Positions 1 to 64,000 of a stretch of DNA of 64,000 bases are shown in pieces. Made by a program: the position numbers and the translations under genes. The first letter of the stretch is position 1. Each line of letters opens with the position of its first letter. The stretch is from the NCBI GenBank assembly GCA_035605695.1, contig DATNGZ010000017.1:14454-78453 (forward strand), written 5' to 3'. Origin of the DNA: Solirubrobacterales bacterium. Its GTDB lineage: Bacteria > Actinomycetota > Thermoleophilia > Solirubrobacterales > 70-9. Below the pieces are notes generated by a model, which was given only the letters and a program-made list of their open reading frames with translations, made no database searches and was not told the DNA's origin.

Positions 1-80
1 ACTTTTTCGGCGTCCACCTCGAGGCGCCAGCAAATCCGTCTCCATCGAAAAAGTTAAGTGGAACCCCTGCCGGATAGGCC
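1..80. repeat. Right-hand part of a family-B nested-palindrome intergenic element (left arm lies outside the window)
   Basis: ACTTTTTCGGCG...GAGGCGCCAGCA...CTCCATCGAAAAAGTTAAGTGGAACCCC matches the cores at 28425..28535 and 37603..37712 in the same orientation. It ends directly at the infC stop codon (81). Confidence 0.55.
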
Positions 81-779
81 TTACGCAGCGGCTGCATCGT
101 CGCCGGACGTCTCGTCCTCAGCGGCGGGTGTCTCATCAGCCTCAGCAGCCGGCTCCTCAGCCGCAGCAGACGCCTCCTCGGCAACCGGTTTCTCGCTCGC
201 GGCAGTCGTCACCTCGTCATCCACTTTGGCTGCCTCTTTGCCGGGCGCCAGCAGCATGCTCATGTTGCGCCCTTCCTGCAAAGGCTGAGACTCGATCACA
301 GCAAGCCCGTCGAGATCCTCGTAGAGGCGTTGCAGCAGCGCCCTCCCCCGCTCCGGGTGCGCCTGCTCGCGTCCGCGGAACATGATCGTCACCTTGACCT
401 TGTCCTGGTGGCGGAGGAAACGCGCGACGTGACCCATCTTGGTCTCGTAGTCGTGCTGGGCGATCTTCGGCCGCAGCTTGATCTCGCGGATATTGACCTG
501 CTGCTGGTGCTTGCGGGCCTGCTTTTGCTTTTGCTCCTGCTCGTACTTGTACTTCGAGTAGTCGAGCAGGCGGGTGACGGGCGGCTTTGAACCGGGGGCG
601 ACCTCGACCAGGTCGAGGTCGGCGTCCTGAGCGCGTTTGAGAGCCTCGTCGATGTCGACGATCCCGAGCTGCTCCCCCTCGGCGCCGATCAGACGCACTT
701 TGGGGACGCGGATCCGCTCGTTGATCCGGGTCGTGTCGCGCTCTGGTGGGCGCCGGTCGAACCTACGCGGGACCGGCAC
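81..779 (-). CDS. infC: Translation initiation factor IF-3 with an Ala/Glu-rich C-terminal tail
   Basis: 232-aa ORF with a GTG start. It contains [40 protein letters not shown] and [11 protein letters not shown], which correspond to the IF3 N- and C-domains. The last ~55 aa are low-complexity acidic sequence. Confidence 0.95.
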
Positions 780-883
780 TATCTAAGTGAGGTGTGGAGC
801 TTCAAGCGGACGAGAGGTAGGGAGGCAGGCACAGGACGCTCAGCGGCGCGGGGTGTTTGGGGTGCCTGCGATCAAGTGTCCGG

Positions 884-911
884 AGTATAGACAGAGGATG
901 CGAAGTGGCAA
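884..911 (-). promoter_or_regulatory. Candidate sigma70-type promoter for infC (TTGCCA-16 nt-TATACT)
   Basis: On the minus strand TTGCCA (911..906) and TATACT (889..884) are separated by 16 nt. The site overlaps the thrS 3' end and lies about 100 nt upstream of the infC start. This is a sequence match only. Confidence 0.3.
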
Positions 912-919
912 GCCCCGGC

Positions 920-2845
920 TCAGGAAGGCGCGCTCTCGGCCTTGATGCGAGCGGCGAAGTCGGCGGCCGGCATCGCCCCCAGCTCGCCGTCGCTGTGCGA
1001 CCGAACCGCAAGCCCCCCGGCCTCCTGCTCGCGGTCGCCGACGACGAGCATGTAGGGGTAGCGACCGAGCTCGGCGTCGCGGATCTTCTTGCCGACTGAC
1101 TCGGAGCGATCGTCGATCTCGATCCGCACGCCAGCCTCGCGCAGCTCGGCAGCGACGCGCGCCGCGTACGCGTTGTGGCGGTCGGCGACGGGCAGGACGA
1201 TCGCTTGCACCGGGGACAGCCAGACCGGGAAGCGGCCAGCGTAGTGCTCGATCAGGATGCCGGCGAAGCGCTCCATCGAGCCGAGCAGGGCGCGGTGGAT
1301 CATCACCGGGCGGTGCGCCCCATCGTCGGTGCCGACGTAGCTGAGGTCGAAGCGCTCGGGCATCTGGAAGTCGAGCTGGCAGGTGCCGCACTGCCAGGAG
1401 CGGCCGAGCGCGTCGGTGACGTGGAAATCGATCTTTGGGCCGTAGAAGGCGCCATCGCCGGGGTTGAGCTCGTACTCGCGACCCTGGCGGTCGAGCGCCT
1501 CGGTCAGCGCCGCCTCGGCCTTGGCCCACTGCTCCTCGCTGCCCATCGACTTCTGCGGCCGGGTCGAGAGCTCGACCCGCACGTCCTCAAAGCCGAAGCG
1601 CGCGTAGAGCTCGTCGATCGCCGCGCAGATGTCCGCCACCTCGTCGGCGATCTGCTCCTCGGTGCAGTAGACGTGGGCGTCGTCCTGGGTGAAGGCGCGG
1701 ACGCGGAGCAGGCCGTGGAGGACGCCCTCGCGCTCGTTGCGCGAGACCCGTCCGAACTCGGCTAGGCGCAGCGGCAGCTCACGGTAAGAGTGGCGTTCGG
1801 AGTCGAAGACAAGGCAGGCGCCGGGGCAGTTCATCGGCCGCAGCGCCAGGCGCCGATCGTCGGACTGCATGAAGTACATGTCGTCGCGGTAGTTCTCCCA
1901 GTGCCCGGAGCGGTGCCAGAGCTCCTCGTCGAGCACCTGCGGGGTGGCGATCTCCTTGTAGCCGCGCTTGCGCAGTTGGGCCTGGACCTCACCCTCAATC
2001 AGGTGCAGCAGCGTCGTCCCGTTGGGCAGCCAGAAGGGCATCCCGGGCGCCTCCTCGCGCAGCATGAAGATGCCGAGCTGGGGACCGAGGCGGCGGTGGT
2101 CGCGCTTCTTCGCCTGCTCGATCAGCTCGAGATGCTTGTTCAGGTCCTTCTTGGAGAAAAAGGCGGTGCCGTAGATCCGGGTCAGCATCTGACGCTTCTC
2201 GTCGCCGCGCCAGTAGGCGCCGGCGAGCGAGCTCAGCTTGATCGCCTTAATCCTGCCGGTCGAGGGCCCATGCGGACCGCGGCAGAGGTCCTCGAAGGGC
2301 CCGTTGCGGTAGAGCGAGACGGTCTCGACCCCTTCTTTCTCGATCAGGTCCTTGATCAGCTCGACCTTGTAGTCCTCATCCTGGCCCTCGAAGATCGATA
2401 TCGCCTCGGCGACCGGCACGTCGCGGCGCTCGAAGGCCTCATCGGCCTCAATATGGGCGCGCATCGCCGCCTCGATCTGCTCCAGGTCCGCATCGGTCAC
2501 CTTGACCTCGTCCGGGAAGTCGAAGTCGTAGTAGAAGCCGTTCTCGATCGCCGGACCGATCGTCACCTTGGTACCGGGGTAGAGCTCCTGCACCGCCTCG
2601 GCCATCACGTGCGCGGCGTCGTGGCGAATCAGCGCCAGCGCATCGGGGTCGCGATCGGTGAGGATCGCGATCTCGGCGCCATCCGGAAGAGCAGCGGAGA
2701 GGTCACGAAGCTCACCATCGACGTGGATCGCAAGCGCGGCCTTGGCCAGCCCGGGCCCGATTGCCGCAGCTGCGTCCGCGCCGGACGCGCCGTCGGTCAG
2801 CTCCAACGGTGTCCCATCGGGAAGCTGGACAGTGATCTTTTGGAT
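920..2845 (-). CDS. thrS: Threonine--tRNA ligase
   Basis: The 628-aa ORF-track product (920..2806) has the TGS, second additional domain, class II core (FRGE.., HRA) and anticodon-binding regions. The conserved TGS start (K)ITVQLPDGTPLEL lies upstream of the first canonical start, so I extended the gene to an in-frame ATC at 2845 (see findings). Confidence 0.93.
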   Translation of the reverse strand: MQKITVQLPDGTPLELTDGASGADAAAAIGPGLAKAALAIHVDGELRDLSAALPDGAEIAILTDRDPDALALIRHDAAHVMAEAVQELYPGTKVTIGPAIENGFYYDFDFPDEVKVTDADLEQIEAAMRAHIEADEAFERRDVPVAEAISIFEGQDEDYKVELIKDLIEKEGVETVSLYRNGPFEDLCRGPHGPSTGRIKAIKLSSLAGAYWRGDEKRQMLTRIYGTAFFSKKDLNKHLELIEQAKKRDHRRLGPQLGIFMLREEAPGMPFWLPNGTTLLHLIEGEVQAQLRKRGYKEIATPQVLDEELWHRSGHWENYRDDMYFMQSDDRRLALRPMNCPGACLVFDSERHSYRELPLRLAEFGRVSRNEREGVLHGLLRVRAFTQDDAHVYCTEEQIADEVADICAAIDELYARFGFEDVRVELSTRPQKSMGSEEQWAKAEAALTEALDRQGREYELNPGDGAFYGPKIDFHVTDALGRSWQCGTCQLDFQMPERFDLSYVGTDDGAHRPVMIHRALLGSMERFAGILIEHYAGRFPVWLSPVQAIVLPVADRHNAYAARVAAELREAGVRIEIDDRSESVGKKIRDAELGRYPYMLVVGDREQEAGGLAVRSHSDGELGAMPAADFAARIKAESAPS

Positions 2846-2901
2846 GGCGGCCTCGATCTGGCCATGCTACCCGCGGCAGTTCAACACCCCACCCTCGCCT
2901 A

Positions 2902-3014
2902 GCGGTCGTATTTCTTTCCGCTATGCGGCTAAAAGTACGACCGCACCCGATGAGACGCACTTCGCCACCTTGCGGTCGTATTTCTTTCCGCACAGCGGAG
3001 CTAAATACGACCGC
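2902..3014. repeat. Two tandem copies of a 43-nt hairpin element (2902..2944 and 2972..3014)
   Basis: Both copies read GCGGTCGTATTTCTTTCCGC-(TAT/ACA)-GCGG..AAA(G)TACGACCGC, with a 9-bp outer stem GCGGTCGTA/TACGACCGC and an inner CCGC/GCGG stem. They lie between the stop of the 3015..4760 gene and the thrS start. Confidence 0.7.
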
Positions 3015-4760
3015 TCAGCGGGGTGGCAGGCCGTGGCGGGCTTGGCGGACGGCGATCAGGGGACAGGGACTGTGACCGCGGGTCGGTGCCATCCGTTCCC
3101 AGAGGACGTAGGGCTGGGCGATGCGCTTTACGCGCAGCGCTGGGAAGGGAGGCTGGCGCGGCGCAGACTGCGAGATGACGAAGCGAACGCCGGGTGGCGG
3201 CCCGTTTCTGGTTTCGTCGGTCGCATCGATGCAGACGCGCCCACCGCGCATCTCCCAGGTGATGTAGGGGACGCCGTGTTCCTCTTCGAGTAGTTGCTTT
3301 GAGGCGAGCACGAGGGTTGGGCCTTCGCCGACGTCGGAGCGCAGGCTGGTCAGCGCCGGTGAGTAGGAGCTTGGGCCGACCGGCGCGTTGGCAAGCGCCA
3401 GCAGCGAACAGCCGCCCGCCGCGAGCAGGTAGAGCCAGGCGACCGGCCGGCGCAGCAGCGGTAGAACGATGACGAGAGCCGCCAGCGGCGCGCCGATCTC
3501 GATCGCCTTGGCGGCGGTATAGGGAGTGCCTCCGATGCGCGCCGCCGCATAGGCAAGGGCCGCGGTAGCGAGGCCTGCAATCAGGGTGGCCTCGCGGCGG
3601 CGCCAGCAGACGACGAGCCCGTAGACGAGCAGGATCGATGCGTAGGCGGCGCCGAGGAAGTAGCCGAGGGCCGGCACGGCGCCGTCGCCAGGGGAGAGGC
3701 GGAAGTCGCCCGACGGCCAGATGCCGAGGGCCTCGAAAGGTGAGATCTGGCCGAAGAGGTTGCCGAGGCCGGGGCCGTTGGGGTCGAAGGTCTCGAAGCT
3801 GTGAAAGTCGAGCATGCGGCCGATCTCTGGGGCGATCAAGATGGCGAAGAGGAGAACTGCATAAAGGACAGACCGCCAGGCGGCGGGTGGCGAGCTGCCG
3901 AAGCGGCTCAGAACGAGTTCCGCAATTGCCCAGATGATTGCGGCGCCGATCAACCAGATCAGCCCGGGGAAGCTGTAGGTGTAAACGGACCCCGCTGCTA
4001 GAAGAGCTGCAGGGACGAAGCGGAGTGGTAGTTCGCGCCAGGTGGGATTTTGCGATCCCTCCCTCAGGGCGAGAACGAAGGCGAGGAAGAAGAGGGCTTG
4101 GATCGTCTCCTTGAAGGAGCCTTGGGCGAAGTAGGAGGCGACCATGTAGGTGAGGCCGACTACGAGCGATGCCGGGATGCGCAGGTAGGCGGGCTGATCG
4201 CGGAAGGCCGTCAGGGCCGTGAGCGAAGCGAGGACCGCCACGGCAACTGTCAGGCCGGTGAAGCCCTGGACGATGTTGATACCGAGGCCCTTGGTCAGGG
4301 CTACGGCTATCGAGTGGGGCCCGAGCGGATAGCCCTGGTGCAGGAGCTGGGAGCCCTCGCCGTGGGCGAGGCGATCCGCCGCCAGCAGGTGCTGGGACAT
4401 GTCCGGGTTGAAGCTGGTGCCGAGGATGCCGAAGTGGCCTGCGACGGCGAACGGCAACGCGGTGGCGAGGAGGGCCAGAAGGGCTATCGGCCAACCGGCT
4501 TGCAGCGCCCCTCCCCCCGCTTCGAGCCGCTTCCGAAGATATAAAACAGACGCCGCAAAAAGCACCAGGACGAGGACTGCCGAGACCGTCCCATCGCCCG
4601 GCAGGCGCACGGTTCCCCAGCAGACGGCGCAGAGCAGGGCCAGGCCCACGGCCGGGGCCAGCCACGACCATTGCCGCACACCGCAGAGCGCGATCGCCGT
4701 CTGGCCGATCGCCAGCGAAGCAAAGCAAACGACCAGCACGGCTGCGTAGGTCCCGATCAC
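3015..4760 (-). CDS. Polytopic integral membrane protein, function unknown (possibly glycosyltransferase-like)
   Basis: 581-aa ORF with many hydrophobic segments (for example LVVCFASLAIGQTAIAL, ALLCAVCWGTV, VLVLVLFAASVLYL). I recognised no catalytic motif. Confidence 0.7.
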   Translation of the reverse strand: MIGTYAAVLVVCFASLAIGQTAIALCGVRQWSWLAPAVGLALLCAVCWGTVRLPGDGTVSAVLVLVLFAASVLYLRKRLEAGGGALQAGWPIALLALLATALPFAVAGHFGILGTSFNPDMSQHLLAADRLAHGEGSQLLHQGYPLGPHSIAVALTKGLGINIVQGFTGLTVAVAVLASLTALTAFRDQPAYLRIPASLVVGLTYMVASYFAQGSFKETIQALFFLAFVLALREGSQNPTWRELPLRFVPAALLAAGSVYTYSFPGLIWLIGAAIIWAIAELVLSRFGSSPPAAWRSVLYAVLLFAILIAPEIGRMLDFHSFETFDPNGPGLGNLFGQISPFEALGIWPSGDFRLSPGDGAVPALGYFLGAAYASILLVYGLVVCWRRREATLIAGLATAALAYAAARIGGTPYTAAKAIEIGAPLAALVIVLPLLRRPVAWLYLLAAGGCSLLALANAPVGPSSYSPALTSLRSDVGEGPTLVLASKQLLEEEHGVPYITWEMRGGRVCIDATDETRNGPPPGVRFVISQSAPRQPPFPALRVKRIAQPYVLWERMAPTRGHSPCPLIAVRQARHGLPPR

Positions 4761-4800
4761 GAGGCGGCGAGCCTAATCAACCGCCAAGCCGTCTACACGA

Positions 4801-5097
4801 TCAGGGATTCCCGGGGCCGAAGTCCGGCGGCGCCTCGGTGGCGACGGCGAGCACGGTTTTGCGGATCTCAGGCGGCAGGCGGTCGAGCGGCAGCTCGCCC
4901 CCTCTCTCTGCCGAGCGCTCGGAGCCCTCGAACAGGCGCTCCATCTCTTGCAAGGGGGCAGCGATCGAGAACGAAATCCCGACCATCGGCCCAACCTCGA
5001 AGCCCTGCTCGGTGAAGAAGCGACGAGCGCGCTCGTCGCTTGGCGAGCGCATCAAGACGAGAGCGGAGTGCTGCTCAGCGCCCATCCTGGGTCCCAA
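4801..5097 (-). CDS. Small protein paralogous to the N-terminal (prodomain-like) region of the adjacent S8 peptidase
   Basis: 98 aa. FFTEQGFEVGPMVGISFSIAAPLQEMERLFEG aligns with LRAGGFEVLQVTPTTINIAAPSDHFEQAFET of the upstream protease. The start is 8 nt after the protease stop. Third-position GC is high. Confidence 0.5.
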   Translation of the reverse strand: MGPRMGAEQHSALVLMRSPSDERARRFFTEQGFEVGPMVGISFSIAAPLQEMERLFEGSERSAERGGELPLDRLPPEIRKTVLAVATEAPPDFGPGNP

Positions 5098-5105
5098 TCA
5101 GCAAC

Positions 5106-6530
5106 CTAAACCGGGCCGCACTCCTCCTTGGCGAGCTGCACCGCGACAGCGGCGTCGGCCAGCCCGGCGCCAGTCGCGAGGTCGTATCCGGGACCCGCGG
5201 GATTATTGAAACGCGGATTGTTGCTGCCGGTTGTGACGTCGCGGGCACTGCGCATAAGGATGTCCCTGATCTCGCTCTGTTGCAACCGCGGGCAAGCCTG
5301 CTTAATCAGAGCGCAGATGCCCGCCAGCTGTGGCGCCGCCGCCGATGTTCCGCTGAACGCCGCCCAGCCGTCATTTTCAGCGGTTTCATCCCCTTGTGGA
5401 AACGGCGCACCGGCGTTCTCCCGGTCCATTTCATCGTCCGGCTGGACGGGCAGCATGATGTAGGCGGCATGGGGAAGCATGCCGACGAGCCCCGAGAGGT
5501 CGGGGACTTCGCGCCCCGGGTATATCTGGCTGGCAAAGCCACTCGCGTAGTCGGAGGCGCGCATGGCGCCGTCAGCTTCCACGTAGACGCCGCCGGCCGA
5601 GATCACATCGGGGTGCTGGCCGGGAAAGCCCCAGTGTCCGTTACCGGCGCTGAAGACGACAATGATCCCGCTCGCAACTGCCGTCGCAACCGCGGCGGCA
5701 AGCGCCTGGTTGACGGCGCTCAGCGGCCCGCTCTCAAGATCGAAACCCCAGGAGCAGCTGATCACGTCCGGGCGCAGGCTGACGGCAGCATTGAAACCCG
5801 CGGTGCTGTTGGTGGAGGTGTTCTTCACCATCGTGAAGTCGATCTCCGGGGCGGCGGCGAAAATGTTGGCCGACTCGCCGGTGCCGTGCCCGCTCTCGTC
5901 GTCGCTTGGATTTTGCGAGGCCGGCGCGAGCACCACTTGCCCCGGCCTGTATCCCTGCTGGGCAAAGTATGGGTGGCTGTACCAGCCGGAATCGACCATG
6001 GCGACGCTCACCCCCCGGCCCGTTATCCCCTCGGCGTGGACGCTGTCGGCATTGAGCTGCGCCGAGACGTCGTGGGGAACCTCGAGATGCCAGTAGCCCG
6101 GTTTGGGCGGCGAGGCGCTCTCGTGGTAGTAGACCGGTTCCTCGATCGCGACGCCCTCGAGCACGTCCGCGAACTCGGTGTCGTGCGTCGCGATCAAGCC
6201 TTGGACCTCGGTGTCAGGGCATTCGACGAACGTCGCCGTGTCCTCCCTGGCCCCTTCCTTGATGACCGGGCGCTCTTCGGGCTCAAGACGAGTTTCAAAC
6301 GCTTGCTCAAAATGATCGGACGGCGCGGCGATGTTGATTGTCGTCGGCGTTACCTGCAGGACCTCGAAGCCGCCTGCCCGCAGTTTGGCCGTCGCCTCCT
6401 CGATCAGGGAACGTGGCGAGGTGAAGTTGGCGACCGTCTCCTGGTTAACGACATCGGCTGCAAACAGCGAGACCTCGCCCACCGAGTGGGGGGAGGCTTG
6501 CGCGAAGAGGCGATCTGGCAACCCGGTCAT
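5106..6530 (-). CDS. Subtilisin-like serine peptidase (S8 family) with no evident signal peptide
   Basis: The catalytic triad contexts are VAMVDSGW (Asp), GHGTGESANI (His) and FSGTSAAAPQLAG (Ser). I chose the ATG at 6530 because the 6531..6623 extension runs into an AT-richer region that looks intergenic. Confidence 0.85.
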   Translation of the reverse strand: MTGLPDRLFAQASPHSVGEVSLFAADVVNQETVANFTSPRSLIEEATAKLRAGGFEVLQVTPTTINIAAPSDHFEQAFETRLEPEERPVIKEGAREDTATFVECPDTEVQGLIATHDTEFADVLEGVAIEEPVYYHESASPPKPGYWHLEVPHDVSAQLNADSVHAEGITGRGVSVAMVDSGWYSHPYFAQQGYRPGQVVLAPASQNPSDDESGHGTGESANIFAAAPEIDFTMVKNTSTNSTAGFNAAVSLRPDVISCSWGFDLESGPLSAVNQALAAAVATAVASGIIVVFSAGNGHWGFPGQHPDVISAGGVYVEADGAMRASDYASGFASQIYPGREVPDLSGLVGMLPHAAYIMLPVQPDDEMDRENAGAPFPQGDETAENDGWAAFSGTSAAAPQLAGICALIKQACPRLQQSEIRDILMRSARDVTTGSNNPRFNNPAGPGYDLATGAGLADAAVAVQLAKEECGPV

Positions 6531-6664
6531 CTGAAGGAACTGACTTCTATAAGAAACTTTGATTAAGCGCAACAGGTCTCCTGCGTTTTTCAGACTCCAC
6601 GGGGACAACACGCGAGGGCGCAACGCGGAGGAAGAGGGCAGCGAGCCTGCCTAGACTTAAGGCG

Positions 6665-7099
6665 ATGGCCCACGTCCCTCCCGCCCGTCACCTGCTGCGC
6701 GCCAGGGACCTCGCCGACGCCCGCTACTTCGAGCCGCTGGGCGTCGACGACCTGGCCGCTGCCGCGGGGCTCTCGCGCGCCCATTTCAGCCGCGAGTTCC
6801 GCCGCGCCTTCGGCGAGTCGCCCCACGCCTACCTGCTGACCCGCAGGCTGGAGCGGGCGGCGGCGCTGCTGCGCACAACCGATCGCTCGGTCGCCGACAT
6901 CTGCCTCTCGGTCGGCCTGCAGAGCATCGGCTCCTTCACGACCAGCTTCAGTCGCACCTTCGGCCTCTCGCCCACCGCCTACCGGGCCAAGCACCCGTCC
7001 GCCGCCAGCGGCGCCCTGGTCCCGGGCTGCGTCGTGCGCGCCTACGCGCGCCCCCAACACCGCACGTTTCGAGAAGACAGCCCGCGCGTCCCCGCCTAG
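6665..7099 (+). CDS. AraC-family transcriptional regulator (HTH domain only, MarA/SoxS-sized)
   Basis: 144 aa. LAAAAGLSRAHFSREFRRAFGESPHAYLLTRRLERAAALL and VADICLSVGLQSIGSFTTSFSRTFGLSPTAYR form the double AraC HTH. The gene is divergent from the S8 peptidase. Confidence 0.85.
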   Translation: MAHVPPARHLLRARDLADARYFEPLGVDDLAAAAGLSRAHFSREFRRAFGESPHAYLLTRRLERAAALLRTTDRSVADICLSVGLQSIGSFTTSFSRTFGLSPTAYRAKHPSAASGALVPGCVVRAYARPQHRTFREDSPRVPA

Positions 7100-7141
7100 C
7101 ATCGCCGTCGACCTTGCCGTTCAACCAAGGAGACGCAGACG

Positions 7142-7567
7142 ATGATCAGAATCGCCAATGCCCAGCTTTGGGTCCACGACCAGGAGGAGGCGCTTGCCTT
7201 CTACACCGAGAAGGTCGGCATGGAGGTTCGCGCCGACGTCACCCTGCCCGAGATGGGCGATTTCCGCTGGCTAACCGTGGGGCCTCCCGGCCAGGAAGAC
7301 GTATCGATCGTGCTGATGGCGATCCCCGGCGCGCCGGTGATGGACGAGGAGACCGGCAATCAGGTCCGCGAGCTGATGGCCAAGGGCTTCGCCGGAACTG
7401 TCTTCCTCACCACCGATGACTGCCAGGCTTCTTACGAAGAGCTGAAGGGCCGCGGCGTCGAGTTCACCGAAGCGCCCGAGGAGCGCCCCTACGGCATCGA
7501 CTCGGGCTTCCGCGACCCGTCCGGCAACAACATCCGCCTCGCCGAGGTGAGGATGGCCGGGGTCTGA
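7142..7567 (+). CDS. VOC (glyoxalase/bleomycin-resistance/dioxygenase) family protein
   Basis: 141 aa. MIRIANAQLWVHDQEEALAFYTEKVGMEV and DPSGNNIRLAE are typical of the VOC fold. Confidence 0.85.
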   Translation: MIRIANAQLWVHDQEEALAFYTEKVGMEVRADVTLPEMGDFRWLTVGPPGQEDVSIVLMAIPGAPVMDEETGNQVRELMAKGFAGTVFLTTDDCQASYEELKGRGVEFTEAPEERPYGIDSGFRDPSGNNIRLAEVRMAGV

Positions 7568-7591
7568 ACGACGCTTCCGGGGCCGGGACGA

Positions 7592-7664
7592 TGGGCGCTA
7601 CTGGGCTCGAACCAGTGACCTCCAGCTTGTCGAGCTGGCGCTCTCCCAACTGAGCTAAGCGCCC
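7592..7664 (-). tRNA. tRNA-Val (anticodon GAC), CCA not encoded
   Basis: The reverse complement GGGCGCTTAGCTCAGTTGGGAGAGCGCCAGCTCGACAAGCTGGAGGTCACTGGTTCGAGCCCAGTAGCGCCCA folds as a 73-nt cloverleaf. The anticodon stem is CCAGC/GCTGG and the loop is TCGACAA. Confidence 0.9.
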
Positions 7665-7861
7665 GGGACCCCTGAATCTAGCAGCGGCGCGTGGGCCAAC
7701 GACGCCTGCGCGCCGCAGCCTCAAGCCCGCCGCCGCAAGTGCCGATGCAATGGGTGCAACTTTCAACTAACGCGGTGTTTCTTTATGCAGCGACCGATTA
7801 AGGCTTGAGGACTGACGAGCCAGGGAAACAGAGTCTCGCTGGTGGCACGTCCTTCGGAATC

Positions 7862-7886
7862 AAAGGGCCCCGAAAGGGGCCCTTTT
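7862..7886. terminator. Strong bidirectional intrinsic-terminator-like hairpin with no assigned upstream gene
   Basis: The sequence is AAAGGGCCCC-GAAA-GGGGCCCTTTT: a 7-bp GC stem with a GNRA-type loop, flanked by an A-run on one side and a T-run on the other. Confidence 0.6.
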
Positions 7887-7961
7887 CCGTTCCGCTGGAG
7901 ACCCAAATGACAGCTATCTCTGTCGCCGACGACTGACTGGGCCGAATTTGGACTATGCGGC

Positions 7962-8552
7962 GTGCAAAATCCTCCCCCTTTCCCGCGTTTCCATACCGTG
8001 GACGCAGTCAGCCAGCAGGGGCAGCTTCTCGTCGGGCATAGATCCCCACAGGGCGCGCAGCCGGAACGGACGGCGCCCGGCGAAGCCAACAGCGAGCGGA
8101 AGCAGCGGATTTTCCGCCTGCCATTGCTTCGCGGTAGATCTGGGCTGACGCTTCCGCTCGATAGGGCCAGCCGAGACGAACGCGCCGAGGAGAGGGAGCG
8201 CGAAAAGCGGCTGGTCGCGGTCGAGGCAGCGGAGCAGGCTTTCTACCGGACGCCGGCGGGGCGGGCGCGGCTCGCCTACAGGCGAGGCCATCGCCTCTTC
8301 CAGTACGAACTTGAGATCAACGAGCTGCCGCCAACGGTTGTCCCGGGCCTGGCCGGCGCGCCCGCCCTGGTGACCACCGATCCGGTCGACATCCTCAACT
8401 CGGTGACGGTCGAGGGCTGGAAGCTGGTCACCGGAAAGTTCATCCACTCCGAGATGCGCAACGGAGCTGTCGGTTGCTACCTCTTCAAGCGCTCGCAGAA
8501 ACGCCGCCTCTCGATGAACAACCCCTGGCAGGACCCTCGCGTCGTCAGCTGA
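7962..8552 (+). CDS. Hypothetical protein (start uncertain)
   Basis: The C-terminal ~120 aa (AFYRTPAGRARLAYRRGHRLFQYELEINE...VEGWKLVTGKFIHSE...GCYLFKR) have coding-like high third-position GC. The N-terminal ~60 aa are low-complexity with rare codons (AGA, AGG). Alternative in-frame starts are GTG 7998 and TTG 8124. Confidence 0.5.
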   Translation: MQNPPPFPRFHTVDAVSQQGQLLVGHRSPQGAQPERTAPGEANSERKQRIFRLPLLRGRSGLTLPLDRASRDERAEEREREKRLVAVEAAEQAFYRTPAGRARLAYRRGHRLFQYELEINELPPTVVPGLAGAPALVTTDPVDILNSVTVEGWKLVTGKFIHSEMRNGAVGCYLFKRSQKRRLSMNNPWQDPRVVS

Positions 8553-8570
8553 GCACGCAGTTCGCCGCTC

Positions 8571-10040
8571 TCAGGAATGGTCGTAGGGCACGTGCCAGCG
8601 GCGTGGCGTGAGTAGATCATCGACCGGCTCGGGTCCCCATGAACCCGGCTCGTAGGGTCGCAGCGGGGAGGGATCGCGCACGACCGGGTCGGCCACTTCC
8701 CAGAGCCGCTCGATCGCTTCGGAGGTCGTGAAGAGCGTGCGGTCGCCGACCATGACGTCGTGGATCAGCCGCTCGTAGGCGTCCAGCGCCTGCTGGGACC
8801 CGCCCAAGCTGTCCGCATAGCTGAAACGCATGTGGCCTTCGCCTAGCCGCAGCGCCGGCCCGGGAACCTTGGCGAGGAAGGAGGCCTCGATGCTACCGGG
8901 GTCGCCAAGCTCGAAGGTCAGGTGGTCGTGGCCGAACGCCTCGGCAATCTGGGTGCAATCGAGCGGGAACATCCGCCGCGGGGGTTGGGAGAAGGCGACC
9001 GTGAGCACGTGGTGGTCCTCGGCCATGCGCTTGCCGGAGCGCAGGTAGAAGGGGACGCCCTCCCAGCGCCAGTTGTCGACGAAGGCGCGCAGGGCGACGA
9101 AGGTCTCGGTGTCGGAGTCCGCCGCGACCCCCTCCTCGTCGCTATAGCCGTCGTACTGGCCGCGAACCACGTCGCCGGGCGCGAGCGGCACCATCGAATC
9201 GAAGACCTTGCCCCGCTCCGCCATCAGCGCCTTGGCGTTGAGCGAGGTCGGCGGCTCCATCGCGATGAAGCTGAGCACCTGGAAGAGATGGGTGACGATC
9301 ATGTCGCGGAAGGCGCCGGTTTCCTCGTAGAAACTCCCCCGCATCCCAATCGAAAGCGTCTCCGGGACGTCGATCTGGATGTGATCGATGTGGTTGCGGT
9401 TCCAGACCGGCTCGAACATCCCGTTGGCGAAGCGCATCGCCAGCAGGTTCTGCACCGCCTCGCGGCCGAGGTAGTGGTCGATGCGGAAGACCTGCTCCTC
9501 CTCGAAGACCGAGTGGACGAGCGCGTCGAGCTCACGTGCCGAGGCGAGATCGCGGCCGAACGGCTTCTCCATGATCACCCGGGCGCCACTGCCGAGACTA
9601 AGCCGACCGATCCCCTCGATCACGCCCGCGTATGCGGCCGGCGGCAGCGAGAGGTAGTGGAGGAGCTCGGCGCCGTCGGCAAGCTCGTCCCTGGCCCCTG
9701 CGACGACCTCGCCAAGGTCCTCGAATCCGTCACCGAGCGTGGCGCTGCGCAGGCTCGCCACGAAGCGGTCCAAGGACTCTCCCGGTTCTGGCCTGCGCCC
9801 GGAATTGCAGACCGCGTCGCGCACAAGGGTGACGAACTCCTCGTCGCTGAGGCCGGCCCGCGAGGCGCCGATCAGCGCGAAGCGCTCCGGCATAAGACCC
9901 GCCTCGAAGAGGTGGAAGATCCCGGGCAGCAGCTTGCGCTTCGCCAGATCCCCGGTCGCCCCGAAGAGCACGATTACCTGATCGTGCGGAATCGTCGGCG
10001 ATGCCGCCGTCCTTGGCGCCTCTGCGACGTTGACCGCCAT
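8571..10040 (-). CDS. zwf: Glucose-6-phosphate 1-dehydrogenase
   Basis: Contains VLFGATGDLAKRKLLPGIF (the NADP site) and RIDHYLGREAVQNLLAMRFANGMFEPVWN (the active-site signature). I chose the ATG at 10040 (MAVNVAE...) because the longer ORF to 10271 would overlap the upstream sigma gene. Confidence 0.93.
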   Translation of the reverse strand: MAVNVAEAPRTAASPTIPHDQVIVLFGATGDLAKRKLLPGIFHLFEAGLMPERFALIGASRAGLSDEEFVTLVRDAVCNSGRRPEPGESLDRFVASLRSATLGDGFEDLGEVVAGARDELADGAELLHYLSLPPAAYAGVIEGIGRLSLGSGARVIMEKPFGRDLASARELDALVHSVFEEEQVFRIDHYLGREAVQNLLAMRFANGMFEPVWNRNHIDHIQIDVPETLSIGMRGSFYEETGAFRDMIVTHLFQVLSFIAMEPPTSLNAKALMAERGKVFDSMVPLAPGDVVRGQYDGYSDEEGVAADSDTETFVALRAFVDNWRWEGVPFYLRSGKRMAEDHHVLTVAFSQPPRRMFPLDCTQIAEAFGHDHLTFELGDPGSIEASFLAKVPGPALRLGEGHMRFSYADSLGGSQQALDAYERLIHDVMVGDRTLFTTSEAIERLWEVADPVVRDPSPLRPYEPGSWGPEPVDDLLTPRRWHVPYDHS

Positions 10041-10071
10041 CACCTCAGCCTTGCAGAACTGGCCCGCGGGC

Positions 10072-11232
10072 TCAGGCCACTTCGGCCAGGCGGCGGGAGA
10101 GAAAGCGGCGGTCCGGTTCTGAGTGGGCCAGCTCAAGCGCGCGCTCGTAGGCGGCGCGGGCCTCGGCGGCGCGACCGAGGCGGCGCAGGAAATCGGCGCG
10201 GGTTGAGTGGAGGTAGGGGTAGGAGTCCAGGCCGAGGTTCTCGATCGCCTCCAGGCCAGCCTCGGGGCCATCGGTTTCAGCCACCGCCACGGCTCGGTTC
10301 AGCGCGACGACCGGTGAGTCGGTGAGCCGGGTCAACTCGCCGTAGAGGGCGGCGATCTGCGGCCAGTCGCGGGGCTCGTCGGCGTGGAGTGACGCGATCG
10401 CGGCCTGCACCACGTAGGGACCGCGGCCACGCAGGGCAAAAGCGCGGCCGAGCGAAACACGCCCCTCCGCGATTCGGGCCGCGTCCCAGAGCGACCGATC
10501 TTGATCGGCCAGGAGCACCAGGTCGCCGTCGCGAAAGCGCGCCTCGCGGCGAGCCTCGAGCAGCAGCATCATCGCCAGCAGTCCGTGGACCTCGGGCTCG
10601 TCGGGCATCAGCTCGGCCAGCGCCCGGCCAAACCTAAGCGCCTCGGTCGCGAGCTCGCCGCGACCGCCGTAGCCCTCGTTGAAGATCAGGTAGACCACGG
10701 CAAGCACGGCGACGGTACGGTCGGGGAGCAGGTGATCGGGTGGCACTCGAAAGGGGATGCCGGCGGCCTTGATCTTCTTCTTGGCGCGGACCAGGCGCTT
10801 CGCCATCGTCTCCCGGGGGACGACGAAGGCCCGGGCGATCTCGTCCGTGCCGAGGCCGCCGAGCGTGCGCAGGGTGAGCGCGACCTGGGCCTCGGTCGAG
10901 AGCGCCGGGTGACAGCAGGTGAAGATCAGCTCCAAGCGCTCATCGGGGAAGACTGTCTCTTCGAGCTCGTCTTCCACGGCCCGCGGCACCTCCAGCAGCT
11001 TCGTCTTGTCGGCGAGCGTCCGCTCACGGCGGATGCGGTCGATCGCGCGGTTGCGGGCGGTGGCGATCAGCCAGGCCGCCGGGTTCGCCGGCGTGCCTTC
11101 GTGTGGCCAGCGCTCAGCGGCGATCGCGAACGCGTCCTGGGCGGCCTCCTCGGCGAGGTCGAAGTCGCCGAGGAGGCCGATCAGGGTGGCGAGGACGCGG
11201 CCCCACTGCTCGCGGAAGACCCGCTCGGTCAG
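10072..11232 (-). CDS. ECF-type RNA polymerase sigma factor with a long C-terminal (TPR-like) extension
   Basis: Region 4 is QVALTLRTLGGLGTDEIARAFVVPRETMAKRLVRAKKKI. Region 2 (FREQWGRVLATLIGLLGDFDLAEEAAQDAFAIAAERWP...AWLIATARNRAIDRIRRE) is in the same frame but upstream of the first canonical start (10989). I extended the gene to the CTG at 11232, which overlaps the YCII stop. Confidence 0.85.
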   Translation of the reverse strand: MTERVFREQWGRVLATLIGLLGDFDLAEEAAQDAFAIAAERWPHEGTPANPAAWLIATARNRAIDRIRRERTLADKTKLLEVPRAVEDELEETVFPDERLELIFTCCHPALSTEAQVALTLRTLGGLGTDEIARAFVVPRETMAKRLVRAKKKIKAAGIPFRVPPDHLLPDRTVAVLAVVYLIFNEGYGGRGELATEALRFGRALAELMPDEPEVHGLLAMMLLLEARREARFRDGDLVLLADQDRSLWDAARIAEGRVSLGRAFALRGRGPYVVQAAIASLHADEPRDWPQIAALYGELTRLTDSPVVALNRAVAVAETDGPEAGLEAIENLGLDSYPYLHSTRADFLRRLGRAAEARAAYERALELAHSEPDRRFLSRRLAEVA

Positions 11233-11585
11233 CTCTCCACCACCGGACGAACCTCGATCCCACCGCCCATGCTGGCGGCGGGGATCTTCGCCGCCAGCTC
11301 GATCGCGGCATCGAGATCGTCCGCCTCGAAGAAGAGGTAGCCGCCAAGCGCCTCCTTGGTCTCGACGAAGGGGCCGTCGGTGGTTAGCGTCTGTCCGTCC
11401 TGGACCCGCACCGTGGTAGCGGTCTCAGGCGGCTGCATCCGCACCCCGGACTCGACGCCGGGCGTTTCGTTGATCTGCTGGTAGGCGCCGTAAACGGCCC
11501 CCTGCTCCTCCTTGGAAAGGCCGTCCCACGCCTCCGACCCCGGCAGCGGAGTAGTGCCCTGGTGAATCAGCAGCATGTACTTCAT
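11229..11585 (-). CDS. YCII-related (DGPF-domain) protein
   Basis: 118 aa: MKYMLLIHQ..., TDGPFVETKEALGGYLFFEADDLDAAIELAAKIP. AAGGAGG lies 4 nt upstream of the ATG. Confidence 0.85.
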   Translation of the reverse strand: MKYMLLIHQGTTPLPGSEAWDGLSKEEQGAVYGAYQQINETPGVESGVRMQPPETATTVRVQDGQTLTTDGPFVETKEALGGYLFFEADDLDAAIELAAKIPAASMGGGIEVRPVVES

Positions 11586-11676
11586 CGTTCCTCCTTGAGA
11601 GAGTGCCTTTGCCTCTAAGACGAACGGGAAACCCTCAAATGGACAGGCGCCTGAAGTTTCGCCCTCGAGAGGGGCA

Positions 11677-11747
11677 AGGCGCCCACCGGAATCGAACCGG
11701 TGTAAACGGCTTTGCAGGCCGCTGCGTAACCACTCCGCCAGGGCGCC
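11677..11747 (-). tRNA. tRNA-Cys (anticodon GCA)
   Basis: The reverse complement GGCGCCCTGGCGGAGTGGTTACGCAGCGGCCTGCAAAGCCGTTTACACCGGTTCGATTCCGGTGGGCGCCT is a 71-nt cloverleaf. The anticodon loop is CTGCAAA and the discriminator is U73, as expected for Cys. Confidence 0.9.
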
Positions 11748-11777
11748 GGGGCGATGAAGGGTAGCGGCGTCGGGTGA

Positions 11778-12566
11778 CTAGGCGGCGCGCTGCTCGGGAC
11801 CGGCTTCGTCGTCGATGTCGAGGACGACGTTGTCGTCCGCCGTGCGGCGGACGTGGAAGTCGAGTGGAGAGCGCTGCTCGAGCTCGTGGAGCAGGTCGGT
11901 TGGCTCGCTGAGGCGCATCGAGAGCGTCGCCCGGCCCTCGGAGAAGCGCTCGACCGAGATCTCGGAGGTGGCGCCGATCTGGCCGGCCGCGTCCTCGAAG
12001 CCGACGAGCTGGGAGAAGTCGTCGAGCGGGCCGATCTCAACTTTGACCAGACCCTCGAAGACGTCTCGCGCGGTCGGCGCGGCGTGACCGTTGCCGTTGC
12101 CGTTTGGGGCACTCGGCGCGGGGTCGCCGACAGCCTGCGCATCGCTCAGCTCCTGGGCCCGGCGGCCAACCTCGACCGCCTCGCGCAGCGCCTTCATCCG
12201 GATCCGCGTCGCCTGGCCGCGGGCCTGAGCCTGGATCTCCTCGAGGCGGGCCGAGACCGACTCCAGTGAGGCGACGTTGCGGTCGTGGCGTTCGTTGGCC
12301 TCGCCCAGGCGCTCGAGCAGACCGCGGATCTCGCGCTCGCGCTCGATCACCATCGCCGAGAGCGAGCCAAGCTCTTGCTCTGCCTGGGTGACAGCTTCTT
12401 CGGACTCGCGGCAACGCGCGAGCGACTCCTTCGCATCGCGCTCCAAAGCCCAGTTTCGCGCGTCCCGCAAAGCAAGCGCCGCATCGACTTCGGTGCGACG
12501 GTAGCCGAGGAACGACCGCTTGAAGCTACCCATGCGCGGCACCGTAGAGGTGCCCTCGGACGCCAT
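11778..12566 (-). CDS. DivIVA-domain protein (cell-division/polar-growth coiled-coil protein)
   Basis: FKRSFLGYRRTEVDAAL is followed by long coiled-coil heptad-like sequence. An alternative start is the ATG at 12533 (MGSFKRS...), which would reduce the overlap with rsfS. Confidence 0.75.
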   Translation of the reverse strand: MASEGTSTVPRMGSFKRSFLGYRRTEVDAALALRDARNWALERDAKESLARCRESEEAVTQAEQELGSLSAMVIEREREIRGLLERLGEANERHDRNVASLESVSARLEEIQAQARGQATRIRMKALREAVEVGRRAQELSDAQAVGDPAPSAPNGNGNGHAAPTARDVFEGLVKVEIGPLDDFSQLVGFEDAAGQIGATSEISVERFSEGRATLSMRLSEPTDLLHELEQRSPLDFHVRRTADDNVVLDIDDEAGPEQRAA

Positions 12567-12939
12567 CTTGTGAAGCCTGAAACTCGAGCTTCGGCGCCTC
12601 GCGCCAAAGATCCTCCAGCTGGTAACGCTGCCGCTCTTCCTCGGTAAAGACGTGGAGCACGCAATCGAGGTAGTCGAGGACGATCCAGCCGGCCGCCTCG
12701 GCCGCCTCGGCGCCGGCGGGCAGCAGTTCCTGCTCCTGCTTGAGGCGCAGCTTCACCTCATCGGCAATCGCCCGCGCCTGACGCTCGTTGCGGGCGGTGC
12801 AGATCGTCAAGAAGTCGGTGTAGGAGACGAGCCCGCGCATGTCGAGGACGATGATCTCGGTCGCGGCTTTGGCGTCGGCCAGCTCGGCGAAGCGCAACGC
12901 CAGCGTCTGCGAGTAGGCGGGCGGGCGCTCGGCGCTCAT
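12526..12939 (-). CDS. rsfS: Ribosome silencing factor RsfS (Iojap family)
   Basis: Contains IVLDMRGLVSYTDFLTICTARNERQARAIADEV and WIVLDYLDCVLHVFTEEERQRYQLEDLW. Confidence 0.9.
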   Translation of the reverse strand: MSAERPPAYSQTLALRFAELADAKAATEIIVLDMRGLVSYTDFLTICTARNERQARAIADEVKLRLKQEQELLPAGAEAAEAAGWIVLDYLDCVLHVFTEEERQRYQLEDLWREAPKLEFQASQDGVRGHLYGAAHG

Positions 12940-13547
12940 GCGTAGATCCCCTTCTCTTCGATGAAGCGGGCCACTGGCTCGGGTACGAGATAGCGCAGCG
13001 GCCGACCCGCCGCCGCTCGCTCGCGCACAGCAGAGGAGGAGACGCCGAATTGCGGCATCTCCAGCATCGTCGCCCGGCCCTCGGCGCCGAGGCTGCGCAA
13101 TACCGCGGCGACGTCGGCCTCGGAAATCCCGGCTCGGCGGGCGACGGCGAGGCGCGCCAGCTCGGTTACTCGCTGCGGCTCGCGCCAGCTCTCCAGGCCC
13201 ACGGCGGCGTCCGCCCCCATCACGAACACCAGCTCCCTGTCGCCTCGGTCTTTTGCAAGCAGCTGCAAGGTCTCATACGTATAGGACGGTCCATCGCGCT
13301 CGACCTCCAGGGTCGAAACCGAGAAGCGCGAGTCATCGGCCGCGGCCAGGCGCGTCATCGCCAGACGGAGCTCGCGGCCCGGGTCTTCGGATATCCGCTT
13401 GTGCGGGGCCTGGCCAGTCGGAACGAGGATCACCTCATCGAGGTCAAGCTGCCAGAGAGCCTCCTGGGCAAGAGCCAGGTGACCAAGGTGCGGCGGGTTG
13501 AAGGCCGAGCCGAGAACCCCGATGCCGCCAGCGGAGGCGCTACTCAC
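12936..13547 (-). CDS. nadD: Nicotinate-nucleotide adenylyltransferase
   Basis: Contains GVLGSAFNPPHLGHLALAQEA (the (H/T)xGH motif) and the SSSAVRE motif. There is a 4-nt overlap with rsfS. Confidence 0.9.
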   Translation of the reverse strand: MSSASAGGIGVLGSAFNPPHLGHLALAQEALWQLDLDEVILVPTGQAPHKRISEDPGRELRLAMTRLAAADDSRFSVSTLEVERDGPSYTYETLQLLAKDRGDRELVFVMGADAAVGLESWREPQRVTELARLAVARRAGISEADVAAVLRSLGAEGRATMLEMPQFGVSSSAVRERAAAGRPLRYLVPEPVARFIEEKGIYA

Positions 13548-14808
13548 GTACTTGGCCGTCGCCGTGGACGACGTACTTGTAGGTCGTCAGCTCGCGCAAA
13601 CCGATCGGTCCACGCGCGTGCAGCTTCTGGGTCGAGTTGCCGATCTCGGCCCCCATGCCGAACTCGAAGCCATCGGTGAAGCGGGTCGAGGCGTTGGTGT
13701 AGACGACGGCGGCGTCAACAGCAGCGGTGAAACGCTCCGAAGCCTCGGCAGACGCGCTGACGATCGCCTCCGAGTGTCCGGTGCCGTGAGCGTTGACATG
13801 GTCGATCGCCTCGTCGAGCGAGTCGACGACGGCAACGGCCAGCTTCAAGTCGAGGTACTCGGCGTCCCAGTCCGCGTCGGTGGCCGCGCCGACATCGACC
13901 CCATCCGCCAGCTCGCGCACCCGCTCGTCGCCGGCCAGCTCGACACACGCCTCACGCAAATCGGCCAGCGCCGCCGGCAGGAAGTCCGCCGCCACGGCTG
14001 CGTCAACCAGCAACGTCTCCGCGGCGTTGCAGACGCCAGGGCGCTGCGTCTTCGCGTTAACCACGATCCGCCGCGCCATCTCCAAATCGGCGTCGGCGTG
14101 CACATACACGTGGCAGTTACCGGCAGCGGCGTAGATCACTGGCACCGTGGCAACGTCCTTCAAAGCCCTCTTCAGTCCCTCACCACCACGAGGAATCAGC
14201 AGGTCGACCACGCCGTCCTGCGTCGCCAGCTCAGCCAAATCGCCATGCCCCTCGCCAACCGGCAGCAGCAGTACAGCGTCCTCCGGCAGTCCAGCCTCAG
14301 CAAGGGCCTCGCGTGCCACTCCAGCCAACGCAGCGTTCGACCGCTCCGCGTAGTGAGACCCCCGCAGCACAATCGCGTTGCCGCTCTTGACCGTCAGCGC
14401 CGCACAATCGATCGTCACGTTGGGCCGCGCCTCGTAGACAACAGCGACGACACCGAGCGGCACCCTCAGCTTCCGCAAGCTCAGACCGCTCTCCAGCGAT
14501 TTCGCTTCAAGCTCCTCGCCGATCGGATCCTCAAGCCCAGCAACAGCTCGGACGCCTTCGGCCATTCCCGCGATCCGCTCCTCAGTCAACGTAAGCCGAT
14601 CACGCAGCGCCTGGGTCAAGCCCGAAGCTCGTTCATCGGCGAGATCGGCGGCGTTGGCTTCGAGAATCTCCGCGGACCTCTCGCTCAGAAGGCGAGCGGT
14701 CGCCTCCAGCGCCGCATCCTTGGCCGCGGTCGAAGCACTCGCAAGCTCCCGAGCAACTCGCCGAGAGGCGACGCAGATCTCCCCAACGTTTCTAGTCGTG
14801 ACAGCCAT
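13540..14808 (-). CDS. proA: Glutamate-5-semialdehyde dehydrogenase (gamma-glutamyl phosphate reductase)
   Basis: 422 aa of the aldehyde dehydrogenase fold: NAAETLLVD, GAEIGNSTQKLHARGPIGLRELTTYKYVV. Confidence 0.95.
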   Translation of the reverse strand: MAVTTRNVGEICVASRRVARELASASTAAKDAALEATARLLSERSAEILEANAADLADERASGLTQALRDRLTLTEERIAGMAEGVRAVAGLEDPIGEELEAKSLESGLSLRKLRVPLGVVAVVYEARPNVTIDCAALTVKSGNAIVLRGSHYAERSNAALAGVAREALAEAGLPEDAVLLLPVGEGHGDLAELATQDGVVDLLIPRGGEGLKRALKDVATVPVIYAAAGNCHVYVHADADLEMARRIVVNAKTQRPGVCNAAETLLVDAAVAADFLPAALADLREACVELAGDERVRELADGVDVGAATDADWDAEYLDLKLAVAVVDSLDEAIDHVNAHGTGHSEAIVSASAEASERFTAAVDAAVVYTNASTRFTDGFEFGMGAEIGNSTQKLHARGPIGLRELTTYKYVVHGDGQVRE

Positions 14809-14830
14809 GACCGCTAAGGGTAGCTACGAG

Positions 14831-14899
14831 GGCCGGGAGCCCCCTCCCAAAACACTCAAGAGCGGCTCCCGCCGCTCGTTTTGGGAGGGGCTCCCGGCC
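14831..14899. repeat. Family-A nested-palindrome element, copy 1 (proB-proA intergenic)
   Basis: The sequence is GGCCGGGAGCCCCCTCCCAAAAC-ACTCAA-GAGCGGC-TCCC-GCCGCTC-GTTTTGGGAGGGGCTCCCGGCC. The core is shared with 17911..17984. Confidence 0.75.
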
Positions 14900-14918
14900 C
14901 TCCCCCACCTTCCGCGCT

Positions 14919-16007
14919 CTACACCAGGACAAACCGATCCCGATGAATCACCTCATCGGCAGCATGCGGCATCCGCTCGCGCACCTCAGCGCTCTTCAGG
15001 CCAATCACCTCGGAAAGCTCGGCCGCCGAGTAGTCGACGATCCCCTTGCCGATGATCGAGCCGTTCACGGTCACATCGACGGCATCACCCGCCTGGAAGT
15101 CCCCCTCGACGTTGGTAATCCCGACCGGCAGCAAGCTCGAGCCGCTCTCGCGCAGGACCCGCGCCGCGCCGCCATCAACGACGAGCCGTCCGTGCGCCGG
15201 CTTCGCGTACTTGAGCCAGAGCTTGAAGCTCGAAGCCTTGGAATCCTGCGCCGCGAAGCGCGTCCCAACGGGATCTCCGGCAGCCGCAGCCGCCAGCGTC
15301 CCGCCGCTAGTGCCGTTGCAAATCGTCGCCACGATGCCGGCCTCGCTGGCCATCTCCGCCGCCGCGACCTTGCTCCGCATCCCCCCGGAGCCGAAGACCG
15401 AAGTCCGGTCGCCGATCTCCATCCCGGCCAGTTCGGAGAAGTCGGTGACGTCCGGGATCCGCTTCGCCTCGCGGTCGACCCCTGGGTCGGCGGTGAAGAG
15501 ACCGTCGGTGTTGGTCAGCAGGACGAGCAGCCGCGCGTCGAGCAGAATCGCCACCTGGGCGGCGAGGAAGTCGTTGTCGCCGAAGCTGATCTCGTCGGTC
15601 GCGGTGGTGTCGTTCTCGTTGACGACCGGCACCACCCCCCACTCGATCAGCCGCCGCAGCGTCTGGCGAGCGTTGAGGTAGTTGGTGCGAGCGGCGATGT
15701 CGGCCGCGGTGAGCAGCACCTGCGCGGACCGCGTGCCGTGCTCGGCCAAGCGGCTCTCGTAGGCCCGAAAGAGGTCGCCCTGGCCGACGGCGGAGGCCGC
15801 CTGCAGCTCATCCATCGCGCGCGGGCGCACCGGCAGTCCCATCAATCGCATCCCCCGCGCGATCGCGCCCGAGGTGACCATCACCACGCGCTCGCCGCCG
15901 CGCTCCAGCGTCGCGACCTGCTCGCAGACAGAATCGAGGACGTCCGTGCGCAGGTCACCGTCATCGGCGGCGACGATCGAGGAACCGAGCTTGACGACGA
16001 GGGTCAT
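14919..16007 (-). CDS. proB: Glutamate 5-kinase (with C-terminal PUA domain)
   Basis: Contains VVKLGSSIV, VMVTSGAIARG and ISFGDNDFLAA. The C-terminal PUA region includes LLPVGITNVEGDFQAGDAV. Confidence 0.95.
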   Translation of the reverse strand: MTLVVKLGSSIVAADDGDLRTDVLDSVCEQVATLERGGERVVMVTSGAIARGMRLMGLPVRPRAMDELQAASAVGQGDLFRAYESRLAEHGTRSAQVLLTAADIAARTNYLNARQTLRRLIEWGVVPVVNENDTTATDEISFGDNDFLAAQVAILLDARLLVLLTNTDGLFTADPGVDREAKRIPDVTDFSELAGMEIGDRTSVFGSGGMRSKVAAAEMASEAGIVATICNGTSGGTLAAAAAGDPVGTRFAAQDSKASSFKLWLKYAKPAHGRLVVDGGAARVLRESGSSLLPVGITNVEGDFQAGDAVDVTVNGSIIGKGIVDYSAAELSEVIGLKSAEVRERMPHAADEVIHRDRFVLV

Positions 16008-16097
16008 GGCCGCTCAAGTGTATGAGTCACCACCGGCACCGCCGAGCATTGACCTTCACGCTCTAGCACTGGCTGTGAAACTGCCGAAGATTAAGCA

Positions 16098-17894
16098 ATG
16101 AGCAGACCGCAGGACAGCCGCCTGCCCTACCTGCCTGGCATCGACGCGATGCGCGCGATCGCCGTGCTCGCGGTCTTTCTCTATCACGCCGGCGTCGGCT
16201 GGATGCCGGGGGGATTCCTCGGCGTCGACGTCTTCTTCACGATCAGCGGCTACCTGATCACCTCGCTGCTGCTCAGCGAGTATCGGCGCGGCGGTCATAT
16301 CCGGCTCGGCCAGTTCTGGCTGCGCCGGGCGCGGCGGCTGCTGCCCGCGGTCGGCGTGATGATCGCGGTGACGATGATCCTCGCGGCGATCGTCGAGCCC
16401 GAGCGGATAACGGCGCTGCGCGGCGATGCGATTTCCTCGCTCACCTACGTCGCCAACTGGCACTTCGCGCTCGGGCACCAGTCTTACTTCGACCAGTTCC
16501 AGCGGCCGTCGTTGTTCCGCCATCTCTGGTCACTCTCGGTCGAGGAGCAGTTCTATCTTTTCTGGCCGCTCGCCTTCGCCGGCGGGATGTCATTGCTGGG
16601 ACGCAAGCGGCTGCTGCTTGGCGTACTCGCCGGGGCACTCGCCTCGCTGGCGCTGATGTGGATCCTCTTCGACCCCACCGACAGCGCCCGCGCCTATTAC
16701 GGCACCGACACGCACGCGGTCGGTCTGTTGGTCGGTGTGGCGCTGGCGCTGGTTTGGAGCCCGCTACAGCTGCGGAACGCCAAATCGGGTCGCTGGTGCG
16801 GGCCGGCGCTCGACGCCGTCGGCGTCGTCGCGCTCGGCTACCTCGTTCTCAGCTTTCTCCAGGTCCATGACTACGACCTCGCCCTCTTCCACGGCGGCTA
16901 TCTGTGGCTGGCGCTCGCCAGCGCGGCCGTGCTCGCCGTGATCGCGCACCCGGCGGCGCGGCTGGGCGGGCTGCTGGCGCGACCGCCGCTGATCTGGCTT
17001 GGCCTGCGCAGCTACAGCTTCTACCTCTGGCACTGGCCGGTGCTGGCGCTGACCCGTCCCGGCCTCGACGTCTCGCTGCCACGCGGAATTCTGATTCCGC
17101 TGCAACTGCTCGTCGTATTGGCCCTAGCCGACCTCTCTTACCGCTTCGTCGAGCTGCCCTTCCGCGGCAAGCGCAAGCTGCCAGCCCTCCCCGAGGGATG
17201 GCTGCGCGTGGCGCGCCCGGCGCTCGCCTTCGCCGTCGTCGCGATCGTCGTCCTCGTCGGCTGGAGCGGGATCGTCTCCACAGGCAACCGCCACCTCGAG
17301 CCGGGCATCGCCGTCGCCTCAACCGCCGAATTCGCCAAGGTGACCGTCAAGCCGGCGTCAAGCCGTAACGCATTGAGTGCCTCGGGACGCCACAAAACGT
17401 TGCACCAGGGAGGAGGGAAACCGCCGCGGATCGTTGCCTTCGGCGACTCGGTGATGATCGGGGCCAAGGACAAGCTGGCGGCGCGCTTCGGCCCGCGCTT
17501 CTCGATGAACGCCAAGGTCGGCCGCCAGGCAGACGAATTCGTCGACCTCGCCCAGCGGCTGAAGCGCCGCGGCGGCCACATCAATGCCCTGGTCATCCAG
17601 ATGGGCGACAACGGTCCCCTCTACGGCGATGAAATGGAGGACCTGCGAAAGGCGACCTCAAACGTCGGCGAGCTCTTCCTGATCAACGACCACGCCCCGG
17701 TCTCCTGGCAGGATGAGTCCAACCACGCCCTCGCCGAAGCCGACGCGACCTGGCCCCACACAAACCTGATCGACTGGGCATCGGTGGCGGCGGACCACGA
17801 AAACCTGCTCTGGGACGGCATCCACCTCACCCCGGGCGGCGCAGGCGTCTACACGAGGCTAATCGCGCATTCGGTTCGCTCAGCAACCGACTGA
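16098..17894 (+). CDS. Acyltransferase-3 family membrane protein fused to an SGNH-hydrolase-like domain (OafA/YrhL-type O-acetyltransferase)
   Basis: The N-terminus carries LPGIDAMRAIAVLAVFLYHAG and about 10 TM segments. The C-terminal domain has VAFGDSVMIG (GDS motif) and DGIHLTPGG (DxxH). Confidence 0.85.
   Translation: MSRPQDSRLPYLPGIDAMRAIAVLAVFLYHAGVGWMPGGFLGVDVFFTISGYLITSLLLSEYRRGGHIRLGQFWLRRARRLLPAVGVMIAVTMILAAIVEPERITALRGDAISSLTYVANWHFALGHQSYFDQFQRPSLFRHLWSLSVEEQFYLFWPLAFAGGMSLLGRKRLLLGVLAGALASLALMWILFDPTDSARAYYGTDTHAVGLLVGVALALVWSPLQLRNAKSGRWCGPALDAVGVVALGYLVLSFLQVHDYDLALFHGGYLWLALASAAVLAVIAHPAARLGGLLARPPLIWLGLRSYSFYLWHWPVLALTRPGLDVSLPRGILIPLQLLVVLALADLSYRFVELPFRGKRKLPALPEGWLRVARPALAFAVVAIVVLVGWSGIVSTGNRHLEPGIAVASTAEFAKVTVKPASSRNALSASGRHKTLHQGGGKPPRIVAFGDSVMIGAKDKLAARFGPRFSMNAKVGRQADEFVDLAQRLKRRGGHINALVIQMGDNGPLYGDEMEDLRKATSNVGELFLINDHAPVSWQDESNHALAEADATWPHTNLIDWASVAADHENLLWDGIHLTPGGAGVYTRLIAHSVRSATD
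17365..17406. repeat. Copy 3 of the ACAAAACGTTGCACC-bearing element, embedded in frame in the acyltransferase inter-domain linker
   Basis: GTAACGCATTGAGTGCCTCGGGACGCCACAAAACGTTGCACC matches GTAACGCAT...ACAAAACGTTGCACC at 19297..19338. Confidence 0.4.
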
Positions 17895-17910
17895 GAGCTC
17901 GCGCCCAAAG

Positions 17911-17984
17911 AGAGCCGGATGCCCCCTCCCAAAACACTCAAGAGCGGCTCCTGCCGCTCGTTTTGGGAGGGGGCATCCGGCTCT
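17911..17984. repeat. Family-A nested-palindrome element, copy 2 (between the convergent acyltransferase and obg)
   Basis: The sequence is AGAGCCGGATGCCCCCTCCCAAAAC-ACTCAA-GAGCGGC-TCCT-GCCGCTC-GTTTTGGGAGGGGGCATCCGGCTCT. The core matches copy 1 and the outer arms differ but remain complementary. Confidence 0.75.
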
Positions 17985-17985
17985 C

Positions 17986-19281
17986 TCATGGGTACAACTC
18001 GAACTCGTGCTCGCCCACCCGAACCTCGTTGCCGGCCTCGAAGCCGGCGGCGCGCAGGGCAGCGATAACGCCGATCTCGTTGAGGCGTTGCTCGAGATAA
18101 GCAAGGGCTTCTTCATTCTTGACGTCATGGCGCTCGAAGAGCAGCTCTACGCCGCGTCCGGTGACGCGATACGCACCGTCGTCCTCGCGCTCGACTGAAT
18201 AGCCGCCCTCCCCGGCGGGCCTGTAGACGCGGTGCTCGACCTCGAATTCGGCGGAGGGCTGCGGGCCCGTCTCGGGCCGAGCTATACCGGGAAGTTCCGG
18301 CAGGGCGGATAGGATCCGTTCGCGCAGCTCCTCCAAGCCCTCGCCGGTCGCAGAGGATGCGGAGAGCACCCCAAGGCCATCGTCGCTGAGGCGCTCTCGC
18401 CACTCGGCGAGTGCGGCCTCGACGTCGTCGGGCGGGAGCAGGTCGCGCTTCGAGAGCAGCACCAACTCCGGCAGTGAGTTAAGCCCGGCCCCGTAGGACA
18501 AGAGCTCCTCACGTACAGCCTCGTAGTTCGCCACCGACTCGCCTTCCAGCGGCGCCAGCTCAACCAGGTGAACCAACATTGCGCAACGCTCGACGTGGGC
18601 GAGAAACTCGTGCCCAAGGCCAGCGCCGTCGGCCGCGCCTTCGATCAGTCCTGGGATGTCAGCGACGATCGCCTGCCGATCCTCGCCTTCGATCGTCCCC
18701 AGCACCGGCGAAAGCGTCGTAAACGGATAGTCAGCCACCTTCGGCGCCGCGCGCGTCAGCCTCCCCAGCAACGACGACTTCCCCGCGTTGGGCAGCCCGA
18801 TCAGCCCAACGTCAGCGAGCAGCTTCAGTCGCAGTTCAATCCATCCGTCCTCACCGCTGGTCCCGTTCTCAGCAAATCGAGGCGCCTGCCGAGTCGAGGT
18901 CGCAAACCGCTTGTTCCCATGCCCCCCACGCCCACCATGAGCAACCACGGCCCGCTGCCCAACCTCAACCAGATCAACCTGGCTCCCATCAACAGCTTCA
19001 GCCTGAGTCCCTGCAGGAACCAAGATCTCCCGCTCGTCCCCCCTGCCGCCCTGCCGGTTGGACCCTTCGCCATGCTTCCCGCGTCCACCCCGAAAGTGCT
19101 TGCTCCCCTTCAAAGCCCCCAAATCTCGCTTCGAAGCGTCGCAAACAAGCACGACATCGCCACCGTGGCCGCCGTCCCCGCCATCGGGACCACCCCTCGG
19201 CACATGAGCCTCGCGCCGGAAGCTGATGCAACCGTTCCCGCCGGCCCCACCCTCAACCCAGATCTTCGCCTTGTCGTACAT
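17986..19281 (-). CDS. obg: GTPase Obg/CgtA
   Basis: Contains the MYDKAKIWVEGGAGGNGCISFRREAHVPRGGPDGGDGGHGGDV Obg fold, the G motifs GLPNAGKSSL, DIPGLIEGA and SKRD, and a C-terminal OCT-like domain. Confidence 0.95.
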   Translation of the reverse strand: MYDKAKIWVEGGAGGNGCISFRREAHVPRGGPDGGDGGHGGDVVLVCDASKRDLGALKGSKHFRGGRGKHGEGSNRQGGRGDEREILVPAGTQAEAVDGSQVDLVEVGQRAVVAHGGRGGHGNKRFATSTRQAPRFAENGTSGEDGWIELRLKLLADVGLIGLPNAGKSSLLGRLTRAAPKVADYPFTTLSPVLGTIEGEDRQAIVADIPGLIEGAADGAGLGHEFLAHVERCAMLVHLVELAPLEGESVANYEAVREELLSYGAGLNSLPELVLLSKRDLLPPDDVEAALAEWRERLSDDGLGVLSASSATGEGLEELRERILSALPELPGIARPETGPQPSAEFEVEHRVYRPAGEGGYSVEREDDGAYRVTGRGVELLFERHDVKNEEALAYLEQRLNEIGVIAALRAAGFEAGNEVRVGEHEFELYP

Positions 19282-19291
19282 GAGCTAGAGA

Positions 19292-19340
19292 GAGGTGTAA
19301 CGCATAGCGGCTCCCATAGGACAACAAAACGTTGCACCTC
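19292..19340. repeat. Hairpin element carrying the 15-mer ACAAAACGTTGCACC, 11 nt upstream of the obg start
   Basis: The arms GAGGTGTAACG (19292..19302) and CGTTGCACCTC (19330..19340) form an 11-bp stem with one T:G pair. The element is related to 41089..41129 and 17365..17406. Confidence 0.5.
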
Positions 19341-19370
19341 AGCTGAGACGGACGCTAGGAGCCCGTGAAG

Positions 19371-19484
19371 AGCGCCGGGCACCGCTCCTGGGGCGCGGCG
19401 GTCTCTTTTTCGCACAGACCGCTCAGCAAGAGAAGGGACGCGCCCGGCGAAAAAGGCAGCGCCCCAGGAGCGGTGCCCGGCGCT
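19371..19484. repeat. 114-nt nested palindrome with a 26-bp perfect GC-rich stem (rpmA-obg intergenic)
   Basis: AGCGCCGGGCACCGCTCCTGGGGCGC (19371..19396) is the exact reverse complement of 19459..19484. The inner inverted repeat is CTTTTTCGC/GCGAAAAAG. Confidence 0.7.
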
Positions 19485-19498
19485 CCCCCCGCTGGTCC

Positions 19499-19753
19499 TT
19501 AAGAGTCCTGAAGAACGGAAATCGTCCGACCCTTGCGGGCCGATTTGAACTCGACGACCCCAGCGCGCTTGGCAAAGATCGTGTGATCCCGGCCAAGTCC
19601 CGTTCCATCCCCAGGCCAGAACCGAGTCCCCCGCTGGCGCACGATGATCTCGCCGCCAGAGACCTTCTGACCCGCGAAGACCTTGACCCCAAGCATGTTG
19701 GGGTTGGATTCGCGTCCGTTGCGGCTTGAGCCGAGTCCCTTCTTATGAGCCAT
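19499..19753 (-). CDS. rpmA: 50S ribosomal protein L27
   Basis: [29 protein letters not shown]... 84 aa. Confidence 0.95.
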
Positions 19754-20315
19754 CGTCAGAATCCTTTTTAGCAGCCGGTTTTTTGGCGGCTGGTTTTTTG
19801 GCTTTGGCCGCAGGTTTTTTCTCGGCGGCTTTTTTCGCGGGAGCTTTTTTAGCAGCCGGTTTTTTCTCGGCTTCTTTTTTAGCCGCTGGTTTTTTCGCGG
19901 CGGCGGGTTTTTTCGCCGGCTCTTTTTTCTCAGTAGCCGGTTTCTCAGCAGCGGGTTTTTTCTCCGCCGGCTCCTCTTTTTTAGCCGCCGGCGGTTTCCG
20001 CGTCAGCAGTTTGACCTCGGTCACCTCGAGCTTGGTCAGCTCGGAGCGGTGGCCGGCGCGGCGGCGGTAGCCCTTCTTCGGCTTGTATTTGAAGACCTTG
20101 ATCTTCTCGCCGCGCAGGTGCTCGGTCACGGTCGCCTCGACCTTGACCTTCTCCAGCTCTTTGGCCTCCGCAAGGACCTCTGTATCGCGGAACATCACCG
20201 GGCGCAGGGCGACTTTGTCGCCCTCTTTCGCGCTCAGGCGATCGACGAGCAGGGACGTGCCCTTCTCGACCTTGTACTGCTTTCCACCGCTCTCTATGAC
20301 TGCGTACGTGTTCAT
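19743..20315 (-). CDS. rplU: 50S ribosomal protein L21 with a ~90-aa Lys/Ala/Pro/Glu-rich C-terminal extension
   Basis: [19 protein letters not shown]...[28 protein letters not shown] is the L21 core. It is followed by a [20 protein letters not shown]... repeat tail. There is an 11-nt overlap with rpmA. Confidence 0.9.
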
Positions 20316-22162
20316 TCGTCCTTGCCGCTCTGAGTGGAGCGCGACCGACCGCGACCGCCCCTGCGGCCGCGACGGCTACTGCGCGAGGGCGAGGATTCTA
20401 GCTGGGAGCCGTTCTCCTCGCCGCCTGCGGCACCGTTGGTCGCCTCGACCCCCGGCAGCGAGGCCACCGCGGCGGCCCGCTCGACCCGCTCGATCCGCAC
20501 CAGTTTGCGCTCGCCGACGAAGCGACCGCCGCCCGTGACGCTGACGATGTAGGAGTCGACGCGGGCGATGGCGTCGTCGGCGTTGTACATGTGCGGCTCG
20601 TCGATTTTGACCAGCACCTCCTCGCCGACCTTGAAGGGCAGCGCCCGCTCCTCGATCTCGGCCCGGCTGCCGGCCTCGATCAGGTCGAAGGTCGCGATCG
20701 GCAGCGCGTCGCCGCCTTCGAAATGGAACTGCTTGCCGGTCTCGGCCTCGAGCTCAGTCAGGCCGCTATCGGGATCGATCAGCTCCGCCGCGACCTTTGG
20801 GTGGACCCGGATCAGCAGCGCCTCGGCGTCCTTGGCGCCGGTGGCGATATCGGGCAGGCGACGCATCGCATCAAGCGCCACCGTCTCGGCCGAGAGCACG
20901 ACGCCTTCGCCCTCGCAGGTGGGGCAGGGAGCGGTGAGGATCTCGCGCACGCCGTCGGTGACGTTCTGGCGGGTCATCTCGACCAGGCCGAGCGGCGAGA
21001 CCTCGACCACGTAGCTCTTCGACTTATCGGTGTCGAGCGCTTTGCGCAGCGTTTTCAGCACTTTGTCGCGATTGCGGGCGCGGGCCATATCGATGAAGTC
21101 GATGACGATGATGCCGCCGATGTCACGCAGCCGCAGCTGCCGCACGGCCTCATCGGCCGCCTCGGTGTTGACCCGGGTGATCGTCTCCTCGAGCCCACCT
21201 TTACCGCGGCCGGTGAAGCTGCCGCTGTTGACGTCGATCACGGTCAGCGCCTCGGTGTAGTCGATGATCAGGTAGCCGCCCGAGGACAGGTCGACGCGGC
21301 GGCCCAGGGTCGACTGGATTTCCACGTCGATCCCCCAGCGTTCGAACAGCGGCGTCTTGCCCTCGTAGAGCTCGACCCCGTCAACCAGCTCCGGCGCGGT
21401 GCGCTGGAAGAAGCTGGTCACCCGTTCGTACTGCTTCGGCGAGTCGATGACCGCCTTCTCGAAGTCACTGAGGAAGACGTCGCGCAGGACCCGCACAGGC
21501 AGGTCGGCCTCTTGGAAGACGAGGTCCGGCGCCTTGGTCACCTCGGTGCGACGCTCGAGCACCTCGTTGAGCTTGTGCAGGTAGCCAATCTCACGCACGA
21601 AGTCGGCCTTTTTCGCCCCGTGGGCGGCGGTGCGGACGATCAGCCCGCCCGGGCCTTTGTAGGTTCGGTCGACCATCTTGCGCAGGCGGTCGCGCTCGGA
21701 GTCCGAGAGACGCCGGCTGACGCCGACGCCGCTGCCCTGCGCCGCGTAGACCAGGTAGCGGCCGGCGATCGAGGTGTTCATCGAGAGCCGCGCGCCCTTG
21801 GTCTTGAGCGGGTCCTTGACAACCTGGACGAGGATCTCCTGGCCGGGCTTGATCAGCTCGTCGATACGGCGGCCTTTGCCGGTGCCGCGGCCACGCTTCG
21901 GCGCCTGTTCGCCGTTGGGCAGGACGATCTCATCGACGTGCAGGAAGCCGTTGCGCTCAAGGCCGATGTCGACGAAGGCGGCCTCCATGCCGGGCAGAAC
22001 GTTGTCGACCTTGCCCTTGTAGATGTTGCCGACGATCGAGCGCCGGCCGCGTCGCTCGATGTAGAGCTCCGCTACGTCGCGATTGCCGCCTTTTGTTTTC
22101 GACTCGAGGACGGCCACGCGGGTCTCGCCACGATCGGCGGAGACCAAAATTGTCTTTTTCAT
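20312..22162 (-). CDS. rne: Ribonuclease E/G family endoribonuclease
   Basis: Contains an S1 domain (GNIYKGKVDNVLPGMEAAFVDIG), the catalytic region (IIDYTEALTVIDVNSG, DIGGIIVIDFIDM), the Zn-link CPTCEG, a TRAM-like C-terminal segment and an Arg-rich tail. The rne-rplU-rpmA-obg gene order is conserved. Confidence 0.9.
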   Translation of the reverse strand: MKKTILVSADRGETRVAVLESKTKGGNRDVAELYIERRGRRSIVGNIYKGKVDNVLPGMEAAFVDIGLERNGFLHVDEIVLPNGEQAPKRGRGTGKGRRIDELIKPGQEILVQVVKDPLKTKGARLSMNTSIAGRYLVYAAQGSGVGVSRRLSDSERDRLRKMVDRTYKGPGGLIVRTAAHGAKKADFVREIGYLHKLNEVLERRTEVTKAPDLVFQEADLPVRVLRDVFLSDFEKAVIDSPKQYERVTSFFQRTAPELVDGVELYEGKTPLFERWGIDVEIQSTLGRRVDLSSGGYLIIDYTEALTVIDVNSGSFTGRGKGGLEETITRVNTEAADEAVRQLRLRDIGGIIVIDFIDMARARNRDKVLKTLRKALDTDKSKSYVVEVSPLGLVEMTRQNVTDGVREILTAPCPTCEGEGVVLSAETVALDAMRRLPDIATGAKDAEALLIRVHPKVAAELIDPDSGLTELEAETGKQFHFEGGDALPIATFDLIEAGSRAEIEERALPFKVGEEVLVKIDEPHMYNADDAIARVDSYIVSVTGGGRFVGERKLVRIERVERAAAVASLPGVEATNGAAGGEENGSQLESSPSRSSRRGRRGGRGRSRSTQSGKDE

Positions 22163-22213
22163 TGATTTAGCTCAGTTCAGAGTAGGTACGCACGTCTGGC
22201 CCCCTTCTAGGGG

Positions 22214-23410
22214 TCACCAGGCGAACCTGCCTTTCTGGCTGAGTCGCGCTTGCATGTGAATGCTCTGAAGGACGCCGAGGGCGAGGAAGGTCGCCAGTAC
22301 AGACGACCCCCCATAGCTCATCAGCGGCAGGGGTATCCCGGTGATCGGCATGATCCCGAGGTTCATCCCCACGTTTACGAAGACCTGGAAGAGCAGCATG
22401 GCGGCGATGCCACCTGCCACCAGGGTCCCGTAAGAGTTCTTCGAGAGAGTCACAATCCGCAGCGCCCGCCAGATCAGCAGGGCGTATAGGGATAGGACCA
22501 ACGCGGCGCCGACAAATCCATAGCGCTCACCGATCACCGCAAAGATGAAGTCGGTGTGCCGCTCAGGGACAAAGTCGAGCCGCGTTTGGGTGGCCCGATC
22601 GCCTCGGCCGGTCTTCTGACCGGAACCGATCGCGATCTTGGCCTGATTCTGCTGGTAGCCCGCGTCGCTTGGGTCAGCGCTGGGATTCAGGAAAGAGGTG
22701 AGTCTCTCTGCCTGATAGCCCTTGAGGATCGGCGTCCCAACTGCGGGCGCCGCCACGAGGACGATCGCTGTCAATGCCACGAGGGCCGCGCCGATCACCG
22801 CGAAGTGCGTCCCACGGACGCCCCCCACGTACATCACGGCGAGGGTGATTGCCCCGAACACCAAAGCGGTGCCGAGGTCCGGCTGCAGGAATACGAGCGC
22901 AGCCGGTGCCAGGCCGAGGCAGAGGTAGCGCACCGTGCGCTGCCTCTCCGAACCGCTCCTGGCGCCATCGATGACGAACCCGGCTAGAGCAAGCACTAGC
23001 AAGAGCTTGCCGAGCTCAGATGGCTGAAAACTGAAAAAAGGAAGTTCAAAAGAGCGCCGTGAGCCGCGCGCCGCGAATCCGAAGACGAAGACGAGCGAGA
23101 TGCTGACGCAGAGGAAAGTATAGATGCCGACCCGCAGCTCGCGGAAGCGCGAGTAGTCGATGCGGGTGAGGAGGTACATGCCGACGATGCCGAGGCCAGC
23201 GTAGATGCCCTGGCGGTCGGCGAAGTAATAGGGGTCGCCGGGCACGTCGTGCAGCGTCGCCTGGCTCAGGGTGAAGACGCTGAAGACGGCGAGGGCGATG
23301 CCGGAGAGCGCCAGGGCGCCGTCCATGTAGGGCAGGCCGAGGCGCTCGGCGATGCCGGGATGAACCGCGAAGGGCTCGGGACGGCCCTGGCGGGCGCGGG
23401 TCGCGTACAT
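22214..23410 (-). CDS. rodA: Rod shape-determining protein RodA (SEDS family peptidoglycan polymerase)
   Basis: 398-aa polytopic protein with FQPSELGKLLLVLALA, PERHTDFIFAVIGE and GIPLPLMSYGGSS. Confidence 0.9.
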   Translation of the reverse strand: MYATRARQGRPEPFAVHPGIAERLGLPYMDGALALSGIALAVFSVFTLSQATLHDVPGDPYYFADRQGIYAGLGIVGMYLLTRIDYSRFRELRVGIYTFLCVSISLVFVFGFAARGSRRSFELPFFSFQPSELGKLLLVLALAGFVIDGARSGSERQRTVRYLCLGLAPAALVFLQPDLGTALVFGAITLAVMYVGGVRGTHFAVIGAALVALTAIVLVAAPAVGTPILKGYQAERLTSFLNPSADPSDAGYQQNQAKIAIGSGQKTGRGDRATQTRLDFVPERHTDFIFAVIGERYGFVGAALVLSLYALLIWRALRIVTLSKNSYGTLVAGGIAAMLLFQVFVNVGMNLGIMPITGIPLPLMSYGGSSVLATFLALGVLQSIHMQARLSQKGRFAW

Positions 23411-25275
23411 CAGCCTTTGCCTTCCGCAGAGTCCGCTTCCTTGGCGAGCCGGCCGGCGAAATACGCTTCGAGAATCTTCTTTGCCGCGGGCGCCGCCGCT
23501 TCAGCCCCGAAGCCACCTTCCTCCATCGTCACGAAGGTGACGATACGGGGATTCGGATAGGGAGCGAGGACGCCGTACCAAGACTGGTCCGCATGAGGCG
23601 GCCGCTGAGCAGTGCCGGTCTTGCCGGCAACTGGGATCGGGAAGTTGCCGAAGACGTCAAATGAGGTCCCGCCGCCATTCTGCGCGGCGTCGTGCAGGCC
23701 TTCCAGAATTGCGGCCCGGTACTCGGGGTCGATGCGAACGTGCCGGCGCGGCTTGGGGTCGAATTCCTTCAGCACCCGGCCGGCGGGGTCGTCGACCTCC
23801 TTGCCAACGTGCGGGGTGACGACGGTGCCGCCGTTGGCAAGCGTCGCGTAGGCGATCGCCATCTGCAGCGGGTTGGTCTGCAGATCGCCCTGCCCAGTGG
23901 CGAGCTGGACGTTGTCGCCGGCCGACCAGGGCCGATCGGTTTCGCCTTCCTTGTATAGCTGGTTGCGCCAGTGCTGCGAGGGCAGCAGGGTCTGGTCTTC
24001 GACCGGCAGGTCGATGCCGGTGGGCCGTCCGATGCCGAGCGCATGGGCCCAGTGCTGAAGCTCGCCGCTGTCCCACATGCGGTATCCGAGCGTGTAAAAG
24101 AAGACGTCGGAGGAGACTTCGAGCGCGGTGACGAGGCTGACCGCCCCATTGGCGGCTTCCCCCGCGTTTTTGAATTCCTGGCCGCCGATTTCCAGCACGC
24201 CGGGGTCGTCGATCACTTCGCCCAGTGACAGTTTGCCGCTTTCAAGGGCCGCAATCGCGGTTATGAGCTTGAAGGTGGAGCCTGTCGGGTAAAGGCCGGC
24301 GGTAGCCCGGTCGACCAGCGGCGCGGCCGGGTTGAGATAGGTTTCGTCGACCTGCTTCTGGGTCAGCGGCCGGGTGAAGAGGGCCGGTTCGAAGGTCGGA
24401 AACGAGCCGAGGCCGAGGATTTCGCCTGTGTGGACGTCCATCGCAATGAAGCCGCCGTACAGCCCCTGTTCCGCCATCGCTGCTTCGCCCGCCGCCTGCA
24501 CTTTTTCGTCGATCGAGAGCTTGAGGCTGTCGCCCGGCGCCGGTGGCTTGGCGATCAGGTGGCCGTTTGGGGTCGGCTCGCCGAAGGCGTCGACCTGGAC
24601 CTTGGTCAGGCCCGGCTGCCCCCGCAGGAAGCGATCGTAGGTGTCCTCGATCCCGCTTTGGCCAATCTCGTCGCCCGGCTGCAGGCCGCGAAAGCGCGAC
24701 TCCTTCAATTGTTCTTTTTCGATCTCCCCAACGGTGCCGAGGATGTGCGCCGCCAGGCTCCCCTTCGGGTAGTCGCGGACGAAGACCCGCTGGGTCTCGA
24801 CCCCGGGGAAGCGGTCCTGGTTCTCCTGCAGGTAGTAAACGAGGAAGTGGCCCACATCGCGTCGCAGTGTCACCGGCGCTGCCGGGGCCAGCTTCAGCTC
24901 TTCGTGCATAGTTTTTCGCACGCGGCGCAGGGTGCTGTGGGTGAGGCCGGCCAACTGCGACAGCTCGGCCCGGCGCTCGACCGGATCTTCGGGAAGTTTG
25001 CGCGGGTTGACCTGCAGCGCCAGGCTGGTGCGGTTGGCGACCAGGACCTTGCCGTTGCGGTCGAGGATCTCGCCACGCGGAGCACTGACGCGATAGGAGC
25101 GAGTGCGGTTGTTCTTCGCTTCGGCCAAGTACTTTTCGCCGTCGAGCACCTGCAGCAGCCAAAGGCGGAAGAAGAGAACCCCAAAGAGGACGACGGCGAC
25201 TCCACCGAAGAGGGCTATACGCAGGGCCAGTCGGTTAGTCATCGCGGGGCCGCGCTCGTCGGAACGAAGATACAT
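23410..25275 (-). CDS. mrdA: Penicillin-binding protein 2 (class B transpeptidase)
   Basis: Has an N-terminal TM segment and the motifs STFK, SSD (VSSDVFFY) and KTGTA. Confidence 0.9.
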   Translation of the reverse strand: MYLRSDERGPAMTNRLALRIALFGGVAVVLFGVLFFRLWLLQVLDGEKYLAEAKNNRTRSYRVSAPRGEILDRNGKVLVANRTSLALQVNPRKLPEDPVERRAELSQLAGLTHSTLRRVRKTMHEELKLAPAAPVTLRRDVGHFLVYYLQENQDRFPGVETQRVFVRDYPKGSLAAHILGTVGEIEKEQLKESRFRGLQPGDEIGQSGIEDTYDRFLRGQPGLTKVQVDAFGEPTPNGHLIAKPPAPGDSLKLSIDEKVQAAGEAAMAEQGLYGGFIAMDVHTGEILGLGSFPTFEPALFTRPLTQKQVDETYLNPAAPLVDRATAGLYPTGSTFKLITAIAALESGKLSLGEVIDDPGVLEIGGQEFKNAGEAANGAVSLVTALEVSSDVFFYTLGYRMWDSGELQHWAHALGIGRPTGIDLPVEDQTLLPSQHWRNQLYKEGETDRPWSAGDNVQLATGQGDLQTNPLQMAIAYATLANGGTVVTPHVGKEVDDPAGRVLKEFDPKPRRHVRIDPEYRAAILEGLHDAAQNGGGTSFDVFGNFPIPVAGKTGTAQRPPHADQSWYGVLAPYPNPRIVTFVTMEEGGFGAEAAAPAAKKILEAYFAGRLAKEADSAEGKG

Positions 25276-25284
25276 CGGCGCCGC

Positions 25285-25833
25285 CTAGGCCCCCAGCACT
25301 CTCGGAGCGCGGCGGCGCTGCAGCTTCGGCTCCTCGACCAGCGCGGGGCGAAGCAGGCGACGCACGCCGAGGTAGATCGGCCAGCCGAGAAAGAAGGCGT
25401 AGACGCTCTTCAGCAATAGGTCGCGAATTATCAAGGTGCTGAGCGGAGCGTCAATCCCAAAGAGGAGCTGGATCACGCCGTAGCCGAGCTCGGCGAGCAG
25501 GGTCAGGCCCATGCAGAGCAGGGCCGGGACGAGCGAGCTGTGGATCTCGAAGCGCTCGCGGAAGAGGCCAGCCAGGTACCCGGTGCCGAGCAGGACCAGC
25601 GAGCTGATCCCGAGCGCCTCGACCAGTAGGCAGTCGAGGAAGAAGCCGATCCAAAAGCCACTGACGGCGCCGGTCATGCTGCCGCCCAGCAGACCCAGAC
25701 AGACGACCAGGGCGGGAAGGACGTCGGGGCTGACGTGGAAGAGTTCCACCCGGGAGAAGAAGGAGAGCTGCAAAAGCACCCCGAGCATGCAGATCGCCAC
25801 GATCCGGGCGACGATCTTCGGTGTCAGGATCAT
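25285..25833 (-). CDS. mreD: Rod shape-determining protein MreD
   Basis: 182-aa hydrophobic protein located between mreC and mrdA. The assignment rests on position and topology. Confidence 0.8.
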   Translation of the reverse strand: MILTPKIVARIVAICMLGVLLQLSFFSRVELFHVSPDVLPALVVCLGLLGGSMTGAVSGFWIGFFLDCLLVEALGISSLVLLGTGYLAGLFRERFEIHSSLVPALLCMGLTLLAELGYGVIQLLFGIDAPLSTLIIRDLLLKSVYAFFLGWPIYLGVRRLLRPALVEEPKLQRRRAPRVLGA

Positions 25834-26681
25834 CCTCGCGACCCTCCGGTCAGGACCTGCACGAGGTCGAGGTTGCGCAGGTCAGCGTAGGGCCGCACCT
25901 GCACCTGTTCCTTTGCCTCCTGTTCGACGATCGAGGCCTTTGTCACTTCTCCCAACGGTAGCCCGGGCGGGAACAGTGAGGCCAGTCCCTGGGCGCGCCA
26001 GCCCGCGGTAACGACGGTGAGGCCGCCGTGCACCCGCTTGGTCGAGTCGATGAAGTCGAGGATCAGGTCTTCGGGGCTGCCGACTTCCGGCTTGATCACG
26101 CCCTGCACCCCGGCCGGCAACACCTTGGCCGAGATCGCGCTTTCGTGGTCGGTGAGCAACATCACCTGTGAAGAACCCGGCTCGACCGAGGCGATGCGGC
26201 CGACCACGCCGTCACCGCTGATCACCGGATCATCGACGTGGACACCGTCGCCGCTGCCAACGTCGATCGAGACGCTCGAGTGCCAGACGGTCGGCGAGCG
26301 GACCGTGACGCGCCCGGTCACCTCCTTGTATGGCGAGGAGGCAAGCGCCGGGCCGCGATCAAGTTCAACCAGCTTGCGCAGCTGCTCGTTCTCGTTCAGC
26401 GCCTCCTGCCCGGCCACCGCCTGTGTCCTGGCCGTCACCAGCTCCGACTTGAGGCGGCTGTTTTCGCCGCGCGCGTCAAAGGTCTTGTCGAACCAGTCAA
26501 CCAGGTCGCGGGCAGGCTTGAGGGCGCGATCGGAGACCGACTGAACCGGGCTGAAGATGGTGCTTACGCCGCGCTGCAGGCCGTTGGAGCCCTGCCCATA
26601 GGTAATCGTCAGCAGCACGAAGGAGCCGACGATCAGCAGGGCGAGCACCGCCCTACGGCGGCGTACTTGCTTTCGATACAC
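25830..26681 (-). CDS. mreC: Rod shape-determining protein MreC
   Basis: Has an N-terminal TM segment, a coiled coil (ENSRLKSELV...NEQLRKLVELD) and beta-barrel repeats (VISGDGVVGRI, VVTAG..FPPGLPLGEV). Confidence 0.85.
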   Translation of the reverse strand: MYRKQVRRRRAVLALLIVGSFVLLTITYGQGSNGLQRGVSTIFSPVQSVSDRALKPARDLVDWFDKTFDARGENSRLKSELVTARTQAVAGQEALNENEQLRKLVELDRGPALASSPYKEVTGRVTVRSPTVWHSSVSIDVGSGDGVHVDDPVISGDGVVGRIASVEPGSSQVMLLTDHESAISAKVLPAGVQGVIKPEVGSPEDLILDFIDSTKRVHGGLTVVTAGWRAQGLASLFPPGLPLGEVTKASIVEQEAKEQVQVRPYADLRNLDLVQVLTGGSRG

Positions 26682-26719
26682 AGTGAAGACCTAAGTTTGG
26701 GGCTTGAGATGAAGGGGAG

Positions 26720-27769
26720 CTAAGCAAAGTGCCTGGCTCTCGAATTCTGCTTGCTGGCGCGATGCATGGTCTCGAACTCCTCGAGTGAGATGCCCGAGCC
26801 CACCGCCACGCATGTCAGCGGTGACTCTGCCAGTTGACAGGGCATCTGACACTCGTCGCGGAGGCGCTGTTCGAGTCCTTGCAGCAACGCGCCGCCGCCG
26901 GCGAGGGTGATGCCGCGGTCCATGATGTCACCCGCCAGCTCCGGCGGGGTGCGGTCGAGGGTGTCCTTGACCGCCTCGACGATGTGGCCGACCGGTTCCT
27001 CGAGCGCTTTGCGGACCTCCTCGGAGCCGAGCGTGATCGTCTTCGGCAGGCCGGAGACGAGGTCGCGTCCGCGGATCTCGGAGCGCACCTCCTCGGCCAG
27101 AGGCGAGGCGGAGCCGGCCTCGAGCTTGACCTCCTCTGCGGTCTGGGTGCCGATCGCCAACTTGTAGGCGTGCTTGCAGTGGTTGACGATCGCCTCGTCG
27201 AGCTCGTCGCCGCCGACCCGGATCGATTGCGAGACGACGATGCCGCCGAGCGAGATCACCGCGACCTCGGTGGTGCCGCCGCCGACGTCGACGACCATCG
27301 AGCCGGTCGGCTCGGCGACCGGCAATCCAGCGCCGATCGCCGCCGCCATCGGCTCCTCGATCAGGTAGGCCTGGCGGGCGCCGGCCGAGAGGCAGGCCTC
27401 CTCGACCGCCCGCTTCTCGACCCCGGTGACCCCGGAAGGCACGCAGACGACGACGCGAGGGTGGGCGAAGCGGTTGGAGTGCACCTGTTTGATGAAGTGG
27501 CGCAGCATCTGCTCGGTGACGTCGAAATCGGCGATCACGCCGTCCTTGAGCGGGCGGATCGCGGTGATGTTGCCGGGGGTCCGGCCCAGCATCCGCTTCG
27601 CCTCGACCCCAACCGCGTGGACCTGACCGGTGTGGGTGTCGATCGCCACAACCGAGGGCTCAGAGAGGACGATGCCGCGCCCGCGCACGTAGACCAGCGT
27701 GTTGGCCGTACCGAGGTCGACAGCCATGTCGCGGCCGCCGAGCCCTCTGAGGTAGCTGAATACGCCCAT
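26720..27769 (-). CDS. mreB: Rod shape-determining protein MreB (actin homolog)
   Basis: [27 protein letters not shown]..., [12 protein letters not shown] chose the internal ATG at 27769 to match the canonical MreB N-terminus. The ORF track extends to 27841. Confidence 0.93.
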
Positions 27770-27874
27770 GCTTGGACTTGCCGACTCCTGGAAATTCGCT
27801 GACTTTGCCGGGGAGAATCGCGGAACCTGCGCGGAAATCATCCCAAACGGGACAAATGCGCCGCTTATTTCGAC

Positions 27875-28423
27875 TCAGTCCTGGTCGAAAAGTTCCGGCG
27901 CGAGATCGAACAGCAGCCCGACCGGCAACCCGACCACGTTCGAGACGCTCCCCTCGAGCCGCTCCACCAGCGTCGAACCCAGGATCTGGATCGCATAGCC
28001 ACCAGAGCGCCCTTCCCACTCGCCAAAGGCGACATAACGCTCCTTCTCGGCCTCACTCAACCGCTTGAAGACCACGGTCGTGCGCTCGAGCCCGCTGCGT
28101 TCCTCTCCGTCGGTGAGGACCACTAGTCCGCTCAGCACCTCGTGAGATCGCCCTGACATCCGGTCCAAATAGCTCCGAGCCTCAGCAGCGTCGGCAGGCT
28201 TGCCCAGCGCCTTGCCATCGAGCACCACGTCGGTGTCGCAAGCAATAACCAGGCCATCTCGCGCCACCGCTCGGGCCTTCCGCTTGGCGTTCTCGAGCAC
28301 CTCGACGTTCGGGTCTCCCCCGTAGAGCTCATCGACGCCGGAGACGACAACCTCGAACTCGAGCCCAAGCTTCGCGAGAATCTCGCGCCTCTGCGGCGAT
28401 CCGGATGCCAGCACCACGGTCAA
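27875..28423 (-). CDS. maf: Maf-family nucleoside triphosphate pyrophosphatase (septum formation protein)
   Basis: VVLASGSPQRREILAKLGLEFEVVVSGVDE..., GAYAIQ-like GGYAIQILG. The start is uncertain: TTG 28423, GTG 28417, or GTG 28492. The last would read through repeat element B1. Confidence 0.85.
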   Translation of the reverse strand: MTVVLASGSPQRREILAKLGLEFEVVVSGVDELYGGDPNVEVLENAKRKARAVARDGLVIACDTDVVLDGKALGKPADAAEARSYLDRMSGRSHEVLSGLVVLTDGEERSGLERTTVVFKRLSEAEKERYVAFGEWEGRSGGYAIQILGSTLVERLEGSVSNVVGLPVGLLFDLAPELFDQD

Positions 28424-28424
28424 A

Positions 28425-28535
28425 GGCCCGGGTGGGTGGGGTCGGAGCGTCTTGTACTTTTTCGGCGATTCATCCTCGGCGCAGCCGCCCACTCTTCACC
28501 GAAAAAGTTAAGCGGAGACCCCACCCACCCGGGCC
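28425..28535. repeat. Family-B nested-palindrome element, complete copy (ndk-maf intergenic)
   Basis: The 19-bp perfect arms are GGCCCGGGTGGGTGGGGTC and GACCCCACCCACCCGGGCC. They flank the core GGAGCGTCTTGTACTTTTTCGGCG...CACCGAAAAAGTTAAGCGGA. Confidence 0.75.
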
Positions 28536-28538
28536 CCC

Positions 28539-28946
28539 CTACGCCAACTCTGGAAACCAGATCCCAATCTCGCGCTCGGCCGACTCATCCGAGTCAGACC
28601 CGTGGACCATGTTGTAGGTGACCTCCAGAGCGAAGTCCCCGCGGATCGACCCGGGCGCAGCCTCGACCGGGTTGGTCGCGCCGATCAGCTGGCGCGCGGC
28701 CGCCACCGCTTCGTGACCCTCCAGCACCATCGCGACCAGGGTGCCGCCGGTGATGAAGGAGACCAGCTCGCCGAAGAAAGGCTTCTCGGTGTGCTCTTCG
28801 TAGTGCTTGTTGGCAATCGGCTCGTCCGCCCGCATTGTCTTCAGCGCCGCGATCCGCAATCCCTTGCGCTCAAAGCGGGCAATCACCTCGCCGCTCAGGG
28901 CGCGCTCAAAGGCGTCAGGCTTTACGAGGATCAGCGTCCGGCTCAC
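28539..28946 (-). CDS. ndk: Nucleoside-diphosphate kinase
   Basis: [32 protein letters not shown]..., NMVHGSDS (active-site His). Confidence 0.95.
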
Positions 28947-29628
28947 GTGCAGGGCTCCTTTGGGTTCGTTTGGGGGTCGACGCCTCCTCGGCCGCGGCGC
29001 GCGGAGGCGCCTCTTTCCTGGCCGGGCGCGAAGTCTCTTGGTCTTCCTTTACGGGCGCATCCTTGGCCCGCCGGCGTTTGGCGGCCGGGCGTGTTTCGCG
29101 CGGCGCTCGCTCCTCGCGTGATGCGGGGCGCTCCGCTCGTGATTCGCGCCGGCCCTCGCCCTTCGGCTTGCCCTGTCGGGGCCGCCCTGCCAGCGCGTCT
29201 TCGCAGTAGGGACACATCGCCCAGTGCGGGGCGACCGGCTTGCTGCAGCTCGGGCATGGGTCCTTGAGCCGGTGCTGGCATTTCGGGCAGCGCAGGTAGC
29301 TCTTCTCGACGGGGAATTCGCAATTGGGGCACGAGGCCTCGGTCAGCTGGCGCACCTTCAGCTCCGCCGCGCGGATCTCTAGCTCGCGTTCGTGGGCGTC
29401 CTCGAGGAACTCGGGCGGGCGCACGATCGCGTAGACCGCTGTGCCGATGTAGGGGAAGAAAGAGCCGATCGTCGCGCAGGCGACCAAGAAGGGGTCGGCA
29501 ATGCGGCGCTTGGCGTCGAAGTATGTGTAGACGATCAGGGCAAGCCAAACGACAACGATCATCAAGATGAAGAGGGTTGCGGCCAAATTGAGGCCGTCGT
29601 TGCTGATTCCGAAGATCGCTAGTGCCAT
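28915..29628 (-). CDS. Membrane-anchored double zinc-ribbon protein with a basic low-complexity tail
   Basis: Has two N-terminal TM segments, then [29 protein letters not shown] (four CxxC pairs), then an Arg/Lys/Glu/Pro-rich tail. It overlaps the ndk start by 32 nt. Confidence 0.65.
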
Positions 29629-29746
29629 GGCTGGGCCGCCGGGAGACGGGAGGCGGGCAGTCTACTTCGCCGCCGGGCTCGCGAACCCTCGCAGCGGAGA
29701 TTGACCCCACCCCAGTGTGGTCAATCTCGGATGCGCGCGCGCTGGA

Positions 29747-29875
29747 TCAGAGGAACAGCGACCCGAAGAGGTAGCCGATGCCGAAGAAGACCAGGATCAC
29801 GGCGGCGACGACGCCGGCGACCAGCGCCATCATCGAGAGCAGTTCCGAGCTGGCGCTTTTAGTGGCGGTTTCCAT
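29747..29875 (-). CDS. Candidate 42-aa small membrane protein (below the ORF-track size cut-off)
   Basis: My hand translation gives METATKSASSELLSMMALVAGVVAAVILVFFGIGYLFGSLFL with an ATG start, one clear TM helix and mostly G/C third positions. It overlaps the folC stop by 17 nt. Confidence 0.35.
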   Translation of the reverse strand: METATKSASSELLSMMALVAGVVAAVILVFFGIGYLFGSLFL

Positions 29876-31133
29876 TGGCCGAATCCTCGCACAGGGAGAG
29901 GGCGGCACGGGCGGGCGCCAGCACGTAGTGGGAGCCCGTAATGAGAAGGATGCCCCCAGGTAGCTCCGAGGCGAGCTGGCGGCCCCGCCCCACCGCCGCC
30001 TTGAAATCCGGCTCCTGCTCGGCCGCCAGGCCGGCCTCTTCGCAGGCAGCGGCGAGTTTGGCGGCGCTGTGGGAACCCGCCCCGGGGAGCCCGCGAGCTT
30101 CTAGCGCCCCTGGCTGCAGCTCGGTGCAGACAGCCCGATCCAGCGCCGGCGCCAGGGCGCGGACCATTGCCGCCGCGTCCTTGTCGCCGAGCGCGGCGAG
30201 GCAGGCGACGACGGGGCGACCGGCCGCGACTTCGCTCAGGCCCTCGGCAAGCGCGGCGGCGCCGTCGGGGTTGTGCGCGGCGTCAAGGTAGACCGGCGGC
30301 TCCTCGGCGATGCGCTCCAGTCGGCCAGGAACGGTCAGGGTCTCCCCCACTGCGGCGACGCGGAGGGGGTCGAGCTCGCCGAGGAAAGCCTCCGCCGCGG
30401 CGCGGGCAAGGGCGAAGTTACGGCGCTGGAAGCGGCCCGCGGCGCGCAGCTCGATCTCGCCGGGGTCCTCGGGAGCGACGATCAGCTTTGCGCCCCGCTC
30501 AGCGGCGCTCCGCTGGGCAAGCTCGGCGACCTCGGCGCTGACCCGGCCGAGGACCAGGGTCGTGTGGTCGCGCAGGACGGCCAGCTTCTCGGCGGCGATC
30601 TCAAGCTCGGTCTCGCCCAACCACTCGGTGTGGTCGAGCCCGATCGAGGTCAGCACCGTGACCCGCGAGGGGATCGTGTTGGTCGCGTCGAGCCTGCCAC
30701 CCAGGCCGGCCTCGACCGCGGCGACCTTGACCCGTGCGGCGGCGAAGGCAACGAATGCAGCGGCGGTCGCGAGCTCGAACTGGGTCACCGCCTCACCCTC
30801 CTCCAGGCTACGGTTGACCGTCTCGGCGGCCTGTGCGGTGCGCTCAACCGCGGCGGCGAACTCGTCGACGCGGATCTCCTCGCCACCGATCAAGACGCGT
30901 TCGGACCAGCGCAGTGGGTGGGGCGAGATACAGGCACCGGTGCTGAGGCCATGCGCCTCGAGTAGCGCCGCGACCATCCGCGTCACCGAGGACTTGCCGT
31001 TGGTGCCGACGACGTGGATCGAGGCGAAGCGGTGCTGCGGCATCCCCAGCGCCGTGCTGAGCTTGTGCATCCGTTCCAGGCCGAGCTTCCAGCCGACCGG
31101 CTCCAGCGAGTCCAGGTATGCCTGCGGGTCTAT
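29859..31133 (-). CDS. folC: Bifunctional folylpolyglutamate synthase / dihydrofolate synthase
   Basis: Contains IHVVGTNGKSSV (P-loop) and a Mur-ligase fold. The conserved YLDSL..G.KLGLERM precedes the first canonical start (ATG 31070). I extended the gene to an in-frame ATA at 31133 (alternatives are CTG 31115 and 31106). Confidence 0.88.
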   Translation of the reverse strand: MDPQAYLDSLEPVGWKLGLERMHKLSTALGMPQHRFASIHVVGTNGKSSVTRMVAALLEAHGLSTGACISPHPLRWSERVLIGGEEIRVDEFAAAVERTAQAAETVNRSLEEGEAVTQFELATAAAFVAFAAARVKVAAVEAGLGGRLDATNTIPSRVTVLTSIGLDHTEWLGETELEIAAEKLAVLRDHTTLVLGRVSAEVAELAQRSAAERGAKLIVAPEDPGEIELRAAGRFQRRNFALARAAAEAFLGELDPLRVAAVGETLTVPGRLERIAEEPPVYLDAAHNPDGAAALAEGLSEVAAGRPVVACLAALGDKDAAAMVRALAPALDRAVCTELQPGALEARGLPGAGSHSAAKLAAACEEAGLAAEQEPDFKAAVGRGRQLASELPGGILLITGSHYVLAPARAALSLCEDSANGNRH

Positions 31134-33736
31134 TCGGCGAGCTCCTCGAGCTCGGCCCGGTGGCGCTCGAGCTTGGCCCGCTCCTCCTCGACCAGCTCGG
31201 CCGGCGCCCTGGCGACGAACTTCTCGTTGGCGAGCTTGCCCTCGGCGCGGGAAACCTCGGAGCGCAGCTCCTCGCGGCGCTTCTCGAGCCGTGCGGCGAC
31301 GGCCGCAGCATCGATCTCGGCCGAGGCAAGCACCTTGACCGGGCCGACCGCGGCAATCGGGTCTCCACCGTCCTCACTGAACTCAAAGCGAGCGAGGCGG
31401 CCGACGAACTCCGGCGGCTGTTCGCCCTCGACCCGTCCCGAGAGCTTGCTGGCGGCGGGCGCCTCGACCATCTCGCGCCAAGTGCGCAGGCGGCGGGTGA
31501 GCTCGATTCCGCGCTCGACCTCTGCCTCGGCCTCGGGATCAAAGAGCGACTCGTCGGCCCGCGGGAAGGCGTGGACCGCGAGGTGCCCCTTGCTGGAGGG
31601 GTGGTAGGACCAGACCTCCTCGCTGACGAACGGCATAATCGGGTGCAGCAGGGCGAGGGTGCGCTCCAGCACCCAAAGCAGGTGGGCCGAGACCTCGGCC
31701 TCTCCGTCGTAGAGACGCGGCTTGGCGATCTCCAGATACCAGTCGCAGAGCTCCGACCAGAAGAAGGCGTAGGCCTCCTGGGCGGCGTGGGCGAAGTCGT
31801 AGCCGTCGAGCTTCTCGGTAACCGAGGCGATAGTCCGCTCCAGCCGAGAGAGAATCCAGCGGTCCTCGATCTGAGCCGGCCGACGGGACGATTTCGTGTC
31901 ATATAGGGACGTTTCAGTCCCGTCGGCGGGGGTTTCGGCGACGTTGAGCAGGATCAGGCGGCTCGCGTTCCAGAGCTTGTTGGCCAAGTCGCGGCCCTGC
32001 TGGACCTTGGCGTCTGAGTAGCGCACGTCCTGGGTCGAGGACATCGCCAGCAGGCCAAAGCGCAACGCGTCGGCGCCGTGGACGTCGATCTCGTCGAGCG
32101 GGTCGATCCCGGTGCCGAGGCTCTTCGACATCCGCCGCCCGTCGCGGGCCTGGATCACCGAGTGCACGTAGACGTCCTTAAAGGGGACGTCGCCGGCAAA
32201 CTCGAGCCCGGTCATGATCATCCGCGCCACCCAGAGGAAGAGGATCTCGCGCGCCGTGGTGAGGAAGCTGGTCGGGTAGAAGGCGCGCAGCTCGGGTGTG
32301 TCGTCGGGCCAGCCGAGGGTGGCAAAGGGCCAGATCGCCGAGCTGAACCAGGTGTCGAGCACGTCCTCCTCCTGGCGCAGTTCACCGCCGCAGGCGCCGC
32401 AGCGCTCCGGCGCCGCTTCCGGGTCCTCAGCGACAAATACCTCTTCGCAGGGATCGCAGTACCAGACCGGGATCCGGTGCCCCCACCAGAGCTGGCGCGA
32501 GATGCACCAGGGCCGGATCTCCTTCATCCATTCGAGGTAGACGCGCTTCCATTGCTCCGGCGCGATTCGCACCCCGTCGCTTTCAACCGCCTCGATCGCC
32601 GGCGCCGCCAGCTCGTCCATGCGGCAGAACCACTGCAGTGAGATCAGCGGCTCGATCCGCTCTCCGGAGCGGTGCGAGAAGGGGACCGAGTGGGCGTAGG
32701 GCTCCTCGGCGCTGAGGACACCCTCCTCGCGCAGAGCCGCCACCACTGCCTCCTGAGCCTCGGCGACGGTCATCCCGGCGAAGCGCTCCCCGGCCTCGGT
32801 GCTGAGGCGCCCGTCGGGCCCAATCGCGACGATCTCCTCGAGGCCATGCTTGCGGCCGATCTCGAAGTCGTTGGGGTCGTGGCCGGGGGTGATCTTCAGA
32901 GCCCCGGTGCCGAACTCGGGATCGACGTGCTCGTCGGCGATGATCGGCAGGCGGCGGCCGACCAGGGGCAGGATGCAGAACTGCCCGACCAGGTCGCCGT
33001 AGCGCTCGTCGCTGGGATTGACTGCGACGGCGGTGTCGGCCAGCATCGTCTCCGGGCGCACGGTGGCGACGGTCAGGACGCGATCGGAGTCCTCGACCGG
33101 GTAGTCGATCGAGTAGAGGGTGTCCTCGACCTCGCGGTTCTCGACCTCAAGGTCGGAGATCGCCGAGTGCGAGCCGGGGTCCCAGTTGACCATGTAGTTG
33201 TCGCGGTAGATGTAGCCCTTGTCGAAGAGCTGCTTGAAGACGCGGTAGACGGCCTTCACGTATCCGTCGTCGAGGGTGAAGCGCTCGCGCTCGTAGTCGC
33301 AGGAAGCGCCGAGACGCTTGTACTGCTCGACGATTCGCGAGCCGTACTCCTGCTTCCAGTCCCAGACCCGCTTGACGAACTCCTCGCGGCCAAGGTCGTG
33401 GCGCGAGACCCCTTCGGCCCGCAACATTTTCTCGACCACCGACTGCGTCGCAATCCCGGCGTGGTCCGTGCCAAGGATCCAAAGCGAGTTGCGCCCCCGC
33501 ATCCGGTTCATCCGCACCAGCGCATCCTGCATCGACCCATTCAGCGCATGCCCCATATGCAGCGCCCCGGTCACGTTAGGCGGCGGGATCGCAACCGAAA
33601 AATTCTCCTTCGGCGTTCCCTCTGCGTCCGGATGGAAATACCCCGCCTCAAGCCATTCAGCAAAGATCCGACCCTCAACCTCAGTCGGGTCGAAACGGGT
33701 TATTCCCTCAAGCTTCTCGCGCCGGTCAGCGTCCAC
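31130..33736 (-). CDS. valS: Valine--tRNA ligase
   Basis: 868 aa with PPPNVTGALHMGHA (HIGH), KMSKSLGT (KMSKS), a CP1 editing domain and a C-terminal coiled coil. Confidence 0.96.
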   Translation of the reverse strand: MDADRREKLEGITRFDPTEVEGRIFAEWLEAGYFHPDAEGTPKENFSVAIPPPNVTGALHMGHALNGSMQDALVRMNRMRGRNSLWILGTDHAGIATQSVVEKMLRAEGVSRHDLGREEFVKRVWDWKQEYGSRIVEQYKRLGASCDYERERFTLDDGYVKAVYRVFKQLFDKGYIYRDNYMVNWDPGSHSAISDLEVENREVEDTLYSIDYPVEDSDRVLTVATVRPETMLADTAVAVNPSDERYGDLVGQFCILPLVGRRLPIIADEHVDPEFGTGALKITPGHDPNDFEIGRKHGLEEIVAIGPDGRLSTEAGERFAGMTVAEAQEAVVAALREEGVLSAEEPYAHSVPFSHRSGERIEPLISLQWFCRMDELAAPAIEAVESDGVRIAPEQWKRVYLEWMKEIRPWCISRQLWWGHRIPVWYCDPCEEVFVAEDPEAAPERCGACGGELRQEEDVLDTWFSSAIWPFATLGWPDDTPELRAFYPTSFLTTAREILFLWVARMIMTGLEFAGDVPFKDVYVHSVIQARDGRRMSKSLGTGIDPLDEIDVHGADALRFGLLAMSSTQDVRYSDAKVQQGRDLANKLWNASRLILLNVAETPADGTETSLYDTKSSRRPAQIEDRWILSRLERTIASVTEKLDGYDFAHAAQEAYAFFWSELCDWYLEIAKPRLYDGEAEVSAHLLWVLERTLALLHPIMPFVSEEVWSYHPSSKGHLAVHAFPRADESLFDPEAEAEVERGIELTRRLRTWREMVEAPAASKLSGRVEGEQPPEFVGRLARFEFSEDGGDPIAAVGPVKVLASAEIDAAAVAARLEKRREELRSEVSRAEGKLANEKFVARAPAELVEEERAKLERHRAELEELAE

Positions 33737-33806
33737 GCGCCGAGTCTAGATAGATGCCACCCAAGCCGGCCTCAAAGCTGAGGCCCAAGAGGACACCGCG
33801 TGTCGC

Positions 33807-33911
33807 GGAGGGGTCGGGTGCCCCTCTCGCAGAAGCTCAGAGACCACGCTCCGAAGCTTCGAGCGGACCTGCTGCGCAACGGCTTCTGAGTGAGGGGCAC
33901 CCGACCCCTCC
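33807..33911. repeat. 105-nt nested palindrome with a 20-bp perfect GC-rich stem (clpX-valS intergenic)
   Basis: GGAGGGGTCGGGTGCCCCTC (33807..33826) is the exact reverse complement of 33892..33911. The inner inverted repeat is CAGAAGC/GCTTCTG, and the centre is the near-palindrome GCTCCGAAGCTTCGAGC. Confidence 0.7.
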
Positions 33912-33916
33912 CTCCA

Positions 33917-35206
<1,290 letters not shown>

Positions 35207-35351
35207 CGGAATCCCCTCCTTAGGGGCAATGGTTGCCTACCGGCTCGCGCCCCAAAGCTTAGAGGGAGGTGCAAGCCGGCTCTGTCAGTGCGGTCGTTTA
35301 CTGCGCCGAGGAGGCGGTCCCTCCCCGTGACTGGGAACATCCAGGCCAGGC

Positions 35352-35795
35352 ATGCGAATCGAAGCGGTCAGCGAGGAGCAGTTCGAGCGGCTGCTGCCGC
35401 TGATTGCCGCCTACCAGCGCTTCTACGAAGCGGAGACGATCGACGAGGAGCGCAACCGCGCTTTCTTCTCCCGCTTCATCGCCCCCAGCGAGGACGGGAT
35501 GCTGCTCGGCGCCTGGCGCGGGGACAAGCTGGCCGGCTACGCCTGTCTCTACTGGAGCTTCACCTCGACCGTCCCGGCCGAGACAGTGCTGATGAACGAC
35601 CTCTTCGTCGAGCCGGCGACCCGTAATCAGGGCATCGGCCGCGCCCTGATCGAGGCGAGCGCCACCGTAGCCCGCGAGCGCGGCGCCCAGCGCCTCGAAT
35701 GGGCCACCGCCCCCGACAACAAGACCGCCCAGCGCCTCTACGACGCAACCGGCGCCGAGCGCAGCATCTGGATTGAGTACGAGCTGGGGCTCTAG
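35352..35795 (+). CDS. GNAT-family N-acetyltransferase
   Basis: 147 aa. The acetyl-CoA motif A is VEPATRNQGIGRALIEA, followed by NKTAQRLYDATGAE. Confidence 0.85.
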   Translation: MRIEAVSEEQFERLLPLIAAYQRFYEAETIDEERNRAFFSRFIAPSEDGMLLGAWRGDKLAGYACLYWSFTSTVPAETVLMNDLFVEPATRNQGIGRALIEASATVARERGAQRLEWATAPDNKTAQRLYDATGAERSIWIEYELGL

Positions 35796-35839
35796 GAGTC
35801 GCGCCCTCGTCTCCGCAGACAATTACCTTCGATCAGACC

Positions 35840-35867
35840 TTGACATAAACTTAGAGGTAGCTATAAA
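35840..35867 (+). promoter_or_regulatory. Near-consensus sigma70-type promoter (TTGACA-16 nt-TATAAA) upstream of the AAA ATPase gene
   Basis: TTGACA is at 35840..35845 and TATAAA at 35862..35867, within an AT-rich tract that contains AAATTTAG twice. TAGGAGA lies 8 nt before the ATG at 35903. Confidence 0.45.
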
Positions 35868-35902
35868 TTTAGCTTTAGTCCTAAATTTAGGAGATGAGCT
35901 AA

Positions 35903-37111
35903 ATGAGTGTTGATCCGGCGGAGCCTTTTACAAATCCCTTTCGCCCCGGCGCGGGACATCGCCCTCCCTACTTGGCAGGACGGGCGCCTGAGCAGGGGGA
36001 GTTCGAGAAACTACTAGACCAGGACGTCATCCTCGAGAACCCGCTGCTCACTGGATTGCGGGGCGTGGGCAAGACTGTCCTGCTGGAAACCTTCAAGCCC
36101 CTTGCAATGCAGCGCGGGTGGATCTGGGTCGGAACTGACCTCTCGGAGTCAGCGAGCGTAAGCGAAGAGGCACTTGCCATCCGACTCTTGGCTGACCTGT
36201 CGGTCGCAACTTCCACCCTGGTGGTGGAAGAGGCGGCAGTTCCCGGATTTGCCGGAGGAAAGGAAGACGTCTACCTTGACTTTCAGGCTTTGACCGGCAT
36301 CTACAACTCGACACCCGGCCTGGTAGAGGACAAGCTGAAGGCAGTCCTGGAGATCGCCGCAAAGGTGATAGCAAGGGAGGGAAGCCGCGGGGTGGTCTTT
36401 GCCTATGACGAGGCCCAAAACCTTGCCGACTCGGCAAAGCAGAACGAGTTTCCCCTTTCCCTGCTGCTCGATGTCTTTCAGTCGATCCAGCGAAAGGAGA
36501 TCCCCTTCATGCTGGCGCTGACCGGGCTTCCAACGCTGTTTCCAAAGCTCGTCGAGGCACGCACATTCGCGGAGCGGATGTTTCGCGTGATCGTTCTGGA
36601 CAAGCTGAATGAGAAAGCCAGTCGAGAGGCAATCATCAAGCCGATTGAGGACACGCACTGCCCTGTTCAATTTGCCGATGAGTCGGTAGCGATGATCGCG
36701 AGTCATTCGGGGGGATACCCCTACTTCATTCAGTTCATATGCCGAGAAGTCTTTGACGCCTTCTTGCTACTGCAAAGGCAACAAGCGCCGACTCCGTATT
36801 CCGTTCCGTTGGACGCCATCACACTGAAGCTCGACTCTGACTTTTTCGCGGGACGATGGGCGCGAGCGACAGACCGACAGCGCGATCTGCTGTGGGCAAT
36901 CGCAACGCTGGATAGACCGGACGACGAGTTCACCGTGCAGGAAGTTGTCAAAGCGTCGAAAGGGCTCGACAAGCCTTTTACGAGCAGCCACGTAAACCAG
37001 ATGCTTGTGAGCCTGTGCGGCGCCGGCCTGATCTACAAGAACCGCTTCGGCAAGTACTCATTCGCCGTCCCACTTTTTGATCGCTTCATCCTGAGGCAGG
37101 CTCAGTTGTAG
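35903..37111 (+). CDS. ORC/Cdc6-like AAA ATPase (Arch_ATPase/AAA_16-type) with a C-terminal winged-helix domain; low-GC gene
   Basis: Has Walker A GLRGVGKTVLL and Walker B VVFAYDEAQ. The C-terminal wHTH-like region is LLWAIATLDRPDDEFTVQEVV...VNQMLVSLCGAGLIYK. GC content and codon usage are visibly lower than in the flanking genes. Confidence 0.8.
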   Translation: MSVDPAEPFTNPFRPGAGHRPPYLAGRAPEQGEFEKLLDQDVILENPLLTGLRGVGKTVLLETFKPLAMQRGWIWVGTDLSESASVSEEALAIRLLADLSVATSTLVVEEAAVPGFAGGKEDVYLDFQALTGIYNSTPGLVEDKLKAVLEIAAKVIAREGSRGVVFAYDEAQNLADSAKQNEFPLSLLLDVFQSIQRKEIPFMLALTGLPTLFPKLVEARTFAERMFRVIVLDKLNEKASREAIIKPIEDTHCPVQFADESVAMIASHSGGYPYFIQFICREVFDAFLLLQRQQAPTPYSVPLDAITLKLDSDFFAGRWARATDRQRDLLWAIATLDRPDDEFTVQEVVKASKGLDKPFTSSHVNQMLVSLCGAGLIYKNRFGKYSFAVPLFDRFILRQAQL

Positions 37112-37677
37112 GCGTCCCAACGCCGAAGTGAGGGCTCGGGGTCTATCGGCTGACCGTGGACGTGGATCTCGAAGTGGAGGTGACAGCCGATCGTGATCGC
37201 GTTGCCGGTCTCCCCCACGGCGCCGACCCGCTCGCCGGTCCAGACCCGGTCGCCCCTGCGGACCAGGGCCGGCCGGGGCATGTGGGCGTAGAAGTAGCTG
37301 CGATCCTCGCCTTCGCCGTGGATCAGCAGGTAGTTGCCGTAGAGGACCGGGTCGTAGCCGCTGCGCAGCACACGGCCGCCCCGAACCGCGACCAGCGGCG
37401 TGTTGCAGGCGGCAACAATGTCAAAGCCCTCATGAGTCCGCCCACCACTGCGCGACGCACCGAATTCACCGATGTAGCCCCGCGTGCCGTGCGGGCCGGC
37501 GACCGGAAAGACGTGGCCGTAGTACACCGTGCCACCGCTGTGACCGGAGATCTGGGCCGAGGCGGATGCAACGCCAACGGCAAACACAGCCAGAGCCAAA
37601 AGGACCGTCCCGATAGGGGTGGAGCGTCTTGTACTTTTTGGGCGCTTAGCTTGAGGCGCCAGCAGGCCACTCTCCAT
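37102..37677 (-). CDS. M23-family (LytM-type) metallopeptidase, secreted
   Basis: Contains HEGFDIVAA, YFYAHM and GCHLHFEIHVHG (HxxxD / HxH motifs) and the signal-like segment TVLLALAVFAVGVASASA. The first ~25 codons are encoded by repeat element B2, so the start is uncertain. Confidence 0.8.
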   Translation of the reverse strand: MESGLLAPQAKRPKSTRRSTPIGTVLLALAVFAVGVASASAQISGHSGGTVYYGHVFPVAGPHGTRGYIGEFGASRSGGRTHEGFDIVAACNTPLVAVRGGRVLRSGYDPVLYGNYLLIHGEGEDRSYFYAHMPRPALVRRGDRVWTGERVGAVGETGNAITIGCHLHFEIHVHGQPIDPEPSLRRWDAYN

Positions 37678-37747
37678 CCAAAAAGTTAAGCGGAACCCCT
37701 ATCGGGACGGTCCCACCCCTCGACGTTAAGCGGAACCCCTACCGGGA
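37603..37747. repeat. Family-B nested-palindrome element (37603..37712) plus a 23-nt direct duplication of its right end (37725..37747)
   Basis: The arms GACCGTCCCGATAGGGGT and ACCCCTATCGGGACGGTC flank the core GGAGCGTCTTGTACTTTTTGGGCG...CATCCAAAAAGTTAAGCGGA. GTTAAGCGGAACCCCTA(T/C)CGGGA occurs twice. Confidence 0.75.
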
Positions 37748-37763
37748 TGGGCGCGCTCGGCCC

Positions 37764-38348
37764 TTAGTGGTGTTCGATCACGCGGTCGACGAGGTTGTAC
37801 TCCTTCGCCTCCTCCGCGCTCATGAAGTAGTCGCGATCGGTGTCGTTCGTGACCTTCTCGAAAGACTGGCCGGTGTGCTTGGCGAGGATCTCGTCAAGGC
37901 GTTTGCGGACGTCGATGATCTCCTTGGCGTGGATCTCGATGTCGGTCGCCTGCCCCTGGAAGCCAGAGGAGACCTGGTGGATGAGGATCTTCGAGTTGGG
38001 CAGCGACATCCGCTTGCCGGCGGCGCCGCCGGCAAGCAGCAGTGCCCCCATGCTCATCGCGATGCCGACGCAGATCGTCTGCACGTCGGGCTTGATGAAC
38101 TGCATCGTGTCGTAGATCGCCAGGCCCGAGTAGACCGAGCCACCCGGCGAGTTGATGTAAAGGCTGATGTCCTTGTCGGGATCCTCGGACTCCAGGTGCA
38201 GGAGCTGGGCCACGATCAGGTTGGCGATGTCCTGGGTGACCTCGGTGCCGAGGAAGACGATCCGCTCGTTGAGCAGGCGCGAGTAGATGTCGAACGAGCG
38301 CTCGCCGCGCGAGGTCTGCTCGACAACCATTGGGACCAGAGGACTCAT
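37764..38348 (-). CDS. clpP: ATP-dependent Clp protease proteolytic subunit
   Basis: 194 aa with [26 protein letters not shown] (active-site Ser) and ILIHQ (His). Confidence 0.95.
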
Positions 38349-38386
38349 GGGCGGGACTCTATAGAAGCGCCACGCCGGCCATGCCG

Positions 38387-39625
38387 TCAGGCGTCCGCGC
38401 CTGCAAGGACGCTGCCGCCGCCGCCCGCCGCCTTGGCCACGTACATCGCCCGGTCGGCCGCCGCAAGTAGGTCCTCTGCCGGCGGCAAGCCGTTCTCGTC
38501 GAAGAGTGCCACGCCGACGCTGATCGCCAGCCAGATCTCGCCTCCCTCAACCTCCAACGGCGCGGCCGCGAGCGCGGCGACCAGGCGCTCGGCTACCGCC
38601 TCAGCTCCGACGGCATCCGCCTCCGGCAGCAAGAGGGCGAACTCGTCCCCGCCCAGGCGGGCCACGACGCCGTCGGAATAGCGGCCGACGGTGTCGGTGC
38701 TGCGCAGGTTTTCACCGAGCACGCGGGCAACCTGGCAGAGGACTCGGTCACCCGCTGGGTGCCCGAACTCGTCATTTATCTGCTTGAAGCGGTCCAGGTC
38801 GACGATCAGCAGCGCCCCGCCGCTGCCATAGCGCCGCGTGTAGGCCAGCTGGCGCTCGAGCGCCTCGTCGAAGCTGCGCCGGTTGAGCAGGCCGGTGAGC
38901 GAGTCTTGTCGCGAGAGCCGCTCCAGCTCTTCCTCCATTGCCTTGCGCTCGGTGATGTCACGGGCAACGCCGTAGATGATGTGCTCGTCAGGCAGCGGCA
39001 CCGAGGCCCACTCGAGCCAGTGCACCTCGCCCTTGCGGTCGAAGTAACGATTTTGGAACTGAACCGTGGTCTTGCCGTCGGAGAGCCCTGCCGCCTCCCG
39101 TTCGGTCTTCTCGAGATCGTCGGGATGGACGAACTCGAGAAAGGGCCGGCCGACCAGGTCCTCTTCCCGATAGCCGAGGATCCGCTCAAAGGCGGGATTG
39201 ACCGACTTGAAGCAACCGTCGAAGCCCGCGGTGCTGATCATGTCGAGCGAGAGGTTGAAGTGACGGGCGCTCTCCGCCTCGAGTGCACGCAGCCGATCCG
39301 CGAAGCGACCGACCAGGCCGCCGATGAAGAGGTAGACGAGCGCCCGATTCACGTATCCCAGCGGACTCACCGGCAGGTCGACGACGATCGAGCCCAGCGA
39401 AGAAAGAACGAACGCGACGGTGCCGGCAATGAGGCCGGCACGGGCACCGATGGCGGTGGCGATTACCACTACCGGAATGACGTAGAGGAAGCTGATCGCG
39501 TCCCCGACAGATCCCACGGTCGCCCTGAGCAGGAAGATCGCCGCGAAGAGCAGGGCGGCGACCGCCTTGGGTCTGGACAAGAAGAAACTCATCGTTGGGA
39601 CACTCATCGGTATTTGGTATCCCAA
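38387..39625 (-). CDS. Membrane-anchored PAS-GGDEF diguanylate cyclase
   Basis: Has N-terminal TM segments, a PAS region ([25 protein letters not shown]) and a GGDEF domain ([11 protein letters not shown]). No EAL domain is present. Confidence 0.85.
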
Positions 39626-39671
39626 CCCTATGTCTGCACGAATCCGTGCGCGGCAAAGATCGAACGTGCGG

Positions 39672-41057
39672 CTAGGAGCTGCTCTCGGGCGTCCAGAGCT
39701 CGCCCTTCTCCTCTTGCTCTTTCTCCGGAGTCCAGATTTTCTCGCGGGCTTCAGCCTGCTCGAGCGGGATCGGCACGGCTGATTCGGCGACTACATCAAT
39801 TGCCTTGCGCACCTGGATGTCCTCGCGGACCATCGCGTCGCGGCCGTTCTCACGCAGGCGGGCAAGCAGCTTCTCCGGCGTCGTGCGCTCGTGCTCGGCG
39901 GTGTGGGCGAGCGCCTCGACCATTTCCTCCTCGGAGACCTCGATCGCCTCCGCCTCGGCGATCGCCGCCAGGACCGCCTCGCGCTCGAGCTCGCGCTTGG
40001 CGTCGGGCTTGGACTCCTCCAGCACCTCCTCGCGAGTTTTGCCCTGCATCTGCAGGAAGGAGTCGGGGCTCATTCCGCGGCCGGCGATCTGGCGTTCGAC
40101 CCGCTCCCAGCGCTCCGCCGCGCGCGCCTCGACGAGCGCGTCAGGGATCTCAACCGTGGCAGCGGCCGCAGCGGCGTCGACGGCAGCGACCCTGAAGTCC
40201 TGCTCGGCACGCTCGTCGACCGCCTCGGAGACGCGTTTGCCGATGTCGGCCCGCAGCTCCTCGAGCGTCTCGAACTCCGAGGCCTCGGAGGCGAAATCGT
40301 CGTCGAGCTCGGGCAGGACTTTCTCCCGCACCTCCTTGACGTCGACGTTGAAGACCGCCTCCTTGCCGGCGAGGTGCTCGGCCTGGTAATCCGCGGGAAA
40401 GGTGACCTTGACCTCGCGCTGCTCGCCGCCTTTGACCCCGGCCAGTTGCTCCTCGAAGCCCTCGATGAAGCGGCCGCTGCCGAGTTCCAGCATGCCGTCG
40501 GTTTCCTTGCCGCCCTCGAAGGCCTTGCCGTCGATCAGGCCCTCGTAGTCGATCAGCAGCACGTCGCCCTCTGCGGCGGCGCGCTCGACCGGCTCGAGTT
40601 TGGTGAAGCCCTCGCGGATCCGCTCGACCTCGCGGTCGACGATCTCCTCGGTCGGCTCAGCCTCGGCCTTGCCGACCTCGATGCCCTTGTACTCGCCCAG
40701 CTTGGCCTTGGGGCGGACGCCGATCTCGAATTTGAACTCCAGCGGCTCGCCCTCGGCCTCGGGCGAGGAGACGATCTCGATCTCGGGGTCGCCGACAGGG
40801 CTGACCCCGGAGCGCAGCAGGCCCTGCTCGTACCACTCGGGCAGCGAGTCGCGGACCGCCTCCTGCATCACGGCGCCGAAACCAAGCCGCTGGATCACCA
40901 GCGAGGGCGGCGCCTTGCCCTTGCGAAAGCCCGGCATCCGCATCTCGCGGGCGAGGCTGCGGGCGGCGCGCTGCACGCCGCGATCGACCAGATCGGCAGG
41001 AACCTCCACCTCGACCCGCACACGCGAGTCGGGCAGCTCTGTGACATCGGTCTTCAA
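39672..41057 (-). CDS. tig: Trigger factor
   Basis: 461 aa with a TTG start. It has the ribosome-binding signature GFRKGKAPPSLV, an FKBP-type PPIase middle domain and a C-terminal chaperone arm. Confidence 0.93.
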   Translation of the reverse strand: MKTDVTELPDSRVRVEVEVPADLVDRGVQRAARSLAREMRMPGFRKGKAPPSLVIQRLGFGAVMQEAVRDSLPEWYEQGLLRSGVSPVGDPEIEIVSSPEAEGEPLEFKFEIGVRPKAKLGEYKGIEVGKAEAEPTEEIVDREVERIREGFTKLEPVERAAAEGDVLLIDYEGLIDGKAFEGGKETDGMLELGSGRFIEGFEEQLAGVKGGEQREVKVTFPADYQAEHLAGKEAVFNVDVKEVREKVLPELDDDFASEASEFETLEELRADIGKRVSEAVDERAEQDFRVAAVDAAAAAATVEIPDALVEARAAERWERVERQIAGRGMSPDSFLQMQGKTREEVLEESKPDAKRELEREAVLAAIAEAEAIEVSEEEMVEALAHTAEHERTTPEKLLARLRENGRDAMVREDIQVRKAIDVVAESAVPIPLEQAEAREKIWTPEKEQEEKGELWTPESSS

Positions 41058-41088
41058 GAACGGCGGACCCTAGAGGAATCGGCCCCGC

Positions 41089-41129
41089 TGCAACGCGTTG
41101 TCCCCCTTCTGGATGGACAAAACGTTGCA
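41089..41129. repeat. Hairpin element carrying ACAAAACGTTGCACC, 32 nt upstream of the tig start
   Basis: The arms TGCAACGCGTTGTCC (41089..41103) and GGACAAAACGTTGCA (41115..41129) pair at 13 of 15 positions. Confidence 0.5.
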
Positions 41130-41271
41130 CCCCGGACTGGCGCCCTAACCGCGGCGCTGCCTGAAGCCGGTGCGGACGGCGACGCCGAAGTCGATCGCAA
41201 AGGCGAGGCCACGGCCCAGCGGACCGGTCACCAGCCAGGCCCTGGTCCTGATCAGCGCGGAATTGATGCGG

Positions 41272-42786
41272 CTACTCCTCATTTGCGTATTCCAGCAGGG
41301 AAGAGTCGACCAGCCACTCGACCGGGGCACGATCGTCGGTATAGACCGCGCCGCCAGCGAGACGGAGCGACAGCGACGCGGCAGCGCTGAGCGCGAGCGG
41401 ACGCAGGCCACGCGGCAGCGAGCCGGCGCTGAGACGCAACCGCGCCGGCGAGAGCCGCCCCTCGCCGGCCAGCAGCAGGGTGTTCGTCGACTCGATCGGA
41501 TAGCGCAGGATTGTCGGGAAAGCAGCCGCCATGGTCCTCCCCAAAACCCGCTCCAGCTCCTGACTTCCCTGCGGATGACCAACGTTGATAACGACGACAC
41601 CGCGCGAAGTAAGGCGCTCGCGGGCGAGCTCGAAGAACTCCCGGGTCGCCAGGTAGAAGGGGATGTACGGCTGCCGGTAGGCATCGACCATGATCGCGTC
41701 GTAACCGCCCGACGAGCGCCGCAGCCAGGGCCGGGCATCCTCGGCAAAGACCCGCATGCGAGGGTTGCGCAGATCGAAGTAACGGCGGCCTAGCTCGGTC
41801 AGCTCGCCATCGATCTCGACCGCGTCCACGGCGGTGTGGGGGAAGAAGTGGCCGAACGCGCGCGCCACCGTGCCGGCGCCGTTGCCGAGGATCGCGATTC
41901 GTCGGGGTGAGCGCGCGCGAGCAGCGAAGGGCAGCACGAGGTGACCGTCCCAGTAGTCGCCGGTCAGGTATTTGCCCGGGCGATAGAGCGAGTGCACCGC
42001 CTGTCCCTCGTTCAGCTCCAGCACGCGGGCGCCGTCTGGATGTTCGACGACCCTGGCGTACTCGTAGGGGGTCTCGGCCTCGAAGAGGACGCGACCCGTG
42101 CCGGCGGCCTTGATCGTGCCGACCGGCAGGGAGATCGCCAGGGCGAGTGCGGCCGGCACGGCTGCAAACCGCCAGCCCAGACCGGCGGCCCCGACGAGGG
42201 CCAGCGCCAGGGCAAAGACGAGGAAGGTGCGCTGGGTCCCCAGTAACGGAATCAGTAGTAGCGCCGCCAGCATCGTGCCGATCAGCGAGCCGGCGGTCGA
42301 GGTCGCATAGAGCCGCCCGACCACCGCGCCGGAATTACTGGCTTCCGGCGCCGCGAGGCGCACCGCCCAAGGGGCAGCCGCGCCGAGCAGGGTAACCGGC
42401 GCCGCGACCAGCACCAGCACTCCGAAGAGGGAGCCGGCAAAACCGCCGACCGAGACGCTGTCGAAGGCATCAACCGAGAAGCCGAGGAAGGGGCGGGCGG
42501 CGAAGGGCACGGCGGCGATCAGTAGGGCCGCGGCGAGAACGAGCAGGCAGAGCCCGCGCATGTGCGGATGGCGGTCGGCAAAGCGACCGCCGAACCAGTA
42601 GCCGACCGAGAGGGCGACGAGGACGACCCCGATCGTGTTCGCCCAGACGATCGTCGAGGCACCGAAATAAGGTGCCAGTAGGCGGGCGGCGGCGATCTCG
42701 GCGCCGAGGCTGGCGGCGCCGACGACGAAGACCAGGGCCAGCAGCAGAAGGGGCCGACGCTCAGGCAGGATCGTGTCCCGGCTCAT
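41272..42786 (-). CDS. Membrane-fused spermidine-synthase-like (polyamine aminopropyltransferase family) protein
   Basis: The N-terminus has ~7 TM segments. The C-terminal class I methyltransferase-like fold includes IAILGNGAGTVARA, GGYDAIMVDAY and PFYLATREFF. I chose the ATG at 42786 (MSRDTILPE...). Confidence 0.8.
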   Translation of the reverse strand: MSRDTILPERRPLLLLALVFVVGAASLGAEIAAARLLAPYFGASTIVWANTIGVVLVALSVGYWFGGRFADRHPHMRGLCLLVLAAALLIAAVPFAARPFLGFSVDAFDSVSVGGFAGSLFGVLVLVAAPVTLLGAAAPWAVRLAAPEASNSGAVVGRLYATSTAGSLIGTMLAALLLIPLLGTQRTFLVFALALALVGAAGLGWRFAAVPAALALAISLPVGTIKAAGTGRVLFEAETPYEYARVVEHPDGARVLELNEGQAVHSLYRPGKYLTGDYWDGHLVLPFAARARSPRRIAILGNGAGTVARAFGHFFPHTAVDAVEIDGELTELGRRYFDLRNPRMRVFAEDARPWLRRSSGGYDAIMVDAYRQPYIPFYLATREFFELARERLTSRGVVVINVGHPQGSQELERVLGRTMAAAFPTILRYPIESTNTLLLAGEGRLSPARLRLSAGSLPRGLRPLALSAAASLSLRLAGGAVYTDDRAPVEWLVDSSLLEYANEE

Positions 42787-43705
42787 TCTCGGGCGCCGCC
42801 AGTCGTTCTTCCAGCAGTGCACCGTGACCGGCGGCGACGGCTCGCTGGGCACGCCGCTCGTCGAGGCTGAAGCCCCGCTCGTAGGCGAGATCAAGCAGGC
42901 GCTGCTTTTCGGTCCCTTCGCGGGCGACCTCGAGGAAGATCCAGGCGAGCACACCGAGGGCGAGGAAGGTCCCCTCCACCATCATCACCGCTCCCGCCGT
43001 GCTCTGGTCGCCAATCGGGGAGATGCCCCAGTAATGCTCACCCGGCGCGTAGATCGGGTAGAGCACCGAGCCCGACCACATCAGCACGTTGCCGAGGATC
43101 GCGCCGGTAAAGCGAACCGCCATTACGTAGGCGACCTTCCAGCCGGCGCTGAACCACTGCGGCTTCGGCAACGGCCCGAAGATCGGCATCCACATCAGGC
43201 AGCCGAAGAAGAGGAAGCTCGAGTGCTCGAGTGCGTGCAACGGCGCCGTGCCGTAAGCGGCGTCATACAGAGCCGGCAGGTGCCAGAGGTAGAAGTTGAG
43301 CGCCCAGAGCGGGAAGGCGACGGCCGGGTGGACGAGGACCTGAAGCCGATTGAAAAGGCGGATCGCGAGGATCGGCTGCAGCAGCGACTTGGTCAGGCCG
43401 AGGACGAGCAGCAGCGAGGCGATATCGCCGATCAACAGGTGCTCGACCATGTGGGCGATGACCAGCTCCTCGGCGATGTGACCAATCGGGCTGAACAGGG
43501 CAACAGAAATAAGCAGCAGACCGCTGCCAAAGCAGAGCTGGCGCCAGAGCGGCACCGGCCGGCCGTCCCAGGAGAGGGTCCTGGCGCGCCCCCAGTAGAG
43601 GACGCCGGCAATCGTGATCGGAAAGACCTCGACCGGGGCAAAGGTACCGCTGACGTGGGCGAAAAACAGGCTCACGCTGGTAGCTTGGCACGGCGTGAAA
43701 GCCAC
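42761..43705 (-). CDS. ctaG: Cytochrome c oxidase assembly factor CtaG (Caa3_CtaG family membrane protein)
   Basis: Polytopic protein with HMVEHLLIGDIASLLLVLGL and PLHALEHSSFLFFGCLMWMP. The start is uncertain; GTG 43675 would avoid a divergent overlap with the GH15 gene. Confidence 0.7.
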   Translation of the reverse strand: MAFTPCQATSVSLFFAHVSGTFAPVEVFPITIAGVLYWGRARTLSWDGRPVPLWRQLCFGSGLLLISVALFSPIGHIAEELVIAHMVEHLLIGDIASLLLVLGLTKSLLQPILAIRLFNRLQVLVHPAVAFPLWALNFYLWHLPALYDAAYGTAPLHALEHSSFLFFGCLMWMPIFGPLPKPQWFSAGWKVAYVMAVRFTGAILGNVLMWSGSVLYPIYAPGEHYWGISPIGDQSTAGAVMMVEGTFLALGVLAWIFLEVAREGTEKQRLLDLAYERGFSLDERRAQRAVAAGHGALLEERLAAPENEPGHDPA

Positions 43706-45593
43706 CGACCCTCGCTTCCCCCCGATCGGCGGCTACGGCTTCCTCTCCGACTGTCACACCAGCGCTCTCGTCTCCTACGACGGCGCGGTCGAGTGGCTCT
43801 GCCTGCCCCGCTTCGACTCTCCCAGCGCCTTCGGCGCCCTGCTCGACCGCGGCGCCGGCCACTTCAAGCTCGCCCCGAAGGGCGTGATCGTGCCGATCAG
43901 CCGCCGCTACGAGCCGGGCACGCTGGTGATCGAGACGACCTGGGTCACCGACAGTGGCTGGCTCGTCACCCATGACATGCTCTCGATCGCCGATTGGGCG
44001 CCAGCCGGCAACGGCTCGGACGGCCGGCCCCAGACCGGGCACGAGTCCGATCGCTCGCTGCTGCGCCTCGTTACCTGCGTCGATGGTGAGGTCGAGGTGG
44101 AGATGGAGTGCCTACCGCGCTTCGGCTACGGCGCCGAGGCCGCTCGCTGGAGCGGTGGCGAGCTGGGCGAGGCGGTGGCCAGCGGCAGCGACGGCAGCGA
44201 GCTCTGCCTGACCAGCGACATGGAGCTGACCCTCGACGACGGCGCCGCCCGCGGCAAGCTGCACCTGCGCGAGGACGAGAGCGGCTTCTGCGCGATCACC
44301 TGGGGAGATGGCGACCTCGGTGGCCCGCGCAGCGCCCCCGAGGCCTTGGAGCGGCTCGACTCGACCGAAGAGTTCTGGCGCGAATGGCTGCGCGCCGGCA
44401 AATTTCCCGACCATCCTTGGCGCATCCACCTGCAGCGTTCGGCGCTGGTGCTGAAGGGGCTGACCTACACGCCGAGCGGCGCGATCGTCGCTGCCCCCAC
44501 CACCTCGCTGCCCGAGACGCCGGGGGGCGAACGCAACTGGGACTACCGCTTCAGCTGGATCCGCGACTCGACCTTCACCCTCTGGGCCCTGCACACGCTC
44601 GGCTTCGACGAGGAGGCGCGCGACTTCATGCGCTTCATCCTCGACGTCTGCAAGGACAACCCCGACCTGCAGATCATGTACGGGATCGGCGGCGAGCGCG
44701 AGCTGACCGAGAGCACGCTCGACCACCTCAGCGGCTACGGCGGCGCCCGCCCGGTGCGGATCGGCAACGGCGCCTACAACCAGCGCCAGAACGACGTCTG
44801 GGGCGCCCTGCTGGACTCGATCTACCTACACGAAAAGGCGCTGCGGGGCTCCGGCACCCAGGCCGACCGGCAGCTGGTCCGCTACCAGGTGGAGGCGGCG
44901 ATCAAAGCCTGGCCCAACCCCGACCAGGGAATCTGGGAGTCGCGCGGTGAGCCCCAACACTACGTCTCCTCGAAGCTGATGATCTGGGTCGCCGTCGACC
45001 GCGGTGCCCGCCTCGCCACGAGCCTCGGCTTCGAGGATGTCGCCGAGGGGTGGGAAAAGACAGCGGACGAGATGAAGGTGGAGATCCTCGAGCGCGGCGT
45101 CCGCGACGGCGTCTTCCGCCAGCACTACGAGACTGACGCACTCGATGCCTCGACCCTGCTGATCCCGCTGCTGCGCTTCCTTCCCCCCGACGATGAGCGG
45201 GTGCGGGCCACGGTCGAGGCGATCGCGGCCGACCTGACCCAACACGGCCTCGTCCTGCGCTACAAGGTCGAAGAGACCGACGACGGGCTCAGCGGCGAGG
45301 AGGGCAGCTTCCTGATCTGCTCCTTCTGGCTGGTCTCGGCGCTCTCGGAGATCGGCGAGGCCGGGCGGGCACGGGCGCTCTGCGAGCGCCTGCTTGAGGC
45401 GGCCGGCTGGCTCGACCTCTTCGCCGAGGAGCTCGAGCCACAGAGCGGCCGCCACCTGGGCAACTTCCCGCAGGCCTTCACCCACTTGGCGCTGATCAAC
45501 GCCGTCTCCCATGTGATCGCCGACGAGCAGCGCGAAGACGGTGGACCAACCGCCGTCTTCACCGAAATGGGCGGCGTTCGCGAGGACGCCTGA
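43695..45593 (+). CDS. Glycoside hydrolase family 15 (glucoamylase/trehalase-like)
   Basis: Contains FPPIGGYGFLSDCHTSALVSYDGAVEWLCLPRFDSPSAFGALLD, NWDYRFSWIRDS and FLICSFWLVSAL. I chose the in-frame GTG at 43695. The ORF track begins at 43614. Confidence 0.85.
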   Translation: MKATDPRFPPIGGYGFLSDCHTSALVSYDGAVEWLCLPRFDSPSAFGALLDRGAGHFKLAPKGVIVPISRRYEPGTLVIETTWVTDSGWLVTHDMLSIADWAPAGNGSDGRPQTGHESDRSLLRLVTCVDGEVEVEMECLPRFGYGAEAARWSGGELGEAVASGSDGSELCLTSDMELTLDDGAARGKLHLREDESGFCAITWGDGDLGGPRSAPEALERLDSTEEFWREWLRAGKFPDHPWRIHLQRSALVLKGLTYTPSGAIVAAPTTSLPETPGGERNWDYRFSWIRDSTFTLWALHTLGFDEEARDFMRFILDVCKDNPDLQIMYGIGGERELTESTLDHLSGYGGARPVRIGNGAYNQRQNDVWGALLDSIYLHEKALRGSGTQADRQLVRYQVEAAIKAWPNPDQGIWESRGEPQHYVSSKLMIWVAVDRGARLATSLGFEDVAEGWEKTADEMKVEILERGVRDGVFRQHYETDALDASTLLIPLLRFLPPDDERVRATVEAIAADLTQHGLVLRYKVEETDDGLSGEEGSFLICSFWLVSALSEIGEAGRARALCERLLEAAGWLDLFAEELEPQSGRHLGNFPQAFTHLALINAVSHVIADEQREDGGPTAVFTEMGGVREDA

Positions 45594-45674
45594 GCCACCG
45601 CGGTCTGCAAAATCTTGTGCTTGAAGACAAAGCCTCTACAGACAATAGATTTCGTTTGCTCTATATTGCTCGCC

Positions 45675-46010
45675 ATGGCGACGGGGGACAGCAACAAGGC
45701 GAACGACCTGTTCACCGCCCTCGCGCATCCGTTGCGCCGCCGGATCCTGCGCAAGATGATCGAGGACAGCGGTCAGATCAGCCCGCGTGAACTTGCCATC
45801 GACCTCGACGAGCCGCTCAGCGCGCTCAGCTATCACGTCAGGGTGCTGGCCGAATGCGGGGCGATCAAGCTGGTGCGGACGAAGCAGATCCGCGGCTCGA
45901 CCCAGCACTTCTACCGCGCTGCGATGCGGGCGCAGTGGGCGCGGACGGCCCTGAGGACGACCAAGGGCCGGCCGAAGAAAAATCGCTCGCAGGGGGAAGA
46001 GAAAGGCTGA
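45675..46010 (+). CDS. ArsR-family winged-helix transcriptional regulator
   Basis: LFTALAHPLRRRILRKMIEDSGQISPRELAIDLDEPLSALSYHVRVLAECGAIKLV. TATATT (45662..45667) ends 7 nt before the ATG at 45675, so the transcript may be leaderless. Confidence 0.7.
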   Translation: MATGDSNKANDLFTALAHPLRRRILRKMIEDSGQISPRELAIDLDEPLSALSYHVRVLAECGAIKLVRTKQIRGSTQHFYRAAMRAQWARTALRTTKGRPKKNRSQGEEKG

Positions 46011-46020
46011 CGGTTCTCTT

Positions 46021-46302
46021 ATGCAGGCAGGCGTGGAGCACAGGGACGACATCCGCAAGACCGTTGACGAGGACCGGGCACAGGAGTCCGCGGTTCTGCA
46101 ACACGTCCTCGCCCTCCACCCGACCGCGGTCACGGTCGAGGAACTGGTTCGCGAACTCGACCCCGACCACGACTCGTTTGGCCGACGCGACGCGGTCGAA
46201 CGCGCCGTGCGCGACCTCGCCGGCGCCGGTCTCCTGCACCACAGCGACTCGCTGGTTTTGCCGACCCGCGCCGCCCTGCGCTTCGATCAGCTGCTCGGCT
46301 GA
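46021..46302 (+). CDS. Hypothetical protein (possible winged-helix fold)
   Basis: 93-aa ORF 10 nt after the ArsR gene, containing AVLQHVLALHPTAVTVEELVREL and VRDLAGAGLLHH. I recognised no family signature. Confidence 0.45.
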   Translation: MQAGVEHRDDIRKTVDEDRAQESAVLQHVLALHPTAVTVEELVRELDPDHDSFGRRDAVERAVRDLAGAGLLHHSDSLVLPTRAALRFDQLLG

Positions 46303-46347
46303 AAGGGCACCCGGGACCGGGCCGGGCTCCAGTAGCATCGGACCGCG

Positions 46348-46692
46348 TTGACTCCCGCGCCGTTCAAAGTCCGCAGCGAGCAGAGGCAGGGCGTGTCGGT
46401 GATCCAGGTCGAGGGCGAGCTGGACATGAACACCGCGCCCGAGCTCGAGCGCCAGCTCGAGGCGCCCTTGTCGGCGCCGGACTCGAACCTGCTGATCGAC
46501 CTGAGCCGCTGTGAATTCATCGACTCAACCGGGATCGCCCTGATAGTCACGGCCTGGCAGGCGCTCGACGATCGCTTCTCGATCTGCGGGATCGGTGACC
46601 AGGTCAAGCGGGTGCTCGAGGTCACCGGGCTCGAGGCGACGATCCCGACCCACCCGAGCCGCGACGACGCGCTGGCCAGCCTGCGTGCCTGA
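46348..46692 (+). CDS. STAS-domain anti-sigma-factor antagonist (SpoIIAA-like)
   Basis: VIQVEGELDMNTAPELERQL...LLIDLSRCEFIDSTGIALIV...VLEVTGL. The DST(G) phosphorylation-site context is present. Confidence 0.75.
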   Translation: MTPAPFKVRSEQRQGVSVIQVEGELDMNTAPELERQLEAPLSAPDSNLLIDLSRCEFIDSTGIALIVTAWQALDDRFSICGIGDQVKRVLEVTGLEATIPTHPSRDDALASLRA

Positions 46693-46694
46693 GC

Positions 46695-47396
46695 TTGCGC
46701 CGCGCGCTGCTCACAGCCACCACCGTCGTCACCCTGGCTTTCTTTGGGCTCAGCGGCTCAGCTTCGCCGCGGGGCGGGATCATCTTGATCCGCGGCGATG
46801 ACTCGGGCTCGCACCTGCGCCTCAGCGTCAGCGACGGCCAGTTGCTGGTCAATGGCCACGAGACCGCGGACGGGCCGAGCGGCTGCCGAGTGGAGGCCGG
46901 CTACGGCGCCGTTTCCTGCCGCCTCGCCGAGGCCTCCTCGGTGATCGTCGAAATGGGCCCGGCCGATGACAAGGTCACCGTGCTGGACCCGCTGCCGGTA
47001 CCGCTGACCGCCTACCTCGGCTCCGGCTCGGACAAGCTGATCGGCAACGCTGAGGCGGACACCTGTTACCCGCAGGACTCGCCGCGCAACCGCTGCATCG
47101 GCGGCGCCGGTGACGACATCTGCATCTCGGGCCCGGACAACACCGACTGCGTCGGCGACACCGGCGATGATTACTGTCGGACGAGTGACGGCAGCGACGG
47201 CTGCTGGGGCGGGCCGGGGAAGGACGAATGCGTGATGGGCGCCGGCCAGGACGGCTGCCACGGCGATGGCGGCAAAGATCGCCTCTACGGCGGCGCCGGC
47301 GCCGACCAGCTCTACGGCGGCGGCGGCAACGACTACTGCGATGGCGGCCCGGGTCTCGGGCAGTCGCACGAGTGCGAGTCGGGTCCGCGCCGCTAA
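46695..47396 (+). CDS. Secreted Cys-rich protein with RTX-like GGxGxD nonapeptide repeats
   Basis: Has the signal-like N-terminus MRRALLTATTVVTLAFFGLSGSASP and the C-terminal repeats GGAGDDICI, GDTGDDYCR, GGPGKDECV, GDGGKDRLY, GGAGADQLY, GGGGNDYCD. The start is 2 nt after the STAS stop. Confidence 0.6.
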   Translation: MRRALLTATTVVTLAFFGLSGSASPRGGIILIRGDDSGSHLRLSVSDGQLLVNGHETADGPSGCRVEAGYGAVSCRLAEASSVIVEMGPADDKVTVLDPLPVPLTAYLGSGSDKLIGNAEADTCYPQDSPRNRCIGGAGDDICISGPDNTDCVGDTGDDYCRTSDGSDGCWGGPGKDECVMGAGQDGCHGDGGKDRLYGGAGADQLYGGGGNDYCDGGPGLGQSHECESGPRR

Positions 47397-48199
47397 GCCC
47401 GCGGGCGGCGCTCGCCGACCGCGTCGCCGAGGAAACGCTCGACCGCCTCGCCGGTCTCCACCGGTGACTCCCAGAGGACGTTGTGCCCGTTGGGAACGGT
47501 GGTCACCGTGAGCAAGTCGCCGAGAGCGTCCGAGTAGCGCGATTCCTGGGCGCCGTCCGGAGACAAGAGAGGGACCGCGGCGCGAATGATCAGGGTCGGG
47601 AGCCGCGCGATCGGCGGGGCCGGAAGCGCCATCTCACTCCAGGCGACGACCGCGGCGCCGGGACAGAAGCCGAAGCGGAAGCGCCCGTCGGGCCCCTTGC
47701 GAACGTCGCTCCGCACGTAGGCGGCAACCACCTCGCGCGGGGCGGCGACGACCGAATCACTGGAGAGAAGGGCGTTGAGCGCCCCGTCCGCGGTCGCGAA
47801 ATTCCAGTCGAGGCGATCGATTTCAGCACTTCGCAGCGCTGCCTCGGCCTCCACTTCGAGGCCGGGGTCGAGAAGGACGAGGCGGTCGCTGCGCTCCGGT
47901 ACCCGCGCGACGGCCTCGGCCACGAGCCGACCGCCGAAGCTGTGCCCGACCCAGCTCGCCCGCTCCACCCCCGCGGCGTCCAGGGTCTCGATCAGATCGT
48001 CCACGTGGGTAGCGCTGTCCCAGGGAGGCACCCGACCCGACTCGCCATGCCCGCGCAGATCGACCGCGAGGACCGAGTGGCCCGCGGCAACGAGGCGCTT
48101 TCCCAGGCCCTCAAACACCCCGCCGTGCTGGGCCACCCCGTGCACGCAGACGACGGACTGCGCTCCCGGCGGCCCCCAGCGGTGGGTCTTCAAGACCAT
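47393..48199 (-). CDS. Alpha/beta-fold hydrolase
   Basis: Contains VVCVHGVAQHGG (HG oxyanion), the GHSFGG nucleophile elbow and a C-terminal His (PNGHNV). It is the last co-directional gene after the PKS-MT-ccr run. Confidence 0.8.
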   Translation of the reverse strand: MVLKTHRWGPPGAQSVVCVHGVAQHGGVFEGLGKRLVAAGHSVLAVDLRGHGESGRVPPWDSATHVDDLIETLDAAGVERASWVGHSFGGRLVAEAVARVPERSDRLVLLDPGLEVEAEAALRSAEIDRLDWNFATADGALNALLSSDSVVAAPREVVAAYVRSDVRKGPDGRFRFGFCPGAAVVAWSEMALPAPPIARLPTLIIRAAVPLLSPDGAQESRYSDALGDLLTVTTVPNGHNVLWESPVETGEAVERFLGDAVGERRPRA

Positions 48200-48222
48200 T
48201 CTCTACGTTCCCCCATCGTTCG

Positions 48223-49461
48223 CTATACCCGGATCGCGCCGGGTCCGTCTTCCCTGCGCCCCGCGTCCTCGGACTCGGCCCCGACCAGGATCGCGATCTT
48301 GCCGAGGTGCTTGTTTTCGTACAGCAGCTGGTGTGCCTCGGGGATTCCCTCGAAGTCCATCGTTCGCCAGAGCACCGGCCGGATCTTGCCCTCGGCCATT
48401 AGCTGGTTGGCCTGCATCGCCTGATAAGCGTTGGCTCCGTGCGAGCCGATGATCTGCTTCTGGCGCATCCACAGGTAGCGCACGTCGAAGTCGAGCTGGA
48501 AGCCCGTCGTGGCGCCGCAGATCACGACTTTGCCGAAGGGCTTGCAGACGAAGACCGAGGTCGGGAAGGTCGCCCGGCCGACGTGCTCGAAGACGATGTC
48601 GGGGGCGTCGCCGAGGATCTCCTTGACCCGCTTGGCGAAGCCGCGCGAGGCCTTGAAGCGCTCCTTGTCCTTGGCGGGATCGGTGAGGTTCTCCGAGGTC
48701 CGCATCATCTCGCCGAACTCGGCCCGGTTGATGTAGTCGACCGCGCCGAGCTGCTTGACCAGCTCGCCCTTCTCGTCGGAGGAGACGACGCCGACGGCGT
48801 TGGCGCCGGTCGCCTTGCAGAGCTGGATCGCGAAGACACCGAGGCCACCGGCCGCGCCCCAGATCAGCACGTTGTGGCCGGGCTGCAGCTTGCACTGGTC
48901 GATCAGCATTCGGTAGGCGGTGAAGTAGGCGAGGCCGTAGGAAGCGGCCTCGGCCCATGAGGTGTTCTGCGGACGCGACAGCAATTGCTGGGCCTGCACC
49001 TTGGTGAACTGGGCGAAGGAGCCCCAGGTCGTCTCGTAGCCCCAAGCTTTGACGGTCGGTGCGGCGAGCGGGTCGAACCCGTGCACCTCTACGTCCTCGT
49101 AGGAAACCTGGGCGGTGTGCATAACCACCTCGTCGCCCGGCTTCCAACGGGTGACGCCCTCGCCGACCTTCCAGACGATCCCCGAAGCGTCGGAGCCACC
49201 GATGTGGTGGCCGTACTCGGGGTGGTCGCCGTAGCCGAAGACCGAGACCGGTTTGCCCAGCGCCGCCCAGACGTTGTTGAAGTTGACGCCCGCGGCCATC
49301 ACCCGCACGATCACCTCGAAGGGACCCGGCTCGGGTACCTCGATCTGCTCGAGCTGGAAGGCGTCGTTGGGCTCGCCCTCGCGCTCCTGGCGGATCACCC
49401 AGGCTGCCATTGTCTCCGGCAGTGTTCCGGGCTCGACGTCCAACTTCGCGATTGCGTTCAT
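48223..49461 (-). CDS. ccr: Crotonyl-CoA carboxylase/reductase (CCR-type enoyl-thioester reductase)
   Basis: WGYETTWGSFAQFTKVQAQQLL, VLIWGAAGGLGVFAIQL, PDIVFEHVGRATF and LWMRQKQIIGSHGAN match the CCR subfamily rather than generic MDRs. The ATG at 49461 has GGAGG 8 nt upstream. Confidence 0.85.
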   Translation of the reverse strand: MNAIAKLDVEPGTLPETMAAWVIRQEREGEPNDAFQLEQIEVPEPGPFEVIVRVMAAGVNFNNVWAALGKPVSVFGYGDHPEYGHHIGGSDASGIVWKVGEGVTRWKPGDEVVMHTAQVSYEDVEVHGFDPLAAPTVKAWGYETTWGSFAQFTKVQAQQLLSRPQNTSWAEAASYGLAYFTAYRMLIDQCKLQPGHNVLIWGAAGGLGVFAIQLCKATGANAVGVVSSDEKGELVKQLGAVDYINRAEFGEMMRTSENLTDPAKDKERFKASRGFAKRVKEILGDAPDIVFEHVGRATFPTSVFVCKPFGKVVICGATTGFQLDFDVRYLWMRQKQIIGSHGANAYQAMQANQLMAEGKIRPVLWRTMDFEGIPEAHQLLYENKHLGKIAILVGAESEDAGRREDGPGAIRV

Positions 49462-49462
49462 C

Positions 49463-50236
49463 TCAGCGGCCTCCATTGACCTCATCCGGCTTTCGCGCCG
49501 AGAGGAATTGCCCCCGCCGCACCACTCGCTGATCGATATCGACAAGGCCGTGCTCGCGAAACCACTCGGCCAACTCGCCGCGCGCAAAGACGGTCACACC
49601 GCCCCGCACACTGCGCGGCCGGCCCTCGGGCGCGCAGCTGGCGACGACCGCCAACCGTCCCCCGGGCGCAAGCACCCTGACCATCTCGCCGAGGGCGAGC
49701 ATCGGCTTCTCGATCAGGTGAATCACGCCAACGCTGCAGGCGGCGTCGAAGGTGCCGTCACCGAAGGGAAGCGCACAGGCATCCGCCCGCAGGTAGCCGG
49801 CGTTGGCCGGGCTGCCACGCTTCGCCGCCGCGGCGACCATCGCTCCCGAGGCGTCGATCCCCACCACCAACCCGCTGCCCGAGGCCGCAGCCAAAGCCCG
49901 TGTGTAGTTTCCGGGCCCGCAACCGACATCGATGACACGGTTGCCTGGCGATACCCCTAGCATCTCGAGCGTCAGGCGCTTCTCTTTGGCCGCGCCGGGT
50001 CCGCGAAGGCCGAAGAAAACGCGGGAGACGAGCGGCCGCCACAGTCGCTCGTACACAAACGCGAGCAGCTTTTTGTGAAATACCTGCTGTCCGCGGTGGG
50101 GGCCAATCGCATCGCGATCGGCCAGTAGGTCGATGTACCCGTCCGTGGCCTGTGGAAACACACCCTTACTTCCCGTCCTCAGCAGGCTGACCATTTCCCT
50201 CATCCCAGTTGAAGAATCCTGCCCCTGGTTATTCAC
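49463..50236 (-). CDS. Class I SAM-dependent methyltransferase
   Basis: Has motif I VIDVGCGPGNYTRAL and the post-I acidic residue VVGIDAS, then FDAACSVGVIHL. Confidence 0.85.
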   Translation of the reverse strand: MNNQGQDSSTGMREMVSLLRTGSKGVFPQATDGYIDLLADRDAIGPHRGQQVFHKKLLAFVYERLWRPLVSRVFFGLRGPGAAKEKRLTLEMLGVSPGNRVIDVGCGPGNYTRALAAASGSGLVVGIDASGAMVAAAAKRGSPANAGYLRADACALPFGDGTFDAACSVGVIHLIEKPMLALGEMVRVLAPGGRLAVVASCAPEGRPRSVRGGVTVFARGELAEWFREHGLVDIDQRVVRRGQFLSARKPDEVNGGR

Positions 50237-50249
50237 AGTATGAACCTTA

Positions 50250-53200
50250 TCATTTTGCGAACTCCGCTGTGTTTAGTTTTACACACATCTTGTCAAGCAC
50301 ATTTCTCACCGCTTCCGCCGTCTCCGCAGCGTGCTCGGTCATCATGGTGAAATGGTTGCCCGGCGTCTCCACCACCGCCTCTGAGGGCTCCCACGATGCT
50401 CGCCACTCGCCCCCGCCGCCGCCCGCCAGCTCCCATGCCGGCTCGCGGGCCCGAACCAGCACGGTGGGGACGTCGAGCACCGGCGGCCGCCAGTCGCCGA
50501 AGATCCTCCGGTAGGCGCCCAAGGCGATCAGACGGGCGTCGTCGATCCTCATCTCACCCGCCTCGACTCCCTGCGCTGCCGCCAGCATTGCCGGCAGCAT
50601 TTGGCTCAGCAAAGGGGAATCGGGGAGGTAGGTATCGAGCAGGAGCACGGCGCTAGGAGGCGCGCCTATAGCCGCCAGGCGATCGGCGATCGCGTGCGCG
50701 AGCCACCCCCCGGAGGAGTGCCCCCCGAGAACGAACTCGGGGCCCACGTCGGCCTGCAGAATCGCGTCCGCCTGCGCCTCGATTGCGGCGCCGGCGCTCT
50801 CCGGCAATGGCTCACCCTGGGTGAACCCCCAGAGTGGAAAAGTGAACACCGGCCGAATTTCACGAAAGCCGCGTGCCAATTTTACGTACTCATGCGGACC
50901 GGACATCGGCCCTACCGAGGGAATCAGGATCAGGCTCGAATCGGTTTCACCATCGGCAAGGCGCACCGGCCGGAGACTTCCCTCGGCTTCGGCGGATGTC
51001 TCAAAGGAGGTGTGAAACCGCGATGCGCTGCTCAACAGCTCGACGAAATCATCCAACTCGTCTCTTTCATATGCCCGTCCGAGCAGCGATACGAATGAAA
51101 TGTCACGGTGAACGCCATCGGCGGCAGCGGAACCCTCCCCCCCGGCCGTTGCATCATCGGCGCCTTCCCTGACCTGTTTCAGCAGGTACCTAGCGATGCC
51201 CGCCGGGGTGGGGTTGTCGGCCAGCGCCAGGATCGGCAGCGCTATCCCGGTCGAGGCGGTGAGACGATTGCGAAGCTCCACCGTGCCCAGCGAGTCGAAG
51301 CCCAGTTCCTGCAGGATCTGGTCGGCGCCCACCTCGTCGTTGGACCCGTAGCCGAGGATCGCCGCAGCCTGGCCGCGAACCAGCTCGAGCACCACCGCTT
51401 CCTGTCGGTCCTCCGCCACTCCCTGCAGACGCGCCCGCAGCGAACCCGTCTCCGGCTTGAGCTCGACCCTGGCGCCAACCAGGCCGCTCAGCACCGCGGG
51501 CAGCATTCGGGCCTCGGCCTGCGCCCGCAGCGCGGCCCGGTTGAAGGCCACCGGCGCCAGCAGCGGGGCATCATCCGAACAGGCGAGATCGAAGAGCTCC
51601 AGACCATCCTCGGGCAGGACCGCGGCGATGCCGGTCCGTTCCAGCCGCGCCCGGTCGACCTCGCTGAGCGCCTCGATCAAGCTGGTCTCCTGCACCCAAC
51701 CCCCCCATGCCATCGAGGTTCCCGGTAGCCCCTGCGCCTGGCGGTGGGCTGCAAGGGCGTCGAGGAAGGTGTTGGCGGCGGCGTAGTTGGCCTGGGCGGC
51801 GCTTCCGATCAGGCCGCTCACCGAGGAGAAAACCACGAAGCGGGAAAGATCCAGGTCCTTGGTCAGCTCGTGCAGGTGCCATGCGGCATCGACCTTGGGG
51901 CGCATCACCCGGTCGAGCCGATCCCCGTCAAGGGAGTCGATCACCCCGTTGTCGAGCACCGCGGCGGAGTGGATCACCGCGCCCAGCGGCCACTGCGACG
52001 GAATCGAGTCGAGCAGGGCTTCCAGCTCGGTGAGATCGGAGACGTCGCAGGCGGCGACCGTCGCCTCCGCGCCCAGGGCGGCGAGCTCGGCGACGAGGTC
52101 GTCGGCTCCGTCCGTCGCGGCTCCACGTCGGCTCACCAGCAGCAGCTGGCGCACGCCATGGGCCTCCGCCAGATGACGCGCGACGGCAGCGCCGATGCCG
52201 CTGAGGCCTCCGGTGATCAGCACCGTCTTCTCGGGATCGAACGACGGCCTAGCTTCCCCCTCCGGCTCGGCGATCCGAGCGCGGGCTATCCGCGGAGCCG
52301 AGATCTCGCCCTTGCGAATCGCCAGCTGCGGCTCCGCGTCCGCGGCGCGAAGGGCGGCGCCCAAAGCGCGCGAAGACTCGGGAGCGTCGTCGACGTCGAT
52401 CACCGCGAAGCGCCCGCTGTGCTCGGAGCGGGCCGAGTGAACGAGACCCCAGATCGGGGCGATCTCGAGGTTGGGCCGGTCGCCTTCGGCGACCGCAACG
52501 GCCTCCTTGGTGAGAAACGTGAGCCGAGCATCGCCGAGCGGGCCCGCCGCGATCCATGCCTTGGCGAGATCAAGCGCCCGCAGCGCCCGCGCCCTGGCCT
52601 GCGCGGCAAGGTCGGCGCCGTCGTCGCGCCCGGACCGGAAGCCGACGAGAACCGCCTCGGGAACGGGGGCGCCGGCCTCAACCGCCTCGATCAGGGCGGC
52701 GAGGTCCGGGTAGCGATCCGCGTCTAGATCGCCGCAGTCGTCGTCTCCGACTATCGCCACAGAACCGATCCCGGTCCCCGGCGGGGGCTTGAGCGCATGC
52801 CAATCGACCCGGAAGAGCGATTGCTTTCGGCGGGCGGCCTTGACCTGTGCCCGATCGACCGCACGCGGCCGCACCGAGTCGATCGAGAGCACCGCCTCGC
52901 CGCTCTCGTCGACCGCGCTCAGGGTTATTTCGCCGTTCTCGCCGGCTGCCCGAACCCGCAACGCGGCCGGGGACCGCTTTGTTAGGCGAGCCCCACGCCA
53001 GACGGCGGGCCAGCTCGGCCCGGCTGCATCGCGCCCACCCGGGACAAGCTCGAGCGCCGCGCGGACCGCCGATTCGAGCAGCGCTGGATGAACCCCGAAG
53101 CCGGCCGCGGCGTCCTCCTGTGCCTCCCCGACCGAGACCTCGAGCAGCACCTCCTCGCCATCGCGCCAGGCCGAGCGCAGGCATCGGAGGGCGGGGCCGT

Positions 53201-56200
53201 ACTCGAAGCCGGCCTCGGCCAGGCGGTCGTAGACGAGCTCAACGTCGAGCTCTTCCGCCCCCGCCGGTGGCCAGGACTCCGCCTCCCTCGCCCACGGCTC
53301 GACAACGCGCTCGACCCCTTGACCCAGAACGCCGACGGCGTGGCGCACCCACTGCTCCGGCTCGGGGTCCTCCCGCTCGCCCTCGAGCCGGGAGTGGACG
53401 GCGAGGACGCGTTTGCCCTCGAGCGGCTCGTCGATGCCGATGCGGATCTGCACCGCGCCCGAGTCGGGCAGCGTCAGCGGCGCCTCCAGGGTGAGCTCCT
53501 CCACTCCCTCGACCCCGATCGCGGCGGCGGCGGCGAGCGTGACCTCGACCAGGGCGGAGCTTGGCACGGCCGCCTCTCCAAGCACCTTGTGATCGGCCAG
53601 CCAAGGGTGGCTGGAGCGCGAAAGCCGGCCGCTCAACTGCAGGCGCTCGTCGTCGGGGAACTCGATCGTCGCCCCGAGCAGGGGGTGAGCGGCGTCACCG
53701 AGACCCGCGGCGCCGGCGTCACCGGCCGTGGCAGTGGACTCGAGCCAGAGGCGGCGACGCTGAAACGGATAGGTGGGCAGGGTTACCGGCCGCGCCTCGG
53801 CGCCATCGAAGAACGACCCCCACTCGACGTCGACCCCGGCCGCATGAGCTTCCGCCAGCGAGCGGGCGAAGCGATCGCCGCCGCCTTCGTCGCGACGCAG
53901 CGTGCCGAGCACCGCGACCGAGTTGGGATCGCCGGTCGCCGCCTCCAAAGTCTGCTGCAGGCCGACGGCCAGGACAGGATGCGGGGAAACCTCGACCAGC
54001 GCCTGAATATCCCGGTCGATCAAGCGTCGGACCGTCGGCTCGAGCAGCACCGTGTGGCGAGCGTTGCGATACCAGTAGGCCGCGTCGAGCTCAGCGGTGT
54101 CGAGCAGCTCCGCCGTGACCGTGGAGTAGAAGGGAGTCTCCCCCGAGCGCGGGGAGATCGGCGCCAGCGAGTCGAGCAGCTCCTCGCGCAGCGACTCGAC
54201 CTGCGCTGAGTGCGAAGCCACGACCGTGCCGGGGACCTTTCTCGCCCGCACGCCTTCGGCCTTGCACTCGGCGACCAGTTCTTCCAGCGGCTCGACCTCG
54301 CCGGAGACGACGGTCGCCGCGGGGCCGTTGACGGCGGCCAGCTCGAGCTCACCGCTGCGGCGCCGCAGGCGCGGCTCGAGCTCGGCGGCGGGCAGCGCAA
54401 TCGACGCCAGCGAGCCCAGTCCGAGCAGTCGACGCAGGGCCTTGTTTCGAAGCGCCGCCACCCGCGCGGCATCGTCCAGGGAGAGGCCGCCGGCGATGTG
54501 CGCCGCCACCACCTCGCCCTGCGAGTGACCCGCCACCGCGGCCGGCTCGACCCCGCACGCCCGCCACAGCTTCGCCAGGGAGATCATGATCGCGAAGAGC
54601 ACCAGGGAGCTGACGTCGGTGTCGCTCAACGGCGGCGATCCCTCGGACCCGCGCAGGACGCCCTCGATCGACCACTCGACGTAGGGCTCCAGCGCTTCCT
54701 GGCATTGGCCAATCTGCGTGGCGAAGAACGGCGAGGAACCGAGCAGCTCCACCGCCATCCCATCCCACTGCGAGCCAAAGCCCGGGAAGAGGAAGGCCGG
54801 TCGCCCCTCGCGGCGAGCGACCCCGCGCCAGGCGGCCGTCGCTTCCCCTCCTTGAGCCAGGGTCGCAAGCTGCTCGGTGAGCTCCGCACGATCCGCCGCC
54901 AGCGCCACCGCGCGGTGCTCGAAGCGCGGCCGCATCGTCGCCAGCGAGAAGCCGACGTCCAGCGGCTCCAAATCGGGCCGGGCCTCCAAGTGCGAGGCCA
55001 GCTGCGCCGCGGAATCGCGCAGGGCCGCCTCCGTTTTGGCCGAGATCACGATCGGGGTCACGCCGGGAAGCGGCGGGGACGAAGCATCGGCCTCGTCTGC
55101 CTCGTCGAGGCCGCCCTCCTCGGCAGGCGCCTGCTCCAGAATCAGGTGCACGTTCGTGCCGCTCACCCCAAACGAGGAGACCGCGGCGCGGCGCGGCCGC
55201 TCGTCGACCTCCCACGGCTCCGCCTCGGCGAGCAGCTCAATCGAGCCCGAGGACCAGTCGATCTGGGAGGAGGGGTGATCAGCGTGAAGCGTCTTGGGCA
55301 GAACTCCGGCCTGCATCGCCATCACCAGCTTGATCACGCCGGCGGCACCCGCCGCAGCGGCGGTGTGGCCGATGTTGGACTTGACCGAACCCAACCTCAA
55401 CGGCCTCTCCCGGTCCCGGCCATAGGTGGCGAAGAGCGCCCCTGCCTCGATCGGGTCGCCAAGCGGGGTGCCGGTGCCGTGGGCCTCGACCAAGTCGATC
55501 TCTTGCGGCGCCAGCCCGGCGTTGGCCAGGGCTTGGCGGATCACCCTCTCCTGGGAAGGGCCGTTGGGAGCGCTGAGACCGTTGGAGGCCCCGTCCTGGT
55601 TGATCGCCGACCCGCGCACGACGGCAAGGACGCGGTGGCCGTTGCGGCGAGCCTCCGAGAGGCGCTCGAGGACCAAGACGCCAACGCCCTCCGAGAAGCC
55701 GGTGCCGTCGGCGCCCTCGGCGAAGGCCTTGCAGCGCCCGTCCGGGGCAAGCCCGCGCGAGCTGTTGAGGTCGACGTGGCCGACCGGGGTGCACATCACC
55801 GCGACCCCGCCGGCCAGCGCCAGCGGGCACTCGCCGCCCCGCAGCGCCTGGATCGCGAGGTGCATCGCGACCAGCGAGGAGGAGCAGGCGGTGTCGACGG
55901 TCATCGCCGGGCCCTCGAAGCCGAAGCTGTAGGAGACCCTTCCCGAGACGACGCTGGACGAGGTGCCGACGATCAACGCCCCGGCGCCCGCTGACGCGGC
56001 GATCACGGCCGGGGCGTAGTCGGAGGTCCCGGCCCCGGCGAAGACGCCGGTCTGGCTTCCTCGCAGCCCGCGGGGATCGATCCCCCCGTATTCGAGCGCC
56101 TCCCAGGAGGCTTCCAGCAGGAGTCGCTGCTGGGGGTCGATCAGCAGCGCTTCGCGCGGGCTGATCCCGAAGAAGACCGGGTCGAAATCGGTGGCGCCCT

Positions 56201-56504
56201 CGACGAAGCCGCCGTCGCGAACGTAGGTGGTGCCGACGTTGTCGGGATCGGGGTCATAGAGCCGCTCCAGGTCCCAGCCGCGATCGGCCGGGAAGGGCGA
56301 GATCGCATCGGTCCCACTCGCCACCAGATCCCAGAGCCTCTCTGGTGTGCTCGCCCCACCGGGGTAACGGCAGCCGATGCCGACGATCGCGATCGGCTCG
56401 TGGGCGCTGCGCTCGAGCTCTCGCACGCGGCGCCGGGCCTTGCGCAGGTCGACCGCCGCCTTCTCCAGATACTCGCGAAGCTTCGCCTCGTCAGTCATCG
56501 CCAA
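50250..56504 (-). CDS. Type I modular polyketide synthase, terminal module: KS-AT-DH-KR-ACP-TE
   Basis: KS: [30 protein letters not shown]: GHSQGE (54513..54530), VASH (54210..54221). DH: HPLLG / [15 protein letters not shown]: [30 protein letters not shown]: [15 protein letters not shown]: [12 protein letters not shown]. An N-terminal docking-like helix is present. Confidence 0.95.
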
Positions 56505-59500
56505 TCTCCTCGTCGATCAGGGCAAACACCTCGTCGTGCGACATCGAGGTGAGGTCGTCCGTCGCCGCCTCGTCCTCCTCGGCCTCGGCCGCGGACATCT
56601 CGGCCAGGGCGGAGCGCAGTCGCATGCCGATCCGCTCCCGCACCCCGCGGTCGTCGTCAAGCCCGGCGAGCTTCGCCTCCAGCCCCGCCAGCGCCTCCTC
56701 GACTTCAACCTCCGGGCTCTTGGCCCCACCCTGCGCCGCCACCTCGGCGACGAGATAACCGGAGAGCGCCGCGGGAGAGGGATAGTCGAAAGCGAGGGTC
56801 GGCGGAAAATGCATGCCGGTGGCGGCCGTAAGGCGGTTGCGCAACTCAACCGCGCCCAGCGAGTCGAAGCCGAGCTCGAGGAAGGCCCGCTCGGGATCCA
56901 CCTCCTGGCCGGAGCTGTATCCGAGCACTGCGGCGACGTGATCGCGAATCAGTTCCAAAACCAGGGCCGGGCGCTCCGCCTCGGCCACTCCCGCCAGCAG
57001 CTCCGCGAGCGAGCCCTGCTCGCGGCGTGAATGCACGGAGACCTTGACCAGATTCCGCATGACCGGGGCGAGGACACCTTCGCGCGCCTGAGCGCGCAGT
57101 CCCGAAGTGTCGAGCTCAATCGGCATCAGCAGCGACTCCTCGCGCCCACGGGCGCGGTCGAAGAGCTCGAGAGCGCGAGCCGGCGACAGCGCCGCCATGC
57201 CGGCGCGCCCGAGGCGAGCGCGAGCCGCATCAGTCAGCTCCTCGCCGGCCTCGCCCAGGTCGGTCAGGCCCCAGGCGAGCGCGGCGGCGGGCAGGCCGCC
57301 GGCGCGCCGATAGGCGGCGAGGCCATCGAGGAAGGCGTTGGCGGCCGCGTAGTTGGCCTGCCCCGCGCCGCCGATGACGCCCGCGCTCGAGGAAAAGAGC
57401 AGGAACTCGGAGAGCTCCAACTCCGCGGTCAGCTCATGCAGGTTCCAGGCCGCATCGACCTTCGGCCGCATCACCCGCTCAAGCCGCTCGGGGTCGAGCG
57501 CAGCGAGGATGCCGTCGTCGAGGACGCGGGCGGCGTGAACCACGACGGCCAACGGGTGCTCGGGCGCGATCGAGCCGAGCAGCGCTCGCAGTTGCTCGCG
57601 ATCGGCCGGATCGCAGAGCTCGGCGCGAACCTCGCAACCGAGCTCCTCCAGCTTTGCCTTCAGCTTCGCCGCCGCTGAAACCTCGGCTTCGTCGACGCAG
57701 GGCAGCAGCAGGTTGCGAGCGCCGTGCTCCTCGACCAGGTGAGTCGCGACAAGGGCGCCGAGGGCGCCGGAGCATCCGCTGACGAGCACGGTGCGGGTGG
57801 GGTCGAGCGCCGGTGGCGCAGCCCCCTCCTCATCGCTGGCGCGGACCAGCCGCGGCGCCAGGATCCTGCCCTCACGAATCGCCAGCTGTGGCTCATCCGC
57901 GGCGAGCAGAAGCGCCGCCGGCAAGCACTCGCGTGAGCGCTCTGAGTCGTCGAGGTCAATCAGCGCAACGCTGTCCGGATGCTCGGCCTGGGCCGCGCGC
58001 ACCAGCCCCCAGACCGGCGCCGCCGCGAGGTCGGGTGCTTCCTCAGAGCCCAACGCAAGGGCCCCCTCGGTCAGTAGCGCCGGTCGGGAATCCGCGGGCT
58101 GCTCCCGAGAAATCCATCCCTGCAGCAGCTCGAGCGCGCGCTCGGCCGCCGCCTGGGCGGCCCTTGACGGCGACTCCGACGCCGGGGTCAAGGCGCGCAA
58201 GTCCTCGACGACGAAGGTGGGTTCGGCCGCTTGGGGGTCGAGGGGCGCGTCGATCTCAATCCACTCCAGCCGCAGCAGCGAGCCGCCGCCGGAGCGGGCG
58301 CCGCCCGGCAACTGCTGCGGCGCGATCGGGGCGGAGACGAGGCCCCGGGCCGAGCCAATCGGCACGCCGTCGCCATCGGCGAACTCGAGGCAAAGGCCGT
58401 CCTCGCCGTGCCGCGCGGCACAGACCCGCAGCACGGTCGTGCCGCTCGGCGCCAGCGAGGTGAGGCCGGCGGCAGCGGGCATCTCGCCCTCCCAGTCCGC
58501 CTCCCCGCCGGCAAGAGCCGCAAGCTGGAGCGCGCCCTGCAGCAGGCCGGGGTGCAGCGAAAACTTCGTGGCCTGCTCGATCTGCTCGTCGGCAAGGGTG
58601 AGCTCGGCGTACACCGCGTCGCCCTCCCGCCAGGCCGCCGTGAGGGTCTCGAAGGCGGGGCCGAGCTCGATGCTGCGCTCAGCCAGGCGGTCGTAGACGT
58701 CCTCGACATCGAGCGGCGTGGCGTCAACGGGCGGCCACTCGCCCAGCGAGCGTCGCGAGGCCGGCCCCGCGAGGCTCAGAGCGCCCTCGGCATTGCAAGA
58801 CCAGGCCTCGCCCACTCCTTCCAGGTCGTCGGGGCCAGGCTCCGACCGCGAGTGGATCGAGATCGCTCGCGAGCCTTCGGCGCCGGCCTCGGCAACCGCC
58901 ACCTGAATCTGGACAGCGCCCTGCTCGGGCAAGAACAGCGGCTCGCGCAGCTCCAATTTTTCAATCACCTCGCAACCGGCCTGCTCGCCCACCCACAGCG
59001 CCAGGTCGAGAAAAACCCCGGCCGGCACCAGCGCCGCACCGGCGAGGCGATGCTCGGCCAGCCAGGGATGGGACGAGAGGGAGATGCGACCCGTAAGCAG
59101 CAGCTGCTCCCCGACCGCGGTGGAAAGCGAGGCGCCGAGCAGCGAGTGCTCGGCGCCGGCCTGGCCGATTGCGCGCGGGTCAGAATCGCTCGCCGCGGGC
59201 GGCAGCCAGTAGCGGCTGCGCTCGAACGCGTAGGTCGGCAGCGTCACCGCCCCGGCATCGGCCCCGCCGAAAAGGGTGGCCCAGTCGAGGGCGGCTCCGT
59301 GCGCGTGCGCTTCGGCCAGGGAGATCGAGAACCGCTCCGGGCCGCCGTCCTCACGGCGCAAGGTGCCGAGCACGGCCGCCCTTGCGCCCGGCAGGGCATC
59401 GTCGATCGTCTCGTGCGTGCCGAAAGAGAGGACCGGGTGGGGCGCGATCTCGAGGAAGCTGCGCCGCCCTTGCTCAAGCAGAGAGCGGATGACCGGCTCG

Positions 59501-61926
59501 AAGAGCACCGGCTCGCGCAGGTTGCGGTACCAGTACTCCGGGCCGAGCCCGGCTGTGTCCAGCGCCTCCCCGGTCACGGTCGAGTGGAAGGGAATCGTGC
59601 CGTTGCTCGGCGAGATCGGGGCAAAGGCCTCGGCCAACTCGTCGTGCAGCGCGTCGATCTGAGCAGAATGGGCGGCGTAGTCCACGGCGACGGTCTGGGC
59701 TCGCACGCCTTCGCGCTCACAGGACGCCGCGAGTTCGGCGAGGGCGCCGGGCTCGCCCGAGACGACGAGCGAGGAGGGTCCGTTGATCGCGGCCAGCGAG
59801 ATGCGCTCTTCGAAAGACTCCAGCCGCGCGGGCAGCTGCGAGACGGGGAGCGAGACCGAGAGCATTCCGCCCTGGCCCGAGATCTTCGCCATCGCCTTGG
59901 CGCGCAGGGCGACGACCCGGGCCGCGTCCTCGAGCGAGAGGCCGCCGGCGATATGGGCGGCGGCGATCTCGCCCTGCGAGTGACCGACTACCGCGGCGGG
60001 CTCGACCCCGAGCTCGCGCCAGAGCTCCGCCAGCGAGACCATCACCGCGAAGAGCGCCGGCTGCACCACGTCGAGACGACCGAGCCAAGCGTCCGAGCCG
60101 CGCAGGGTTTCCTCCAGGGACCAATCGACGAACGGGGCGAGCGCCTTTTCGCAGGCCCGCATCCGACCGGCGAAGAACGGCGAGGAATCAATCAGCTCCA
60201 CCCCCATGCCCTTCCACTGGGAGCCCTGGCCTCCGAAAAGGAAGACCGGCCGGCGCTCGGCGGCGGCGACCGCGGTGATGACGCGGCCGCTCGCTTGGCC
60301 CGCAGCGAGCGACTCAAGCGCCTCCAGCGCGCGATCGCGGTCCTTCTCGACCACAACGGCGCGGTGCTCAAAGCTCGTCCTGGTGGTTGCGAGCGAGCGA
60401 CCGACAGCGGCGAGGTCGAGGTCGGGATTCGCGCGCAGGTGGGCGGCGAGGCGCTCTGCCTGGCCGCGAAGGGCAAGCTCGGACCTTGCCGAGACCGGCA
60501 GCAGGACCGGGCCCGCGAGAAGCCGCTCACCCGCCCCTCCACCGGGCAAATCGCTTTCATCCGCCCCGACGGCGGGCGCTTCCTCGAGGATCACGTGAGC
60601 ATTGGTGCCGCTGATGCCGAAGGAGGAAACCGCGGCGCGGCGGGGCCGCTCGCCCGCAAGCCAGGGCTCCGCCTCGGTCAAGAGCTCGATCTCCCCCGCC
60701 TCCCAGTCGACTTTCGAAGAGGGGCTGTCGACGTGTAGCGTCCGCGGCAAAAGACCTTCCTGCATCGACATCACCGCCTTGATCACCCCGGCTACCCCCG
60801 CCGCCGCCTGGGTGTGGCCGATGTTCGACTTGACCGAACCGAGCTTCAGCGGCCGCTCCCTGCCCTGGCCGTAAGTCGCGAGCAGCGCCCCCGCCTCGAT
60901 CGGGTCGCCCAGGGCCGTGCCCGTGCCGTGGGCCTCGATCGCGTCGACGTCGTGCGGGCTGAGGCGGGCGGCGGCGAGGGCCTCTCGGATAACCCGCTCC
61001 TGGGACGGTCCGTTGGGGGCGGTGAGACCGTTGGAGGCGCCGTCTTGGTTGACAGCGGAGCCGCGGATGGTAGCCAGGACCCGCCGCCCGTTTCGCTCGG
61101 CGTCGGAGAGCCGTTCGAGCGCGAGCACGCCGACACCCTCGGCCCAGCCGACGCCATCGGCGGCCTCGGCGAACGACTTACAGCGGCCATCGGGGGCAAG
61201 GCCGCGCTGACGGCTGAAGAAGATCAGCGGATTCGGCGTCGAGAGCACGGTGACCCCGCCCGCCAGCGCCAGCGAGCACTCCCCGCCGCGCAGGGCCCCG
61301 GCGGCGAGGTGCATCGCGACCAGCGAGGAGGAGCAGGCGGTATCAACCGTGATCGCCGGCCCCTCAAGGCCGAGGGCGTAGGAAACACGGCCGGAGACAA
61401 CGCTGCTGGTCATGCCCGGGACGATTCCGAAGTCGGCCGCACCGTATTCCTGCGACATCACGCCGGCAAAGACTCCGACCGGCGTGCCGCGCAGCGCACG
61501 GGGATCGAGGCCGGCCCTCTCCAGGGCCTCCCAGGCGGCTTCCAGCAGCAAGCGTTGCTGGGGGTCCATGACCTGGGCCTCGCGGGGTCCGATGCCGAAG
61601 AAGCCGGGGTCGAACTCGGCGACGTCGGCGACGAAACCGGCACCGCGGGCGTAACAAGTACCCGGCCGGTCGGGGTCGGGGTGGTAGATGCGATCCAGGT
61701 CCCAGCCGCGGTCGCGGGGGAACTCGCCGATCGCGTCACGGCCCTCCTCGACCAAGCGCCAGAGCTGCTCGGGAGAACCGACCCCGCCGGGGTAGCGGCA
61801 GCTCATTCCGACGATCGCGATCGGCTCCCTGGAGCGATATTCCAGCTCAGCCACGCGACGGTTGGCGCCGCGCAGGTCAACGGTGAGCTTCTCCAGGTAT
61901 TCGCGCAGGCGCGTCTCGTCGCTCAC
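56491..61926 (-). CDS. Type I modular polyketide synthase, extension module: KS-AT-DH-KR-ACP
   Basis: KS: [30 protein letters not shown]: [26 protein letters not shown] (59968..59985), YAAH (59668..59679). DH: [15 protein letters not shown]: [29 protein letters not shown]: [13 protein letters not shown]. The C-terminal tail [17 protein letters not shown] is docking-like. Confidence 0.95.
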
Positions 61927-64000
61927 GACGCTCCGAACTCCTCGTCGATTAGCTCGAACATCTCCTCGTGCGACATCGAGGCAAGGTCCTCCCCCTCGCC
62001 GCCCGGCGACTCCGAGAGATCCGCCAGCAGCGCTCGCAGACCGTCGCCGACCCGGTCCCGCAGCCGCTCGTCCGCCTTCAGCGCGGGCAGCATCGCGGCC
62101 AGCTCGGCAAGGGCCACCTCCGCGCCGCCGGCGCCGGCGCCCTCGCCTCCCGATCCGAGCTCGGAGGCCACCTGGTCGAGCAGGTACCGGGCGACCGCCG
62201 TCGTCGAGGGGTGGTCAAAGACCACGGTCGGCTGCAGCCGCAGCCCGGTGGCGGCGTTGAGACTGTTACGCAGCTCGATCGCCGCCAGGGAGTCGAAGCC
62301 GAGATCCATGAAGGCGGCCTCGGGATCGACCTCGCCGGCGGAGGCGTAGCCGAGCACGGCGGCGACATGACCGCGAACCAGATCGAGCACTACCCCCTCA
62401 TGCTCGGCGGCGGGCACTCCTGCCAGCCGTGCAGCCAGCGACTGCCGCTCGCGGGGGGCACGGGCCGGGCCGGCCAGGCCGGCGAGGACCGCGGGCAGCG
62501 TCCCGGCGGCGACCTGGGCGCGCAGGCCGGCGGCGTCGAGAGCAATGGGCGCCAGCAGGGGCTCCGCGCGCAGGCAGGCGGCGTCGAAGAGCTCAAGCCC
62601 GAGCTGCGGCGGGAGCGCCGCCAGCCCGAAGCGCCGAACCCGGCCGATGTCCGCCTCGCTGAGACCACCGGTCATCCCCGTCGCCTGCGCCCAGGCGCCC
62701 CAGGCGAGCGAGACCGCGGGCAGGCCGGCGGCAGCGCGATGCGCTGCAAGCGCGTCGAGAAAAGTGTTGGCGGCCGCGTAGTTCGACTGGCCCGGTGTGC
62801 CGAGGATCCCGGCGGCCGAAGAGAACATCACGAAATGGGAGAGCTCGATCCCCGCGGTCAGCTCGTGCAGGTGCCAGGCAGCGTCCAGCTTCGGCGCCAG
62901 GACCCGGTCGAGGCGCTCGGCGTCGAGCGAGGCGAGCAGCCCGTCGTCGACCAGGCCGGCGCTGTGAATCACGGCGCCGAGCGGGCGCTCGTCGGGGATC
63001 GAGTCGAGCAGGGCGCTCAGCCGGGCGCGATCAGAGACGTCACAGGCAACCGCGGTCGGCTCGGCGCCCAGGCCGCGCAGCTCCTCGAGCAGCTCGCTCA
63101 CTCCCTCAGCCTCGGGCCCGCTGCGGCTGACCAGGAGCAGGTGTCGAGCGCCGTGCTCGGCGGCGAGGTGGCGGGCCAGGAGGGCGCCGAGGCCGCCGGT
63201 GCCGCCGCTGATCAAAACCGTAGCGCCGGGATCGAATCGCGGCCCGTCGTCGTCGCACTCGTCAGTCCCGGCCCAGGCCAGGCGCGGCGCCATCGCCCTG
63301 CCCGCGCGCAGGGCGATCTGGGCCTGGGAGGCCGTCGCCGCAAGCGCGGTCGGAAGCGCCTGCAGAGAGGCAGCCTCACCGTCGACGTCGATCAGCCCGA
63401 AGCGATCCGGGTGCTCGGAGCAGGCCGATCGCAGCAGCCCCCAGACGGGGGCGGAGACGAGGTCGGGGCTCTCTCCGGGGACGACCGCGACGGCGCCGAC
63501 GGTCTGAATGCAGAGACGGCTTTCGCTCAGCCGCTCCTCGGCGAGCCAAGCCTGCAGCAGCTCGAGCACTCCGCCGACGCAACGATGCGACCGCTCGGCG
63601 ACGCCGCCATCGCCGCCGGCGTCCGCGGCGATTGCCGCGAGGACGAGCTCGGGGACCTCCGCGCCGCCGTCAATCGCCTCGAGCAGGGCGGCGAGATCGG
63701 CGTGCCGCTCAGCGTCGAGCGCGATGCCCGGCGCGTCGCCGAGGATCGCGAGGCGGGCGGGCTGTGAGCCGTTGACCGAGCCGACGCCGGCATCCACCCA
63801 CTCGAGGTGGTGCAGCGGCAAGCGCCGGCGCGGCAGATGCGCTCGCTCGAGCGGGCGAAGGACGAGCGAATCAACCGAGACGACCAGCTCGCCACTCTGG
63901 TCGAAGGCGACCATGCCGCCCCCGCCCTCCCCTTGCTTAATCCGCGCCCGCAGGCTCGATGCCCCGCTGGAGGAGATCCGCACACCGCCCCAGATGAAGG
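61923..64000 (-). CDS. Type I modular polyketide synthase, C-terminal part of a module (end of DH, KR, ACP); 5' end lies outside the window
   Basis: KR: [29 protein letters not shown]: [13 protein letters not shown]. The docking-like tail is [17 protein letters not shown]. The reading frame stays open to the window edge. There is a 4-nt overlap with the next PKS gene. Confidence 0.9.

Follow-up and report, generated by a model that had tools for sequence, protein, structure and literature searches.

The repeat lying between ndk and maf in a Solirubrobacterales genome, here called Family B, is best read as a MITE-like, noncoding, and nonautonomous mobile element of ~114 nt that is often flanked by TA, an interpretation to which we assign a probability of about 0.6. 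Of the features that define MITEs, we observed small size, terminal inverted repeats, and many dispersed copies with insertion polymorphism; since the units measure only 112–116 nt, they are too small to encode a transposase. A secondary use by the host as a 3′-end hairpin would be plausible. The window, i.e., the whole stretch of DNA analyzed, comprises 64,000 nt (C17:14454-78453) of an assembly of 3.0 Mb with 67% G+C. The initial annotation had proposed a small nonautonomous element as one of two explanations and had not recognized the core as a known RNA family or MITE, and a search of Rfam agrees: nothing passed the gathering score, and relaxing the E value up to 10 brought in only generic miRNA-hairpin models, with at most 28 bits against cut-offs of 45–168 (best: 28 vs. 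168).

Hairpin Structure and Genomic Copies

Each unit consists of an arm of 20 ± 1 bp, a left (L) box, a variable apex, a right (R) box, and the second arm, and folds as one long hairpin. The conserved boxes, GGARCGTCTTGTACTTTTTSGG and CCSAAAAAGTTAAGYGGA, pair with fixed bulges, and between the arms and the box pairs lies a 3 × 3 purine loop with GGA opposite GGA. In an alignment of 37 copies, the register after the purine loop runs R28–Y97, C29–G96, a 3-nt GUC bulge, and UU/AA, followed by a small GU/U loop and then ACUUUUUSGG with CCSAAAAAGU; the core had been described early on as self-complementary, and this register fits the covariation. The R28/Y97 pair was A–T in 86 and G–C in 81 copies with a single mismatch, thus covarying in 167 of 168 copies, and S44/S85 was paired in 162 of the 168. 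As this larger set was gathered with near-exact box patterns, the invariance of its boxes is partly by construction. The apex (30–35 nt) is variable, its sole motif being a weak GGCGNCAGC. Across the 37 aligned copies, 98.5% of the cells were paired and 20 pairs carried changes on both sides, a pattern reached in none of 500 shuffles; between same-locus copies of different species, the arm differences are likewise paired double changes. The suggestion that compensatory change keeps the hairpin intact is well supported by these figures.

The window holds three plus-strand copies at the places where they were first annotated, the ends of two being refined here to 1..83 and 37602..37713, and a fourth, partial copy on the same strand that had been missed. 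Copy 1 (1..83) is cut by the window edge and retains the end of the L box, the apex, the R box (48..62), and the right arm (63..81), with TA next to it at 82..83; the full copy spans C17:14421..14536 in the assembly, so the window shows its right two-thirds. Copy 2 (28425..28535) has a left arm GGCCCGGGTGGGTGGGGTC (28425..28443), a core (28444..28516) made up of the L box GGAGCGTCTTGTACTTTTTCGGCG (28444..28467), the variable apex (28468..28499), and the R box CGAAAAAGTTAAGCGGA (28500..28516), and a right arm GACCCCACCCACCCGGGCC (28517..28535). Copy 3 (37602..37713) carries its arms at 37602..37620 and 37695..37713 around a core of 74 nt (37621..37694). The arms were complementary at 19/19 positions in copy 2 and again in copy 3, in agreement with the perfect complementarity first reported. 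The predicted folding energy of copy 2 is −74.7 kcal/mol (z = −8.7), and the R box AAAAAGTTAAGYGGA is present three times in the window against an expectation of 0.00 (100 shuffles). The left-arm variant of copy 2 is rare and also found at the same locus in genomes G012 and G038, and its apex is closest to that of the copy on C5 of the same genome. Its neighbors are both on the minus strand: the TAG stop codon of ndk (28539..28541; Pfam NDK) lies 3 nt off the right foot, and the likely TTG start codon of maf (28421..28423; the Maf profile matches from residue 3) is 1 nt off the left foot. The partial copy at 37725..37756 is a solo right end, GTTAAGCGGA with the arm ACCCCTACCGGGATGGGCGCGC; it looks like the remnant of an older copy, since G012 carries at that locus a full element whose right arm is identical to this one.

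The copies of the window belong to a larger set. Pattern and covariance-model searches gave 38 strong copies in the own genome (G000), extending the original count, and ~11 of a second subfamily of the form GTTGAGYG... The family was found in all 18 sampled genomes of the same genus, and the four chromosome-scale genomes (one contig each) contained 52, 19, 38, and 38 L boxes, spread across the whole chromosome. The exact core was present at >118 loci in many uncultured MAG species of Solirubrobacterales/Thermoleophilia. Among 12 genomes from other Solirubrobacterales families there was no convincing match, the one weak hit having an E value of about 0.001 (in G028); the viral contigs searched contained no copy, and public RNA/DNA runs gave faint metagenome DNA matches only (share 0.10 or less) and no RNA match. 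Family B is restricted to one genus of uncultured Solirubrobacterales. An exact core was also seen on a contig labeled as a Chloroflexota MAG (L092, JBLMYD010000083.1), which is probably mis-binned Solirubrobacterales and not a true occurrence beyond the lineage. A full-text search of the literature found no description of such repeats in Thermoleophilia/Solirubrobacterales, nor are Actinobacteria mentioned anywhere in a 2024 review of prokaryotic MITEs. The lineage is known almost entirely from soil metagenomes, and Family B gives it a well-defined, previously undescribed family of MITE-like repeats.

Insertion Sites and Gene Ends

The arms are part of the element. They share the consensus 5′-RGGSCNRTCCCGGTAGGGGT, which is common to most of the 168 copies and varies freely only at the outer ~6–7 positions. 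Across these copies, which come from many species, arm pairing extends to position 20, counted from the core, and is random at position 22 and beyond; because it breaks off so abruptly near position 20, the length of the arms belongs to the element itself. Pairing was perfect in 110 of the 168 copies. The arm motif CCGGTAGGGGT was found 39 times in the genome, 36 of these within elements, and palindromes consisting of arms only numbered two in 61 genomes of the genus. It is the family consensus, the near-exclusive occurrence with the core, and the absence from true empty sites that argue for assigning the arms to the element. The initial annotation had called the arms completely different between copies; the two pairs that it compared proved to be extremes of one consensus family.

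Empty sites, which the initial annotation had envisaged as the same arms without the core, were found at ndk–maf, C16+113357, C19+38250, C17+14442, and C78-12392. At these sites the stop codons overlap or abut, and arms and palindrome are absent; the overlapping convergent stops read TTAG, CTAG/TTAA, and CTAAG at C16+113357, C19+38250, and C17+14442. Across the 37 own loci compared with relatives (~19 in detail), presence is patchy, G012 sharing most copies and other genomes fewer, and the copy at C22-4618 was seen in G000 only and is missing from all three nearest genomes tested. The ndk–maf junction could be followed in 25 species: 10 have Family B, always in the same orientation, six have the ancestral, palindrome-free arrangement, five have a different hairpin element of ~110 nt, and four have short sequences. 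In species lacking the element, the start codon of maf shares bases with the stop codon of ndk (TTGA). A tree of the ndk flank shows the three states, with the element, with the other element, and with an empty site, intermixed among close relatives.

Comparisons of filled and empty sites also suggest a target duplication. The empty site has one TA, and the filled one is flanked by TA left and right, at C78-12392, C17+14442, and C19+38250, and partly at C16+113357; at C17+14442, the locus of copy 1, the orthologous empty site with the single TA is that of G050. We further considered the 52 copies that are antisense to both neighbors and found TA at a distance of 20–25 on the gene-free side in 18 of them, with a peak at 21–22 and three cases in a control window. 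Against the preferred reading, the duplication is clear at only 3–4 loci, the ndk–maf site (TCA) does not fit it, and many copies have no TA on one side. At the available identity of ~80–85%, the duplicated unit can be read as TA, CTA, or TNA, and away from empty-site comparisons the duplicated TA and the terminal dinucleotide of the element are indistinguishable because TA is palindromic.

Codon-model ORF calls placed the stop codon at the foot of the element for 38 of the 96 genes that run into it from the left and for 45 of the 116 that do so from the right, and further genes stop at a TAG inside the arm or at the TAA of the reverse-complement R box. According to the mechanism that we propose, the element would insert at TA-containing sites, which in a genome of 67% G+C would mostly be stop codons (CTAG, TTAG, TTAA, and CTA). 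Insertion would duplicate the TA, and TA together with the terminal G/A of the arm would rebuild TAG or TAA on both sides; the abutment of stop codons to the hairpin foot on both strands would follow from this. The local rule that stop codons lie exactly at the foot of long hairpins would then be accounted for by target choice plus the terminal base of the element, apparently with no need for a special termination mechanism.

The element-free sites bear on a further account, one of the two explanations given in the initial annotation, in which only the ~75-nt core, at most with the inner arm, is mobile and inserts at the apex of pre-existing palindromes resembling terminators, so that their stems form the outer arms. 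In its favor, mini-palindromes that match the outermost arm bases were found at some sites without the element, TACGG-CT-CCGTA in G013 at C15-31925, ACCGGC-TC-GCCGGT in G038 at C17-81590, and GGACCG|CGGCC in G013 at C22-4618, and cores and arms have partly separate histories. Two cases show, however, how loss of the center of an element creates mini-palindromes. At C78-12392, G015 has CTA-GGGCC CC GT-CTA where G000 has CTA-(element)-GT-CTA and G013 a single CTA, and the G015 sequence reads better as a loss footprint that keeps both flanking TA and a few end bases of each arm; at ndk–maf, G046 has the other hairpin element with its center deleted. We infer that the mini-palindromes are deletion footprints and not targets, the polarity being judged from genomes of different species that, even when nearest, are only ~80–85% identical. 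With pairing that ends at a fixed 20 ± 1 bp, an outer arm with its own consensus, true empty sites free of palindromes, and the scarcity of arm-only palindromes, insertion of the core alone is highly improbable.

The element also touches the starts of genes. Next to copy 3, the sole in-frame ATG of an M23 peptidase gene (ORF 37105..37677) lies within the element (37621..37694, minus strand), whose antisense L box and arm encode ...KRPKSTRRSTPIGTV...; this stretch shares its reading frame with the hydrophobic segment of the signal peptide. The extension "PKSTRRSTP" recurs next to another copy, where it is attached to an unrelated ORF (L087 4418..5611). An antisense frame can extend neighboring ORFs and is not a gene of the element; from these cases, elements may donate or distort gene starts. 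For annotation, this means that the elements mark gene ends and can extend or restart neighboring ORFs, and gene callers may misplace both starts and stops.

Conservation of the Hairpin and Probable Exchange of Cores

Among same-locus copies of different species, identity was 96% in the L box and 97% in the R box, compared with 71% in the inner arm, 57% in the apex, and 42% in the outer arm, and the diverged arms stay paired. Box identity of 96–97% at the same loci is unexpected of a purely selfish, decaying MITE and calls for exchange of cores, ongoing turnover, or a role in the host. A second pattern is strand specific: among the arm mismatches of the 168 copies, 54 were G:T on the core-sense strand and 12 were A:C, the bias being located within the inner 13 positions. 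Part of it is a recurrent T:G at position 7, and the mismatch events are for that reason not all independent. The bias persists when the neighbors are transcribed in the opposite direction, and suggests folding of the sense strand in single-stranded form, whether RNA or DNA. Such a bias, whatever the direction of transcription of the neighbors, is not predicted by a plain double-strand transposon.

These patterns are shared with an alternative in which Family B is a host-functional structured nucleic acid, either a terminator or mRNA-stabilizing hairpin at 3′ ends or the binding site of a dedicated protein, with purifying selection at each locus and mobility only in its history. It would explain the conserved boxes between diverged apexes and outer arms at orthologous loci, the arm pairing kept through double changes, the conservation of the irregularities themselves (the GGA/GGA purine loop, the GUC bulge, and a G:U pair), and the excess of sense-strand wobbles. 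It also agrees with the positions of the copies, 65 of 168 of which lie between convergent genes with stop codons at the hairpin foot, and with the other hairpin families that occupy the same sites in other species. Several observations oppose it. In both orientations the full hairpin lacks a T-run behind it, only one weak copy-specific inner hairpin being flagged in copy 2, and a role as an intrinsic (Rho-independent) terminator, a G+C-rich hairpin with a run of U directly after it, is not supported by sequence. At ndk–maf, 1 nt separates the end of the hairpin from the start codon of maf, so an efficient terminator is impossible there and transcription must read through. In tandem gene contexts the element is antisense in 52 cases and sense in 26, and the wobble bias does not depend on which strand is transcribed. 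Many species are without the element at a given site and show no visible replacement, and exchange of cores could add to the uniformity of the boxes. We consider selection for a host function possible, with odds well below even, and keep the mobile element as the preferred reading.

Such exchange is suggested by the apexes. The best apex match had a median of ~0.85 between paralogues within G000 and ~0.62 for same-locus copies in other species, and the most similar apexes often come with dissimilar arms, copy 2 and the C5 copy being 0.85 identical in the apex and 0.55 in the arm. Rare arm variants, on the other hand, stay with their locus across species. Since apexes are alike within a genome while rare arms keep to the locus, cores appear to be exchanged between copies in a form of concerted evolution; this weakens the argument for purifying selection site by site, and in the proposed mechanism it is the exchange that would keep cores alike within a genome. 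Family B offers a natural data set on the compensatory evolution of a 20-bp stem, on the concerted evolution of a short module, and on the turnover of hairpins at fixed sites.

Three solo right ends (C3:23125, C17:52178, which is the one at 37725 of the window, and C41:88173) each lie 11–13 nt after a full copy and begin exactly at GTTAAG, and the one on C3 is conserved in G012; the sequences suggest a site-specific break or replacement at GTTAAG. At L107:483 (minus strand), the R box carries an 8-nt insertion that repeats TAAG, GTTAAG-GACCTAAG-TGGA, a small duplication at the same spot. At C3-3803, the arms are the same in G013 and G050, and the core between them lies inverted.

Could Family B be a folded single-strand recombination site, similar to attC or to the hairpin substrates of tyrosine or HUH enzymes, whose cores a hairpin-specific recombinase exchanges, inverts, or cuts at GTTAAG? 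The integron attC R′ consensus is GTTRRRY, the R″/R′ boxes are at the base of the hairpin, and attC sites are arrayed between cassettes near intI. Family B resembles attC in being an imperfect hairpin that seemingly acts single-stranded, in its GTTAAGY box, which as read from the sequence fits the R′ consensus, in its conserved unpaired bases, and in its location right after stop codons. The strand-specific wobble bias, the solo right ends starting at GTTAAG, the one core inverted between the same arms, and the swapping of cores between loci all agree with such a site. The box is, however, 20 bp inside the hairpin and not at its base, the copies are single and dispersed chromosome-wide at the ends of housekeeping genes rather than arrayed by an integrase, and no integron integrase context was seen. 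In 19 genomes of the genus no Y1/HUH transposase was found, and the search identified no candidate recombinase. We judge a recombination site of this type to be highly improbable.

A looser idea, which we offer with considerable doubt, is that the core is an exchangeable module and that an enzyme recognizes the folded sense strand by the purine loop, the GUC bulge, and GTTAAG, moving, flipping, or swapping cores between resident arms by cutting at GTTAAG; in its other form, a genus-specific RNA- or DNA-binding protein would dock at the boxes, and the host would now depend on it at ~40 gene ends. If the enzyme version were true, Family B would represent a single-strand, hairpin-directed mobility or recombination system working without RAYT or an integron integrase.

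Search for Partner Enzymes, and Related Repeats

In the MITE-like reading, the boxes with their fixed bulges and the purine loop would be the recognition site of a putative trans-acting protein, be it a transposase, a recombinase, or a host RNA- or DNA-binding protein. We found no autonomous IS with matching ends in the own genome or at the 118 loci. To our knowledge, many accepted bacterial MITEs, the Correia elements among them, are also without a cognate autonomous IS. DDE_3 (IS630) transposases are present in 3 of 19 genus genomes and were not found in the other 16; one IS630 candidate that we examined as a parent (G011) has unrelated ends (TACTACTCCGG...), and this, together with the lack of DDE_3 in most genomes, led us to reject it. 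A pair of L and R boxes 3.3 kb apart was also considered as an autonomous parent and rejected: it is a transposon inserted into the L box, with inverted repeats of its own and an 8-bp duplication, TACTTTTT. This transposon (L203:589..3936, the same as G073:C110, and also at L087:5591) has a lower G+C and imperfect 25-bp inverted repeats (CAACTAGGTAGG...), and carries as passengers a 297-aa ORF without assigned function and a 197-aa membrane protein. Its transposase is, as we take it from sequence motifs, IS1595/ISXO2-like.

The RAYT enzymes deserve separate mention, as a REPIN, a doublet of REP sequences spread by the Y1 transposase RAYT, would also give extragenic copies with a long hairpin of inverted halves, and there is a GTAG-like tetranucleotide inside the arm (CCGGTAGGGG). 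Y1_Tnp (PF01797), the RAYT/IS200 domain, was matched in none of the 19 genus genomes, i.e., the own and 18 others, while 6 of 14 control genomes gave matches, and the arms are not independent REP palindromes. Barring a highly divergent Y1 enzyme, the chance that Family B is a REPIN is next to negligible.

Compared with known systems, Family B is a MITE/REP-like palindromic repeat and behaves most like the Correia and ERIC elements. Correia elements duplicate a TA target. Also called CREE or NEMIS, these Neisseria repeats of ~100–150 bp have long terminal inverted repeats around a conserved core, are found in tens to hundreds of dispersed copies by genes, form a long hairpin when transcribed, and have no known cognate transposase (PMC10969869, PMC2649163); their inversion has been reported (PMC10969869). 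Family B is similar in size class, terminal inverted repeats, dispersed copies by genes, hairpin, inverted core, and apparent TA duplication. It differs in its unrelated sequence, its phylum, and its 20-bp arms, which evolve fast yet remain perfectly paired while the internal boxes are most conserved; a promoter scan found no promoter-like site in the element, and Family B sits at stop codons, whereas Correia elements are mainly upstream of genes.

The ERIC (IRU) and REP/BIME repeats of enterobacteria are imperfect palindromes of ~35–127 bp that lie in intergenic regions subject to transcription, frequently at 3′ ends or between convergent genes; their presence differs between related species, different families occupy equivalent sites, and REPs depend on RAYT genes. 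ERIC elements have been described at the 3′ ends of genes (PMC10969869). Family B is unlike REP in the absence of RAYT genes and unlike both in its layout of box, apex, and arm and its precise contact with stop codons. With the Stowaway, Tc1-mariner, and IS630-type MITEs, such as the pneumococcal RUP, it shares small size, terminal inverted repeats, and the apparent TA duplication; it differs in that no IS630 element with matching ends was found and that most genomes of the genus are without the DDE_3 transposase.

Other hairpin families sit at Family B sites in other species. The one at ndk–maf is a second, unrelated nested-hairpin repeat of ~110 nt, CTGCCGGGGGGTGGC...GTTTTGGGGG...GACAGGACCCGCCGGCC, seen at L122, L124, L129, L139, and L142, which are the ndk–maf junctions of G013, G033, G015, G045, and G052. 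The same repeat is probably present in the window at 14831..14899 and 17911..17984, and it is likely the one that the initial annotation had called Family A. Two more palindromic families, TTCCGGTGCGC...GCGCACCGGAA (L154, L157, and L184) and GCTGACTTC...GAAGTCAGC (L168 and L169), are found in G033, G050, and G038 at gene-end sites whose orthologues in G000 hold Family B. Several hairpin families seem to use the gene ends of this genus as slots.

In three species (L046:7238, L053:6137, and L068:1489), Family B abuts the stop codon of a gene ending in ...GKKYKKCHG*, which we take from its sequence to encode a SecA-type SEC-C zinc motif. The 3′ end of this gene is coded by GGTAAAAAGTACAAGAAGTG, which is similar to the L box when the latter is read as its reverse complement (AAAAAGTACAAGACG), a likeness that is probably due to chance.

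Follow-up and report, generated by a model that had tools for sequence, protein, structure and literature searches.

A probable 3′ end of a cis-AT modular type I polyketide synthase cluster at a lineage-conserved locus in Solirubrobacterales

The closest described relatives of the locus reported here are the polyketide synthases (PKSs) for 6-deoxyerythronolide B (DEBS) and pikromycin (Pik), with which it shares the KS-AT-(DH)-KR-ACP grammar, the KS Cys-His-His residues, the AT GHSxGE motif and the PF08990 docking helices. The DEBS and Pik thioesterases (TEs) are also the closest to its terminal TE (E about 1e-43; the Ser-Asp-His triads align). It differs from both systems in its host, a member of the Thermoleophilia (Solirubrobacterales), in its terminal AT, which carries GFGSQ/VASH and not GQGSQ/YASH, and in its penultimate module, which has a DH dead by its residues and a KR without the arginines for the NADPH phosphate. 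Full-length identity to PKSs of cultured organisms is only ~45–55%, the generic PKS level. For precursor supply, the nearest comparisons are CinF, the 2-octenoyl-CoA carboxylase/reductase of cinnabaramide (PDB 4A0S), and AntE of antimycin, which like the homologue found here are members of TIGR01751 with the CO2-pocket residues.

We read the region, with a probability of about 0.8, as the closing (3′) part of a cis-AT modular type I PKS cluster that belongs to an uncultured soil actinobacterium of the Solirubrobacterales and comprises the last three extension modules together with tailoring and precursor-supply genes. Its biosynthetic logic is textbook, making it a further example of a well-known type of system; as the cluster is also incomplete in this genome, its immediate value is as a genome-mining lead and not as a new mechanism. 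A literature search found no paper on a characterised polyketide or PKS from Solirubrobacterales or Thermoleophilia, and whatever the cluster of this uncultured soil lineage makes would therefore be new chemistry.

Gene order and extent of the cluster

The window, by which we mean the whole 64,000-nt stretch analysed, contains three co-directional PKS reading frames with zero internal stops on translation; these are real, uninterrupted genes, followed on the same strand by genes for a methyltransferase, a crotonyl-CoA carboxylase/reductase (CCR) homologue and an alpha/beta hydrolase:

61923..64000, minus strand: 3′ part of PksA (DH tail, psiKR/KR, ACP, C-terminal tail), by translation and Pfam; the gene runs past the window edge
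~62688..63638, minus strand: PksA psiKR/KR, by Pfam
~62181..62381, minus strand: PksA ACP, by Pfam
56491..61926, minus strand: PksB, 1811 aa, GTG start, by translation and Pfam
50250..56498, minus strand: PksC, 2082 aa counted from the ATG at 56498, by translation and Pfam
49463..50194, minus strand: class I SAM-dependent methyltransferase, 243 aa (public gene call), Pfam Methyltransf_11/25
48223..49461, minus strand: CCR/ECR-family enoyl-CoA carboxylase/reductase, 412 aa, TIGR01751
47393..48199, minus strand: alpha/beta-fold hydrolase, 268 aa, nucleophile elbow GHSFGG, Pfam Abhydrolase_1/6 and Hydrolase_4

The PKS genes are translationally coupled: the PksA stop and the PksB GTG start share GTGA (61926..61923), and 8 nt are common to the PksC start (ATG at 56498) and the PksB end (stop at 56491). 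For the methyltransferase the longest open reading frame begins at 50236; the open-reading-frame coordinates of both this gene and that of the CCR homologue are too long, and the extents listed above are likelier.

An initial annotation had described overlapping co-directional PKS genes, a TE at the end of the last protein (here a Pfam thioesterase match with GGHSSGG), the three downstream functions (borne out by Pfam and TIGR01751) and the absence of an ER domain (none is among the Pfam matches in the visible modules), and all of these hold. The remainder of the window consists of core genes, and the PKS locus is, as had been proposed, the sole accessory multi-gene system there. The assignment as a TE-terminated modular type I PKS also stands, whereas the idea of one module per protein falls with PksA. 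Nor does the third gene encode a full KS-AT-DH-KR-ACP module within the window, where Pfam finds only the DH tail, KR and ACP.

The cluster is indeed cut by the window edge, with its upstream part beyond 64,000; in addition, the source contig itself stops ~3.7 kb further on. The sole contig with the exact proteins (ENA k141_149118) ends after 3686 nt, and the NCBI copy of PksA begins at that same point, placing the contig break inside PksA. Scans of GTDB representative genomes and JGI metagenomes yielded no copy of this genome, the best matches having 64–71% identity. What is visible in this genome is 3 of roughly 8 modules.

Domains and catalytic residues of the last three modules

Pfam detected KS, AT, DH, KR and ACP in PksB; PksC has the same set and a thioesterase as well. 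E-values lie between 1e-10 and 1e-93:

60730..61827, minus strand: PksB KS, by Pfam
59293..60246, minus strand: PksB AT with GHSQGE and YAAH (methylmalonyl-type motifs), by Pfam and motif
58447..59148, minus strand: PksB DH, Asp to Gln and YGP to LGP, by Pfam and alignment
57262..58170, minus strand: PksB psiKR/KR with an altered NADPH site, by Pfam and alignment
56752..56952, minus strand: PksB ACP, by Pfam; N-terminal docking helix and C-terminal tail flank the module
55281..56399, minus strand: PksC KS, by Pfam; preceded by an N-terminal docking helix
53826..54794, minus strand: PksC AT with GFGSQ, GHSQGE and VASH, by Pfam and motif
52845..53687, minus strand: PksC DH, catalytic Asp to Glu, by Pfam and alignment
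51696..52808, minus strand: PksC psiKR/KR, intact, LDN, by Pfam and motif
51183..51383, minus strand: PksC ACP, by Pfam
50307..50900, minus strand: PksC TE, Ser-Asp-His intact, by Pfam and alignment to the DEBS TE

PksB, PksC and the last PksA module all have the KS Cys-His-His residues, within DTACSSS, EAHGTGT and KSNIGHT (Pfam ketoacyl-synt, E = 6e-92). An AT is integrated in each module, the cis-AT arrangement (Acyl_transf_1, E = 5e-80 and 8e-93), with GHSxGE and a downstream xxxH motif in all three, and each of the three consecutive modules holds a PP-binding domain with GFDSL before the line ends in the TE. In an identical contig (L001) that extends upstream of the window, PksA reads [ACP]-KS-AT(GHSVGE/HAFH)-DH-KR-ACP. 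Because the ACP of a preceding module is fused to its KS there, PksA is not a single-module protein but has at least two modules; its colinear orthologue is a 3582-aa bimodule. The last PksA module has malonyl-type AT motifs and all its catalytic residues, including the DH His, Tyr and Asp, and its KR retains the Gly-rich Rossmann motif, basic residues for the 2′-phosphate, and Lys, Ser and Tyr.

Of the reductive domains in the two following modules, both DHs and the PksB KR depart from this pattern. The DH and KR domains align at full length with EryDH, RifDH10 and the SpnB and DEBS KRs. PksB DH keeps the His of HxxxGxxxxP but carries Gln at the catalytic Asp position and Leu where YGP has its Tyr, and so lacks the residue set of an active dehydratase; PksC DH keeps His and YGP and likewise departs from that set through Glu at the Asp position. 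In PksB KR, GGTG has become GCSG, SRRG has become CVDE (with no Arg) and HAAG has become HAAR, with loss of the arginines that bind the NADPH phosphate, while Lys/Ser/Tyr and LDD are kept. PksC KR retains the Rossmann motif, the 2′-phosphate basic residues and Lys/Ser/Tyr. PksC DH may or may not be active with Glu for Asp, and PksB KR may or may not still bind a cofactor. The motif integrity claimed at the outset is thus borne out for the listed strings (DTACSSS, EAHGTGT, KSNIGHT, GHSQGE, HxxxGxxxxP, GFDSL and GGHSSGG) and fails for PksB DH, PksB KR and PksC DH, and with these three changes the simple unsaturated chain proposed for the visible part no longer follows.

Docking pairs between the proteins had also been suggested. 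PksB and PksC carry predicted class-1 docking helices at their starts, PksC matching PF08990 at 27.8 bits and PksB at 20.0, just under the cut-off of 20.9. The C-terminal tails lie under all Pfam docking thresholds: for PF09277 (cut-off 24.6 bits) the PksB tail scored 12.9 and the PksA tail gave no match. Both recurrent strings, LREYLEK..VDLR at N-terminal and MSH(D/E)E.F.LIDEE at C-terminal ends, are present, and the shared C-terminal ending may hint at a docking role, though it is suggestive only.

Two stretches antisense to the conserved KS-coding region match the ASpks antisense sRNA model (Rfam RF01782) at 54.3 and 52.7 bits, where the gathering score is 52; conservation of the KS coding sequence alone could explain both.

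A conserved locus in related genomes

Ten related Solirubrobacterales contigs carry PKS-TE and hydrolase genes, usually with the methyltransferase and CCR (L097, L159, L160, L161, L162, L164/L168, L165 and L166). GH15-CtaG lies on the downstream side in all 9 contigs in which that flank is visible (the L166 locus ends at the hydrolase), and tig-clpP-clpX lies beyond it wherever the locus reaches that far. To judge by this shared order, the locus is lineage-conserved and occupies the same chromosomal spot in related genomes, which settles the choice between island and conserved locus that the initial annotation had posed; it has probably been inherited vertically in the lineage, diversifying module by module. 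Recent acquisition as a genomic island is highly improbable. The PKS genes do have 70–74% GC against 64–70% in most of the window and form its only accessory system, but PKSs, rich in Ala, Gly and Arg, are expected to have high GC, there is no integrase, transposase or tRNA at the boundary, and related contigs share the gene order and core flanks with proteins that are only 65–90% identical.

A colinear relative, L166 (ENA ERZ25039555 contig_726), matches the window in gene order and in where its proteins begin and end (bimodular PksA, PksB, PksC-TE, methyltransferase, CCR and hydrolase), at 70%, 70%, 68% and 72% identity for PksA, PksB, PksC and the methyltransferase, respectively. It shares the PksB DH Asp-to-Gln change, the PksB KR HAxR without arginines and the PksC DH Asp-to-Glu change, and differs in having two CCR copies, one Phe-type and one Gly-type. 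The complete cluster, ~43.9 kb in contig_12474 (ENA ERZ25039520; L164/L167/L168), has a KSQ loading module and seven extension modules. Downstream it has the same hydrolase, GH15 and CtaG, to which L164 adds tig, clpP and clpX; it differs in how modules are fused and split, in a dead terminal KR and in a Phe-type CCR. Among other relatives, L159 and L162 lack the terminal KR and/or DH, L097 lacks the CCR and L161 the methyltransferase. In L165, several unrelated genes lie between the hydrolase and GH15. The regulator, phosphoesterase and PPTase upstream in L163 are 67–80% identical to their contig_12474 counterparts; L163 was rejected as an orthologue that might reveal the starter unit, its downstream end being unseen and its PKS far larger (3284 + 12241 aa), and all that it is used to show is that loading varies; this genome is not modelled on it.

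Such variation bears on whether the cluster is decaying and without product, the altered DH and KR motifs being the first signs of pseudogenisation. The three altered domains of PksB and PksC would fit that explanation, as would the frequent death or deletion of the terminal reductive loop in relatives, in which the KR is absent or lacks Tyr/Lys (L159, L161, L162, L164 and L097). We nevertheless consider decay quite unlikely. The 5.4 and 6.3 kb reading frames are stop-free, the catalytic residues of KS, AT, ACP and TE are all intact, and the start/stop overlaps are kept; L166, at 70% identity, shows these substitutions too, so they are old and have been maintained. Working PKSs, moreover, commonly contain inactive reductive domains.

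CCR homologue, terminal AT and the proposed assembly line

The CCR homologue scored 485.9 bits against TIGR01751 (cut-off 378.55), and its NFNN, WGYE and GSH stretches align with the matching stretches of CCR structures. The Asn, Phe/Tyr, Glu and His to which CO2-pocket roles are ascribed are all present; an F170Y variant still carboxylates fully (PMC6628652). Two further pocket positions hold small residues, an Ala that precedes WGYE and a Gly that follows GSH. The Ala aligns with Ala of the octenoyl-CoA enzyme CinF and with Ile of 4GI2, 6OWE and 3HZZ, crotonyl-specific enzymes having Ile there; at the Gly position, 4GI2, 6NA3 and 3HZZ have Phe, as crotonyl-specific enzymes do, and AntE has Val. 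Quade et al. are said to have reported in 2012 that CinF, too, has Gly at this second site. The two small positions would fit a long-chain, CinF-like enoyl-CoA carboxylase/reductase, a predicted substrate preference. Overall the enzyme is closer to the 4GI2 CCR and AntE than to CinF, and its otherwise near-identical orthologues vary at the second site (Gly, Ala or Phe).

As with CCRs that supply unusual alkylmalonyl units, the gene is the immediate neighbour of a PKS with a small-residue specificity motif in its AT. The terminal AT in every CCR-containing locus carries G[F/Y/H]G[S/A]Q with a small-residue xxSH (VASH, AASH, GASH or APSH), whereas L097, without a CCR, has a canonical GQGPQ/YAAH. 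This pairing of a CCR with unusual AT motifs suggests that the last module takes a bulkier alkylmalonyl extender, and small residues in the xxSH-type motif have been linked to exotic alkylmalonyl extenders (PMC6490886, PMC7327777). VASH is found too in methylmalonyl- and methoxymalonyl-specific ATs (PMC7327777), so the PksC extender assignment is not secure.

CCR orthologues are 81–91% identical, far better conserved than the PKS (40–84% per domain), so the enzyme could also, or only, serve primary metabolism. The CCR and hydrolase (65–82% identical among relatives) might then be housekeeping genes of the tig-clpP...GH15 block that abuts the PKS, the CCR serving an ethylmalonyl-CoA-type pathway; both are conserved much above the PKS domains or the methyltransferase (55–72% in syntenic loci), and the best PDB match of the CCR, 4GI2, is named only ‘crotonyl-CoA carboxylase/reductase’. 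This is unlikely, as L165 keeps PKS, methyltransferase, CCR and hydrolase contiguous despite the genes that split the hydrolase from GH15, no ethylmalonyl-CoA pathway mutase, epimerase or dehydrogenase lies nearby, and in the distant L147 and L149 the hydrolase again adjoins a PKS, although at its start. The switching of the second pocket residue, the duplication of the CCR gene in L161 and L166, and the co-variation of the terminal AT motif with CCR presence also argue for a role in the PKS pathway.

On the reading of the region as the end of a PKS cluster, the chain would be handed from PksA to PksB to PksC and released by the TE. The last PksA module would leave a trans double bond, and PksB an underived beta-hydroxyl or beta-keto group beside a methyl branch; in PksB KR of both the window and its 70%-identical orthologue, acidic residues replace the NADPH-phosphate arginines. 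The final unit, added by PksC, would bear a side chain larger than methyl; its source would be an alkylmalonyl-CoA that the neighbouring CCR forms from a 2-enoyl-CoA of greater length than crotonyl-CoA. The methyltransferase and hydrolase may act, in an unspecified way, on the product or its intermediates. By analogy with the complete orthologous cluster, the whole line would have about eight modules and its product would be a medium-sized, partly reduced, branched polyketide. A pyrone-forming terminus, with two non-reducing last modules and an O-methyltransferase, was suggested by the KR/DH losses of relatives and rejected for this genome, as PksC KR looks fully intact.

The conserved position and module-by-module variation make the locus a natural series for the co-evolution of assembly lines, CCR pocket and AT. 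A broader reading, which we hold to be doubtful though conceivable, is that a vertically inherited PKS beside tig-clpP-clpX has diversified at three levels and yields related alpha-alkyl-branched polyketides that serve the lineage physiologically as lipids or signals, the penultimate KR being NADH-using or purely epimerising. These levels would be the loading strategy (KSQ versus FAAL-ACP with chorismate pyruvate-lyase), the reductive loops of the last two modules, and a dedicated CCR pocket residue paired with a non-canonical terminal AT (GQGSQ Gln to Phe, Tyr or His).

The methyltransferase is under every NCBIfam cut-off and its PDB matches span only the generic methyltransferase core, leaving its substrate unpredictable. 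A BioC/BioH-like methyl-ester masking pair was rejected (46 against 185 and 49 against 207 bits at the equivalog cut-offs), as was a type II (editing) thioesterase role for the hydrolase, which matches only Abhydrolase_1/6 and Hydrolase_4 and not PF00975. The hydrolase adjoins the PKS in 10 of the 10 related contigs with both. Among structures, its N-terminal half is nearest to the esterase YbfF and to PDB 3QIT (E = 1e-14 to 1e-10), the latter a chain entitled simply ‘Polyketide synthase’. Some hydrolase orthologues show a weak PF00975 match.

Gene content and extent of the cluster

Six genes, all in the same direction, occupy 47393..64000 on the minus strand. Translation confirmed three co-directional PKS ORFs free of internal stops and recovered every domain motif string quoted in the initial annotation. 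The reported gene overlaps were also found: the GTG start of PksB lies within a GTGA shared with the PksA stop, and at the next junction the PksC ATG (56498) and the PksB stop (56491) overlap.

Genes of the cluster, in order of transcription
61923..>64000, minus strand: PKS ORF, PksA (3' part)
56491..61926, minus strand: PKS ORF, PksB
50250..56504, minus strand: PKS ORF, PksC
49463..50194, minus strand: class I SAM methyltransferase, MT (public gene call, shorter than the longest ORF)
48223..49461, minus strand: crotonyl-CoA carboxylase/reductase homologue, CCR (public gene call, shorter than the longest ORF)
47393..48199, minus strand: alpha/beta hydrolase, ABH

Pfam placed ketoacyl-synt, Acyl_transf_1, PKS_DH_N/PS-DH, SpnB-type structural KR subdomain, KR and PP-binding domains in both 50250..56504 and 56491..61926, with a Thioesterase domain additionally in the former; E-values of 1e-10 to 1e-93 leave no concern over chance matches. 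As first reported, the PKS proteins of the window contain no ER-type domain by Pfam, and MT, CCR and ABH lie downstream of the PKS genes, each with Pfam or NCBIfam matches; the CCR scored 486 bits against the 378.55 cut-off of the NCBIfam equivalog for crotonyl-CoA carboxylase/reductase. The system works like the DEBS and pikromycin systems, and by its defining features it is a cis-AT modular type I PKS.

The third gene had been described as a full visible module, but within the window it comprises only the end of the DH, the KR, the ACP and a C-terminal tail (Pfam). On the ENA metagenome contig k141_149118 (33 kb), which is identical to the window from 34494 on and ends 3686 nt beyond its edge, PksA reads [ACP]-KS-AT-DH-KR-ACP, with the ACP of the preceding module fused ahead of the KS. 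This makes PksA a protein of two modules or more, and the proposed arrangement of one module per protein fails for it. An NCBI copy of PksA (100% identical, ‘MAG TPA: Solirubrobacterales bacterium’) lies on a contig of 82139 bp and starts at the same point. As both public copies stop there, the cluster is cut not only by the window edge, as had been noted, but also by an assembly break 3686 nt further on. Scans of the GTDB-representative and JGI collections recovered no copy of the source genome. The suggested docking pairs are supported for the N-terminal helices only.

A related Solirubrobacterales contig, ERZ25039520 contig_12474, carries the full cluster except for a gap of about 4 kb, in the order PucR-like regulator, metallophosphoesterase, PPTase, about 43.9 kb of PKS, then TE, MT, CCR and hydrolase. 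Its first KS has Gln for the active-site Cys (VDAAQSSS), marking a KSQ loading module, and is followed by seven extension modules, one with an ER; PksA, PksB and PksC have their counterparts, in this order, in a 3618-aa bimodular protein, the next module and the TE module. L166 (ERZ25039555 contig_726) is a colinear orthologue, 70%, 70% and 68% identical to the window in PksA, PksB and PksC, respectively, and its PksA orthologue (3582 aa) has an N-terminal docking domain. From these two architectures we infer that the assembly line of the source genome would comprise about eight modules.

A further related locus, L163, has upstream genes 67–80% identical to those of contig_12474 and begins (4345..9769) with a carboxyltransferase, a PPTase, a FAAL-ACP didomain and an Rv2949c-like chorismate pyruvate-lyase, a gene set that recalls the p-hydroxybenzoate priming of mycobacterial phenolic glycolipid synthesis; two PKS proteins come next, of 3284 aa and 12241 aa. 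Starter choice and module number thus vary within the family. Full-length identity of the window PKSs to those of cultured actinomycetes was at the generic level of about 45–55%, so no close characterised relative surfaced, and no publication on a characterised PKS product of Solirubrobacterales came up in a full-text literature search.

Domain states of the last three modules

The catalytic motifs had been read as intact throughout. This held for the last-module DH of PksA (catalytic His, Tyr and Asp all present), for the PksC KR ([12 protein letters not shown], Lys/Ser/Tyr, LDN) and for the TE, which matched the DEBS and pikromycin TEs with E about 1e-43 and has Ser, Asp and His in register, but not for the PksB DH, the cofactor site of the PksB KR or the PksC DH. 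Aligned to solved DH structures, the PksB DH keeps the HxxxGxxxxP His, with the YGP Tyr changed to Leu and the catalytic Asp to Gln (stretch [10 protein letters not shown], aligned with HPVLLDAVAQ of EryDH); in the PksC DH, His and YGP are unchanged and Glu stands for Asp. The PksB KR (57262..58170) retains Lys, Ser, Tyr and the LDD motif, and reads SGCSGALG for TGGTGALG, PCVDE for VSRRG (SRRG to CVDE) and HAAR for HAAG, with acidic residues in place of the NADPH 2'-phosphate-binding arginines.

L166 has the same kinds of change, so these substitutions are not recent lesions: its PksB-type DH has Asp replaced by Gln and has lost the catalytic His as well, its PksC-type DH has Glu for Asp, and its PksB-type KR (14180..14725 of that locus) is without the arginines, with CTGSEE at the SRRG position and HATR, while keeping Lys/Ser/Tyr and LDD. 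Common to two 70%-identical orthologues, the cofactor-site change of the penultimate KR looks maintained, and may point to another preferred cofactor or to a role other than reduction.

The growing chain would reach PksA, whose last module, with a B-type LDD KR and a complete DH, would add malonate, reduce and dehydrate it to a trans-enoyl unit. PksB would add methylmalonate; no dehydration would be possible there, and reduction would hinge on the altered KR. PksC would then add a CCR-derived alkylmalonate and reduce the beta-keto group, after which dehydration may or may not follow, and the TE would release the product by hydrolysis or lactonisation. Neither MT, with no more than generic class I similarity by NCBIfam and PDB comparison, nor ABH, whose nearest structures are the esterase YbfF and PDB 3QIT (a chain named only ‘Polyketide synthase’), has a predictable role.

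Two matches to the Rfam family ASpks (RF01782, an M. tuberculosis antisense sRNA family; gathering score 52 bits), at 55380..55448 (plus strand, 52.7 bits) and 60829..60897 (plus strand, 54.3 bits), are exactly antisense to the conserved part of the KS-coding sequence that specifies EAHGTGT..GDPIE, the first in PksC and the second in PksB. Coding conservation is the simplest explanation for both matches, which are not evidence of an sRNA.

The CCR homologue and the terminal acyltransferase

All four CO2-pocket residues are kept in the CCR: Asn, Tyr (at the Phe position), Glu and His. The roles of these residues are described, and the F170Y variant remains fully carboxylating (PMC6628652). The first acyl-pocket site is Ala in the window CCR and in CinF, the 2-octenoyl-CoA carboxylase/reductase of cinnabaramide (4A0S), and Ile in the crotonyl enzymes 4GI2, 6OWE and 3HZZ; the second is Gly in the window CCR, Phe in the crotonyl enzymes and Val in AntE, the promiscuous antimycin CCR. 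Quade et al. in 2012 reportedly placed Gly at the second site of CinF also, consistent with the published CinF and KsCcr numbering. From these pocket residues we infer that the product would be an alkylmalonyl-CoA longer than ethylmalonyl-CoA.

Orthologous CCRs (81–91% identical) always have Ala at the first pocket site and Gly, Ala or Phe at the second. Two genomes carry tandem CCR copies of differing type, with Phe and Ala in L161 (7472..9971) and Phe and Gly in L166 (22501..24928). The second copy in L166 is called as fused to the hydrolase (697 aa), possibly because a long-read assembly introduced a frameshift.

Acyltransferase motifs of the last three modules
PksA last module: GQGSQ / GHSVGE / HAFH, malonyl type
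PksB: GQGSQ / GHSQGE / YAAH, methylmalonyl type
PksC (53826..54794): GFGSQ / GHSQGE / VASH, unusual

VASH alone is ambiguous, because it is found in methyl-, ethyl- and methoxymalonyl ATs (PMC7327777); smaller residues at this motif are typical of exotic-alkylmalonyl ATs, such as the VASH of divergolide AT4 (PMC6490886). The terminal AT of every CCR-bearing related locus has G[F/Y/H]G[S/A]Q with VASH, AASH, GASH or APSH, whereas that of L097, the sole relative without a CCR, is canonical (GQGPQ/GHSQGE/YAAH), a covariation that links the CCR with the last module. The terminal ATs of all CCR-containing relatives (among L159–L166) have Phe, Tyr or His for the otherwise near-invariant Gln of GQGSQ, a replacement for which we know of no described role.

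Conservation and plasticity of the locus

The remainder of the window is a core block: RNase E/G, PBP2, MreB, a FolC-like ligase, ValS, ClpX, ClpP, a PAS-GGDEF protein, trigger factor, a spermine-synthase-like protein, CtaG and a GH15 hydrolase. ABH homologues were plentiful in Solirubrobacterales metagenome data (68–82% identity), and all contexts examined (L097, L159, L160, L161, L162, L164/L168 on contig_12474, L165 and L166) showed PKS-TE, usually MT and CCR, then ABH. GH15-CtaG comes after ABH in all of these except L166, whose locus stops at ABH, and tig-clpP-clpX lies beyond wherever the relatives' loci extend that far. In L165, unrelated genes are inserted between ABH and GH15 and PKS-MT-CCR-ABH are still together, an argument for counting MT, CCR and ABH as part of the PKS cluster. 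With the same locus and flank in related contigs, the cluster is lineage-conserved and not a strain-specific genomic island, a possibility that had been raised for checking in relatives.

We regard the conserved chromosomal position, the linkage of CCR pocket and AT motif and the conserved cofactor-site change of the penultimate KR as modestly interesting; none of the three is without precedent in principle, and the source genome has the cluster only in incomplete form.

The locus is plastic, protein boundaries varying between relatives; MT is absent in L161 and of a different family in L097.

Terminal module in the window and its relatives
L162: KS-AT-ACP-TE
L159: KS-AT-DH-ACP-TE
L161, L164, L097: KR dead
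Window, L160, L165, L166: KR intact

In L162 (3556..5458) and, on contig_12474, in L167 (18508..23723) and L168 (17784..17800), orthologous PKS genes are broken up into short ORFs, with KS, AT fragment and ER-KR-ACP, for example, called separately; the cause is probably indels in the metagenome assemblies rather than true gene fission, and PKS protein boundaries in these relatives call for caution.

The tRNA-Val(GAC) (7592..7664, minus strand) and tRNA-Cys(GCA) (11677..11747, minus strand) genes both lie a long way from the edge of the cluster and are therefore not markers of an integration site. Between ABH and GH15 sit a small Gly/Asp-rich protein with RTX-type calcium-binding repeats (46695..47396, plus strand) and a STAS-domain protein (46348..46692, plus strand), 65–81% conserved in several, though not all, syntenic relatives.
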